NCBI GenBank assembly: GCA_043228905.1
Contig: JBHGNT010000100.1
Location: 26,645-90,644, forward strand
Direction of reading: 5' to 3'
Length of the DNA stretch: 64,000 nt
Source: Azolla caroliniana
Lineage: Eukaryota > Plantae > Polypodiophyta
Part shown: positions 1 through 64,000 of the stretch, piece by piece
How positions within the stretch are numbered: the first letter of the stretch is position 1
Layout: every line of letters starts with the position of its first letter
The notes under the pieces: generated by a model
What the model was told of the DNA's origin: nothing
Databases searched by the model: none
What the model saw: the letters and a program-made list of their open reading frames with translations, nothing else
Program-made: the position numbers and the translations under genes

Positions 1-3000
1 TAGCGTTGCTACCTTCGATTCGCATATTTGAACACAGAAATCCGATATCACACGAAGCAGGTATGAACATTTTAATTTACTCAAGGGCTCCTCTCAACTC
101 CATCCTCAAGTTTGCTAATATTATTCATGTGTCTCGACCTGAGTTTCAAAATCTTGATTTTTGAATTCTATATCATAGCTAGCGTTGCTAGCTTCGATTC
201 GAATATTTGAACACAGAAATCCGATATCACACGAGCCAGGTATGAACATTTTAATTTACTCAAGGGCTCTTCTCAACTCCCTCCTCAAATTTGCTAATTT
301 CTTCATATCTCCTGACCTGAGTTTCAAAATCTTGATTTTCTAATTCTATATCATACCTAGCGTTGCTACCTTCGATTCGCATATTTGAACACAGAAATCT
401 GATATCACACGAGCCAGGTATGAACATTTTAATTTACTCAAGGGCTCTTCTTAACTCCCTCCTCAAGTTTGCTAATTTCGTCATGTCTCTCGACCTGAGT
501 TTCAAAATCTTGATTTTTGAATTCTATATCATAGCTAGCGTTGCTAGCTTCGATTCGCATATTTGAACACAGAAATCCGATATCACACGAGCCAGGTATG
601 AACATTTTAATTTACTCAAGGGCTCTTCTCAACTCCCTCCCCAAGTTTGCTAATTTCTTCATATCTCCTGACCTGAGTTTCAAAATCTTGATTTTTGAAT
701 TCTATAGCATAGCTCGCGTTGCTAGCTTCCATTCGAATATTTTAACACAGAAATCCAATATCACACGAGCCAGGTATGAACCTTTTAATTTACTCAAGGG
801 CTCTTCTCAACTCCATCCTCAAGTTTGCTAATATTATTCATGTGTCTCGACCTGAGTTTCAAAATCTTGATTTTTGAATTCTATATCATAGCTAGCGTTG
901 CTAGCTTCGATTCGCATATTTGAACACAGAAATCCGATATCACACGAGCCAGGTATGAACATTTTAATTTACTCAAGGGCTCTTCTCAACTCCCTCCTCA
1001 AGTTTGCTAATTTCTTCATATCTCCTGACCTGAGTTTCAAAATATTGATTTTCGAATTCTATATCATAGCTTGCGTTGCTACCTTCGATTCGCATATTTG
1101 AACACAGAAATCCGATATCACACGAGCCAGGTATGAACATTTTAATTTACTCAAGGGCTCTTCTCAACTCCATCTTCATCTTTGCTAATTTCGTCATGTC
1201 TCTCGACCTGAGTTTCAAAATCTTGATTTTTGAATTCTATATCATACCTAGCGTTGCTAGCTTCGATTCGCATATTTGAACACAGAAATCCGATATCACA
1301 CGAGCCAGGTATGAACATTTTAATTTACTCAAGGGCTCTTCTCAACTCCCTCCTTAAGTTTGCTAATTTCTTCATATCTCCTGACCTGAGTTTCAAAATC
1401 TTGATTTTTGAATTCTATATCATAGCTAGCGTTGCTAGCTTCGATTTGTATATTTGAACACAGAAATCCGATATCACACGAGCTAGGTATGAACATTTTA
1501 ATTTACTCAAGGGCTCTTCTCAATTCCCTCCTCATCTTTGCTAATTTCGTCATGTCTCTCGACCTGAGTTTCAAAATCTTGATTTTTGAATTCTATATCA
1601 TAGCTCGCGTTGCTAGATTCGATTCGAATATTTGAACATAAAAATCCGATATCACACGTGCCAGGTATGAACATTTTAATTTACTTAAGGGCTCTTCTCA
1701 ACTCCCTCCCCAAGTTTGCTAATTTCTTCATATCTCCTGACCTGAGTTTCAAAATCTTGATTTTTGAATTCTATAGCATAGCTCGCGTTGCTAGCTTCCA
1801 TTCGAATATTTTAACACAGAAATCCAATATCACACGAGCCAGGTATGAACCTTTTAATTTACTCAAGGGCTCTTCTCAACTCCCTCCATAAGTTTGCTAA
1901 TTTCTTCATATCTCCTGACCTGAGTTTCAAAATCTTGATTTTTGAATTCTATATCATAGCTCGCGTTGCTAGCTTCGATTCGAATATTTCAACTTCAAAA
2001 TCCAATATCACACGAGCCAGGTATGAACATTTTAATTTACTCAAGGGCTCCTCTCAACTCCATCCTCAAGTTTGCTAATATTATTCATGTGTCTCGACCT
2101 GAGTTTCAAAATCTTGATTTTTGATTTCTATATCATAGCTAGCGTCGCTAGCTTCGATTCGAATATTTGAACACAGAAATCCGATATCACACGAGCCAGG
2201 TATGAACATTTTAATTTACTCAAGGGCTCTTCTCAACTCCCTCCTCAAATTTGCTAATTTCTTCATATCTCCTGACCTGAGTTTCAAAATCTTGATTTTC
2301 TAATTCTATATCATACCTAGCGTTGCTACCTTCGATTCGCATATTTGAACACAGAAATCTGATATCACACGAGCCAGGTATGAACATTTTAATTTACTCA
2401 AGGGCTCTTCTTAACTCCCTCCTCAAGTTTGCTAATTTCGTCATGTCTCTCGACCTGAGTTTCAAAATCTTGATTTTTGAATTCTATATCATAGCTAGCG
2501 TTGCTAGCTTCGATTCGCATATTTGAACACAGAAATCCGATATCACACGAGGCAGGTATGAACATTTTAATTTACTCAAGGGCTCTTCTCAACTCCCTCC
2601 ATAAGTTTGCTAATTTCTTCATATCTCCTGACCTGAGTTTCAAAATCTTGATTTTTGAATTCTATATCATAGCTCGCGTTGCTAGCTTCGATTCGAATAT
2701 TTCAACTTCAAAATCCAATATCACACGAGCCAGGTATGAACATTTTAATTTACTCAAGGGCTCCTCTCAACTCCATCCTCAAGTTTGCTAATATTATTCA
2801 TGTGTCTCGACCTGAGTTTCAAAATCTTGATTTTCTAATTCTATATCATAGCTAGCGTTGCTAGCTTCGATTCGCATATTTGAACACAGAAATCTGATAT
2901 CACACGAGCCAGGTATGAACATTTTAATTTACTCAAGGGCTCTTCTCAACTCCCTCCTCAAGTATTCTAATTTCTTCATATCTCCTGACCTGAGTTTCAA

Positions 3001-6000
3001 AATCTTGATTTTTGAATTCTATATCATAGCTCGAGTTGCTAGCTTCGATTCGCATATTTGAACTTCAAAATCGGATATCAGACGAGCCAAGTATGAACAT
3101 TTTAATTTACTCAAGCGCTCTTCTCAACTCCATCCTCATCTTTGCTAATTTCCTCATGTCTCTCGACCTGAGTTTCAAAATCTTGATTTTTTAATTCTAT
3201 ATCATAGCTAGCGTTGCTAGCTTCGATTCGCATATTTGAACACAGAAATCCGATATCACACGAGCCAGGTATGAACATTTTAATTTACTCAAGGGCTCTT
3301 CTCAACTCCCTCCTCAAGATTGCTAATTTCTTCATATCTCCTGACCTGAGTTTCAAAATCTTGATTTTCTAATTCTATATCATACCTAGCGTTGCTACCT
3401 TCGATTCGCATATTTGAACACAGAAATCCGATATCACACGAAGCAGGTATGAACATTTTAATTTACTCAAGGGCTCCTCTCAACTCCATCCTCAAGTTTG
3501 CTAATATTATTCATGTGTCTCGACCTGAGTTTCAAAATCTTGATTTTTGAATTCTATATCATAGCTAGCGTTGCTAGCTTCGATTCGAATATTTGAACAC
3601 AGAAATCCGATATCACACGAGCCAGGTATGAACATTTTAATTTACTCAAGGGCTCTTCTCAACTCCCTCCTCAAATTTGCTAATTTCTTCATATCTCCTG
3701 ACCTGAGTTTCAAAATCTTGATTTTCTAATTCTATATCATACCTAGCGTTGCTACCTTCGATTCGCATATTTGAACACAGAAATCTGATATCACACGAGC
3801 CAGGTATGAACATTTTAATTTACTCAAGGGCTCTTCTTAACTCCCTCCTCAAGTTTGCTAATTTCGTCATGTCTCTCGACCTGAGTTTCAAAATCTTGAT
3901 TTTTGAATTCTATATCATAGCTAGCGTTGCTAGCTTCGATTCGCATATTTGAACACAGAAATCCGATATCACACGAGCCAGGTATGAACATTTTAATTTA
4001 CTCAAGGGCTCTTCTCAACTCCCTCCCCAAGTTTGCTAATTTCTTCATATCTCCTGACCTGAGTTTCAAAATCTTGATTTTTGAATTCTATAGCATAGCT
4101 CGCGTTGCTAGCTTCCATTCGAATATTTTAACACAGAAATCCAATATCACACGAGCCAGGTATGAACCTTTTAATTTACTCAAGGGCTCTTCTCAACTCC
4201 ATCCTCAAGTTTGCTAATATTATTCATGTGTCTCGACCTGAGTTTCAAAATCTTGATTTTTGAATTCTATATCATAGCTAGCGTTGCTAGCTTCGATTCG
4301 CATATTTGAACACAGAAATCCGATATCACACGAGCCAGGTATGAACATTTTAATTTACTCAAGGGCTCTTCTCAACTCCCTCCTCAAGTTTGCTAATTTC
4401 TTCATATCTCCTGACCTGAGTTTCAAAATATTGATTTTCGAATTCTATATCATAGCTTGCGTTGCTACCTTCGATTCGCATATTTGAACACAGAAATCCG
4501 ATATCACACGAGCCAGGTATGAACATTTTAATTTACTCAAGGGCTCTTCTCAACTCCATCTTCATCTTTGCTAATTTCGTCATGTCTCTCGACCTGAGTT
4601 TCAAAATCTTGATTTTTGAATTCTATATCATACCTAGCGTTGCTAGCTTCGATTCGCATATTTGAACACAGAAATCCGATATCACACGAGCCAGGTATGA
4701 ACATTTTAATTTACTCAAGGGCTCTTCTCAACTCCCTCCTTAAGTTTGCTAATTTCTTCATATCTCCTGACCTGAGTTTCAAAATCTTGATTTTTGAATT
4801 CTATATCATAGCTAGCGTTGCTAGCTTCGATTTGTATATTTGAACACAGAAATCCGATATCACACGAGCTAGGTATGAACATTTTAATTTACTCAAGGGC
4901 TCTTCTCAATTCCCTCCTCATCTTTGCTAATTTCGTCATGTCTCTCGACCTGAGTTTCAAAATCTTGATTTTTGAATTCTATATCATAGCTCGCGTTGCT
5001 AGATTCGATTCGAATATTTGAACATAAAAATCCGATATCACACGTGCCAGGTATGAACATTTTAATTTACTTAAGGGCTCTTCTCAACTCCCTCCCCAAG
5101 TTTGCTAATTTCTTCATATCTCCTGACCTGAGTTTCAAAATCTTGATTTTTGAATTCTATAGCATAGCTCGCGTTGCTAGCTTCCATTCGAATATTTTAA
5201 CACAGAAATCCAATATCACACGAGCCAGGTATGAACCTTTTAATTTACTCAAGGGCTCTTCTCAACTCCCTCCATAAGTTTGCTAATTTCTTCATATCTC
5301 CTGACCTGAGTTTCAAAATCTTGATTTTTGAATTCTATATCATAGCTCGCGTTGCTAGCTTCGATTCGAATATTTCAACTTCAAAATCCAATATCACACG
5401 AGCCAGGTATGAACATTTTAATTTACTCAAGGGCTCCTCTCAACTCCATCCTCAAGTTTGCTAATATTATTCATGTGTCTCGACCTGAGTTTCAAAATCT
5501 TGATTTTTGATTTCTATATCATAGCTAGCGTCGCTAGCTTCGATTCGAATATTTGAACACAGAAATCCGATATCACACGAGCCAGGTATGAACATTTTAA
5601 TTTACTCAAGGGCTCTTCTCAACTCCCTCCTCAAATTTGCTAATTTCTTCATATCTCCTGACCTGAGTTTCAAAATCTTGATTTTCTAATTCTATATCAT
5701 ACCTAGCGTTGCTACCTTCGATTCGCATATTTGAACACAGAAATCTGATATCACACGAGCCAGGTATGAACATTTTAATTTACTCAAGGGCTCTTCTTAA
5801 CTCCCTCCTCAAGTTTGCTAATTTCGTCATGTCTCTCGACCTGAGTTTCAAAATCTTGATTTTTGAATTCTATATCATAGCTAGCGTTGCTAGCTTCGAT
5901 TCGCATATTTGAACACAGAAATCCGATATCACACGAGGCAGGTATGAACATTTTAATTTACTCAAGGGCTCTTCTCAACTCCCTCCATAAGTTTGCTAAT

Positions 6001-7690
6001 TTCTTCATATCTCCTGACCTGAGTTTCAAAATCTTGATTTTTGAATTCTATATCATAGCTCGCGTTGCTAGCTTCGATTCGAATATTTCAACTTCAAAAT
6101 CCAATATCACACGAGCCAGGTATGAACATTTTAATTTACTCAAGGGCTCCTCTCAACTCCATCCTCAAGTTTGCTAATATTATTCATGTGTCTCGACCTG
6201 AGTTTCAAAATCTTGATTTTCTAATTCTATATCATAGCTAGCGTTGCTAGCTTCGATTCGCATATTTGAACACAGAAATCTGATATCACACGAGCCAGGT
6301 ATGAACATTTTAATTTACTCAAGGGCTCTTCTCAACTCCCTCCTCAAGTATTCTAATTTCTTCATATCTCCTGACCTGAGTTTCAAAATCTTGATTTTTG
6401 AATTCTATATCATAGCTCGAGTTGCTAGCTTCGATTCGCATATTTGAACTTCAAAATCGGATATCAGACGAGCCAAGTATGAACATTTTAATTTACTCAA
6501 GCGCTCTTCTCAACTCCATCCTCATCTTTGCTAATTTCCTCATGTCTCTCGACCTGAGTTTCAAAATCTTGATTTTTTAATTCTATATCATAGCTAGCGT
6601 TGCTAGCTTCGATTCGCATATTTGAACACAGAAATCCGATATCACACGAGCCAGGTATGAACATTTTAATTTACTCAAGGGCTCTTCTCAACTCCCTCCT
6701 CAAGATTGCTAATTTCTTCATATCTCCTGACCTGAGTTTCAAAATCTTGATTTTCTAATTCTATATCATACCTAGCGTTGCTACCTTCGATTCGCATATT
6801 TGAACACAGAAATCCGATATCACACGAAGCAGGTATGAACATTTTAATTTACTCAAGGGCTCCTCTCAACTCCATCCTCAAGTTTGCTAATATTATTCAT
6901 GTGTCTCGACCTGAGTTTCAAAATCTTGATTTTTGAATTCTATATCATAGCTAGCGTTGCTAGCTTCGATTCGAATATTTGAACACAGAAATCCGATATC
7001 ACACGAGCCAGGTATGAACATTTTAATTTACTCAAGGGCTCTTCTCAACTCCCTCCTCAAATTTGCTAATTTCTTCATATCTCCTGACCTGAGTTTCAAA
7101 ATCTTGATTTTCTAATTCTATATCATACCTAGCGTTGCTACCTTCGATTCGCATATTTGAACACAGAAATCTGATATCACACGAGCCAGGTATGAACATT
7201 TTAATTTACTCAAGGGCTCTTCTTAACTCCCTCCTCAAGTTTGCTAATTTCGTCATGTCTCTCGACCTGAGTTTCAAAATCTTGATTTTTGAATTCTATA
7301 TCATAGCTAGCGTTGCTAGCTTCGATTCGCATATTTGAACACAGAAATCCGATATCACACGAGCCAGGTATGAACATTTTAATTTACTCAAGGGCTCTTC
7401 TCAACTCCCTCCCCAAGTTTGCTAATTTCTTCATATCTCCTGACCTGAGTTTCAAAATCTTGATTTTTGAATTCTATAGCATAGCTCGCGTTGCTAGCTT
7501 CCATTCGAATATTTTAACACAGAAATCCAATATCACACGAGCCAGGTATGAACCTTTTAATTTACTCAAGGGCTCTTCTCAACTCCATCCTCAAGTTTGC
7601 TAATATTATTCATGTGTCTCGACCTGAGTTTCAAAATCTTGATTTTTGAATTCTATATCATAGCTAGCGTTGCTAGCTTCGATTCGAATA
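1..7690 (+). repeat. Higher-order repeat, period 3386 bp (19 monomers), about 2.3 copies
   Basis: Identical ORF series recur at +3386 (363/3749/7135, 541/3927/7313). 19x178+4=3386. Sequence at 1 matches sequence at 3387. The right end is approximate. Confidence 0.9.
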
Positions 7691-8869
7691 TTTGAACACA
7701 GAAATCCGATATCACACGAGCCAGGTATGAACATTTTAATATACTCAAGGGCTCTTCTCAACTCCCTCCTCAAGTTTGCTAATTTCTTCATATCTCCTGA
7801 CCTGAGTTTCAAAATCTTGAATGTTGAATTCTATATCATACCTAGCGTTGCTACCTTCGATTCGCATATTTGAACACAGAAATCTGATATCACACGAGCC
7901 AGGTATGAACATTTTAATTTACTCAAGGGCTCTTCTCAACTCCCTCCTCAAGTATTCTAATTTCTTCATATCTCCTGACCTGAGTTTCAAAATCTTGATT
8001 TTTGAATTCTATATCATAGCTCGAGTTGCTAGCTTCGATTCGCATATTTGAACTTCAAAATCGGATATCAGACGAGCCAAGTATGAACATTTTAATTTAC
8101 TCAAGCGCTCTTCTCAACTCCATCCTCATCTTTGCTAATTTCCTCATGTCTCTCGACCTGAGTTTCAAAATCTTGATTTTTTAATTCTATATCATAGCTA
8201 GCGTTGCTAGCTTCGATTCGCATATTTGAACACAGAAATCCGATATCACACGAGCCAGGTATGAACATTTTAATTTACTCAAGGGCTCTTCTCAACTCCC
8301 TCCTCAAGATTGCTAATTACTTCATATCTCCTGACCTGAGTTTCAAAATCTTGATTTTCTAATTCTATATCATACCTAGCGTTGCTACCTTCGATTCGCA
8401 TATTTGAACACAGAAATCCGATATCACACGAAGCAGGTATGAACATTTTAATTTACTCAAGGGCTCCTCTCAACTCCATCCTCAAGTTTGCTAATATTAT
8501 TCATGTGTCTCGACCTGAGTTTCAAAATCTTGATTTTTGAATTCTATATCATAGCTAGCGTTGCTAGCTTCGATTCGAATATTTGAACACAGAAATCCGA
8601 TATCACACGAGCCAGGTATGAACATTTTAATTTACTCAAGGGCTCTTCTCAACTCCCTCCTCAAGTTTGCTAATTTCTTCATATCTCCTGACCTGAGTTT
8701 CAAAATATTGATTTTCTAATTCTATATCATACCTAGCGTTGCTAGCTTCGATTCGCATATTTGAACACAGAAATCCGATATCACACGAGCCAGGTATGAA
8801 CATTTTAATTTACTCAAGGGCTCTTCTCAACTCCCTCCTCAAGATTGCTAATTTCGTCATGTCTCTCGA

Positions 8870-11010
8870 CCTGAGTTTCAAAATCTGGATTTTTGAATCC
8901 GATATCATAGCTAGCGTTGCTAGCTTCGATTCGAATATTTTAACACAGAAATCCAATATCACACGAGCCAGGTATGAACCTTTTAATTTACTCAAGGGCT
9001 CTTCTCAACTCCCTCCTCAAGTTTGCTAATTTCTTCATATCTCCTGACCTGAGTTTCAAAATCTTGATTTTTGAATTCTATATCATAGCTCGAGTTGCTA
9101 GCTTCGATTCGAATATTTGAACTTCAAAATCCGATATCACACGAGCCAGGTATGAACATTTTAATTTACTCAAGGGCTCCTCTCAACTCCATCCTCAAGT
9201 TTGCTAATATTATTCATGTGTCTCGACCTGAGTTTCAAAATCTTGATTTTCTAATTCTATATCATAGCTAGCGTTGCTAGCTTCGATTCGCATATTTGAA
9301 CACAGAAATCCGATATCACACGAGCCAGGTATGAACATTTTAATTTACTCAAGGGCTCTTCTCAACTCCCTCCTCAAGATTGCTACTTTCTTCATATCTC
9401 CTGACCTGAGTTTCAAAATCTTGATTTTCTAATTCTATATCATACCTAGCGTTGCTACCTTCGATTCGCATATTTGAACACAGAAATCTGATATCACACG
9501 AGCCAGGTATGAACATTTTAATTTACTCAAGGGCTCTTCTCAACTCCCTCCTCAAGTTTGCTAATTTCGTCATGTCTCTCGACCTGAGTTTCAAAATCTT
9601 GATTTTTGAATTCTATATGATACCTAGCGTTGCTAGCTTCGATTCGCATATTTGAACACAGAAATCCGATATCACACGAGCCAGGTATGAACATTTTAAT
9701 TTACTCAAGGGCTCTTCTCAACTCCCTCCTCAAGTTTGCTAATTTCTTCATATCTCCTGACCTGAGTTTCAAAATCTTGATTTTTGAATTCTATATCATA
9801 GCTAGCGTTGCTAGCTTCGATTTGTATATTTGAACACAGAAATCCGATATCACACGAGCTAGGTATGAACATTTTAATTTACTCAAGGGCTCTTCTCAAT
9901 TCCCTCCTCATCTTTGCTAATTTCGTCATGTCTCTCGACCTGAGTTTCAAAATCTTGATTTTTGAATTCTATATCATAGCTCGCGTTGCTAGATTCGATT
10001 CGAATATTTGAACATAAAAATCCGATATCACACGTGCCAGGTATGAACATTTTAATTTACTTAAGGGCTCTTCTCAACTCCCTCCCCAAGTTTGCTAATT
10101 TCTTCATATCTCCTGACCTGAGTTTCAAAATCTGGATTTTTGAATCCGATATCATAGCTAGCGTTGCTAGCTTCGATTCGAATATTTTAACACAGAAATC
10201 CAATATCACACGAGCCAGGTATGAACCTTTTAATTTACTCAAGGGCTCTTCTCAACTCCCTCCTCAAGTTTGCTAATTTCTTCATATCTCCTGACCTGAG
10301 TTTCAAAATCTTGATTTTTGAATTCTATATCATAGCTCGAGTTGCTAGCTTCGATTCGAATATTTGAACTTCAAAATCCGATATCACACGAGCCAGGTAT
10401 GAACATTTTAATTTACTCAAGGGCTCCTCTCAACTCCATCCTCAAGTTTGCTAATATTATTCATGTGTCTCGACCTGAGTTTCAAAATCTTGATTTTCTA
10501 ATTCTATATCATAGCTAGCGTTGCTAGCTTCGATTCGCATATTTGAACACAGAAATCCGATATCACACGAGCCAGGTATGAACATTTTAATTTACTCAAG
10601 GGCTCTTCTCAACTCCCTCCTCAAGATTGCTACTTTCTTCATATCTCCTGACCTGAGTTTCAAAATCTTGATTTTCTAATTCTATATCATACCTAGCGTT
10701 GCTACCTTCGATTCGCATATTTGAACACAGAAATCTGATATCACACGAGCCAGGTATGAACATTTTAATTTACTCAAGGGCTCTTCTCAACTCCCTCCTC
10801 AAGTTTGCTAATTTCGTCATGTCTCTCGACCTGAGTTTCAAAATCTTGATTTTTGAATTCTATATGATACCTAGCGTTGCTAGCTTCGATTCGCATATTT
10901 GAACACAGAAATCCGATATCACACGAGCCAGGTATGAACATTTTAATTTACTCAAGGGCTCTTCTCAACTCCCTCCTCAAGTTTGCTAATTTCTTCATAT
11001 CTCCTGACCT
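8870..11010 (+). repeat. Local tandem duplication, period 1247 bp (7 monomers)
   Basis: ORFs 8810/10057 and 9452/10699 are offset by 1247. The rare variant AATCTGGATTTTTGAATCCGAT is present in both copies. Ends approximate. Confidence 0.8.
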
Positions 11011-12449
11011 GAGTTTCAAAATATTGATTTTCGAATTCTATATCATAGCTTGCGTTGCTACCTTCGAATCGCATATTTGAACACAGAAATCCGATATCAC
11101 ACGAGCCAGGTATGAACATTTTAATTTACTCAAGGGCTCTTCTCAACTCCATCTTCATCTTTGCTAATTTCGTCATGTCTCTCGACCTGAGTTTCAAAAT
11201 CTTGATTTTTGAATTCTATATCATACCTAGCGTTGCTAGCTTCGATTCGCATATTTGAACACAGAAATCCGATATCACACGAGCCAGGTATGAACATTTT
11301 AATTTACTCAAGGGCTCTTCTCAACTCCCTCCTTAAGTTTGCTAATTTCTTCATATCTCCTGACCTGAGTTTCAAAATCTTGATTTTTGAATTCTATATC
11401 ATAGCTAGCGTTGCTAGCTTCGATTTGTATATTTGAACACAGAAATCCGATATCACACGAGCTAGGTATGAACATTTTAATTTACTCAAGGGCTCTTCTC
11501 AATTCCCTCCTCATCTTTGCTAATTTCGTCATGTCTCTCGACCTGAGTTTCAAAATCTTGATTTTTGAATTCTATATCATAGCTCGCGTTGCTAGATTCG
11601 ATTCGAATATTTGAACATAAAAATCCGATATCACACGTGCCAGGTATGAACATTTTAATTTACTTAAGGGCTCTTCTCAACTCCCTCCCCAAGTTTGCTA
11701 ATTTCTTCATATCTCCTGACCTGAGTTTCAAAATCTTGATTTTTGAATTCTATAGCATAGCTCGCGTTGCTAGCTTCCATTCGAATATTTTAACACAGAA
11801 ATCCAATATCACACGAGCCAGGTATGAACCTTTTAATTTACTCAAGGGCTCTTCTCAACTCCCTCCATAAGTTTGCTAATTTCTTCATATCTCCTGACCT
11901 GAGTTTCAAAATCTTGATTTTTGAATTCTATATCATAGCTCGCGTTGCTAGCTTCGATTCGAATATTTCAACTTCAAAATCCAATATCACACGAGCCAGG
12001 TATGAACATTTTAATTTACTCAAGGGCTCCTCTCAACTCCATCCTCAAGTTTGCTAATATTATTCATGTGTCTCGACCTGAGTTTCAAAATCTTGATTTT
12101 TGATTTCTATATCATAGCTAGCGTCGCTAGCTTCGATTCGAATATTTGAACACAGAAATCCGATATCACACGAGCCAGGTATGAACATTTTAATTTACTC
12201 AAGGGCTCTTCTCAACTCCCTCCTCAAATTTGCTAATTTCTTCATATCTCCTGACCTGAGTTTCAAAATCTTGATTTTCTAATTCTATATCATACCTAGC
12301 GTTGCTACCTTCGATTCGCATATTTGAACACAGAAATCTGATATCACACGAGCCAGGTATGAACATTTTAATTTACTCAAGGGCTCTTCTTAACTCCCTC
12401 CTCAAGTTTGCTAATTTCGTCATGTCTCTCGACCTGAGTTTCAAAATCT

Positions 12450-14590
12450 TGATTTTTGAATTCTATATCATAGCTAGCGTTGCTAGCTTCGATTCGCATA
12501 TTTGAACACAGAAATCCGATATCACACGAGGCAGGTATGAACATTTTAATTTACTCAAGGGCTCTTCTCAACTCCCTCCATAAGTTTGCTAATTTCTTCA
12601 TATCTCCTGACCTGAGTTTCAAAATCTTGATTTTTGAATTCTATATCATAGCTCGCGTTGCTAGCTTCGATTCGAATATTTCAACTTCAAAATCCAATAT
12701 CACACGAGCCAGGTATGAACATTTTAATTTACTCAAGGGCTCCTCTCAACTCCATCCTCAAGTTTGCTAATATTATTCATGTGTCTCGACCTGAGTTTCA
12801 AAATCTTGATTTTTGATTTCTATATCATAGCTAGCGTTGCTAGCTTCGATTCGAATATTTGAACACAGAAATCCGATATCACACGAGCCAGGTATGAACA
12901 TTTTAATTTACTCAAGGGCTCTTCTCAACTCCCTCCTCAAATTTGCTAATTTCTTCATATCTCCTGACCTGAGTTTCAAAATCTTGATTTTTGAATTCTA
13001 TATCATAGCTAGCGTTGCTAGCTTCGATTTGTATATTTGAACACAGAAATCCGATATCACACGAGCTAGGTATGAACATTTTAATTTACTCAAGGGCTCT
13101 TCTCAATTCCCTCCTCATCTTTGCTAATTTCGTCATGTCTCTCGACCTGAGTTTCAAAATCTTGATTTTTGAATTCTATATCATAGCTCGCGTTGCTAGA
13201 TTCGATTCGAATATTTGAACATAAAAATCCGATATCACACGTGCCAGGTATGAACATTTTAATTTACTTAAGGGCTCTTCTCAACTCCCTCCCCAAGTTT
13301 GCTAATTTCTTCATATCTCCTGACCTGAGTTTCAAAATCTTGATTTTTGAATTCTATAGCATAGCTCGCGTTGCTAGCTTCCATTCGAATATTTTAACAC
13401 AGAAATCCAATATCACACGAGCCAGGTATGAACCTTTTAATTTACTCAAGGGCTCTTCTCAACTCCATCCTCAAGTTTGCTAATATTATTCATGTGTCTC
13501 GACCTGAGTTTCAAAATCTTGATTTTTGAATTCTATATCATAGCTAGCGTTGCTAGCTTCGATTCGCATATTTGAACACAGAAATCCGATATCACACGAG
13601 GCAGGTATGAACATTTTAATTTACTCAAGGGCTCTTCTCAACTCCCTCCATAAGTTTGCTAATTTCTTCATATCTCCTGACCTGAGTTTCAAAATCTTGA
13701 TTTTTGAATTCTATATCATAGCTCGCGTTGCTAGCTTCGATTCGAATATTTCAACTTCAAAATCCAATATCACACGAGCCAGGTATGAACATTTTAATTT
13801 ACTCAAGGGCTCCTCTCAACTCCATCCTCAAGTTTGCTAATATTATTCATGTGTCTCGACCTGAGTTTCAAAATCTTGATTTTTGATTTCTATATCATAG
13901 CTAGCGTTGCTAGCTTCGATTCGAATATTTGAACACAGAAATCCGATATCACACGAGCCAGGTATGAACATTTTAATTTACTCAAGGGCTCTTCTCAACT
14001 CCCTCCTCAAATTTGCTAATTTCTTCATATCTCCTGACCTGAGTTTCAAAATCTTGATTTTTGAATTCTATATCATAGCTAGCGTTGCTAGCTTCGATTT
14101 GTATATTTGAACACAGAAATCCGATATCACACGAGCTAGGTATGAACATTTTAATTTACTCAAGGGCTCTTCTCAATTCCCTCCTCATCTTTGCTAATTT
14201 CGTCATGTCTCTCGACCTGAGTTTCAAAATCTTGATTTTTGAATTCTATATCATAGCTCGCGTTGCTAGATTCGATTCGAATATTTGAACATAAAAATCC
14301 GATATCACACGTGCCAGGTATGAACATTTTAATTTACTTAAGGGCTCTTCTCAACTCCCTCCCCAAGTTTGCTAATTTCTTCATATCTCCTGACCTGAGT
14401 TTCAAAATCTTGATTTTTGAATTCTATAGCATAGCTCGCGTTGCTAGCTTCCATTCGAATATTTTAACACAGAAATCCAATATCACACGAGCCAGGTATG
14501 AACCTTTTAATTTACTCAAGGGCTCTTCTCAACTCCATCCTCAAGTTTGCTAATATTATTCATGTGTCTCGACCTGAGTTTCAAAATCTT
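12450..14590 (+). repeat. Local tandem duplication, period 1070 bp (6 monomers)
   Basis: ORFs 12480/13550, 12837/13907, 13015/14085 and 13193/14263 are all offset by 1070. Ends approximate. Confidence 0.85.
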
Positions 14591-17500
14591 GATTTTTTAA
14601 TTCTATATCATAGCTAGCGTTGCTAGCTTCGATTCGCATATTTGAACACAGAAATCCGATATCACACGAGCCAGGTATGAACATTTTAATTTACTCAAGG
14701 GCTCTTCTCAACTCCCTCCTCAAGATTGCTAATTTCTTCATATCTCCTGACCTGAGTTTCAAAATCTTGATTTTTGAATTCTATATCATAGCTAGCGTTG
14801 CTAGCTTCGATTCGCATATTTGAACACAGAAATCCGATATCACACGAACCAGGTATGAACATTTTAATTTACTCAAGGGCTCCTCTCAACTCCATCCTCA
14901 AGTTTGCTAATATTATTCATGTGTCTCGACCTGAGTTTCAAAATCTTGATTTTTGAATTCTATATCATAGCTAGCGTTGCTAGCTTCGATTCGAATATTT
15001 GAACACAGAAATCCGATATCACACGAGCCAGGTATGAACATTTTAATTTACTCAAGGGCTCTTCTCAACTCCCTCCTTAAGTTTGCTAATTTCTTCATAT
15101 CTCCTGACCTGAGTTTCAAAATCTTGATTTTTGAATTCTATATCATAGCTAGCGTTGCAAGCTTCGATTTGTATATTTGAACACAGAAATCCGATATCAC
15201 ACGAGCTAGGTATGAACATTTTAATTTACTCAAGGGCTCTTCTCAATTCCCTCCTCATCTTTGCTAATTTCGTCATGTCTCTCGACCTGAGTTTCAAAAT
15301 CTTGATTTTTGAATTCTATATCATAGCTCGCGTTGCTAGATTCGATTCGAATATTTGAACATAAAAATCCGATATCACACGTGCCAGGTATGAACATTTT
15401 AATTTACTTAAGGGCTCTTCTCAACTCCCTCCCCAAGTTTGCTAATTTCTTCATATCTCCTGACCTGAGTTTCGAAATCTTGATTTTTGAATTCTATAGC
15501 ATAGCTCGCGTTGCTAGCTTCCATTCGAATATTTTAACACAGAAATCCAATATCACACGAGCCAGGTATGAACCTTTTAATTTACTCAAGGGCTCTTCTC
15601 AACTCCCTCCATAAGTTTGCTAATTTCTTCATATCTCCTGACCTGAGTTTCAAAATCTTGATTTTTGAATTCTATATCATAGCTCGCGTTGCTAGCTTCG
15701 ATTCGAATATTTCAACTTCAAAATCCAATATCACACGAGCCAGGTATGAACATTTTAATTTACTCAAGGGCTCTTCTCAACTCCCTCCTCAAGTTTGCTA
15801 ATTTCTTCATATCTCCTGACCTGAGTTTCAAAATATTGATTTTCGAATTCTATATCATAGCTTGCGTTGCTACCTTCGAATCGCATATTTGAACACAGAA
15901 ATCCGATATCACACGAGCCAGGTATGAACATTTTAATTTACTCAAGGGCTCTTCTCAACTCCCTCCTCAAGTTTGCTAATTTCGTCATGTCTCTCGACCT
16001 GAGTTTCAAAATCTTGATTTTTGAATTCTATATCATACCTAGCGTTGCTAGCTTCGATTCGCATATTTGAACACAGAAATCCGATATCACACGAGCCAGG
16101 TATGAACATTTTAATTTACTCAAGGGCTCTTCTCAACTCCCTCCTTAAGTTTGCTAATTTCTTCATATCTCCTGACCTGAGTTTCAAAATCTTGATTTTT
16201 GAATTCTATATCATAGCTAGCGTTGCTAGCTTCGATTTGTATATTTGAACACAGAAATCCGATATCACACGAGCTAGGTATGAACATTTTAATTTACTCA
16301 AGGGCTCTTCTCAATTCCCTCCTCATCTTTGCTAATTTCGTCATGTCTCTCGACCTGAGTTTCAAAATCTTGATTTTTGAATTCTATATCATAGCTCGCG
16401 TTGCTAGATTCGATTCGAATATTTGAACATAAAAATCCGATATCACACGTGCCAGGTATGAACATTTTAATTTACTTAAGGGCTCTTCTCAACTCCCTCC
16501 CCAGGTTTGCTAATTTCTTCATATCTCCTGACCTGAGTTTCAAAATCTTGATTTTTGAATTCTATAGCATAGCTCGCGTTGCTAGCTTCCATTCGAATAT
16601 TTTAACACAGAAATCCAATATCACACGAGCCAGGTATGAACCTTTTAATTTACTCAAGGGCTCTTCTCAACTCCCTCCATAAGTTTGTTAATTTCTTCAT
16701 ATCTCCTGACCTGAGTTTCAAAATCTTGATTTTTGAATTCTATATCATAGCTCGCGTTGCTAGCTTCGATTCGAATATTTCAACTTCAAAATCCAATATC
16801 ACACGAGCCAGGTATGAACATTTTAATTTACTCAAGGGCTCCTCTCAACTCCATCCTCAAGTTTGCTAATATTATTCATGTGTCTCGACCTGAGTTTCAA
16901 AATCTTGATTTTTGAATTCTATATCATAGCTAGCGTTGCTAGCTTCGATTCGAATATTTGAACACAGAAATCCGATATCACACGAGCCAGGTATGAACAT
17001 TTTAATTTACTCAAGGGCTCTTCTCAACTCCCTCCTCAAGTTTGCTGATTTCTTCATATCTCCTGACCTGAGTTTCAAAATCTTGATTTTTGAATTCTAT
17101 ATCATAGCTCGAGTTGCTAGGTTCGATGCGAATATTTGAACTTCAAAATCCGATATCACACGAGCCAGGTATGAACATTTTAATTTACTCTAGGGCTCCT
17201 CTCAACTCCATCCTCAAGTTTGCTAATATTATTCATGTGTCTCGACCTGAGTTTCAAAATCTTGATTTTCTAATTCTATATCATAGCTAGCGTTGCTAGC
17301 TTCGATTCGCATATTTGAACACAGAAATCCGATATCACACGAGCCAGGTATGAACATTTTAATTTACTCAAGGGCTCTTCTCAACTCCCTCCTCAAGATT
17401 GCTAATTTCTTCATATCTCCTGACCTGAGTTTCAAAATCTTGATTTTCTAATTCTATATCATACCTAGCGTTGCTACCTTCGATTCGCATATTTGAACAC

Positions 17501-20500
17501 AGAAATCTGATATCACACGAGCCAGGTATGAACATTTTAATTTACTCAAGGGCTCTTCTCAACTCCCTCCTCAAGTTTGCTAATTTCGTCATGTCTCTCG
17601 ACCTGAGTTTCAAAATCTTGATTTTTGAATTCTATATGATACCTAGCGTTGCTAGGTTCGATTCGCATATTTGAACACAGAAATCCGATATCACACGAGC
17701 CAGGTATGAACATTTTAATTTACTCAAGGGCTCTTCTCAACTCCCTCCTCAAGTTTGCTAATTTCTTCATATCTCCTGACCTGAGTTTCAAAATATTGAT
17801 TTTCGAATTCTATATCATAGCTTGCGTTGCTACCTTCGAATCGCATATTTGAACACAGAAATCCGATATCACACGAGCCAGGTATGAACATTTTAATTTA
17901 CTCAAGGGCTCTTCTCAACTCCATCTTCATCTTTGCTAATTTCGTCATGTCTCTCGACCTGAGTTTCAAAATCTTGATTTTTGAATTCTATATCATACCT
18001 AGCGTTGCTAGCTTCGATTCGCATATTTGAACACAGAAATCCGATATCACACGAGCCAGGTATGAACATTTTAATTTACTCAAGGGCTCTTCTCAACTCC
18101 CTCCTTAAGTTTGCTAATTTCTTCATATCTCCTGACCTGAGTTTCAAAATCTTGAATGTTGAATTCTATATCATACCTAGCGTTGCTACCTTCGATTCGC
18201 ATATTTGAACACAGAAATCTGATATCACACGAGCCAGGTATGAACATTTTAATTTACTCAAGGGCTCTTCTCAACTCCCTCCTCAAGTATTCTAATTTCT
18301 TCATATCTCCTGACCTGAGTTTCAAAATCTTGATTTTTGAATTCTATATCATAGCTCGAGTTGCTAGCTTCGATTCGCATATTTGAACTTCAAAATCGGA
18401 TATCAGACGAGCCAAGTATGAACATTTTAATTTACTCAAGCGCTCTTCTCAACTCCATCCTCATCTTTGCTAATTTCCTCATGTCTCTCGACCTGAGTTT
18501 CAAAATCTTGATTTTTTAATTCTATATCATAGCTAGCGTTGCTAGCTTCGATTCGCATATTTGAACACAGAAATCCGATATCACACGAGCCAGGTATGAA
18601 CATTTTAATTTACTCAAGGGCTCTTCTCAACTCCCTCCTCAAGATTGCTAATTTCTTCATATCTCCTGACCTGAGTTTCAAAATCTTGATTTTTGAATTC
18701 TATATCATAGCTAGCGTTGCTAGCTTCGATTCGCATATTTGAACACAGAAATCCGATATCACACGAACCAGGTATGAACATTTTAATTTACTCAAGGGCT
18801 CCTCTCAACTCCATCCTCAAGTTTGCTAATATTATTCATGTGTCTCGACCTGAGTTTCAAAATCTTGATTTTTGAATTCTATATCATAGCTAGCGTTGCT
18901 AGCTTCGATTCGAATATTTGAACACAGAAATCCGATATCACACGAGCCAGGTATGAACATTTTAATTTACTCAAGGGCTCTTCTCAACTCCCTCCTTAAG
19001 TTTGCTAATTTCTTCATATCTCCTGACCTGAGTTTCAAAATCTTGATTTTTGAATTCTATATCATAGCTAGCGTTGCAAGCTTCGATTTGTATATTTGAA
19101 CACAGAAATCCGATATCACACGAGCTAGGTATGAACATTTTAATTTACTCAAGGGCTCTTCTCAATTCCCTCCTCATCTTTGCTAATTTCGTCATGTCTC
19201 TCGACCTGAGTTTCAAAATCTTGATTTTTTAATTCTATATCATAGCTCGCGTTGCTAGATTCGATTCGAATATTTGAACATAAAAATCCGATATCACACG
19301 TGCCAGGTATGAACATTTTAATTTACTTAAGGGCTCTTCTCAACTCCCTCCCCAAGTTTGCTAATTTCTTCATATCTCCTGACCTGAGTTTCGAAATCTT
19401 GATTTTTGAATTCTATAGCATAGCTCGCGTTGCTAGCTTCCATTCGAATATTTTAACACAGAAATCCAATATCACACGAGCCAGGTATGAACCTTTTAAT
19501 TTACTCAAGGGCTCTTCTCAACTCCCTCCATAAGTTTGCTAATTTCTTCATATCTCCTGACCTGAGTTTCAAAATCTTGATTTTTGAATTCTATATCATA
19601 GCTCGCGTTGCTAGCTTCGATTCGAATATTTCAACTTCAAAATCCAATATCACACGAGCCAGGTATGAACATTTTAATTTACTCAAGGGCTCTTCTCAAC
19701 TCCCTCCTTAAGTTTGCTAATTTCTTCATATCTCCTGACCTGAGTTTCAAAATATTGATTTTCGAATTCTATATCATAGCTTGCGTTGCTACCTTCGAAT
19801 CGCATATTTGAACACAGAAATCCGATATCACACGAGCCAGGTATGAACATTTTAATTTACTCAAGGGCTCTTCACAACTCCCTCCTCAAGTTTGCTAATT
19901 TCGTCATGTCTCTCGACCTGAGTTTCAAAATCTTGATTTTTGAATTCTATATCATACCTAGCGTTGCTAGCTTCGATTCGCATATTTGAACACAGAAATC
20001 CGATATCACACGAGCCAGGTATGAACATTTTAATTTACTCAAGGGCTCTTCTCAACTCCCTCCTTAAGTTTGCTAATTTCTTCATATCTCCTGACCTGAG
20101 TTTCAAAATCTTGATTTTTGAATTCTATATCATAGCTAGCGTTGCTAGCTTCGATTTGTATATTTGAACACAGAAATCCGATATCACACGAGCTAGGTAT
20201 GAACATTTTAATTTACTCAAGGGCTCTTCTCAATTCCCTCCTCATCTTTGCTAATTTCGTCATGTCTCTCGACCTGAGTTTCAAAATCTTGATTTTTGAA
20301 TTCTATATCATAGCTCGCGTTGCTAGATTCGATTCGAATATTTGAACATAAAAATCCGATATCACACGTGCCAGGTATGAACATTTTAATTTACTTAAGG
20401 GCTCTTCTCAACTCCCTCCCCAGGTTTGCTAATTTCTTCATATCTCCTGACCTGAGTTTCAAAATCTTGATTTTTGAATTCTATAGCATAGCTCGCGTTG

Positions 20501-22060
20501 CTAGCTTCCATTCGAATATTTTAACACAGAAATCCAATATCACACGAGCCAGGTATGAACCTTTTAATTTACTCAAGGGCTCTTCTCAACTCCCTCCATA
20601 AGTTTGTTAATTTCTTCATATCTCCTGACCTGAGTTTCAAAATCTTGATTTTTGAATTCTATATCATAGCTCGCGTTGCTAGCTTCGATTCGAATATTTC
20701 AACTTCAAAATCCAATATCACACGAGCCAGGTATGAACATTTTAATTTACTCAAGGGCTCCTCTCAACTCCATCCTCAAGTTTGCTAATATTATTCATGT
20801 GTCTCGACCTGAGTTTCAAAATCTTGATTTTTGAATTCTATATCATAGCTAGCGTTGCTAGCTTCGATTCGAATATTTGAACACAGAAATCCGATATCAC
20901 ACGAGCCAGGTATGAACATTTTAATTTACTCAAGGGCTCTTCTCAACTCCCTCCTCAAGTTTGCTGATTTCTTCATATCTCCTGACCTGAGTTTCAAAAT
21001 CTTGATTTTTGAATTCTATATCATAGCTCGAGTTGCTAGGTTCGATGCGAATATTTGAACTTCAAAATCCGATATCACACGAGCCAGGTATGAACATTTT
21101 AATTTACTCTAGGGCTCCTCTCAACTCCATCCTCAAGTTTGCTAATATTATTCATGTGTCTCGACCTGAGTTTCAAAATCTTGATTTTGTAATTCTATAT
21201 CATAGCTAGCGTTGCTAGCTTCGATTCGCATATTTGAACACAGAAATCCGATATCACACGAGCCAGGTATGAACATTTTAATTTACTCAAGGGCTCTTCT
21301 CAACTCCCTCCTCAAGATTGCTAATTTCTTCATATCTCCTGACCTGAGTTTCAAAATCTTGATTTTCTAATTCTATATCATACCTAGCGTTGCTACCTTC
21401 GATTCGCATATTTGAACACAGAAATCTGATATCACACGAGCCAGGTATGAACATTTTAATTTACTCAAGGGCTCTTCTCAACTCCCTCCTCAAGTTTGCT
21501 AATTTCGTCATGTCTCTCGACCTGAGTTTCAAAATCTTGATTTTTGAATTCTATATGATACCTAGCGTTGCTAGGTTCGATTCGCATATTTGAACACAGA
21601 AATCCGATATCACACGAGCCAGGTATGAACATTTTAATTTACTCAAGGGCTCTTCTCAACTCCCTCCTCAAGTTTGCTAATTTCTTCATATCTCCTGACC
21701 TGAGTTTCAAAATATTGATTTTCGAATTCTATATCATAGCTTGCGTTGCTACCTTCGAATCGCATATTTGAACACAGAAATCCGATATCACACGAGCCAG
21801 GTATGAACATTTTAATTTACTCAAGGGCTCTTCTCAACTCCATCTTCATCTTTGCTAATTTCGTCATGTCTCTCGACCTGAGTTTCAAAATCTTGATTTT
21901 TGAATTCTATATCATACCTAGCGTTGCTAGCTTCGATTCGCATATTTGAACACAGAAATCCGATATCACACGAGCCAGGTATGAACATTTTAATTTACTC
22001 AAGGGCTCTTCTCAACTCCCTCCTTAAGTTTGCTAATTTCTTCATATCTCCTGACCTGAG
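14590..22060 (+). repeat. Higher-order duplication, period 3919 bp (22 monomers)
   Basis: ORF pairs from 14620/18539 through 17981/21900 are offset by 3919. Rare variants are shared (TTCGAAATCT, CCCAGGTTT, TTTGCTGATT). Ends approximate. Confidence 0.88.
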
Positions 22061-24417
22061 TTTCAAAATCTTGATTTTTGAATTCTATATCATAGCTAGC
22101 GTTGCTAGCTTCGATTTGTATATTTGAACACAGAAATCCGATATCACACGAGCTAGGTATGAACATTTTAATTTACTCAAGGGCTCTTCTCAATTCCCTC
22201 CTCATCTTTGCTAATTTCGTCATGTCTCTCGACCTGAGTTTCAAAATCTTGATTTTTGAATTCTATATCATAGCTCGCGTTGCTAGATTCGATTCGAATA
22301 TTTGAACATAAAAATCCGATATCACACGTGCCAGGTATGAACATTTTAATTTACTTAAGGGCTCTTCTCAACTCCCTCCCCAAGTTTGCTAATTTCTTCA
22401 TATCTCCTGACCTGAGTTTCAAAATCTTGATTTTTGAATTCTATAGCATAGCTCGCGTTGCTAGCTTCCATTCGAATATTTTAACACAGAAATCCAATAT
22501 CACACGAGCCAGGTATGAACCTTTTAATTTACTCAAGGGCTCTTCTCAACTCCCTCCATAAGTTTGCTAATTTCTTCATATCTCCTGACCTGAGTTTCAA
22601 AATCTTGATTTTTGAATTCTATATCATAGCTCGCGTTGCTAGCTTCGATTCGAATATTTCAACTTCAAAATCCAATATCACACGAGCCAGGTATGAACAT
22701 TTTAATTTACTCAAGGGCTCCTCTCAACTCCATCCTCAAGTTTGCTAATATTATTCATGTGTCTCGACCTGAGTTTCAAAATCTTGATTTTTGATTTCTA
22801 TATCATAGCTAGCGTTGCTAGCTTCGATTCGAATATTTGAACACAGAAATCCGATATCACACGAGCCAGGTATGAACATTTTAATTTACTCAAGGGCTCT
22901 TCTCAACTCCCTCCTCAAATTTGCTAATTTCTTCATATCTCCTGACCTGAGTTTCAAAATCTTGATTTTTGAATTCTATATCATAGCTCGAGTTGCTAGG
23001 TTCGATGCGAATATTTGAACTTCAAAATCCGATATCACACGAGCCAGGTATGAACATTTTAATTTACTCTAGGGCTCTTCTCAACTCCCTCCTCAAATTT
23101 GCTAATTTCTTCATATCTCCTGACCTGAGTTTCAAAATCTTGATTTTCTAATTCTATATCATACCTAGCGTTGCTACCTTCGATTCGCATATTTGAACAC
23201 AGAAATCTGATATCACACGAGCCAGGTATGAACATTTTAATTTACTCAAGGGCTCATCTTAACTCCCTCCTCAAGTTTGCTAATTTCGTCATGTCTCTCG
23301 ACCTGAGTTTCAAAATCTTGATTTTTGAATTCTATATCATAGCTAGCGTTGCTAGCTTCGATTCGCATATTTGAACACAGAAATCCGATATCACACGAGC
23401 CAGGTATGAACATTTTAATTTACTCAAGGGCTCTTCTCAACTCCCTCCTCAAGTTTGCTAATTTCTTCATATCTCCTGACCTGAGTTTCAAAATCTTGAT
23501 TTTTGAATTCTATATCATAGCTCGAGTTGCTAGCTTCGATTCGAATATTTGAACTTCAAAATCCGATATCACACGAGCCAGGTATGAACATTTTAATTTA
23601 CTCAAGGGCTCCTCTCAACTCCATCCTCAAGTTTGCTAATATTATTCATGTGTCTCGACCTGAGTTTCAAAATCTTGATTTTTGAATTCTATATCATAGC
23701 TAGCGTTGCTAGCTTCGATTCGAATATTTGAACACAGAAATCCGATATCACACGAGCCAGGTATGAACATTTTAATATACTCAAGGGCTCTTCTCAACTC
23801 CCTCCTCAAGTTTGCTAATTTCTTCATATCTCCTGACCTGAGTTTCAAAATCTTGAATGTTGAATTCTATATCATACCTAGCGTTGCTACCTTCGATTCG
23901 CATATTTGAACACAGAAATCTGATATCACACGAGCCAGGTATGAACATTTTAATTTACTCAAGGGCTCTTCTCAACTCCCTCCTCAAGTTTTCTAATTTC
24001 TTCATATCTCCTGACCTGAGTTTCAAAATCTTGATTTTTGAATTCTATATCATAGCTCGAGTTGCTAGCTTCGATTCGCATATTTGAACTTCAAAATCCG
24101 ATATCAGACGAGCCAAGTATGAACATTTTAATTTACTCAAGCGCTCTTCTCAACTCCATCCTCATCTTTGCTAATTTCCTCATGTCTCTCGACCTGAGTT
24201 TCAAAATCGTGATTTTTGAATTCTATATCATAGCTAGCGTTGCTAGCTTCGATTCGCATATTTGAACACAGAAATCCGATATCACACGAGCCAGGTATGA
24301 ACATTTTAATTTACTCAAGGGCTCTTCTCAACTCCCTCCTCAAGTTTGCTAATTTCTTCATATCTCCTGACCTGAGTTTCAAAATCTTGATTTTTGAATT
24401 CTATATCATAGCTTGCG

Positions 24418-25736
24418 CGATTCGCATGTTTGAACACAAAAATCCGATATCACACGAGCCAGGTATGAACATTTTAATTTACTCAAGGGCTTCTCTCAAC
24501 TCACTCCTCAAATTTGGTAATTTCGTCATGTCTCGCGACCTGAGTTTCAAAATCTTGATTTTTTAACTCCATATCATAGGTAGCATTGTTAGCTTCGATT
24601 CGCATGTTTGAACACAAAAATCCGATATCACACGAGCCAGGTATGAACATTTTAATTTAACTCATAGCTCTTCTTAACTCACTCCTCAAATTTGGTAATT
24701 TCGTCATGTCTCTCGACCTGAGTTTGAAAATCTTGATTTTTTAATTCCATATCATAGCTAGCGTTGTTAGCTTCGATTCGCATGTTTGAACACAAAATTC
24801 GGATATCACACGAGCCAGGTATGAACATTTTAATTTACTCAAGGGCTTCTCTCAACTCACTCCTCAAATTTGGTAATCTCATCATGTCTCTCGACCTGAG
24901 TTTGAAAATCTTGATATTTTAATTCCATATCATAGCTAGCGTTGTTAGCTTCTATTCGCATGTTTGAACACAAAAATCCGATATCACACGAGCCAGGTAT
25001 GAACATTTTAATTTAACTCATAGCTCTTCTTAACTCACTCCTCAAATTTAGTAATTTCGTCATGTCTCTCGACCTGAGTTTGAAAATCTTGATTTTTTAA
25101 TTCTATATCATAGCTAGCGTTGTTAGCTTCGATTCGCATGTTTGAACACAAAAATCCGATATCACACGAGCCAGGTATGAACATTTTAATTTAACTCATA
25201 GCTCTTCTTAACTCACTCCTCAAATTTGGTATTTTCGTCATGTCTCTCGACCTGAGTTTCAAAATCTTGATTTTCTAATTCTATATCACAGCTAGTGTTG
25301 TTAGCTTCGATTCGCTTGTTTGAACACAAAAATCCGATATCACACGAGCCAGGTATGAACATTTTAATTTACTCAAGGGCTTCTCTGAACTCACTCCTCA
25401 AATTTAGTAATCTCATCATGTCTTCCGACCTGAGTTTCAAAATCTTGATTTTTTAATTCCATATCATAGCTAGCGTTGTTAGCTTCGATTCGCATGTTTG
25501 AACACAAAAATCCGATATCACACGAGCCAGGTATGAACATTTTAATTTAACTCATAGCTCTTCTTAACTCACTCCTCAAATTTGGTAATTTCGTCATGCC
25601 TCTCGACCTGAGTTTGAAAATCTTGATTTTCTAATTCTATATCACAGCTAGTGTTGTTAGCTTCGATTCGCTTGTTTGAACACAAAAATCCGATATCACA
25701 CGAGCCAGGTATGAACATTTTAATTTACTCAAGGGC
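24418..25736 (+). repeat. 178-bp satellite, subfamily B island
   Basis: Abrupt switch to GTTGTTAGC, CGCATGTTT, CACAAAAAT, TCACTCCTCAAATTTGGTA and TTTTTTAATTCCATATC. The sequence reverts to A type between ~25687 and 25737. Confidence 0.9.
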
Positions 25737-27256
25737 TCTTCTCAACTCCCTCCTCAAATTTGCTAATTTCTTCATATCTCCTGACCTGAGTTTCAAAATC
25801 TTGATTTTTGAATTCTATATCATAGCTCGAGTTGCTAGGTTCGATGCGAATATTTGAACTTCAAAATCCGATATCACACGAGCCAGGTATGAACATTTTA
25901 ATTTACTCTAGGGCTCTTCTCAACTCCCTCCTCAAATTTGCTAATTTCTTCATATCTCCTGACCTGAGTTTCAAAATCTTGATTTTCTAATTCTATATCA
26001 TACCTAGCGTTGCTACCTTCGATTCGCATATTTGAACACAGAAATCTGATATCACACGAGCCAGGTATGAACATTTTAATTTACTCAAGGGCTCATCTTA
26101 ACTCCCTCCTCAAGTTTGCTAATTTCGTCATGTCTCTCGACCTGAGTTTCAAAATCTTGATTTTTGAATTCTATATCATAGCTAGCGTTGCTAGCTTCGA
26201 TTCGCATATTTGAACACAGAAATCCGATATCACACGAGCCAGGTATGAACATTTTAATTTACTCAAGGGCTCTTCTCAACTCCCTCCTCAAGTTTGCTAA
26301 TTTCTTCATATTTCCTGACCTGAGTTTCAAAATCTTGATTTTTGAATTCTATATCATAGCTCGAGTTGCTAGCTTCGATTCGAATATTTGAACTTCAAAA
26401 TCCGATATCACACGAGCCAGGTATGAACATTTTAATTTACTCAAGGGCTCCTCTCAACTCCATCCTCAAGTTTGCTAATATTATTCATGTGTCTCGACCT
26501 GAGTTTCAAAATCTTGATTTTTGAATTCTATATCATAGCTAGCGTTGCTAGCTTCGATTCGAATATTTGAACACAGAAATCCGATATCACACGAGCCAGG
26601 TATGAACATTTTAATATACTCAAGGGCTCTTCTCAACTCCCTCCTCAAGTTTGCTAATTTCTTCATATCTCCTGACCTGAGTTTCAAAATCTTGAATGTT
26701 GAATTCTATATCATACCTAGCGTTGCTACCTTCGATTCGCATATTTGAACACAGAAATCTGATATCACACGAGCCAGGTATGAACATTTTAATTTACTCA
26801 AGGGCTCTTCTCAACTCCCTCCTCAAGTTTTCTAATTTCTTCATATCTCCTGACCTGAGTTTCAAAATCTTGATTTTTGAATTCTATATCATAGCTCGAG
26901 TTGCTAGCTTCGATTCGCATATTTGAACTTCAAAATCCGATATCAGACGAGCCAAGTATGAACATTTTAATTTACTCAAGCGCTCTTCTCAACTCCATCC
27001 TCATCTTTGCTAATTTCCTCATGTCTCTCGACCTGAGTTTCAAAATCGTGATTTTTGAATTCTATATCATAGCTAGCGTTGCTAGCTTCGATTCGCATAT
27101 TTGAACACAGAAATCCGATATCACACGAGCCAGGTATGAACATTTTAATTTACTCAAGGGCTCTTCTCAACTCCCTCCTCAAGTTTGCTAATTTCTTCAT
27201 ATCTCCTGACCTGAGTTTCAAAATCTTGATTTTTGAATTCTATATCATAGCTTGCG
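25737..27256 (+). repeat. 178-bp satellite, subfamily A (duplicated block)
   Basis: A-type diagnostic bases; a copy of ~22898-24417. Confidence 0.9.
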
Positions 27257-30200
27257 CGATTCGCATGTTTGAACACAAAAATCCGATATCACACGAGCCA
27301 GGTATGAACATTTTAATTTACTCAAGGGCTTCTCTCAACTCACTCCTCAAATTTGGTAATTTCGTCATGTCTCGCGACCTGAGTTTCAAAATCTTGATTT
27401 TTTAACTCCATATCATAGGTAGCATTGTTAGCTTCGATTCGCATGTTTGAACACAAAAATCCGATATCACACGAGCCAGGTATGAACATTTTAATTTAAC
27501 TCATAGCTCTTCTTAACTCACTCCTCAAATTTGGTAATTTCGTCATGTCTCTCGACCTGAGTTTGAAAATCTTGATTTTTTAATTCCATATCATAGCTAG
27601 CGTTGTTAGCTTCGATTCGCATGTTTGAACACAAAATTCGGATATCACACGAGCCAGGTATGAACATTTTAATTTACTCAAGGGCTTCTCTCAACTCACT
27701 CCTCAAATTTGGTAATCTCATCATGTCTCTCGACCTGAGTTTGAAAATCTTGATATTTTAATTCCATATCATAGCTAGCGTTGTTAGCTTCGATTCGCAT
27801 GTTTGAACACAAAAATCCGATATCACACGAGCCAGGTATGAACATTTTAATTTAACTCATAGCTCTTCTTAACTCACTCCTCAAATTTAGTAATTTCGTC
27901 ATGTCTCTCGACCTGAGTTTGAAAATCTTGATTTTTTAATTCTATATCATAGCTAGCGTTGTTAGCTTCGATTCGCATGTTTGAACACAAAAATCCGATA
28001 TCACACGAGCCAGGTATGAACATTTTAATTTAACTCATAGCTCTTCTTAACTCACTCCTCAAATTTAGTAATTTCGTCATGTCTCTCGACCTGAGTTTGA
28101 AAATCTTGATTTTTTAATTCTATATCATAGCTAGCGTTGTTAGCTTCGATTCGCATGTTTGAACACAAAAATCCGATATCACACGAGCCAGGTATGAACA
28201 TTTTAATTTAACTCATAGCTCTTCTTAACTCACTCCTCAAATTTGGTATTTTCGTCATGTCTCTCGACCTGAGTTTCAAAATCTTGATTTTCTAATTCTA
28301 AATCACAGCTAGTGTTGTTAGCTTCGATTCGCTTGTTTGAACACAAAAATCCGATATCACACGAGCCAGGTATGAACATTTTAATTTACTCAAGGGCTTC
28401 TCTGAACTCACTCCTCAAATTTAGTAATCTCATCATGTCTCTCGACCTGAGTTTGAAAATCTTGATTTTTTAATTCCATATCATAGCTAGCGTTGTTAGC
28501 TTCGATTCGCATGTTTGAACACAAAATTCGGATATCACACGAGCCAGGTATGAACATTTTAATTTACTCAAGGGCTTCTCTCAACTCACTCCTCAAATTT
28601 GGTAATCTCATCATGTCTCTCGACCTGAGTTTGAAAATCTTGATATTTTAATTCCATATCATAGCTAGCGTTGTTAGCTTCGATTCGCATGTTTGAACAC
28701 AAAAATCCGATATCACACGAGCCAGGTATGAACATTTTAATTTAACTCATAGCTCTTCTTAACTCACTCCTCAAATTTAGTAATTTCGTCATGTCTCTCG
28801 ACCTGAGTTTGAAAATCTTGATTTTTTAATTCTATATCATAGCTAGCGTTGTTAGCTTCGATTCGCATGTTTGAACACAAAAATCCGATATCACACGAGC
28901 CAGGTATGAACATTTTAATTTAACTCATAGCTCTTCTTAACTCACTCCTCAAATTTGGTATTTTCGTCATGTCTCTCGACCTGAGTTTCAAAATCTTGAT
29001 TTTCTAATTCTAAATCACAGCTAGTGTTGTTAGCTTCGATTCGCTTGTTTGAACACAAAAATCCGATATCACACGAGCCAGGTATGAACATTTTAATTTA
29101 CTCAAGGGCTTCTCTGAACTCACTCCTCAAATTTAGTAATCTCATCATGTCTTTCGACCTGAGTTTCAAAATCTTGATTTTTTAATTCCATATCATAGCT
29201 AGCGTTGTTAGCTTCGATTCGCATGTTTGAACACAAAAATCCGATATCACACGAGCCAGGTATGAACATTTTAATTTAACTCATAGCTCTTCTTAACTCA
29301 CTCCTCAAATTTGGTAATTTCGTCATGCCTCTCGACCTGAGTTTGAAAATCTTGATTTTTTAATTCCATATCATAGCTAGCGTTGTTAGCTTCGATTCGC
29401 ATGTTTGAACACAAAAATCCGATATCACACGAGCCAGGTATGAACATTTTAATTTACTCAAGGGCTTCTCTCAACTCACTCCTCAAATTTGGTAATTTCG
29501 TCATATCTCGCGACCTGAGTTTCAAAATCTTGATTTTTTAACTCCATATCATAGCTAGCATTGTTAGCTTCGATTCGCATGTTTGAACACAAAAATCCGA
29601 TATCACACGAGCCAGGTATGAACATTTTAATTTAACTCATAGCTCTTCTTAACTCACTCCTCAAATTTGGTAATCTCATCATGTCTCTCGACCTGAGTTT
29701 AAAAATCTTGATTTTTTAATTCCATATCATAGCTAGCGTTTTTAGCTTCGATTCGCATGTTTGAACACAAAAATCCGATATCACACGAGCCAGGTATGAA
29801 CATTTTAATTTACTCAAGGGCTTCTCTCAACTCACTCCTCAAATTTGGTAATCTCATCATGTCTCTCGACTTGAGTTTGAAAATCTTGATTTTTTAATTC
29901 CATATCATAGCTAGCGTTGTTAGCTTCGATTCGCATGTTTGAACACAACAATCCGATCTCACACGAGCCAGGTATGAACATTTTAATTTACTCAAGGGCT
30001 TCTCTGAAATCACTCCTCAAATTTGGTAATCTCATCATGTCTTTCGACCTGAGTTTCAAAATCTTGATTTTTTAATTCCATATCATAGCTAGCGTTGTTA
30101 GCTTCGATTCGCATGTTTGAACACAAAAATCCGATATCACACGAGCCAGGTATGAACATTTTAATTTAACTCATAGCTCTTCTTAACTCACTCCACAAAT

Positions 30201-33200
30201 TTGGTAATTTCGTCATGTCTCTCGACCTGAGTTTGAAAATCTTGATTTTTTAATTCCATATCATAGCTAGCGTTGTTAGCTTCGATTCGCATGTTTGAAC
30301 ACAAAATTCGGATATCACACGAGCCAGGTATGAACATTTTAATTTACTCAAGGGCTTCTCTCAACTCACTCCTCAAATTTGGTAATCTCATCATGACTCT
30401 CGACCTGAGTTTGAAAATCTTGATTTTTTAATTCCATATCATAGCTAGCGTTGTTAGCTTCGATTCGCATGTTTGAACACAAAAATCCGATATCACACGA
30501 GCCAGGTATGAACATTTTAATTTAACTCATAGCTCTTCTTAACTCACTCCTCAAATTTGGTAATTTCGTCATGTCTCTCGACCTGAGTTTGAAAATCTTG
30601 ATTTTTTAATTCCATATCATAGCTAGCGTTGTTAGCTTCGATTCGCATGTTTGAACACAAAATTCGGATATCACACGAGCCAGGTATGAACATTTTAATT
30701 TACTCAAGGGCTTCTCTCAACTCACTCCTCAAATTTGGTAATTTCGTCATATCTCGCGACCTGAGTTTCAAAATCTTGATTTTCTAATTCTATATCACAG
30801 CTAGTGTTGTTAGCTTCGATTCGCTTGTTTGAACACAAAAATCCGATATCACACGAGCCAGGTATGAACATTTTAATTTACTCAAGGGCTTCTCTCAACT
30901 CACTCCTCAAATTTGGTAATCTCATCATGTCTCTCAACTTGAGTTTGAAAATCTTGATTTTTTAATTCCATATCATAGCTAGCGTTGTTAGCTTCGATTC
31001 GCATGTTTGAACACAAAAATCCGATATCACACGAGCCAGGTATGAACATTTTAATTTAACTCATAGCTCTTCTTAACTCACTCCTCAAATTTGGTATTTT
31101 CGTCATGTCCCTCGACCTGAGTTTCAAAATCTTGATTTTCTAATTCTATATCATCTCTAGCGTTGTTAGCTTCGATTCGCATGTTTGAACACAAAAATCC
31201 GATATCACACGAGCCAGGTATGTACATTTTAATTTACTCAAGGGCTTCTCTCAACTCACTCCTCAAATTTGGTAATTTCGTCATATCTCGCGACCTGAGT
31301 TTCAAAATCTTGATTTTCTAATTCTATATCACAGCTAGTGTTGTTAGCTTCGATTCGCTTGTTTGAACACAAAAATCCGATATCACACGAGCCAGGTATG
31401 AACATTTTAATTTACTCAAGGGCTTCTCTCAACTCACTCCTCAAATTTGGTAATCTCATCATGTCTCTCGACTTGAGTTTGAAAATCTTGATTTTTTAAT
31501 TCCATATCATAGCTAGCGTTGTTAGCTTCGATTCGCATGTTTGAACACAAAAATCCGATATCACACGAGCCAGGTATGAACATTTTAATTTACTCAAGGG
31601 CTTCTCTGAACTCACTCCTCAAATTTGGTAATCTCATCATGTCTTTCGACCTGAGTTTCAAAATCTTGATTTTTTAATTCCATATCATAGCTAGCGTTGT
31701 TAGCTTCGATTCGCATGTTTGAACACAAAAATCCGATATCACACGAGCCAGGTATGAACATTTTAATTTAACTCATAGCTCTTCTTAACTCACTCCTCAA
31801 ATTTGGTATTTTCGTCATGTCTCTCGACCTGAGTTTCAAAATCTTGATTTTCTAATTCTATATCACAGCTAGTGTTGTTAGCTTCGATTCGCTTGTTTGA
31901 ACACAAAAATCCGATATCACACGAGCCAGGTATGAACATTTTAATTTACTCAAGGGCTTCTCTCAACTCACTCCTCAAATTTGGTAATCTCATCATGTCT
32001 CTCGACCTGAGTTTGAAAATCTTGATTTTTTAATTCCATATCATAGCTAGCGTTGTTAGCTTCGATTCGCATGTTTGAACACAAAAATCCGATATCACAC
32101 GAGCCAGGTATGACCATTTTAATTTAACTCATAGCTCTTCTTAACTCACTCCTCAAATTTGGTAATTTCGTCATGTCTCTCGACCTGAGTTTGAAAATCT
32201 TGATTTTTTAGTTCTATATGATAGCTAGCGTTGTTAGCTTCGATTCGCATGTTTGAACACAAAATTCGGATATCACACGAGCCAGGTATGAACATTTTAA
32301 TTTACTCAAGGGCTTCTCTGAACTCACTCCTCAAATTTGGTAATCTCATCATGTCTCTCGACCTGAGTTTGAAAATCGTGATTTTTTAACTCCATATCAT
32401 AGCTAGCGTTGTTAGCTTCGATTCGCATGTTTGAACACAAAAATCCGATATCACAAGAGCCAGGTATGAACATTCTAATTTACTCAAGGGCTTCTCTCAA
32501 CTCACTCCTCAAATTTGGTAATTTCGTCATGTCTCGCGACCTGAGTTTGAAAATCTTGATTTTTTAATTCCATATCATAGCTAGCGTTGTTAGCTTCGAT
32601 TCGCATGTTTGAACACAAAAATCCGATATCACACGAGCCAGGTATGAACATTTTAATTTACTCAAGGGCTTCTCTGAACTCACTCCTCAAATTTGGTAAT
32701 CTCATCATGTCTTTCGACCTGAGTTTCAAAATCTTGATTTTTTAATTCCATATCATAGCTAGCGTTGTTAGCTTCGATTCGCATGTTTGAACACAAAAAT
32801 CCGATATCACACGAGCCAGGTATGAACATTTTAATTTAACTCATAGCTCTTCTTAACTCACTCCTCAAATTTAGTAATTTCGTCATGTCTCTCGACCTGA
32901 GTTTGAAAATCTTGATTTTTTAATTCCATATCATAGCTAGCGTTGTTAGCTTCGATTCGCATGTTTGAACACAAAATTCGGATATCACACGAGCCAGGTA
33001 TGAACATTTTAATTTACTCAAGGGCTTCTCTCAACTCACTCCTCAAATTTGGTAATCTCATCATGTCTCTCGACCTGAGTTTGAAAATCTTGATTTTTTA
33101 ATTCCATATCATAGCTAGCGTTGTTAGCTTCGATTCGCATGTTTGAACACAAAAATCCGATATCACACGAGCCAGGTATGAACATTTTAATTTAACTCAT

Positions 33201-36200
33201 AGCTCTTCTTAACTCACTCCTCAAATTTAGTAATTTCGTCATGTCTCTCGACCTGAGTTTGAAAATCTTGATTTTTTAATTCTATATCATAGCTAGCGTT
33301 GTTAGCTTCGATTCGCATGTTTGAACACAAAAATCCGATATCACACGAGCCAGGTATGAACATTTTAATTTACTCAAGGGCTTCTCTGAACTCACTCCTC
33401 AAATTTGGTAATCTCATCATGTCTTTCGACCTGAGTTTCAAAATCTTGATTTTTTAATTCCATATCATAGCTAGCGTTGTTAGCTTCGATTCGCATGTTT
33501 GAACACAAAAATCCGATATCACACGAGCCAGGTATGAACATTTTAATTTACTCAAGGGCTTCTCTCAACTCACTCCTCAAATTTGGTAATTTCGTCATAT
33601 CTCGCGACCTGAGTTTCAAAATCTTGATTTTCTAATTCTATATCACAGCTAGTGTTGTTAGCTTCGATTCGGTTGTTTGAACACAAAAATCCGATATCAC
33701 ACGAGCCAGGTATGAACATTTTAATTTACTCAAGGGCTTCTCTCAACTCACTCCTCAAATTTGGTAATCTCATCATGTCTCTCGACTTGAGTTTGAAAAT
33801 CTTGATTTTTTAATTCCATATCATAGCTAGCGTTGTTAGCTTCGATTCGCATGTTTGAACACAAAAATCCGATATCACACGAGCCAGGTATGAACATTTT
33901 AATTTACTCAAGGGCTTCTCTGAACTCACTCCTCAAATTTGGTAATCTCATCATGTCTTTCGACCTGAGTTTCAAAATCTTGATTTTTTAATTCCATATC
34001 ATAGCTAGCGTTGTTAGCTTCGATTCGCATGTTTGAACACAAAAATCCGATATCACACGAGCCAGGTATGAACATTTTAATTTACTCAAGGGCTTCTCTC
34101 AACTCACTCCTCAAATTTGGTAATTTCGTCATATCTCGCGACCTGAGTTTCAAAATCTTGATTTTCTAATTCTATATCACAGCTAGTGTTGTTAGCTTCG
34201 ATTCGCTTGTTTGAACACAAAAATCCGATATCACACGAGCCAGGTATGAACATTTTAATTTACTCAAGGGCTTCTCTCAACTCACTCCTCAAATTTGGTA
34301 ATCTCATCATGTCTCTCGACTTGAGTTTGAAAATCTTGATTTTTTAATTCCATATCATAGCTAGCGTTGTTAGCTTCGATTCGCATGTTTGAACACAAAA
34401 ATCCGATATCACACGAGCCAGGTATGAACATTTTAATTTACTCAAGGGCTTCTCTGAACTCACTCCTCAAATTTGGTAATCTCATCATGTCTTTCGACCT
34501 GAGTTTCAAAATCTTGATTTTTTAACTCCATATCATAGCTAGCATTGTTAGCTTCGATTCGCATGTTTGAACACGAAAATCCGATATCACACGAGCCAGG
34601 TATGAACATTTTAATTTAACTCATAGCTCTTCTTAACTCACTCCTCAAATTTGGTATTTTCGTCATGTCTCTCGACCTGAGTTTCAAAATCTTGATTTTC
34701 TAATTCTATATCACAGCTAGTGTTGTTAGCTTCGATTCGCTTGTTTGAACACAAAAATCCGATATCACACGAGCCAGGTATGAACATTTTAATTTACTCA
34801 AGGGCTTCTCTCAACTCACTCCTCAAATTTGGTAATCTCATCATGTCTCTCGACCTGAGTTTGAAAATCTTGATTTTTTAATTCCATATCATAGCTAGCG
34901 TTGTTAGCTTCGATTCGCATGTTTGAACACAAAAATCCGATATCACACGAGCCAGGTATGAACATTTTAATTTAACTCATAGCTCTTCTTAACTCACTCC
35001 TCAAATTTAGTAATTTCGTCATGTCTCTCGACCTGAGTTTGAAAATCTTGATTTTTTAATTCCATATCATAGCTAGCGTTGTTAGCTTCGATTCGCATGT
35101 TTGAACACAAAATTCGGATATCACACGAGCCAGGTATGAACATTTTAATTTACTCAAGGGCTTCTCTCAACTCACTCCTCAAATTTGGTAATCTCATCAT
35201 GTCTCTCGACCTGAGTTTGAAAATCTTGATTTTTTAATTCCATATCATAGCTAGCGTTGTTAGCTTCGATTCGCATGTTTGAACACAAAAATCCGATATC
35301 ACACGAGCCAGGTATGAACATTTTAATTTAACTCATAGCTCTTCTTAACTCACTCCTCAAATTTAGTAATTTCGTCATGTCTCTCGACCTGAGTTTGAAA
35401 ATCTTGATTTTTTAATTCTATATCATAGCTAGCGTTGTTAGCTTCGATTCGCATGTTTGAACACAAAAATCCGATATCACACGAGCCAGGTATGAACATT
35501 TTAATTTACTCAAGGGCTTCTCTGAACTCACTCCTCAAATTTGGTAATCTCATCATGTCTTTCGACCTGAGTTTCAAAATCTTGATTTTTTAATTCCATA
35601 TCATAGCTAGCGTTGTTAGCTTCGATTCGCATGTTTGAACACAAAAATCCGATATCACACGAGCCAGGTATGAACATTTTAATTTACTCAAGGGCTTCTC
35701 TCAACTCACTCCTCAAATTTGGTAATTTCGTCATATCTCGCGACCTGAGTTTCAAAATCTTGATTTTTTAACTCCATATCATAGCTAGCATTGTTAGCTT
35801 CGATTCGCATGTTTGAACACGAAAATCCGATATCACACGAGCCAGGTATGAACATTTTAATTTAACTCATAGCTCTTCTTAACTCACTCCTCAAATTTGG
35901 TATTTTCGTCATGTCTCTCGACCTGAGTTTCAAAATCTTGATTTTCTAATTCTATATCACAGCTAGTGTTGTTAGCTTCGATTCGCTTGTTTGAACACAA
36001 AAATCCGATATCACACGAGCCAGGTATGAACATTTTAATTAACTCAAGGGCTTCTCTCAACTCACTCCTCAAATTTGGTAATCTCATCATGTCTCTCGAC
36101 CTGAGTTTCAAAATCTTGATTTTTTAATTCCATATCATAGCTAGCGTTGTTAGCTTCGATTCGCATGTTTGAACACAAAAATCCGATATCACACGAGCCA

Positions 36201-36742
36201 GGTATGAACATTTTAATTTACTCAAGGGCTTCTCTGAACTCACTCCTCAAATTTGGTAATCTCATCATGTATTTCGACCTGAGTTTCAAAATCTTGATTT
36301 TTTAATTCCATATCATAGCTAGCGTTGTTAGCTTCGATTCGCATGTTTGAACACAAAAATCCGATATCACACGAGCCAGGTATGAACATTTTAATTTACT
36401 CAAGGGCTTCTCTCAACTCACTCCTCAAATTTGGTAATTTCGTCATGTCTCGCGACCTGAGTTTCAAAATCTTGATTTTTTAACTCCATATCATAGCTAG
36501 CATTGTTAGCTTCGATTCGCATGTTTGAACACAAAAATCCGATATCACACGAGCCAAGTATGAACATTTTAATTTACTCAAGGGCTTCTCTCAACTCACT
36601 CCTCAATTTTGGTAATTTCGTCATGTCATATCATAGCTAGCATTGTTAGCTTCGATTCGCATGTTTGAACACAAAAATCCGATATCACACGAGCCAGGTA
36701 TGAACATTTTAATTTAACTCATAGCTCTTCTTAACTCACTCC
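27257..36742 (+). repeat. 178-bp satellite array, subfamily B (left of retrotransposon)
   Basis: B-type monomers with two recurring variants, TTACTCAAGGGCTTCTCTCAAC and TTAACTCATAGCTCTTCTTAAC. One monomer has a 38-bp deletion at 36627/36628. Confidence 0.97.
36738..36742 (+). other. Left target-site duplication (ACTCC)
   Basis: ACTCC immediately precedes TGTCA at 36743 and is repeated at 42507-42511. Removing the element and one TSD restores an intact monomer. Confidence 0.96.
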
Positions 36743-36813
36743 TGTCATAACTAGACTCGAACCCATAACCTTTTGTTACACGGGTCGAGACTTTACCATT
36801 AGGTTATGAATTG
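36743..36813 (-). promoter_or_regulatory. tRNA-like Pol III type-2 promoter cassette in the 5' LTR (antisense)
   Basis: On the minus strand, A-box-like TAACCTAATGG (36806-36796) and B box GGTTCGAGTCT (36763-36753) lie at canonical tRNA spacing. Confidence 0.6.
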
Positions 36814-36865
36814 TAATTTGAAGGATATTATTTTCATTTAGGTTTTATTGGGAAATTGATGTATA

Positions 36866-36913
36866 TTCCAGATTTCTCTGGAACATTCTAGAAACTTCAG
36901 GAGTATTCCTGAA
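36866..36913 (+). promoter_or_regulatory. Heat-shock-element array (alternating nGAAn/nTTCn) in 5' LTR U3
   Basis: TTCcaGATttCTCtgGAAcaTTCtaGAAacTTCagGAGtaTTCctGAA gives ten 5-bp units in register, seven of them perfect and four consecutive perfect. It ends 5 nt before the TATA position. Confidence 0.75.
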
Positions 36914-36918
36914 GACAC

Positions 36919-36925
36919 TGTAAAA
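36919..36925 (+). promoter_or_regulatory. TATA box position of the 5' LTR (variant TGTAAAA)
   Basis: The equivalent site in the 3' LTR is TATAAAA (42218-42224). It lies 33 nt upstream of the self-primer sequence. Confidence 0.7.
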
Positions 36926-36951
36926 GGAGGCGCAAGGCATTAGTTCGAACC

Positions 36952-36963
36952 AAATCGGTTCAA
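36952..36963 (+). other. Putative self-primer at the transcript 5' end (AAATCGGTTCAA)
   Basis: Exact reverse complement of 37210-37221, located at the expected start site downstream of the TATA box. Confidence 0.8.
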
Positions 36964-37032
36964 CGCCAGTCTTAAGCCTTCTAACTACTGTTGTATATCT
37001 TCCGTCATATAATACATATATCTTTCGCATCA

Positions 37033-37036
<4 letters not shown>

Positions 37037-37074
<38 letters not shown>
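37037..37074 (+). repeat. (TC)19 microsatellite in the 5' LTR
   Basis: 38-nt perfect dinucleotide run; the same length in the 3' LTR (42336-42373). Confidence 0.95.
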
Positions 37075-37078
<4 letters not shown>

Positions 37079-37108
37079 ATTCCTTCTCTCAAAGTTCGAC
37101 ACCTCTCA

Positions 37109-37175
37109 TAGTACTAATCGTTCTCTGTCTTAGTACTATTCCCCAACAATAGTACTAATCCTTCTTTTAGTACTA
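37109..37175. repeat. Four TAGTACTA palindromes in the LTR 3' part
   Basis: Copies start at 37109, 37131, 37150 and 37168. Confidence 0.9.
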
Positions 37176-37209
37176 ATTCCTTCTCTGCCTTAATAGAGTT
37201 CCTGACAGT

Positions 37210-37221
37210 TTGAACCGATTT
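37210..37221 (+). other. Primer-binding site, self-priming type (TTGAACCGATTT)
   Basis: Starts 2 nt after the LTR end, lacks the TGG of tRNA-primed sites and is complementary to LTR 36952-36963. Confidence 0.8.
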
Positions 37222-37295
37222 TGACTACTAGTCTCCCTCTTCCTTCTGTCTCCCTCCTTTCCTACTAGTCTCTTATTTCCCTTTTCCTTCATCCC

Positions 37296-38465
37296 ATGGC
37301 CACCGTTAGCGCTGAAGAGTATCAATCCGTTTTCTCGGAATTTCAATGCTTGAAAGAGAAGTTTCATGCTTTGGAACAAGAAAATCAACGCTTGTTGGGG
37401 GATCTTCAGCAAATTTCCTTAGAAAAGCAGCAAACGCAACAACAGCATGGGGAACTTGCGTTACGCGTGCAACAACTCGAAGCAACCATCGTAGCAATGC
37501 AACAACAAGGGCACGGAGCACAAGGGATTCATAAAGAACCCAAGATTGGCCTTCCCACGAAGTTCGATGGAACGCGATCGCAGTTTAGAGGGTTTCTTAA
37601 CCAGGTACGGTTAGTTATTCAAATGCATCCGTCCCGATATCCCACCGATGCATCACGAGTGGGTTTAGTAGGCACGTTGTTAAATGGCTCAGCATTAGCA
37701 TGGTTCGCTCCGCTACTAGAAAAGGAATCTCCAGTACTAAATAATTTTGAAGAATTCATAAGTGAGTTTAAAGCATGTTTTGGAGATACTGACAGCATAA
37801 GGACTGCAATCAACAAAATCCGGCGATTACGCCAAGGTGACCGTCCAGCCTCCGCATATGCTGCAGATTTCCGCCTACTCGCCGCCGATATCCCCTGGGA
37901 TGATCAAGCATTGATGGAGCAGTTCCGCTATGGTCTACGCAACGATGTCAAGGATTTACTCTTGACTTTCCCTGAAGAGCCAAAATCATTAACAGAAGCA
38001 ATCAGTCGAGCGGTCAGATGTGACAACCGCCTCTTCGAGCGACGTTCGGAACGACAATTTCAGATGCCGAGGGCAAGATCCGAGCCTACCTATGCCTCAG
38101 TGGTAGCGAAACCTTTTCAAAGGGAGTCACATAATGCGCCTCCAGTAAGTACTCCAACTCCAATGGAAATTGACACTACACGTCGTCGTGGGCCGCTATC
38201 GGAGGAGGAAAAGCAACGACGCCGAACAAACCGATTATGCCTTTATTGCGGTGGACCAGGGCATATCGCGATAAACTATCCCCATAGACCAAGAAGGCAG
38301 GTAAACCAAGTCATTGTTAGTTCTGACTATACTAAACCCGAGTCTATTTCAGTAGGAATCTCTGATAATCCTCATAGTCATAATAGTCCTAATAGTACTA
38401 ATAGTCCGAATCTCGCAAACAAATTTGATGTCCTTAGCCAATTAGAAGAAGAGTTAAACGACTAA
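37296..38465 (+). CDS. gag: Gag protein, 389 aa (coiled-coil N-terminus, retrotransposon capsid domain, degenerate zinc knuckle)
   Basis: Motifs PTKFDGTRSQFRGFL, LRQGDRPASAYAADF, FRYGL, PMEID and CLYCGGPGHIAINY are typical of chromovirus/PEG10-like Gag. Confidence 0.95.
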   Translation: MATVSAEEYQSVFSEFQCLKEKFHALEQENQRLLGDLQQISLEKQQTQQQHGELALRVQQLEATIVAMQQQGHGAQGIHKEPKIGLPTKFDGTRSQFRGFLNQVRLVIQMHPSRYPTDASRVGLVGTLLNGSALAWFAPLLEKESPVLNNFEEFISEFKACFGDTDSIRTAINKIRRLRQGDRPASAYAADFRLLAADIPWDDQALMEQFRYGLRNDVKDLLLTFPEEPKSLTEAISRAVRCDNRLFERRSERQFQMPRARSEPTYASVVAKPFQRESHNAPPVSTPTPMEIDTTRRRGPLSEEEKQRRRTNRLCLYCGGPGHIAINYPHRPRRQVNQVIVSSDYTKPESISVGISDNPHSHNSPNSTNSPNLANKFDVLSQLEEELND

Positions 38466-41400
38466 GTCCAGCCAAAATAGGAGCCGTTTGGTTGGACAGC
38501 CCTAGATCTGTGCAGCCCATTAGTGGTTCCATTCCCTCTAAGCAAGTTAGTGATGTGTTCGTAGCCCAAGTAGCAGTTAGTACTAAAAGTACCCCTCCAG
38601 TACATACCTTAGCCCTTCTAGATTCCGGAGCTAATTCTTGCTTCATGGATAGGAATTTTGCCCGAGCTCATCAGATATCTCTCAGAAAGCTCCCATGTCC
38701 AGCCTCAGTAGTAGTCATTGATGGTCGTCCCATTGCTTCTGGTAATATCATAGAAGAGTCGGAACCCGTTAATATTGTCCTAGATAACTTAACATGTGTA
38801 GTATCATTTAATATTATTAGTATTCCAGAACATCCCATAGTTTTAGGATTACCATGGTTCGAGTTACATGACCCAGACATAGATTGGAGGACAAGGGAAA
38901 TCCGGTTGCGACAAACCCAAGGATCTACCCAGAAGGTTGCAACCATTTCGCTACGTCAGTTGCGTGAGGAAGGGCGCAAGGAGGAAATGTTTCTCTTTGC
39001 AATATCAGTACAACCCTCCAGCACCACCAAAGAGGAGTCCACCGTTCAACTTCCCGAGAAGTATCGTCAGTATGCTGATGTGTTCGATAAAGTACAAGCC
39101 AACACACTTCCTCATCATCGGCCGTACGACTGCGCCATCGACTTACAACCGGGAAAAGAGCCGCCATGGGGGCCAATCTACAATTTGTCACCAACCGAGC
39201 TAGAAGTCCTTCGAGCCTATATAGAGGAGAATTTGGAGAACGGTTTCATTCGGCATTCGAAATCTCCAGCCGGCGCACCCATTTTCTTCGTCAAGAAAAA
39301 AGATGGCTCGCTTCGACTCGTTGTAGATTACCGTGGCTTGAATAAGGTCACAGTAAGAAATAGGTATGCTCTTCCCCTTATCTCAAGTCTTTTAGAACGG
39401 ATCAACGGTGCCAGGTTCTTCACGAAGATCGACTTACGAGGAGCCTATAACCTCGTACGGATCCGACCAGGAGATGAATGGAAGACCGCGTTTCGCACCA
39501 GATATGGGCACTTCGAGTATACGGTCATGCCGTTCGGACTCACTAATGCGCCGGCAGTCTTCCAGCACATGGCGAATGATATATTTCGAGATCTCTTGGA
39601 TGATTTTTTGATCATCTATTTGGATGATCTACTGGTTTATTCAAAGACCCAAGAAGAACATGATTCTCATGTACTATTAGTACTAAAACGACTTCGAGAA
39701 CATGGTCTGTATGCAAAGTTAGAGAAATGTAGTTTCGGGTGCAACCAAGTGGAGTTTCTCGGCTATGTCATCTCCTCAGAAGGCATATCTATGGACCCAG
39801 CCAAGGTCAAAACGGTGATAGAATGGCACACTCCGCGTTCGGTGCGGGATGTGCAATGCTTCCTAGGCTTTGCAAATTTCTACCGGAAGTTCATACAAAA
39901 TTACTCAAAAATTGTGTTGCCTCTCACACAGCTCACCAGGAAGGGACAATCATTCATTTGGTCTAAAGAGACGGACATGGCTTTCGAGAGTCTTAAGAAG
40001 GCGTTTACATCAGCTCCAATTTTAGGTCATGTGGATCCGGAAAAACCATTCATTATCGAAGCTGATGCATCGGATTTCGCATTGGGGAGCATTCTGTCAC
40101 AACAGGGTAACGACGAGAAGCTACATCCTGTGGCTTTCCACTCCCGTAAGTTTGACGCCGCCGAAATCAACTACGAAATTCATGATAAAGAGCTATTAGC
40201 AATAGTTGATTCTTTTATGCAATGGAGGCATTTCCTGGAGGGATCTCCTCATCAGGTCACTGTATTCAGTGACCACAAGAACCTTGCCTACTTTCAAGAT
40301 GCTCGTGTACTGAATCGACGTCAAGCTCGGTGGGCCCACTTCCTCACACGCTTCGACTTCAAAATTACATATCGTCCGGGGAAGCACCAAGGGAAGGCAG
40401 ATGCATTATCACGGCATTCGTATCTAACACCACGTCCCGGTGAGCCAGCTTTCGATAACCAGAAGCAAGTAATCTTGGGTCCAGCACGACTGCAAGCAGC
40501 ACAGGTCTTTGACATGCCCGTGGATTCCGACATTACCAATACTATACGTGAGGACTTGAAGACTGACGCTGTCGCCCAAGCTGTACTAGCACAAATTGAC
40601 CCCTCTCGAGCGTCATGTTCACAATCACAATCACCAGGTACGGATTATCGGCAATTCAAATACTGTGATGGATTACTCTTCTTTAAAGAACTTTTGTATG
40701 TTCCTAATGGTTCTTGCCGCCTTCGAGTAGTACAAAACTGCCATGACACATATACAGCAGGACATTTTGGTAGTACTAAAACATTAGATTTAGTACAACG
40801 ATCATTCTGGTGGCCCCGTATGCGACAATTTGTCGAAGATTTTGTTCGGACTTGCGATACATGCTGCAGAGCGAAAATGCCAAGACATCATCCATATGGT
40901 TTATTAGAACCATTACCAATTCCAAGCAAGCCATGGCAATCCATTGCTCTTGACTTCATTACAGATCTTCCAGTCTCTAAGGGATTCAGTGCGATTCTCA
41001 CAGTGGTGGATCGATATACGAAGATGGCTCATTTCTTACCATGTACTAAAGAAATATCTAGTGAAGACACCGCCGAAATTGTCATGCGGGAAGTATGTCG
41101 GCATCATGGACTCCCTGATAATATCATCAGCGATCGTGGACCCCAGTTTGTGTCAAAATTCTGGAAGCACCTTTTTAAAATGCTGAAGGTCACTTGTAAC
41201 CTCTCCTCCGGCTACCACCCACAAACCGACGGTCAAGCCGAACGAACAAATCAAACACTGGAGCAGTATCTGCGGTGCTTTCTCAACTATCATCAGAATG
41301 ACTGGGCAGATATTCTTCAGTTCGCCGAATTTGCCTATAATAACGCTATCCACGCATCGACTAAAGTCACGCCATTCTACGCTTATACGGGATATCATCC

Positions 41401-42049
41401 CCGGTGGTGTGTCCTTGAAACCCCAGAAGTGTCCACAAATCCTTGCGCGGAGGATCGTTTGGAGCGGTTACGCAAGATACAAGCGGATTTATCTACTCAA
41501 CTCCAGCAAGCTCAACAATCACACAAGGACTACGCAGATCGTCATCGACTTCCATCCAGTTTTAACATTGGAGATCGGGTGTGGCTGCTACGACGACACA
41601 TCAAGACTACTCGCCCATGTGAGAAGTTGGATTATCGGCGATTAGGTCCTTTCCGTATTATCGGGAAGATTAATGATGTCGCTTTTCGTCTCGAGCTACC
41701 TCCGCAACTTCGGATACACCCGGTGTTTCATAGTTCTCTCCTCGAACCCTATCACGAGAGCACTATCCCAGGACGTACTATACAACCTCCACCTCCTATC
41801 GAGCTCGAAGATGGACCTGAGTATGAGGTCGCTGCCATCCTCGATTCCAAGATTGTTCGCAACAAGCTCTACTATCTAGTCGATTGGCTAGGATATAGTC
41901 CCAACGAGCGTACTTGGGAACCGATCGAGAATGTGACCAATGCTCGTGCTCTTCTAGAAGACTTCCATCGACGATATCCCGAGAAACCGGGTCCTCAATC
42001 CAAAACGACGAGTGAAACTCGTCGTTTTAAAGGGGGGATAGTGTCATAA
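38438..42049 (+). CDS. pol: Pol polyprotein (aspartic protease, RT, RNase H, integrase with GPY/F, chromodomain), expressed as Gag-Pol by -1 frameshift
   Basis: The frame is open from 38438 (after TAG at 38435); the track start at 38492 is a TTG, not an ATG. Motifs: LLDSGA (~38621), YLDD (~39617), ADASDF/ELLAI/DHKNL, HDTYTAGH...CDTC, LDFI/SDRGPQF/GQAER, GPFRI and YEV...WLGY...TWEP. The TAA stop lies inside the 3' LTR. Confidence 0.96.
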   Translation, partial: PIRRRVKRLSPAKIGAVWLDSPRSVQPISGSIPSKQVSDVFVAQVAVSTKSTPPVHTLALLDSGANSCFMDRNFARAHQISLRKLPCPASVVVIDGRPIASGNIIEESEPVNIVLDNLTCVVSFNIISIPEHPIVLGLPWFELHDPDIDWRTREIRLRQTQGSTQKVATISLRQLREEGRKEEMFLFAISVQPSSTTKEESTVQLPEKYRQYADVFDKVQANTLPHHRPYDCAIDLQPGKEPPWGPIYNLSPTELEVLRAYIEENLENGFIRHSKSPAGAPIFFVKKKDGSLRLVVDYRGLNKVTVRNRYALPLISSLLERINGARFFTKIDLRGAYNLVRIRPGDEWKTAFRTRYGHFEYTVMPFGLTNAPAVFQHMANDIFRDLLDDFLIIYLDDLLVYSKTQEEHDSHVLLVLKRLREHGLYAKLEKCSFGCNQVEFLGYVISSEGISMDPAKVKTVIEWHTPRSVRDVQCFLGFANFYRKFIQNYSKIVLPLTQLTRKGQSFIWSKETDMAFESLKKAFTSAPILGHVDPEKPFIIEADASDFALGSILSQQGNDEKLHPVAFHSRKFDAAEINYEIHDKELLAIVDSFMQWRHFLEGSPHQVTVFSDHKNLAYFQDARVLNRRQARWAHFLTRFDFKITYRPGKHQGKADALSRHSYLTPRPGEPAFDNQKQVILGPARLQAAQVFDMPVDSDITNTIREDLKTDAVAQAVLAQIDPSRASCSQSQSPGTDYRQFKYCDGLLFFKELLYVPNGSCRLRVVQNCHDTYTAGHFGSTKTLDLVQRSFWWPRMRQFVEDFVRTCDTCCRAKMPRHHPYGLLEPLPIPSKPWQSIALDFITDLPVSKGFSAILTVVDRYTKMAHFLPCTKEISSEDTAEIVMREVCRHHGLPDNIISDRGPQFVSKFWKHLFKMLKVTCNLSSGYHPQTDGQAERTNQTLEQYLRCFLNYHQNDWADILQFAEFAYNNAIHASTKVTPFYAYTGYHPRWCVLETPEVSTNPCAEDRLERLRKIQADLSTQLQQAQQSHKDYADRHRLPSSFNIGDRVWLLRRHIKTTRPCEKLDYRRLGPFRIIGKINDVAFRLELPPQLRIHPVFHSSLLEPYHESTIPGRTIQPPPPIELEDGPEYEVAAILDSKIVRNKLYYLVDWLGYSPNERTWEPIENVTNARALLEDFHRRYPEKPGPQSKTTSETRRFKGGIVS
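38453..38504 (+). other. -1 programmed ribosomal frameshift signal
   Basis: Slippery heptamer G_TTA_AAC in the gag frame (38453-38459), a 6-nt spacer, then an 11-bp stem GTCCAGCCAAA/TTTGGTTGGAC (38466-38476 with 38487-38497, one G-U pair). Loop TAGG can pair with CCTA at 38501-38504. Confidence 0.8.
41822..41980 (+). other. Integrase C-terminal chromodomain (group I type)
   Basis: YEVAAILDSKIVRNKLYYLVDWLGYSPNERTWEPIENVTNARALLEDFHRRYP retains the three aromatic cage residues (Y, W, Y). Confidence 0.92.
42002..42028. other. Perfect 12-bp inverted repeat abutting the PPT
   Basis: AAAACGACGAGT-GAA-ACTCGTCGTTTT. Confidence 0.9.
42029..42041 (+). other. Polypurine tract
   Basis: AAAGGGGGGATAG directly precedes the TGTCA of the 3' LTR. 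Confidence 0.92.
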
Positions 42050-42112
42050 CTGGACTCGAACCCATAACCTTTTGTTACACGGGTCGAGACTTTACCATTA
42101 GGTTATGAATTG
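42042..42112 (-). promoter_or_regulatory. tRNA-like Pol III type-2 promoter cassette in the 3' LTR (antisense)
   Basis: A-box-like TAACCTAATGG (42105-42095) and a perfect B box GGTTCGAGTCC (42062-42052). D-stem pairs 3 of 4 and T-stem pairs 4 of 5. Confidence 0.65.
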
Positions 42113-42331
42113 TAATTTGAAGGATATTATTTTCATTTAGGTTTTATTGGGAAATTGATGTATATTCCAGATTTCTCTGGAACATTCTAGAAACTTCAGG
42201 AGTATTCCTGAAGACACTATAAAAGGAGGCGCAAGGCATCAGTTCGAACCAAATCGGTTCAACGCCAGTCTTAAGCCTTCTAACTACTGTTGTATATCTT
42301 CCGTCATATAATACATATATCTTTCGCATCA

Positions 42332-42377
<46 letters not shown>

Positions 42378-42506
42378 ATTCCTTCTCTCAAAGTTCAACA
42401 CCTCTCATAGTACTAATCCTTCTCTGTCTTAGTACTATTCCCCAACAATAGTACTAATCCTTCTTTTAGTACTAATTCCTTCTCTGCCTTAATAGAGTTC
42501 CTGACA
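42042..42506 (+). repeat. 3' LTR (465 bp)
   Basis: TGTCA...TGACA direct repeat of the 5' LTR, with HSE array at 42165-42212 and TATAAAA at 42218-42224. Confidence 0.97.
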
Positions 42507-42511
42507 ACTCC
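42507..42511 (+). other. Right target-site duplication (ACTCC)
   Basis: Matches 36738-36742. Confidence 0.96.
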
Positions 42512-42939
42512 TCAAATTTGGTATTTTCGTCATGTCTCTCGACCTGAGTTTCAAAATCTTGATTTTCTAATTCTATATCACAGCTAGTGTTGTTAGCTTC
42601 GATTCGCTTGTTTAAACACAAAAATCCGATATCACACGAGCCAGGTATGAACATTTTAATTTACTCAAGGGCTTCTCTCAACTCACTCCTCAAATTTGGT
42701 AATCTCATCATGTCTTTCGACCTGAGTTTCAAAATCTTGATTTTTTAACTCCATATCATAGCTAGCATTGTTAGCTTCGATTCGCATGTTTGAAAACAAA
42801 AATCCGATATCACACGAGCCAGGTATGAACATTTTAATTTAACTCATAGCTCTTCTCAACTCACTCCTCAAAATTGCTAATTTCGTCCTGTCTCTCGACC
42901 TGAGTTTGAAAATCTTGATTTTTTAATTCCATATCATAT

Positions 42940-45900
42940 CTAGCGTTGTTAGCTTCGATTCGCATGTTTGAACACAAAAATCCGATATCACACGAGCCAG
43001 GTATGAACATTTTAATTTACTCAAGGGCTTCTCTCAACTCACTCCTCAAATTTGGTAATCTCATCATGTCTCTCGACCTGAGTTTGAAAATCTTGATTTT
43101 TTAATTCCATATCATAGCTAGCGTTGTTAGCTTCGATTTGCATATTTGAACACAAAAATCCGATATCACACGAGCCAGGTATGAACATTTTAATTTAACT
43201 CATAGCTCTTCTTAACTCACTCCTCAAATTTGGTAATTTCGTCATGTCTCTCGACCTGAGTTTCAAAATCTTGATTTTTTAATTCCATATCATAGCTAGC
43301 GTAGTTAGCTTCGATTCGCATGTTGGAACACAAAAATCCGATATCACACGAGCCAGGTATGAACATTTTAATTTACTCAAGGGTTCCTCTCAACTCACTC
43401 CTCAAATTTGGTAATTTCGTCATGTCTCTCGACCTGAGTTTCAAAATCTTGACTTTTTAATTCCATATCATAGCTAGCGTTGTTAGCTTCGATTCGCATG
43501 TTTGAACATAGAAATCCGATATCACACGAGCCAGGTATGAACATTTTAATTTACCTCCTAGCTCTTCTCAACTCACTCCTCAAAATTGCTAATTTCGTCC
43601 TGTCTCTCGACCTGAGTTTGAAAATTTTGATTTTTTAATTCCATATCATATCTAGCGTTGTTAGCTTCGATTCGCATGTTTGAACACAAAAATCCGATAT
43701 CACAAAGCCAGGTATGAACATTTTAATTTACTCAAGGGTTCCTCTCAACTCACTCCTCAAATTTGGTAATTTCGTCATGTCTCTCGACCTGAGTTTCAAA
43801 ATCTTGATTTTTTAATTCCATATCATAGCTAGCGTAGTTAGCTTCGATTCGCATGTTGGAACACAAAAATCCGATATCACACGAGCCAGGTATGAACATT
43901 TTAATTTACTCAAGGGTTCCTCTCAACTCACTCCTCAAATTTGGTAATTTCGTCATGTCTCTCGACCTGAGTTTCAAAATCTTGATTTTTTAATTCCATA
44001 TCATAGCTAGCGTTGTTAGCTTCGATTCGCATGTTTGAACATAGAAATCCGATATCACACGAGCCAGGTATGAACATTTTAATTTACCTCCTAGCTCTTC
44101 TCAACTCACTCCTCAAAATTGCTAATTTCGTCCTGTCTCTCGACCTGCGTTGTTAGCTTCGATTCGCATATTTGAACACAAAAATCCGATATCACACGAG
44201 CCAGGTATGAACATTTTAATTTAACTCATAGCTCTTCTTAACTCACTCCTCAAATTTGGTAATTTCGTCATGTCTCTCGACCTGAGTTTCAAAATCTTGA
44301 TTTTTTAATTCCATATCATAGCTAGCGTAGTTAGCTTCGATTCGCATGTTGGAACACAAAAATCCGATATCACACGAGCCAGGTATGAACATTTTAATTT
44401 ACTCAAGGGTTCCTCTCAACTCACTCCTCAAATTTGGTAATTTCGTCATGTCTCTCGACCTGAGTTTCAAAATCTTGATTTTTTAATTCCATATCATAGC
44501 TAGCGTTGTTAGCTTCGATTCGCATGTTTGAACATAGAAATCCGATATCACACGAGCCAGGTATGAACATTTTAATTTACCTCCTAGCTCTTCTCAACTC
44601 ACTCCTCAAAATTGCTAATTTCGTCCTGTCTCTCGACCTGAGTTTCAAAATCTTGATTTTCTAATTCCATATCATAGCTAGTGTTGTTAGCTTCGATTCG
44701 CTTGTTTGAACACAAAAATCCGATATCACACGAGCCAGGTATGAACATTTTAATTAAACTCATAGCTCTTCTTAACTCACTCCTCAAATTTGGTAATTTC
44801 GTCATGTCTCTCGACCTGAGTTGCAAAATCTTGATTTTTTAATTCCATATCATAGCTAGCGTTGTTAGCTTCGATTCGCATGTTTGAACACAAAATTCGG
44901 ATATCACACGAGCCAGGTATGAACATTTTAATTTACTCAAGGGCTTCTCTCAACTCACTCCTCAAATTTGGTAATCTCATCATGTCTCTCGACCTGAGTT
45001 TGAAAATCTTGATTTTTTAATTCCATATCATAGCTAGCGTTGTTAGCTTCGATTCGCATGTTTGAACACAAAAATCCGATATCACACGAGCCAGGTATGA
45101 ACATTTTAATTTAACTCATAGCTCTTCTTAACTCACTCCTCAAATTTGGTAATTTCGTCATGTCTCTCGACCTGAGTTTGAAAATCTTGATTTTTTAATT
45201 CCATATCATAGCTAGCGTTGTTAGCTTCGATTCGCATGTTTGAACACAAAAATCCGATATCACACGAGCCAGGTATGAACATTTTAATTTACTCAAGGGC
45301 TTCTCTCAACTCACTCCTCAAATTTGGTAATCTCATCATGTCTCTCGACCTGAGTTTGAAAATCTTGATTTTTTAATTCCATATCATAGCTAGCGTTGTT
45401 AGCTTCGATTTGCATATTTGAACACAAAAATCCGATATCACACGAGCCAGGTATGAACATTTTAATTTAACTCATAGCTCTTCTTAACTCACTCCTCAAA
45501 TTTGGTAATTTCGTCATGTCTCTCGACCTGAGTTTCAAAATCTTGATTTTTTAATTCCATATCATAGCTAGCGTAGTTAGCTTCGATTCGCATGTTGGAA
45601 CACAAAAATCCGATATCACACGAGCCAGGTATGAACATTTTAATTTACTCAAGGGTTCCTCTCAACTCACTCCTCAAATTTGGTAATTTCGTCATGTCTC
45701 TCGACCTGAGTTTCAAAATCTTGACTTTTTAATTCCATATCATAGCTAGCGTTGTTAGCTTCGATTCGCATGTTTGAACATAGAAATCCGATATCACACG
45801 AGCCAGGTATGAACATTTTAATTTACCTCCTAGCTCTTCTCAACTCACTCCTCAAAATTGCTAATTTCGTCCTGTCTCTCGACCTGAGTTTGAAAATTTT

Positions 45901-47520
45901 GATTTTTTAATTCCATATCATATCTAGCGTTGTTAGCTTCGATTCGCATGTTTGAACACAAAAATCCGATATCACAAAGCCAGGTATGAACATTTTAATT
46001 TACTCAAGGGTTCCTCTCAACTCACTCCTCAAATTTGGTAATTTCGTCATGTCTCTCGACCTGAGTTTCAAAATCTTGATTTTTTAATTCCATATCATAG
46101 CTAGCGTAGTTAGCTTCGATTCGCATGTTGGAACACAAAAATCCGATATCACACGAGCCAGGTATGAACATTTTAATTTACTCAAGGGTTCCTCTCAACT
46201 CACTCCTCAAATTTGGTAATTTCGTCATGTCTCTCGACCTGAGTTTCAAAATCTTGATTTTTTAATTCCATATCATAGCTAGCGTTGTTAGCTTCGATTC
46301 GCATGTTTGAACATAGAAATCCGATATCACACGAGCCAGGTATGAACATTTTAATTTACCTCCTAGCTCTTCTCAACTCACTCCTCAAAATTGCTAATTT
46401 CGTCCTGTCTCTCGACCTGCGTTGTTAGCTTCGATTCGCATATTTGAACACAAAAATCCGATATCACACGAGCCAGGTATGAACATTTTAATTTAACTCA
46501 TAGCTCTTCTTAACTCACTCCTCAAATTTGGTAATTTCGTCATGTCTCTCGACCTGAGTTTCAAAATCTTGATTTTTTAATTCCATATCATAGCTAGCGT
46601 AGTTAGCTTCGATTCGCATGTTGGAACACAAAAATCCGATATCACACGAGCCAGGTATGAACATTTTAATTTACTCAAGGGTTCCTCTCAACTCACTCCT
46701 CAAATTTGGTAATTTCGTCATGTCTCTCGACCTGAGTTTCAAAATCTTGATTTTTTAATTCCATATCATAGCTAGCGTTGTTAGCTTCGATTCGCATGTT
46801 TGAACATAGAAATCCGATATCACACGAGCCAGGTATGAACATTTTAATTTACCTCCTAGCTCTTCTCAACTCACTCCTCAAAATTGCTAATTTCGTCCTG
46901 TCTCTCGACCTGAGTTTCAAAATCTTGATTTTCTAATTCCATATCATAGCTAGTGTTGTTAGCTTCGATTCGCTTGTTTGAACACAAAAATCCGATATCA
47001 CACGAGCCAGGTATGAACATTTTAATTAAACTCATAGCTCTTCTTAACTCACTCCTCAAATTTGGTAATTTCGTCATGTCTCTCGACCTGAGTTGCAAAA
47101 TCTTGATTTTTTAATTCCATATCATAGCTAGCGTTGTTAGCTTCGATTCGCATGTTTGAACACAAAATTCGGATATCACACGAGCCAGGTATGAACATTT
47201 TAATTTACTCAAGGGCTTCTCTCAACTCACTCCTCAAATTTGGTAATCTCATCATGTCTCTCGACCTGAGTTTGAAAATCTTGATTTTTTAATTCCATAT
47301 CATAGCTAGCGTTGTTAGCTTCGATTCGCATGTTTGAACACAAAAATCCGATATCACACGAGCCAGGTATGAACATTTTAATTTAACTCATAGCTCTTCT
47401 TAACTCACTCCTCAAATTTGGTAATTTCGTCATGTCTCTCGACCTGAGTTTGAAAATCTTGATTTTTTAATTCCATATCATAGCTAGCGTTGTTAGCTTC
47501 GATTCGCATGTTTGAACACA
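42940..47520 (+). repeat. Tandem duplication, period 2272 bp (13 monomers minus 42 bp)
   Basis: ORFs 44599/46871 are offset by 2272. A 41-bp deletion occurs at 44147 and 46419, and a 1-bp deletion (CACAAAGCC) is in both copies. Ends approximate. Confidence 0.88.
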
Positions 47521-50500
47521 AAATTCGGATATCACACGAGCCAGGTATGAACATTTTAATTTAACTCATAGCTCTTCTTAACTCACTCCTCAAATTTGGT
47601 AATTTCGTCATGTCTCTCGACCTGAGTTTGAAAATCTTGATTTTTTAATTCCATATCATAGCTAGCGTTGTTAGCTTCGATTCGCATGTTTGAACACAAA
47701 ATTCGGATATCACACGAGCCAGGTATGAACATTTTAATTTACTCAAGGGCTTCTCTCAACTCACTCCTCAAATTTGGTAATCTCATCATGTCTCTCGACC
47801 TGAGTTTGAAAATCTTGATTTTTTAATTCCATATCATAGCTAGCGTTGTTAGCTTCGATTCGCATGTTTGAACACAAAATTCGGATATCACACGAGCCAG
47901 GTATGAACATTTTAATTTACTCAAGGGCTTCTCTGAACTCACTCCTCAAATTTGGTAATCTCATCATGTCTCTCGACCTGAGTTTGAAAATCTTGATTTT
48001 TTAATTCCATATCATAGCTAGCGTTGTTAGCTTCGATTCGCATGTTTGAACACAAAAATCCGATATCACACGAGCCAGGTATGAACATTTTAATTTAACT
48101 CATAGCTCTTCTTAACTCACTCCTCAAATTTCGTAATTTCGTCATGTGTCTCGACCTGAGTTTGAAAATCTTGATTTTTTAATTCTATATCATAGGTAGC
48201 GTTGTTAGCTTCGATTCACATGTTTGAACACAAAATTCGGATATCACACGAGCCAGGTATGAACATTTTAATTTACTCAAGGGCTTCTCTCATCTCACTC
48301 CTCAAATTTGGTAATCTCATCATATCTCTCGACCTGAGTTTGAAAATCTTGATTTTTTAATTCCATATCATAGCTAGCGTTGTTAGCTTCGATTCGCATG
48401 TTTGAACACAAAAATAAGATATCACACGAGCCAGGTATGAACATTTTAATTTACTCAAGGGCTTCTCTCAACTCACTCCTCAAATTTGGTAATCTCATCA
48501 TGTCTTTCGACCTGAGTTTCAAAATCTTGATTTTTTAATTCCATATCATAGCTAGCGTTGTTAGCTTCGATTCGCATGTTTGAACACAAAAATCCGATAT
48601 CACACGAGCCAGGTATGAACATTTTAATTTACTCAAGGGCTTCTCTCAACTCACTCCTCAAATTTGGTAATTTCGTCCTGTCTCTCGACGTGAGTTTGAA
48701 AATCTTGATTTTTTAATCCATATCATATCTAGCGTTGTTAGCTTCGATTCGCATGTTTGAACACAAAAATCCGATATCACACGAGCCAGGTATGAACATT
48801 TTAATTTACTCAAGGGCTTCTCTCAACTCACTCCTCAAATTTGGTAATTTCGTCATGTCTCGCGACCTGAGTTTCAAAATCTTGATTTTTTAATTCCATA
48901 TCATAGCTAGCGTTGTTAGCTTCGATTCGCATGTTTGAACACAAAAATCCGATATCACACGAGCCAGGTATGAACATTTTAATTTAACTCATCGCTCTTC
49001 TTAACTCACTCCTCAAATTTGGTAATTTCGTCATGGCTCTCGACCTGAGTTTCAAAATCTTGATTTTTTAATTCCATATCATAGCTAGCGTAGTTAGCTT
49101 CGATTCGCATGTTTGAACACAAAAATCCGATATCACACGAGCCAGGTATGAACATTTTAATTTACTCAAGGGCTTTTCTCAACTCACTCCTGAAATTTGG
49201 TAATCTCATCATGTCTCTCGACCTGAGTTTTAAAATCTTGATTTTTTAACTCCATATCATAGCTAGCATTGTTAGCTCGGATTCACATGTTTGAACACAA
49301 AAATCCGATATCACACGAGCCAAGTATGAACATTTTAATTTACTCAAAGGCTTCTCTCAACTCACTCCTCAAATTTGGTAATTTCGTCATGTCTTTTGAC
49401 CTGAGTTTGAAAATCTTGATTTTTTAATTCCATATCATAGCTAGCGTTGTTAGCTTCGATATCACACGAGCCAGGTATGAACATTTTAATTTACTCAAGG
49501 GCTTCTCTCAACTCACTCCTCAAATTTGGTAATCTCATCATGTCTCTCGACCTGAATTTGAAAATCTTGATTTTTTAATTCCATATCATAGCTAGCGTAG
49601 TTAGCTTCGATTCGCATGTTTGAACACAAAAATCCGATATCACACGAGCCAGGTATGAACATTTTAATTTACTCAAGGGCTTCTCTCAACTCACTCCTCA
49701 AATTTGGTAATTTCGTCATGGCTCTCGACCTGAGTTTCAAAATCTTGATTTTTTAATTCCATATCATAGCTAGCGTTGTTAGTTTCGATTCGCATATTTG
49801 AACACAAAAATCCGATATCACACGAGCCAGGTATGAACATTTTAATTTAACTCATAGCTCTTCTTAACTCACTCCTCAAATTTGGTAATTTCGTCATGGC
49901 TCTCGACCTGAGTTTCAAAATCTTGATTTTTTAACTCCATATCATAGCTAGCGTTGTTAGCTTCGATTCGCATGTTTGAACAGAAAAATCCGATATCACA
50001 CGAGCCAGGTATGAACATTTTAATTTACTCAAGGGCTTCTCTCAACTCACTCCTCAAATTTGGTAATCTCATCATGTCTCTCGACCTGAGTTTGAAAATC
50101 TTGATTTTTTAATTCCATATCATAGCTAGCGTTGTTAGCTTCGATTCGCATGTTTGAACACAAAAATCCGATATCACACGAGCCAGGTATGAACATTTTA
50201 ATTTACTCAAGGGCTTCTCTCAACTCACTCCTCAAATTTGGTAATCTCATCATGTCTCTCGACCTGAGTTTGAAAATCTTGATTTTTTAATTCCATATCA
50301 TAGCTAGCGTTGTTAGCTTCGATTCGCATGTTTGAACACAAAAATCCGATATCACACGAGCCAGGTATGAACATTTTAATTTACTCAAGGGCTTCTCTCA
50401 ACTCACTCCTCAAATTTGGTAATTTCGTCATGTCTCGCGACCTGAGTTTCAAAATCTTGATTTTTTAATTCCATATCATAGCTAGCGTAGTTAGCTTCGA

Positions 50501-52419
50501 TTCGCATGTTTGAACACAAAAATCCGATATCACACGAGCCAGGTATGAACATTTTAATTTACTCAAGGGCTTCTCTCAACTCACTCCTCAAATTTGGTAA
50601 TTTCGTCATGGCTCTCGACCTGAGTTTCAAAATCTTGATTTTTTAATTCCATATCATAGCTAGCGTTGTTAGTTTCGATTCGCATATTTGAACACAAAAA
50701 TCCGATATCACACGAGCCAGGTATGAACATTTTAATTTAACACATAGCTCTTCTTAACTCACTCCTCAAATTTGGTAATTTCGTCATGGCTCTCGACCTG
50801 AGTTTCAAAATCTTGATTTTTTAACTCCATATCATAGCTAGCGTTGTTAGCTTCGATTCGCATGTTTGAACACAAAAATCCGATATCACACGAGCCAGGT
50901 ATGAACATTTTAATTTACTCAAGGGCTTCTCTCAACTCACTCCTCAAATTTGGTAATCTCATCATGTCTCTCGACCTGAGTTTGAAAATCTTGATTTTTT
51001 AATTCCATATCATAGCTAGCGTTGTTAGCTTCGATTCGCATGTTTGAACACAAAAATCCGATATCACACGAGCCAGGTATGAACATTTTAATTTACTCAA
51101 GGGCTTCTCTCAACTCACTCCTCAAATTTGGTAATCTCATCATGTCTCTCGACCTGAGTTTGAAAATCTTGATTTTTTAATTCCATATCATAGCTAGCGT
51201 TGTTAGCTTCGATTCGCATGTTTGAACACAAAAATCCGATATCACACGAGCCAGGTATGAACATTTTAATTTACTCAAGGGCTTCTCTCAACTCACTCCT
51301 CAAATTTGGTAATTTCGTCATGTCTCGCGACCTGAGTTTCAAAATCTTGATTTTTTAATTCCATATCATAGCTAGCGTAGTTAGCTTCGATTCGCATGTT
51401 TGAACACAGAAATCCGATATCACACGAGCCAGGTATGAACATTTTAATTTAACTCATCGCTCTTCTTAACTCACTCCTCAAATTTGGTAATTTCGTCATG
51501 GCTCTCGACCTGAGTTTTAAAATCTTGATTTTTTAATTCCATATCATAGCTAGCGTTGTTAGCTTCGATTCGCATGTTTGAACACAAAATTCCGATATCA
51601 CACGAGCCAGGTATGAACATTTTAATTTACTCAAGGGCTTCTCTCAACTCACTCCTCAAATTTGGTAATCTCATCATGTCTCTCGACCTGAGTTTGAAAA
51701 TCTTGATTTTTTAATTCCATATCATAGCTAGCGTTGTTAGTTTCGATTCGCATATTTGAACACAAAAATCCGATATCACACGAGCCAGGTATGAACATTT
51801 TAATTTAACTCATAGCTCTTCTTAACTCACTCCTCAAATTTGGTAATTTCGTCATGGCTCTCGACCTGAGTTTCAAAATCTTGATTTTTTAACTCCATAT
51901 CATAGCTAGCGTTGTTAGCTTCGATTCGCATGTTTGAACACAAAATTCTGATATCACACGAGCCAGGTATGAACATTTTAATTTACTCAAGGGCTTCTCT
52001 CAACTCACTCCTCAAATTTGGTAATCTCATCATGTCTCTCGACCTGAGTTTGAAAATCTTGATTTTTTAATTCCATATCATAGCTAGCATAGTTAGCTTC
52101 GATTCGCATGTTTGAACACAAAAATCCGATATCACACGAGCCAGGTATGAACATTTTAATTTACTCAAGGGCTTCTCTCAAACTCACTCCTCAAATTTGG
52201 TAATTTCGTCATGTCTCTCGACCTGAGTTTCAAAATCTTAATTTTTTAATTCCATATCATAGCTAGCGTTGTTAGCTTCGATTCGCATGTTTGAACACAA
52301 AAATCCGATATCACACGAGCCAGGTATGAACATTTTAATTTACTCAAGGGCTTCTCTCAACTCACTCCTCAAATTTGGTAATTTCGTCATGTCTCGCGAC
52401 CTGAGTTTCAAAATCTTGA

Positions 52420-55110
52420 TTTTTTAATTCCATATCATAGCTAGCGTAGTTAGCTTCGATTCGCATGTTTGAACACAAAAATCCGATATCACACAAGCCA
52501 GGTATGAACATTTTAATTTAACTCATCGCTCTTCTTAACTCACTCCTCAAATTTGGTAATTTCGTCATGGCTCTCGACCTGAGTTTCAAAATCTTGATTT
52601 TTTAATTCCATATCATAGCTAGCGTTGTTAGCTTCGATTCGCATGTTTGAACACAAAATTCCGATATCACACGAGCCAGGTATGAACATTTTAATTTACT
52701 CAAGGGCTTCTCTCAACTCACTCCTCAAATTTGGTAATCTCTTCATGTCTCTCGACCTGAGTTTGAAAATCTTGATTTTTTAATTCCATATCATAGCTAG
52801 CGTTGTTAGTTTCGATTCGCATATTTGAACACAAAAATCCGATATCACACGAGCCAGGTATGAACATTTTAATTTAACTCATAACTCTTCTTAACTCACT
52901 GCACAAATTTGGTAATTTCGTCATGGCTCTCGACCTGAGTTTCAAAATCTTGATTTTTTAACTCCATATCATAGCTAGCGTTGTTAGCTTCGATTCGCAT
53001 GTTTGAACACAAAAATCCGATATCACACGAGCCAGGTATGAACATTTTAATTTACTCAAGGGCTTCTCTCAACTCACTCCTCAAATTTGGTAATCTCATC
53101 ATGTCTCTCGACCTGAGTTTGAAAATCTTGATTTTTTAATTCCATATCATAGCTAGCGTAGTTAGCTTCGATTCGCATGTTTGAACACAAAATTCGGATA
53201 TCACACGAGCCAGGTATGAACATTTTAATTTACTCAAGGGCTTCTCTCAACTCACTCCTCAAATTTGGTAATCTCATCATGTCTCTCGACCTGAGTTTTA
53301 AAATCTTGATTTTTTAATTCCATATCATAGCTAGCGTTGTTAGCTTCGATTCGCATGTTTGAACACAAAAATCCGATATCACACGAGCCAGGTATGAACA
53401 TTTTAATTTACTCAAGGGCTTCTCTCAAACTCACTCCTCAAATTTGGTAATTTCGTCATGTCTCGCGACCTCAGTTTCAAAATCTTGATTTTTTAATTCC
53501 ATATCATAGCTAGCGTAGTTAGCTTCGATTCGCATGTTTGAACACAAAAATCCGATATCACACGAGCCAGGTATGAACATTTTAATTTACTCAAGGGCTT
53601 CTCTCAAACTCACTCCTCAAATTTGGTAATTTCGTCATGGCTCTCGACCTGAGTTTCAAAATCTTGATTTTTTAATTCCATATCATAGCTAGCGTTGTTA
53701 GCTTCGATTCGCATGTTTGAACACAAAAATCCGATATCACACGAGCCAGGTATGAACATTTTAATTTAACTCATAGCTCTTCTTAACTCACTCCTCAAAT
53801 TTCGTAATTTCGTCATGTCTCTCGACCTGAGTTTGAAAATCTTGATTTTTTAATTCCATATCATAGCTAGCGTAGTTAGCTTCGATTCGCATGTTTGAAC
53901 ACAAAAATCCGATATCACACAAGCCAGGTATGAACATTTTAATTTAACTCATCGCTCTTCTTAACTCACTCCTCAAATTTGGTAATTTCGTCATGGCTCT
54001 CGACCTGAGTTTCAAAATCTTGATTTTTTAATTCCATATCATAGCTAGCGTTGTTAGCTTCGATTCGCATGTTTGAACACAAAATTCCGATATCACACGA
54101 GCCAGGTATGAACATTTTAATTTACTCAAGGGCTTCTCTCAACTCACTCCTCAAATTTGGTAATCTCTTCATGTCTCTCGACCTGAGTTTGAAAATCTTG
54201 ATTTTTTAATTCCATATCATAGCTAGCGTTGTTAGTTTCGATTCGCATATTTGAACACAAAAATCCGATATCACACGAGCCAGGTATGAACATTTTAATT
54301 TAACTCATAACTCTTCTTAACTCACTGCACAAATTTGGTAATTTCGTCATGGCTCTCGACCTGAGTTTCAAAATCTTGATTTTTTAACTCCATATCATAG
54401 CTAGCGTTGTTAGCTTCGATTCGCATGTTTGAACACAAAAATCCGATATCACACGAGCCAGGTATGAACATTTTAATTTACTCAAGGGCTTCTCTCAACT
54501 CACTCCTCAAATTTGGTAATCTCATCATGTCTCTCGACCTGAGTTTGAAAATCTTGATTTTTTAATTCCATATCATAGCTAGCGTAGTTAGCTTCGATTC
54601 GCATGTTTGAACACAAAATTCGGATATCACACGAGCCAGGTATGAACATTTTAATTTACTCAAGGGCTTCTCTCAACTCACTCCTCAAATTTGGTAATCT
54701 CATCATGTCTCTCGACCTGAGTTTTAAAATCTTGATTTTTTAATTCCATATCATAGCTAGCGTTGTTAGCTTCGATTCGCATGTTTGAACACAAAAATCC
54801 GATATCACACGAGCCAGGTATGAACATTTTAATTTACTCAAGGGCTTCTCTCAAACTCACTCCTCAAATTTGGTAATTTCGTCATGTCTCGCGACCTCAG
54901 TTTCAAAATCTTGATTTTTTAATTCCATATCATAGCTAGCGTAGTTAGCTTCGATTCGCATGTTTGAACACAAAAATCCGATATCACACGAGCCAGGTAT
55001 GAACATTTTAATTTACTCAAGGGCTTCTCTCAAACTCACTCCTCAAATTTGGTAATTTCGTCATGGCTCTCGACCTGAGTTTCAAAATCTTGATTTTTTA
55101 ATTCCATATC
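52420..55110 (+). repeat. Tandem duplication, period 1426 bp (8 monomers)
   Basis: Rare variants CACACAAGCC (52495/53921), CACTGCACAAA and GACCTCAG recur at +1426. Ends approximate. Confidence 0.78.
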
Positions 55111-55439
55111 ATAGCTAGCGTAGTTAGCTTCGATTCGCATGTTTGAACACAAAAATCCGATATCAAACGAGCCAGGTATGAACATTTTAATTTACTCAAG
55201 GGCTTCTCTCAACTCACTCCTCAAATTTGGTAATTTCGTCATGTCTCGCGACCTGAGTTTCAAAATCTTGATTTTTTAATTCCATATCATAGCTAGCGTA
55301 GTTAGCTTCGAATCGCATGTTTGAACACAAAAATCCGATATCACACGAGCCAGGTATGAACATTTTAATTTACTCAAGGGCTTCTCTCAAACTCACTCCT
55401 CAAATTTGGTAATTTCGTCATGGCTCTCGACCTGAGTTT

Positions 55440-57590
55440 CAAAATCTTGATTTTTTAATTCCATATCATAGCTAGCGTTGTTAGCTTCGATTCGCATGTT
55501 TGAACACAAAAATCCGATATCACACGAGCCAGGTATGAACATTTTAATTTAACTCATAGCTCTTCTTAACTCACTCCTCAAATTTCGTAATTTCGTCATG
55601 TCTCTCGACCTGAGTTTGAAAATCTTGATTTTTTAATTCTATATCATAGGTAGCGTTGTTAGCTTCGATTCACATGTTTGAACACAAAATTCGGATATCA
55701 CACGAGCCAGGTATGAACATTTTAATTTACTCAAGGGCTTCTCTCATCTCACTCCTCAAATTTGGTAATCTCATCATATCTCTCGACCTGAGTTTCAAAA
55801 TCTTGATTTTTTAATTTCATATCATAGCTAGCGTAGTTAGCTTCGATTCGCATGTTTGAACACAAAATTCGGATATCACACGAGCCAGGTATGAACATTT
55901 TAATTTACTCAAGGGCTTCTCTCAACTCACTCCTCAAATTTGGTAATCTCATCATGTCTCTCGACCTGAGTTTGAAAATCTTGATTTTTTAATTCCATAT
56001 CATAGCTAGCGTTGTTAGCTTCGATTCGCATGTTTGAACACAAAAATCCGATATCACACGAGCCAGGTATGAACATTTTAATTTAACTCATAGCTCTTCT
56101 TAACTCACTCCTCAAATTTGGTAATCTCCTCATGTCTTTCGACCTGAGTTTCAAAATCTTGATTTTTTAATTCCATATCATAGCTAGCGTAGTTAGCTTC
56201 GATTCGCATGTTTGAACACAAAAATCCGATATCACACGAGCCAGGTATGAACATTTTAATTTACTCAAGGGCTTCTCTCAACTCACTCCTCAAATTTGGT
56301 AATCTCATCATGTCTCTCGACCTGAGTTTTAAAATCTTGATTTTTTAATTCCATATCATAGCTAGCGTTGTTAGCTTCGATTCGCATGTTTGAACACAAA
56401 AATCCGATATCACACGAGCCAGGTATGAACATTTTAATTTAACTCATAGCTCTTCTTAACTCACTCCTCAAATTTCGTAATTTCGTCATGTCTCTCGACC
56501 TGAGTTTGAAAATCTTGATTTTTTAATTCTATATCATAGGTAGCGTTGTTAGCTTCGATTCACATGTTTGAACACAAAATTCGGATATCACACGAGCCAG
56601 GTATGAACATTTTAATTTACTCAAGGGCTTCTCTCATCTCACTCCTCAAATTTGGTAATCTCATCATATCTCTCGACCTGAGTTTCAAAATCTTGATTTT
56701 TTAATTTCATATCATAGCTAGCGTAGTTAGCTTCGATTCGCATGTTTGAACACAAAATTCGGATATCACACGAGCCAGGTATGAACATTTTAATTTACTC
56801 AAGGGCTTCTCTCATCTCACTCCTCAAATTTGGTAATCTCATCATGTCTCTCGACCTGAGTTTGAAAATCTTGATTTTTTAATTCCATATCATAGCTAGC
56901 GTTGTTAGCTTCGATTCGCATGTTTGAACACAAAAATCCGATATCACACGAGCCAGGTATGAACATTTTAATTTAACTCATAGCTCTTCTTAACTCACTC
57001 CTCAAATTTGGTAATCTCCTCATGTCTTTCGACCTGAGTTTCAAAATCTTGATTTTTTAATTCCATATCATAGCTAGCGTAGTTAGCTTCGATTCGCATG
57101 TTTGAACACAAAAATCCGATATCACACGAGCCAGGTATGAACATTTTAATTTACTCAAGGGCTTCTCTCAACTCACTCCTCAAATTTGGTAATCTCATCA
57201 TGTCTCTCGACCTGAGTTTTAAAATCTTGATTTTTTAATTCCATATCATAGCTAGCGTTGTTAGCTTCGATTCGCATGTTTGAACACAAAAATCCGATAT
57301 CACACGAGCCAGGTATGAACATTTTAATTTAACTCATAGCTCTTCTTAACTCACTCCTCAAATTTCGTAATTTCGTCATGTCTCTCGACCTGAGTTTGAA
57401 AATCTTGATTTTTTAATTCTATATCATAGGTAGCGTTGTTAGCTTCGATTCACATGTTTGAACACAAAATTCGGATATCACACGAGCCAGGTATGAACAT
57501 TTTAATTTACTCAAGGGCTTCTCTCATCTCACTCCTCAAATTTGGTAATCTCATCATATCTCTCGACCTGAGTTTCAAAATCTTGATTTT
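55440..57590 (+). repeat. 5-monomer higher-order repeat, period 890 bp
   Basis: Variant AATTTCGTAA occurs at 55581, 56471 and 57361, with linked ATAGGTAGC and TTCACATG. Ends approximate. Confidence 0.8.
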
Positions 57591-60340
57591 TTAATTCCAT
57601 ATCATAGCTAGCGTTGTTAGCTTCGATTCGCATGTTTGAACACAAAAATCCGATATCACACGAGCCAGGTATGAACATTTTAATTTAACTCATCGCTCTT
57701 CTTAACTCACTCCTCAAATTTGGTAATTTCGTCATGGCTCTCGACCTGAGTTTCAAAATCTTGATTTTTTAATTCCATATCATAGCTAGCGTAGTTAGCT
57801 TCGATTCGCATGTTTGAACACAAAAATCCGATATCACACGAGCCAGGTATGAACATTTTAATTTACTCAAGGGCTTTTCTCAACTCACTCCTGAAATTTG
57901 GTAATCTCATGATGTCTCTCGACCTGAGTTTTAAAATCTTGATTTTTTAACTCCATATCTTAGCTAGCATTGTTAGCTCGGATTCGCATGTTTGAACACA
58001 AAAATCCGATATCACACGAGCCAAGTATGAAGATTTTAATTTACTCAAGGGCTTCTCTCAACTCACTCCTCAAATTTGGTAATTTCGTCATGTCTTTTGA
58101 CCTGAGTTTGAAAATCTTGATTTTTTAATTCCATATCATAGCTAGCGTTGTTAGCTTCGATATCACACGAGCCAGGTATGAACATTTTAATTTACTCAAG
58201 GGCTTCTCTCAACTCACTCCTCAAATTTGGTAATCTCATCATGTCTCTCGACCTGAGTTTGAAAATCTTGATTTTTTAATTCCATATCATAGCTAGCGTA
58301 GTTAGCTTCGATTCGCATGTTTGAACACAAAAATCCGATATCACACGAGCCAGGTATGAACATTTTAATTTACTCAAGGGCTTCTCTCAACTCACTCCTC
58401 AAATTTGGTAATGTCGTCATGGCTCTCGACCTGAGTTTCAAAATCTTGATTTTTTAATTCCATATCATAGCTAGCGTTGTTAGTTTCGATTCGCATATTT
58501 GAACACAAAAATCCGATATCACACGAGCCAGGTATGAACATTTTAATTTAACTCATAGCTCTTCTTAACTCACTCCTCAAATTTGGTAATTTCGTCATGG
58601 CTCTCGACCTGAGTTTCAAAATCTTGATTTTTTAACTCCATATCATAGCTAGCGTTGTTAGCTTCGATTCGCATGTTTGAACACAAAAATCCGATATCAC
58701 ACGAGCCAGGTATGAACATTTTAATTTACTCAAGGGCTTCTCTCAACTCACTCCTCAAATTTGGTAATCTCATCATGTCTCTCGACCTGAGTTTGAAAAT
58801 CTTGATTTTTTAATTCCATATCATAGCTAGCGTTGTTAGCTTCGATTCGCATGTTTGAACACAAAAATCCGATATCACACGAGCCAGGTATGAACATTTT
58901 AATTTACTCAAGGGCTTCTCTCAACTCACTCCTCAAATTTGGTAATCTCATCATGTCTCTCGACCTGAGTTTGAAAATCTTGATTTTTTAATTCCATATC
59001 ATAGCTAGCGTTGTTAGCTTCGATTCGCATGTTTGAACACAAAAATCCGATATCACACGAGCCAGGTATGAACATTTTAATTTACTCAAGGGCTTCTCTC
59101 AACTCACTCCTCAAATTTGGTAATTTCGTCATGTCTCGCGACCTGAGTTTCAAAATCTTGATTTTTTAATTCCATATCATAGCTAGCGTTGTTAGCTTCG
59201 ATTCGCATGTTTGAACACAAAAATCCGATATCACACGAGCCAGGTATGAACATTTTAATTTAACTCATAGCTCTTCTTAACTCACTCCTCAAATTTCGTA
59301 ATTTCGTCATGTCTCTCGACCTGAGTTTGAAAATCTTGATTTTTTAATTCTATATCATAGGTAGCGTTGTTAGCTTCGATTCACATGTTTGAACACAAAA
59401 TTCGGATATCACACGAGCCAGGTATGAACATTTTAATTTACTCAAGGGCTTCTCTCATCTCACTCCTCAAATTTGGTAATCTCATCATATCTCTCGACCT
59501 GAGTTTCAAAATCTTGATTTTTTAATTCCATATCATAGCTAGCGTTGTTAGCTTCGATTCGCATGTTTGAACACAAAAATCCGATATCACACGAGCAAGG
59601 TATGAACATTTTAATTTAACTCATCGCTCTTCTTAACTCACTCCTCAAATTTGGTAATTTCGTCATGGCTCTCGACCTGAGTTTCAAAATCTTGATTTTT
59701 TAATTCCATATCATAGCTAGCGTAGTTAGCTTCGATTCGCATGTTTGAACACAAAAATCCGATATCACACGAGCCAGGTATGAACATTTTAATTTACTCA
59801 AGGGCTTTTCTCAACTCACTCCTGAAATTTGGTAATCTCATGATGTCTCTCGACCTGAGTTTTAAAATCTTGATTTTTTAACTCCATATCTTAGCTAGCA
59901 TTGTTAGCTCGGATTCGCATGTTTGAACACAAAAATCCGATATCACACGAGCCAAGTATGAAGATTTTAATTTACTCAAGGGCTTCTCTCAACTCACTCC
60001 TCAAATTTGGTAATTTCGTCATGTCTTTTGACCTGAGTTTGAAAATCTTGATTTTTTAATTCCATATCATAGCTAGCGTTGTTAGCTTCGATATCACACG
60101 AGCCAGGTATGAACATTTTAATTTACTCAAGGGCTTCTCTCAACTCACTCCTCAAATTTGGTAATCTCATCATGTCTCTCGACCTGAGTTTGAAAATCTT
60201 GATTTTTTAATTCCATATCATAGCTAGCGTAGTTAGCTTCGATTCGCATGTTTGAACACAAAAATCCGATATCACACGAGCCAGGTATGAACATTTTAAT
60301 TTACTCAAGGGCTTCTCTCAACTCACTCCTCAAATTTGGT
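57230..60340 (+). repeat. Tandem duplication, period 1931 bp (11 monomers minus 27 bp)
   Basis: The 27-bp-deletion monomer occurs at 58161 and 60092, with shared variants ATGAAGATT, CTCATGATG and ATATCTTAGC. Ends approximate. Confidence 0.8.
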
Positions 60341-63300
60341 AATCTCATCATGTCTCTCGACCTGAGTTTGAAAATCTTGATTTTTTAATTCCATATCATA
60401 GCTAGCGTTGTTAGTTTCGATTCGCATATTTGAACACAAAAATCCGATATCACACGAGCCAGGTATGAACATTTTAATTTAACTCATAGCTCTTCTTAAC
60501 TCACTCCTCAAATTTGGTAATTTCGTCATGGCTCTCGACCTGAGTTTCAAAATCTTGATTTTTTAACTCCATATCATAGCTAGCGTTGTTAGCTTCGATT
60601 CGCATGTTTGAACACAAAAATCCGATATCACACGAGCCAGGTATGAACATTTTAATTTACTCAAGGGCTTCTCTCAACTCACTCCTCAAATTTGGTAATC
60701 TCATCATGTCTCTCGACCTGAGTTTGAAAATCTTGATTTTTTAATTCCATATCATAGCTAGCGTAGTTAGCTTCGATTCGCATGTTTGAACACAAAAATC
60801 CGATATCACACGAGCCAGGTATGAACATTTTAATTTACTCAAGGGCTTCTCTCAAACTCACTCCTCAAATTTGGTAATTTCGTCATGTCTCTCGACCTGA
60901 GTTTCAAAATCTTGATTTTTTAATTCCATATCATAGCTAGCGTTGTTAGCTTCGATTCGCATGTTTGAACACAAAAATCCGATATCACACGAGCCAGGTA
61001 TGAACATTATAATTTACTCAAGGGCTTCTCTCAACTCACTCCTCAAATTTGGTAATTTCGTCATGTCTCGCGACCTGAGTTTCAAAATCTTGATTTTTTA
61101 ATTCCATATCATAGCTAGCGTAGTTAGCTTCGATTCGCATGTTTGAACACAAAAATCCGATATCACACAAGCCAGGTATGAACATTTTAATTTAACTCAT
61201 CGCTCTTCTTAACTCACTCCTCAAATTTGGTAATTTCGTCATGGCTCTCGACCTGAGTTTCAAAATCTTGATTTTTTAATTCCATATCATAGCTCGCGTT
61301 GTTAGCTTCGATTCGCATGTTTGAACACAAAATTCCGATATCACACGAGCCAGGTATGAACATTTTAATTTACTCAAGGGCTTCTCTCAACTCACTCCTC
61401 AAATTTGGTAATCTCTTCATGTCTCTCGACCTGAGTTTGAAAATCTTGATTTTTTAATTCCATATCATAGCTAGCGTTGTTAGTTTCGATTCGCATATTT
61501 GAACACAAAAATCCGATATCACACGAGCCAGGTATGAACATTTTAATTTAACTCATAACTCTACTTAACTCACTCCACAAATTTGGTAATTTCGTCATGG
61601 CTCTCGACCTGAGTTTCAAAATCTTGATTTTTTAATTCCATATCATAGCTAGCGTTGTTAGCTTCGATTCGCATGTTTGAACACAAAATTCGGATCTCAC
61701 ACGAGCCAGGTATGAACATTTTAATTTACTCAAGGGCTTCTCTCAACTCACTCCTCAAATTTGGTAATCTCATCATGTCTCTCGACCTGAGTTTTAAAAT
61801 CTTGATTTTTTAATTCCATATCATAGCTAGCGTTGTTAGCTTCGATTCGCATGTTTGAACACAAAATTCGGATATCACACGAGCCAGGTATGAACATTTT
61901 AATTTACTCAAGGGCTTCTCTCAACTCACTCCTCAAATTTGGTAATCTCATCATGTCTCTCGACCTGAGTTTTAAAATCTTGATTTTTTAATTCCATATC
62001 ATAGCTAGCGTTGTTAGCTTCGATTCGCATGTTTGAACACAAAAATCCGATATCACACGAGCCAGGTATGAACATTTTAATTTACTCAAGGGCTTCTCTC
62101 AAACTCACTCCTCAAATTTGGTAATTTCGTCATGTCTCGCGACCTCAGTTTCAAAATCTTGATTTTTTAATTCCATATCATAGCTAGCGTAGTTAGCTTC
62201 GATTCGCATGTTTGAACACAAAAATCCGATATCACACGAGCCAGGTATGAACATTTTAATTTACTCAAGGGCTTCTCTCAAACTCACTCCTCAAATTTGG
62301 TAATTTCGTCATGGCTCTCGACCTGAGTTTCAAAATCTTGATTTTTTAATTCCATATCATAGCTAGCGTTGTTAGCTTCGATTCGCATGTTTGAACACAA
62401 AAATCCGATATCACACGAGCCAGGTATGAACATTTTAATTTAACTCATAGCTCTTCTTAACTCACTCCTCAAATTTCGTAATTTCGTCATGTCTCTCGAC
62501 CTGAGTTTGAAAATCTTGATTTTTTAATTCTATATCATAGGTAACGTTGTTAGCTTCGATTCACATGTTTGAACACAAAATTCGGATATCACACGAGCCA
62601 GGTATGAACATTTTAATTTACTCAAGGGCTTCTCTCATCTCACTCCTCAAATTTGGTAATCTCATCATATCTCTCGACCTGAGTTTCAAAATCTTGATTT
62701 TTTAATTTCATATCATAGCTAGCGTAGTTAGCTTCGATTCGCATGTTTGAACACAAAATTCGGATATCACACGAGCCAGGTATGAACATTTTAATTTACT
62801 CAAGGGCTTCTCTCAACTCACTCCTCAAATTTGGTAATCTCATCATGTCTCTCGACCTGAGTTTGAAAATCTTGATTTTTTAATTCCATATCATAGCTAG
62901 CGTTGTTAGCTTCGATTCGCATGTTTGAACACAAAAATCCGGTATCACACGAGCCAGGTATGAACATTTTAATTTAACTCATAGCTCTTCTTAACTCACT
63001 CCTCAAATTTGGTAATCTCCTCATGTCTTTCGACCTGAGTTTCAAAATCTTGATTTTTTAATTCCATATCATAGCTAGCGTAGTTAGCTTCGATTCGCAT
63101 GTTTGAACACAAAAATCCGATATCACACGAGCCAGGTATGAACATTTTAATTTACTCAAGGGCTTCTCTCAACTCACTCCTCAAATTTGGTAATCTCATC
63201 ATGTCTCTCGACCTGAGTTTTAAAATCTTGATTTTTTAATTCCATATCATAGCTAGCGTTGTTAGCTTCGATTCGCATGTTTGAACACAAAAATCCGATA

Positions 63301-64000
63301 TCACACGAGCCAGGTATGAACATTTTAATTTAACTCATAGCTCTTCTTAACTCACTCCTCAAATTTCGTAATTTCGTCATGTCTCTCGACCTGAGTTTGA
63401 AAATCTTGATTTTTTAATTCTATATCATAGGTAGCGTTGTTAGCTTCGATTCACATGTTTGAACACAAAATTCGGATATCACACGAGCCAGGTATGAACA
63501 TTTTAATTTACTCAAGGGCTTCTCTCAACTCACTCCTCAAATTTGGTAATCTCATCATGTCTCTCGACCTGAGTTTGAAAATCTTGATTTTTTAATTCCA
63601 TATCATAGCTAGCGTTGTTAGCTTCGATTCGCATGTTTGAACACAAAAATCCGATATCACACGAGCCAGGTATGAACATTTTAATTTAACTCATAGCTCT
63701 TCTTAACTCACTCCTCAAATTTGGTAATCTCCTCATGTCTTTCGACCTGAGTTTCAAAATCTTGATTTTTTAATTCCATATCATAGCTAGCGTAGTTAGC
63801 TTCGATTCGCATGTTTGAACACAAAAATCCGATATCACACGAGCCAGGTATGAACATTTTAATTTACTCAAGGGCTTCTCTCAACTCACTCCTCAAATTT
63901 GGTAATCTCATCATGTCTCTCGACCTGAGTTTTAAAATCTTGATTTTTTAATTCCATATCATAGCTAGCGTTGTTAGCTTTGATTCGCATGTTTGAACAC

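What the first reader, a model, noticed from the sequence alone, without database searches (positions are those of the whole stretch)
42042..42112. The LTR begins with an antisense tRNA-like Pol III cassette whose 3' end coincides with the LTR terminus
Seen in sequence: the reverse complement of the first 71 nt of the LTR is CAATTCA-TAACCTAATGGTAAAGT-CTCGACCCGTGTAACAAA-AGGTT-ATGGGTTCGAGTCCAGT-TATGACA. It has an A-box-like TAACCTAATGG and a perfect B box GGTTCGAGTCC. With tRNA numbering (no position 17), U8, A14, G18G19, A21 and G53-T54-T55-C56-A58-C61 all fall in place, and position 72 is the terminal LTR base. The D and T stems mostly pair, but the acceptor and anticodon stems do not, so it resembles a tRNA-derived SINE head rather than a tRNA. 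It is in both LTRs (also 36743-36813), so it replicates as part of U3. Established: A/B boxes recruit TFIIIC; tRNA genes and B boxes act as heterochromatin barriers in fission yeast; Cassandra TRIMs carry 5S-derived Pol III sequence in their LTRs. Inference: an autonomous chromovirus that lands in heterochromatin may carry its own TFIIIC-bound insulator or Pol III unit upstream of its Pol II promoter. I do not recall this described for this group.
Basis: partly seen in the sequence, partly recalled or inferred. Interest (0 to 1): 0.85.

Follow-up and report, generated by a model that had tools for sequence, protein, structure and literature searches.

The report
Retrotransposon clade keeps backward tRNA promoter
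A group of plant jumping genes carries, at the outer edge of its terminal repeats and facing outward, a worn tRNA gene whose polymerase III promoter boxes stay conserved while the rest decays, which likely lets the element recruit the tRNA-gene machinery and may keep its own promoter open inside silent chromatin.

Summary
The element (36743-42506) is an autonomous, self-priming, Tcn1-type chromovirus in a 178-bp satellite array. Alone, its 71-nt cassette is not a tRNA (no Rfam or ARAGORN hit; 8.3 bits with a custom tRNA model). But among relatives fetched by protein only, 49 of 68 scorable LTR heads carry the same antisense cassette. Anchoring on the B box alone, 27 of 40 non-redundant heads also show the A box and AGGT(44-47) at tRNA spacing (shuffles: mean 0.03). 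In 30 diverged families (51% mean identity) the box bases are 83-100% conserved, while acceptor and anticodon stems pair at chance level. AGGT(44-47) matches a known TFIIIC contact upstream of the B box. So this is likely a selected DNA-level Pol III (TFIIIC) promoter. Insulator function, binding and transcription are untested. It differs from Helenus and Cassandra (non-autonomous, sense, tRNA-primed). This scan noted tRNA-type boxes in fungal LTRs on other DNA before (unchecked AI notes).

The parts
42042..42112 (-). tRNA-derived A/V/B cassette at the outer edge of U3, 3' LTR (template copy)
42095..42105 (-). A box (T8, A14, T16, G18, G19)
   Evidence: 27/30, 28/30, 29/30, 29/30, 29/30 in non-redundant families
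42067..42070 (-). AGGT, tRNA positions 44-47; predicted TFIIIC contact upstream of the B box
   Evidence: 30/30, 27/30, 29/30, 30/30; not used for selection; PMC11724288 passages
42052..42062 (-). B box, positions 52-62
   Evidence: G53-C56 30/30, A58 29/30, C61 25/30
36743..36813 (-). same cassette in the 5' LTR; position 62 is T instead of C
36743..37207 (+). 5' LTR, 465 bp, TG...CA; its TATA carries an A>G change (LTR position 178)
42042..42506 (+). 3' LTR, 465 bp, 5 differences from the 5' LTR
42218..42223 (+). Pol II TATA box, 113 nt from T8, facing away from the cassette
   Evidence: TATA 31-33 nt before the self-priming segment in 12 of 14 relatives where that segment was found
36952..36963 (+). 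predicted 5' end of the genomic RNA, 12 nt complementary to the PBS (self-primer; 42251-42262 in the 3' LTR)
37210..37221 (+). self-priming PBS (Tf1 type), not a tRNA 3'-end complement
   Evidence: the pair co-varies across families
37296..38465 (+). gag, 389 aa
38438..42049 (+). pol (PR-RT-RH-IN-SH3-chromodomain), open 1203 aa stop to stop, in the -1 frame to gag; group I chromodomain with Y/W/Y cage
42029..42038 (+). polypurine tract
   Evidence: sequence; same position in 70 of 81 rows
42002..42005 (-). first T4 run downstream of the 3' LTR cassette (possible Pol III stop, outside the LTR, past the PPT)
36673..36677 (-). first T5 run downstream of the 5' LTR cassette, inside the flanking satellite
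   Evidence: sequence
36738..36742 (+). 5-bp target site duplication, left (right copy 42507-42511)
1..64000 (.). 178-bp satellite array that hosts the insertion (about 325 copies)

Best explanation
The first 71 nt of U3 are a tRNA-gene relic, facing outward, whose promoter bases are conserved across many families of this chromovirus clade; it likely binds TFIIIC and TFIIIB as a type-2 Pol III promoter and would thereby hold an open, tRNA-gene-like chromatin patch between the flanking heterochromatin and the element's Pol II promoter. Shown: tRNA geometry, antisense orientation, clade-wide conservation of A box, AGGT(44-47) and B box, loss of cloverleaf pairing, autonomy, self-priming, satellite insertion site. 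Inferred: TFIIIC binding (about 0.8), from the match to known contact positions. Inferred more weakly: barrier or opening role as the selected benefit. The confidence given is for the whole chain.
For: Relatives were fetched by the integrase-chromodomain peptide only. 49 of 68 scorable LTR heads were kept as positive on the antisense strand, against 1 of 68 scoring >=10 on the sense strand. With a B-box-only anchor, 27 of 40 non-redundant heads also have A box and AGGT; shuffles mean 0.03, max 1; sense 0 of 40; next LTR window 0 of 33. Information content is 1.43 (A box), 1.83 (44-47) and 1.73 (B box) bits against 0.16-0.42 for flanks, acceptor strands and anticodon arm. In 8 close relatives box positions differ at 7 of 136 sites, other cassette sites at 118 of 368, the rest of U3 at 112 of 669. 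A-B spacing is 43-45 in 49 of 49. An HMM built from the cassettes finds, in 488 kb, only LTR-head sites (61) and two genuine tRNA genes. Two relatives hit Rfam tRNA below the gathering score (27.8 and 21.4 bits). No consensus fold. Yeast TFIIIC makes a base-specific contact upstream of the B box, mutations at +44 to +47 alter binding or transcription, and the A box is needed to place TFIIIB (PMC11724288, passages). tDNA barriers need TFIIIC and Pol III and work in either orientation (PMC2040200, abstract). T4 runs inside the cassette: 2 of 30 against 6.6 shuffled, but A4 is also low (4 against 8.5).
Against: No binding, chromatin or RNA data. Several chromodomain-bearing relatives lack the cassette (the 6-row clade L085-L091, L078/L080, L061/L062, L068), so it is dispensable in the wider group. 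No terminator is kept inside the LTR (first T4 inside in 10 of 30). Distance from T8 to the TATA box varies from 113 to 208 nt in 11 relatives. Rigid A-B spacing is more than TFIIIC is usually said to need (recalled, not from a call). D-stem pair 11:24 pairs in 24 of 30 with 7 double changes, a hint of RNA-level constraint or of ancestry. The link between intact pol and intact cassette is only a trend (28 of 31 against 8 of 12, Fisher p=0.08). The TFIIIC evidence is from yeast, not from plants.
Confidence: 0.5

Rival explanations
1. The cassette is a Pol III promoter whose product matters: a short antisense RNA that reads out of the LTR, across the PPT and the pol end (3' LTR) or into flanking DNA (5' LTR), and tunes silencing, reverse transcription or the neighbouring chromatin.
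For: The A box is kept, which suggests TFIIIB loading and transcription. In the window the first stop lies 47 nt past position 62, so the RNA would cover the PPT. Foamy viruses make Pol III RNAs from U3 (PMC3993851, passages).
Against: No shared fold, no conserved terminator (10 of 30 inside the LTR), and sequence between and around the boxes drifts freely.
Confidence: 0.17
2. The boxes act as a landing pad: TFIIIB/TFIIIC on the LTR attracts Pol III-targeting integrases (the element's own or another clade's), as for Ty3 and Tj1 at tRNA genes.
For: Tj1, a self-priming Tf1 relative, integrates within 12 bp upstream of tRNA genes (PMC4600332, abstract).
Against: Comparing LTRs with sister copies gave 7 early breakpoints among 59 LTRs, at no shared distance from T8 (low power). 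The window copy sits in satellite with no exact B box elsewhere in 64 kb.
Confidence: 0.1
3. The conserved bases work on the genomic RNA, where they are complementary to the D, variable and T loops of a host tRNA, like the U3 half of the Ty3 bipartite primer-binding site.
For: In Ty3 the T arm and D arm of tRNAi-Met anneal in U3 (PMC5371799, passages). The cassette lies in U3, is antisense to tRNA and keeps exact tRNA spacing.
Against: These elements self-prime (14 of 17 LTR-gag loci plus the window). Changes that G-U pairing would tolerate are not seen at G53, T54, T55, T47 (each 30 of 30), and the stretch is not conserved contiguously (A49 16 of 30).
Confidence: 0.08
4. A neutral relic of a tRNA or SINE head captured once and decaying.
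For: Kojima notes that 'not a few LTRs' in Repbase hold tRNA-like parts. Stems have decayed.
Against: Box sites differ at 5% against 32% for their neighbours and stay 83-100% conserved at 51% mean identity, including a CpG in the B box.
Confidence: 0.07
5. The conserved words are now Pol II factor sites (ACC-type or GGTTAA-type motifs, recalled) that happen to derive from a tRNA.
For: On the plus strand the three boxes read as ACC-containing words in U3, upstream of the TATA box.
Against: The conserved set includes T8, A14, T16, A58 and C61 at exact tRNA spacing, which such factors would not need.
Confidence: 0.08

Closest known systems
Helenus (TRIMp3), Kojima 2024, PMC10886601 (text parts 1-4 of 6, searched passages, supplement passages)
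   Same: tRNA-derived segment in both LTRs, conservation centred on boxes A and B, no functional cloverleaf; one family known from Selaginella.
   Different: Helenus is short and non-autonomous with a tRNA-complementary PBS. In the four LTR entries I saw in the supplement the tRNA part reads in the sense direction and is proposed to drive the element's own RNA. Here the element is autonomous, self-priming, has a Pol II TATA, and the cassette is antisense at the outer edge of U3, so it cannot make the genomic RNA.
Cassandra and Ajax TRIMs (as described in PMC10886601)
   Same: Pol III promoter relic in the LTR.
   Different: 5S-derived (type 1), non-autonomous, and used to make the element RNA (shown for Cassandra per that paper).
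Tcn1 clade chromoviruses of mosses and lycophytes (PMC6317226, PMC2864245, PMC3350952; passages)
   Same: Group I chromodomain with aromatic cage, self-priming PBS, LTR of about 440-470 bp, 5-bp TSD.
   Different: No tRNA-like or Pol III element in the LTR is mentioned in the passages read.
Foamy virus LTR Pol III miRNA cassettes (PMC3993851, passages)
   Same: Autonomous retroelement with A/B-box Pol III units in U3.
   Different: They yield hairpin miRNAs with terminators; here there is a tRNA scaffold, no conserved hairpin and no conserved terminator.
tDNA heterochromatin barrier at S. pombe cen1 (PMC2040200, abstract)
   Same: What the cassette is proposed to work like: TFIIIC plus Pol III, orientation-independent.
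   Different: A fixed host gene, shown by experiment; here a mobile relic, untested.
Ty3 bipartite PBS; Ty3/Tj1 targeting of tRNA genes (PMC5371799 passages; PMC4600332 abstract)
   Same: tRNA-complementary U3 sequence (Ty3); tRNA gene next to and facing away from an LTR (a possible origin of the capture).
   Different: Here the tRNA relic is inside U3 and priming does not use tRNA.

Membership tests
Helenus (TRIMp3) | tRNA-derived sequence with boxes A and B in the LTRs | tested here: met
Helenus (TRIMp3) | short, non-autonomous, no protein coding | tested here: not met
   5.76 kb with open gag and pol
Helenus (TRIMp3) | tRNA-complementary PBS | tested here: not met
   PBS is complementary to the LTR's own R start
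Helenus (TRIMp3) | Pol III promoter oriented to transcribe the element | tested here: not met
   antisense in all 49 kept heads; sense in the Helenus entries seen
tRNA gene | cloverleaf with acceptor and anticodon stems; Rfam score of 29 bits or more | tested here: not met
   stems pair in 40.5% and 36.7% of cells
Type-2 Pol III promoter | A box and B box at tRNA spacing | tested here: met
   spacing 43-45 in 49 of 49
Type-2 Pol III promoter | downstream oligo-T terminator | tested here: inconclusive
   inside the LTR in 10 of 30; outside it in the window
Type-2 Pol III promoter | TFIIIC/TFIIIB/Pol III occupancy and transcription | not testable with these tools
   needs ChIP or in vitro assay
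tRNA-derived SINE | body and tail after the head, free insertion sites with own TSD | tested here: not met
   no body or tail: the LTR ends 10-64 nt after the B box; all 61 non-tRNA HMM hits are LTR-head sites
Tcn1 chromovirus | Ty3/gypsy domain order with group I chromodomain (Y/W/Y cage) | tested here: met
   cage residues read from the sequence against PMC3350952 passages
Tcn1 chromovirus | self-priming PBS | tested here: met
   12-nt complement in the window; 14 of 17 LTR-gag loci
Tcn1 chromovirus | phylogenetic placement with named Tcn1 references | not tested
   no named Tcn1 reference was fetched; close relatives carry no organism names
tDNA-type chromatin barrier | blocks heterochromatin spread in a TFIIIC- and Pol III-dependent way | not testable with these tools
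   needs a reporter assay

The most novel reading that the evidence does not exclude
A radiation of autonomous, heterochromatin-targeting plant retrotransposons has domesticated a tRNA gene as a portable Pol III chromatin barrier at the outer edge of each LTR, letting them stay expressible in satellite and TE-rich heterochromatin and seeding host genomes with many TFIIIC sites, one at every LTR and solo LTR.
Probability: 0.4. Interest if true: 0.85.

Novelty: new variant of a known kind. Interest (0 to 1): 0.72.

Why it matters
How elements that integrate into heterochromatin stay active is an open question, and this gives a short, mutable, testable cis element with natural plus and minus sister clades. 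Kojima (PMC10886601) argued that autonomous LTR elements must rely on Pol II and analysed only short non-autonomous elements. A selected, outward-facing Pol III cassette in autonomous elements is a different use of the same part. If bound, each LTR and solo LTR adds a TFIIIC site to centromeric and TE-rich chromatin. I found no description of this in searches (open-access library only; Repbase reports and subscription journals were not searched).

Tried and rejected
No whole genome is held for the window, so copy number, solo LTRs and nested insertions could not be counted genome-wide. Rfam and ARAGORN on the window: no tRNA. ARAGORN on 60 loci found only three genuine tRNA genes in two loci and none at an LTR head. 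Expression: no RNA holder listed; the one RNA-guess run laid on the cassette gave no contigs, which says nothing either way. Within-family variation from contigs was too coarse: 3 variant rows in the narrow lay and a cut table in the wide one; none of the rows shown fell in the B box or AGGT, and several fell in variable A-box positions (10-12, 16). Conserved RNA fold: none; whole cloverleaf 49.6% paired against 47.8% shuffled, 44 of 500 shuffles as high. The hairpin that folds the window cassette (z -2.8) uses a register that is not the tRNA's and is not shared. Upstream CAA initiator: 11 of 30, not informative. Distant chromoviruses from viral contigs (13 loci, 31-40% identity) and two genome-contig loci show no A/V/B geometry (best 14 of 20 against 20 of 20 for the window); some of those stretches may not cover the whole LTR head. 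The tree is the quick one, the careful search did not finish; it cannot separate one gain with losses from several gains. Host species and tRNA isotype were not determined.

Full report
The element. The window is a 178-bp satellite array of about 325 copies interrupted by one LTR retrotransposon at 36743-42506. Its LTRs are 465 bp, differ at 5 sites and are flanked by a 5-bp duplication. gag (37296-38465) overlaps an open pol frame (38438-42049) with protease, RT, RNase H, integrase, SH3 and chromodomain. The chromodomain keeps the Y/W/Y cage (criteria from PMC3350952 passages). The PBS (37210-37221) is complementary to 12 nt that start 33 nt after the TATA box; the same arrangement, with different sequences on both sides, occurs in 14 of 17 related loci where an LTR is followed by gag. 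Self-priming plus a caged chromodomain fits the Tcn1 clade of mosses and lycophytes (PMC6317226 passages). I did not place it on a tree with named references, and the host is inferred to be a non-seed plant.

The observation. The 5' LTR copy has T at position 62. On its own the copy is not a tRNA: ARAGORN and Rfam find nothing, and a covariance model built from 32 real tRNAs (mostly bacterial, three from the plant-associated loci) gives 8.3 bits, E 0.53. A B-box-like word alone is not rare: three loose matches lie on the sense strand of the same LTR. The combined A/B score, however, is 22.6 against at most 11.5 in 100 shuffles.

Relatives. An LTR start after a polypurine tract was found in 70 of 81 rows including the window; I added 2 by hand and dropped 4 as too short, leaving 68. 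Fifty passed score >=10, shuffle p<=0.05 and B box within 70 nt on the antisense strand; I removed one (L088) by hand because it lacks the GG and GTTC cores, leaving 49. One of 68 reached 10 on the sense strand. To avoid circularity I took 40 non-redundant heads chosen without any box score and anchored on the B box only: 29 had AGGT at 44-47, 27 had the A box at spacing 43-45, 27 had both; 100 shuffled sets gave a mean of 0.03 and a maximum of 1; the sense strand gave 0 of 40 and the next 150 nt of LTR 0 of 33. The most over-shared 5-mers in those heads are the B box and AGGT words. The tRNA model, run unfiltered on 52 of the 78 loci, gave 21 hits at E<=0.05: 3 real tRNA genes (in the training set), 17 LTR-head cassettes and 1 site inside pol. 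The best, L087, keeps an acceptor stem and scores 32.7 bits; Rfam tRNA gives it 27.8 bits and L037 21.4, both under the gathering score of 29 (7 loci given). In reverse, an HMM from the cassettes finds 63 sites in 488 kb: 61 LTR-head sites and 2 of the 3 genuine tRNA genes. tRNA ancestry is therefore well supported.

What is conserved. In 30 families under 85% identity (mean 51%), T8, A14, T16, G18, G19 are kept in 27-29 of 30; A44, G45, G46, T47 in 30, 27, 29, 30; G53-C56 in 30 of 30; A58 in 29; C61 in 25. The A and B figures are inflated by selection; the 44-47 figures are not. Information content is 1.4-1.8 bits in the boxes and 0.16-0.42 in flanks, acceptor strands and anticodon arm. Among 8 close relatives, box sites differ from the window at 7 of 136 positions, other cassette sites at 118 of 368 and downstream U3 at 112 of 669. 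A-B spacing is 44, 43 or 45 in 33, 15 and 1 of 49, while the B box sits 10-64 nt from the LTR end, so the terminal coincidence in the title is specific to this family. Acceptor and anticodon stems pair at chance level (40.5%, 36.7%), D and T stems more (59.7%, 67.3%), the whole cloverleaf does not beat shuffles (44 of 500) and RNAalifold predicts no pairs. One D-stem pair (11:24) does co-vary.

Distribution. On a quick tree of 73 peptides a supported clade of 45 rows has 36 positive, 7 negative and 2 unscored; a second of 13 rows has 7, 4 and 2. Several negatives in the first clade are long-branch copies. Copies with an open pol end are positive in 28 of 31, broken ones in 8 of 12 (p=0.08). 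A six-row clade and three smaller lineages lack the cassette, as do 13 distant chromoviruses from viral contigs.

Mechanism. The pattern (boxes kept, stems lost, T47 kept) fits recognition of DNA. In yeast TFIIIC a winged-helix residue reads a base upstream of the B box, changes at +44 to +47 alter binding or transcription, and the A box is needed to place TFIIIB (PMC11724288 passages). I therefore infer a type-2 Pol III promoter, probability about 0.8. It faces outward, away from a Pol II TATA box 113 nt from T8 here and 113-208 nt in 11 relatives, so it cannot make the genomic RNA as proposed for Helenus. There is no conserved terminator (first T4 inside the LTR in 10 of 30); in the window a transcript would end at 42002-42005, past the PPT, or inside the satellite at 36673-36677. 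Because product features are not conserved and the element sits in satellite and carries a heterochromatin-type chromodomain (PMC7466625 passages on RLG1), I favour a chromatin role like the orientation-independent tDNA barrier of fission yeast (PMC2040200 abstract), at about 0.5 overall. Rivals are an antisense RNA, a landing pad for Pol III-targeting integrases (no shared breakpoint among 59 LTRs, low power), Ty3-like tRNA annealing in U3 (PMC5371799 passages; weakened by self-priming and by the absence of wobble-tolerated changes), Pol II factor sites, and a neutral relic. A possible origin is capture of a tRNA gene lying upstream of and facing away from an insertion, the geometry that Tj1 targeting produces (PMC4600332 abstract), or of an antisense SINE head; this is speculation.

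Comparison and novelty. Helenus shares the part but fails three defining features here (autonomy, primer, orientation). Kojima states that many Repbase LTRs hold tRNA-like pieces but studied only elements under 1 kb, so tRNA relics in LTRs are known in passing. I found no account of a selected antisense cassette in autonomous chromoviruses in searches. Two unchecked notes of this scan describe tRNA-type boxes in fungal LTRs; a look-up with the pol protein found no overlap with them. Verdict: real, selected and clade-wide; function untested; new variant of a known kind; interest 0.72.

Noticed in passing
window 36919-36924: The 5' LTR TATA box carries an A>G change absent from the 3' LTR, so this copy's own Pol II promoter may be weakened; the gag zinc knuckle also ends in Y instead of the last C.
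   Followed up: no
window 38438-38465: gag and pol overlap by 28 nt in the -1 frame, with GTTAAAC just before the gag stop, a candidate frameshift site shared by L016 and L017.
   Followed up: partly
window 42002-42028: A perfect 12-bp inverted repeat with a 3-nt loop lies just upstream of the PPT, overlapping the first possible Pol III stop; related words recur in many relatives.
   Followed up: no
window 42242-42250, 42256-42266, 42392-42402 (+): Three B-box-like words on the sense strand of the LTR, one overlapping the self-priming segment; no A box or AGGT geometry goes with them.
   Followed up: partly
L017, L023-L026, L037, L042, L049, L052, L068, L078-L080, L082: The self-primer and PBS co-vary across families (several distinct 10-12-nt pairs) at a fixed distance from the TATA box, direct comparative support for Tf1-type priming in this plant clade.
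   Followed up: yes
L025 and L027: pol-LTR-gag-pol-LTR arrangements in which the two LTRs belong to different subfamilies; tandem or recombinant elements, or assembly chimeras.
   Followed up: no
L036 552-906; L037 128-201: Genuine tRNA genes (Asn, Thr; Asp) lie within a few hundred bases of element fragments in 2 of 60 loci scanned; too few to say whether insertion is biased to tRNA genes.
   Followed up: partly
L087 5023-5094 (-): The most intact cassette, with a full 7-bp acceptor stem; a younger capture or stronger constraint in that lineage.
   Followed up: partly
L040 LTR head: The A-box half of the cassette appears duplicated in tandem.
   Followed up: no
window 1-64000: The 178-bp satellite shows periodic 179-bp monomers and occasional 137-140-bp truncated units, one next to the insertion, suggesting higher-order repeats.
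   Followed up: no
L093, L094, L114: Chromovirus contigs and a eukaryote-like tRNA-Gln sit in bacterial genome bins, probably contamination.
   Followed up: no
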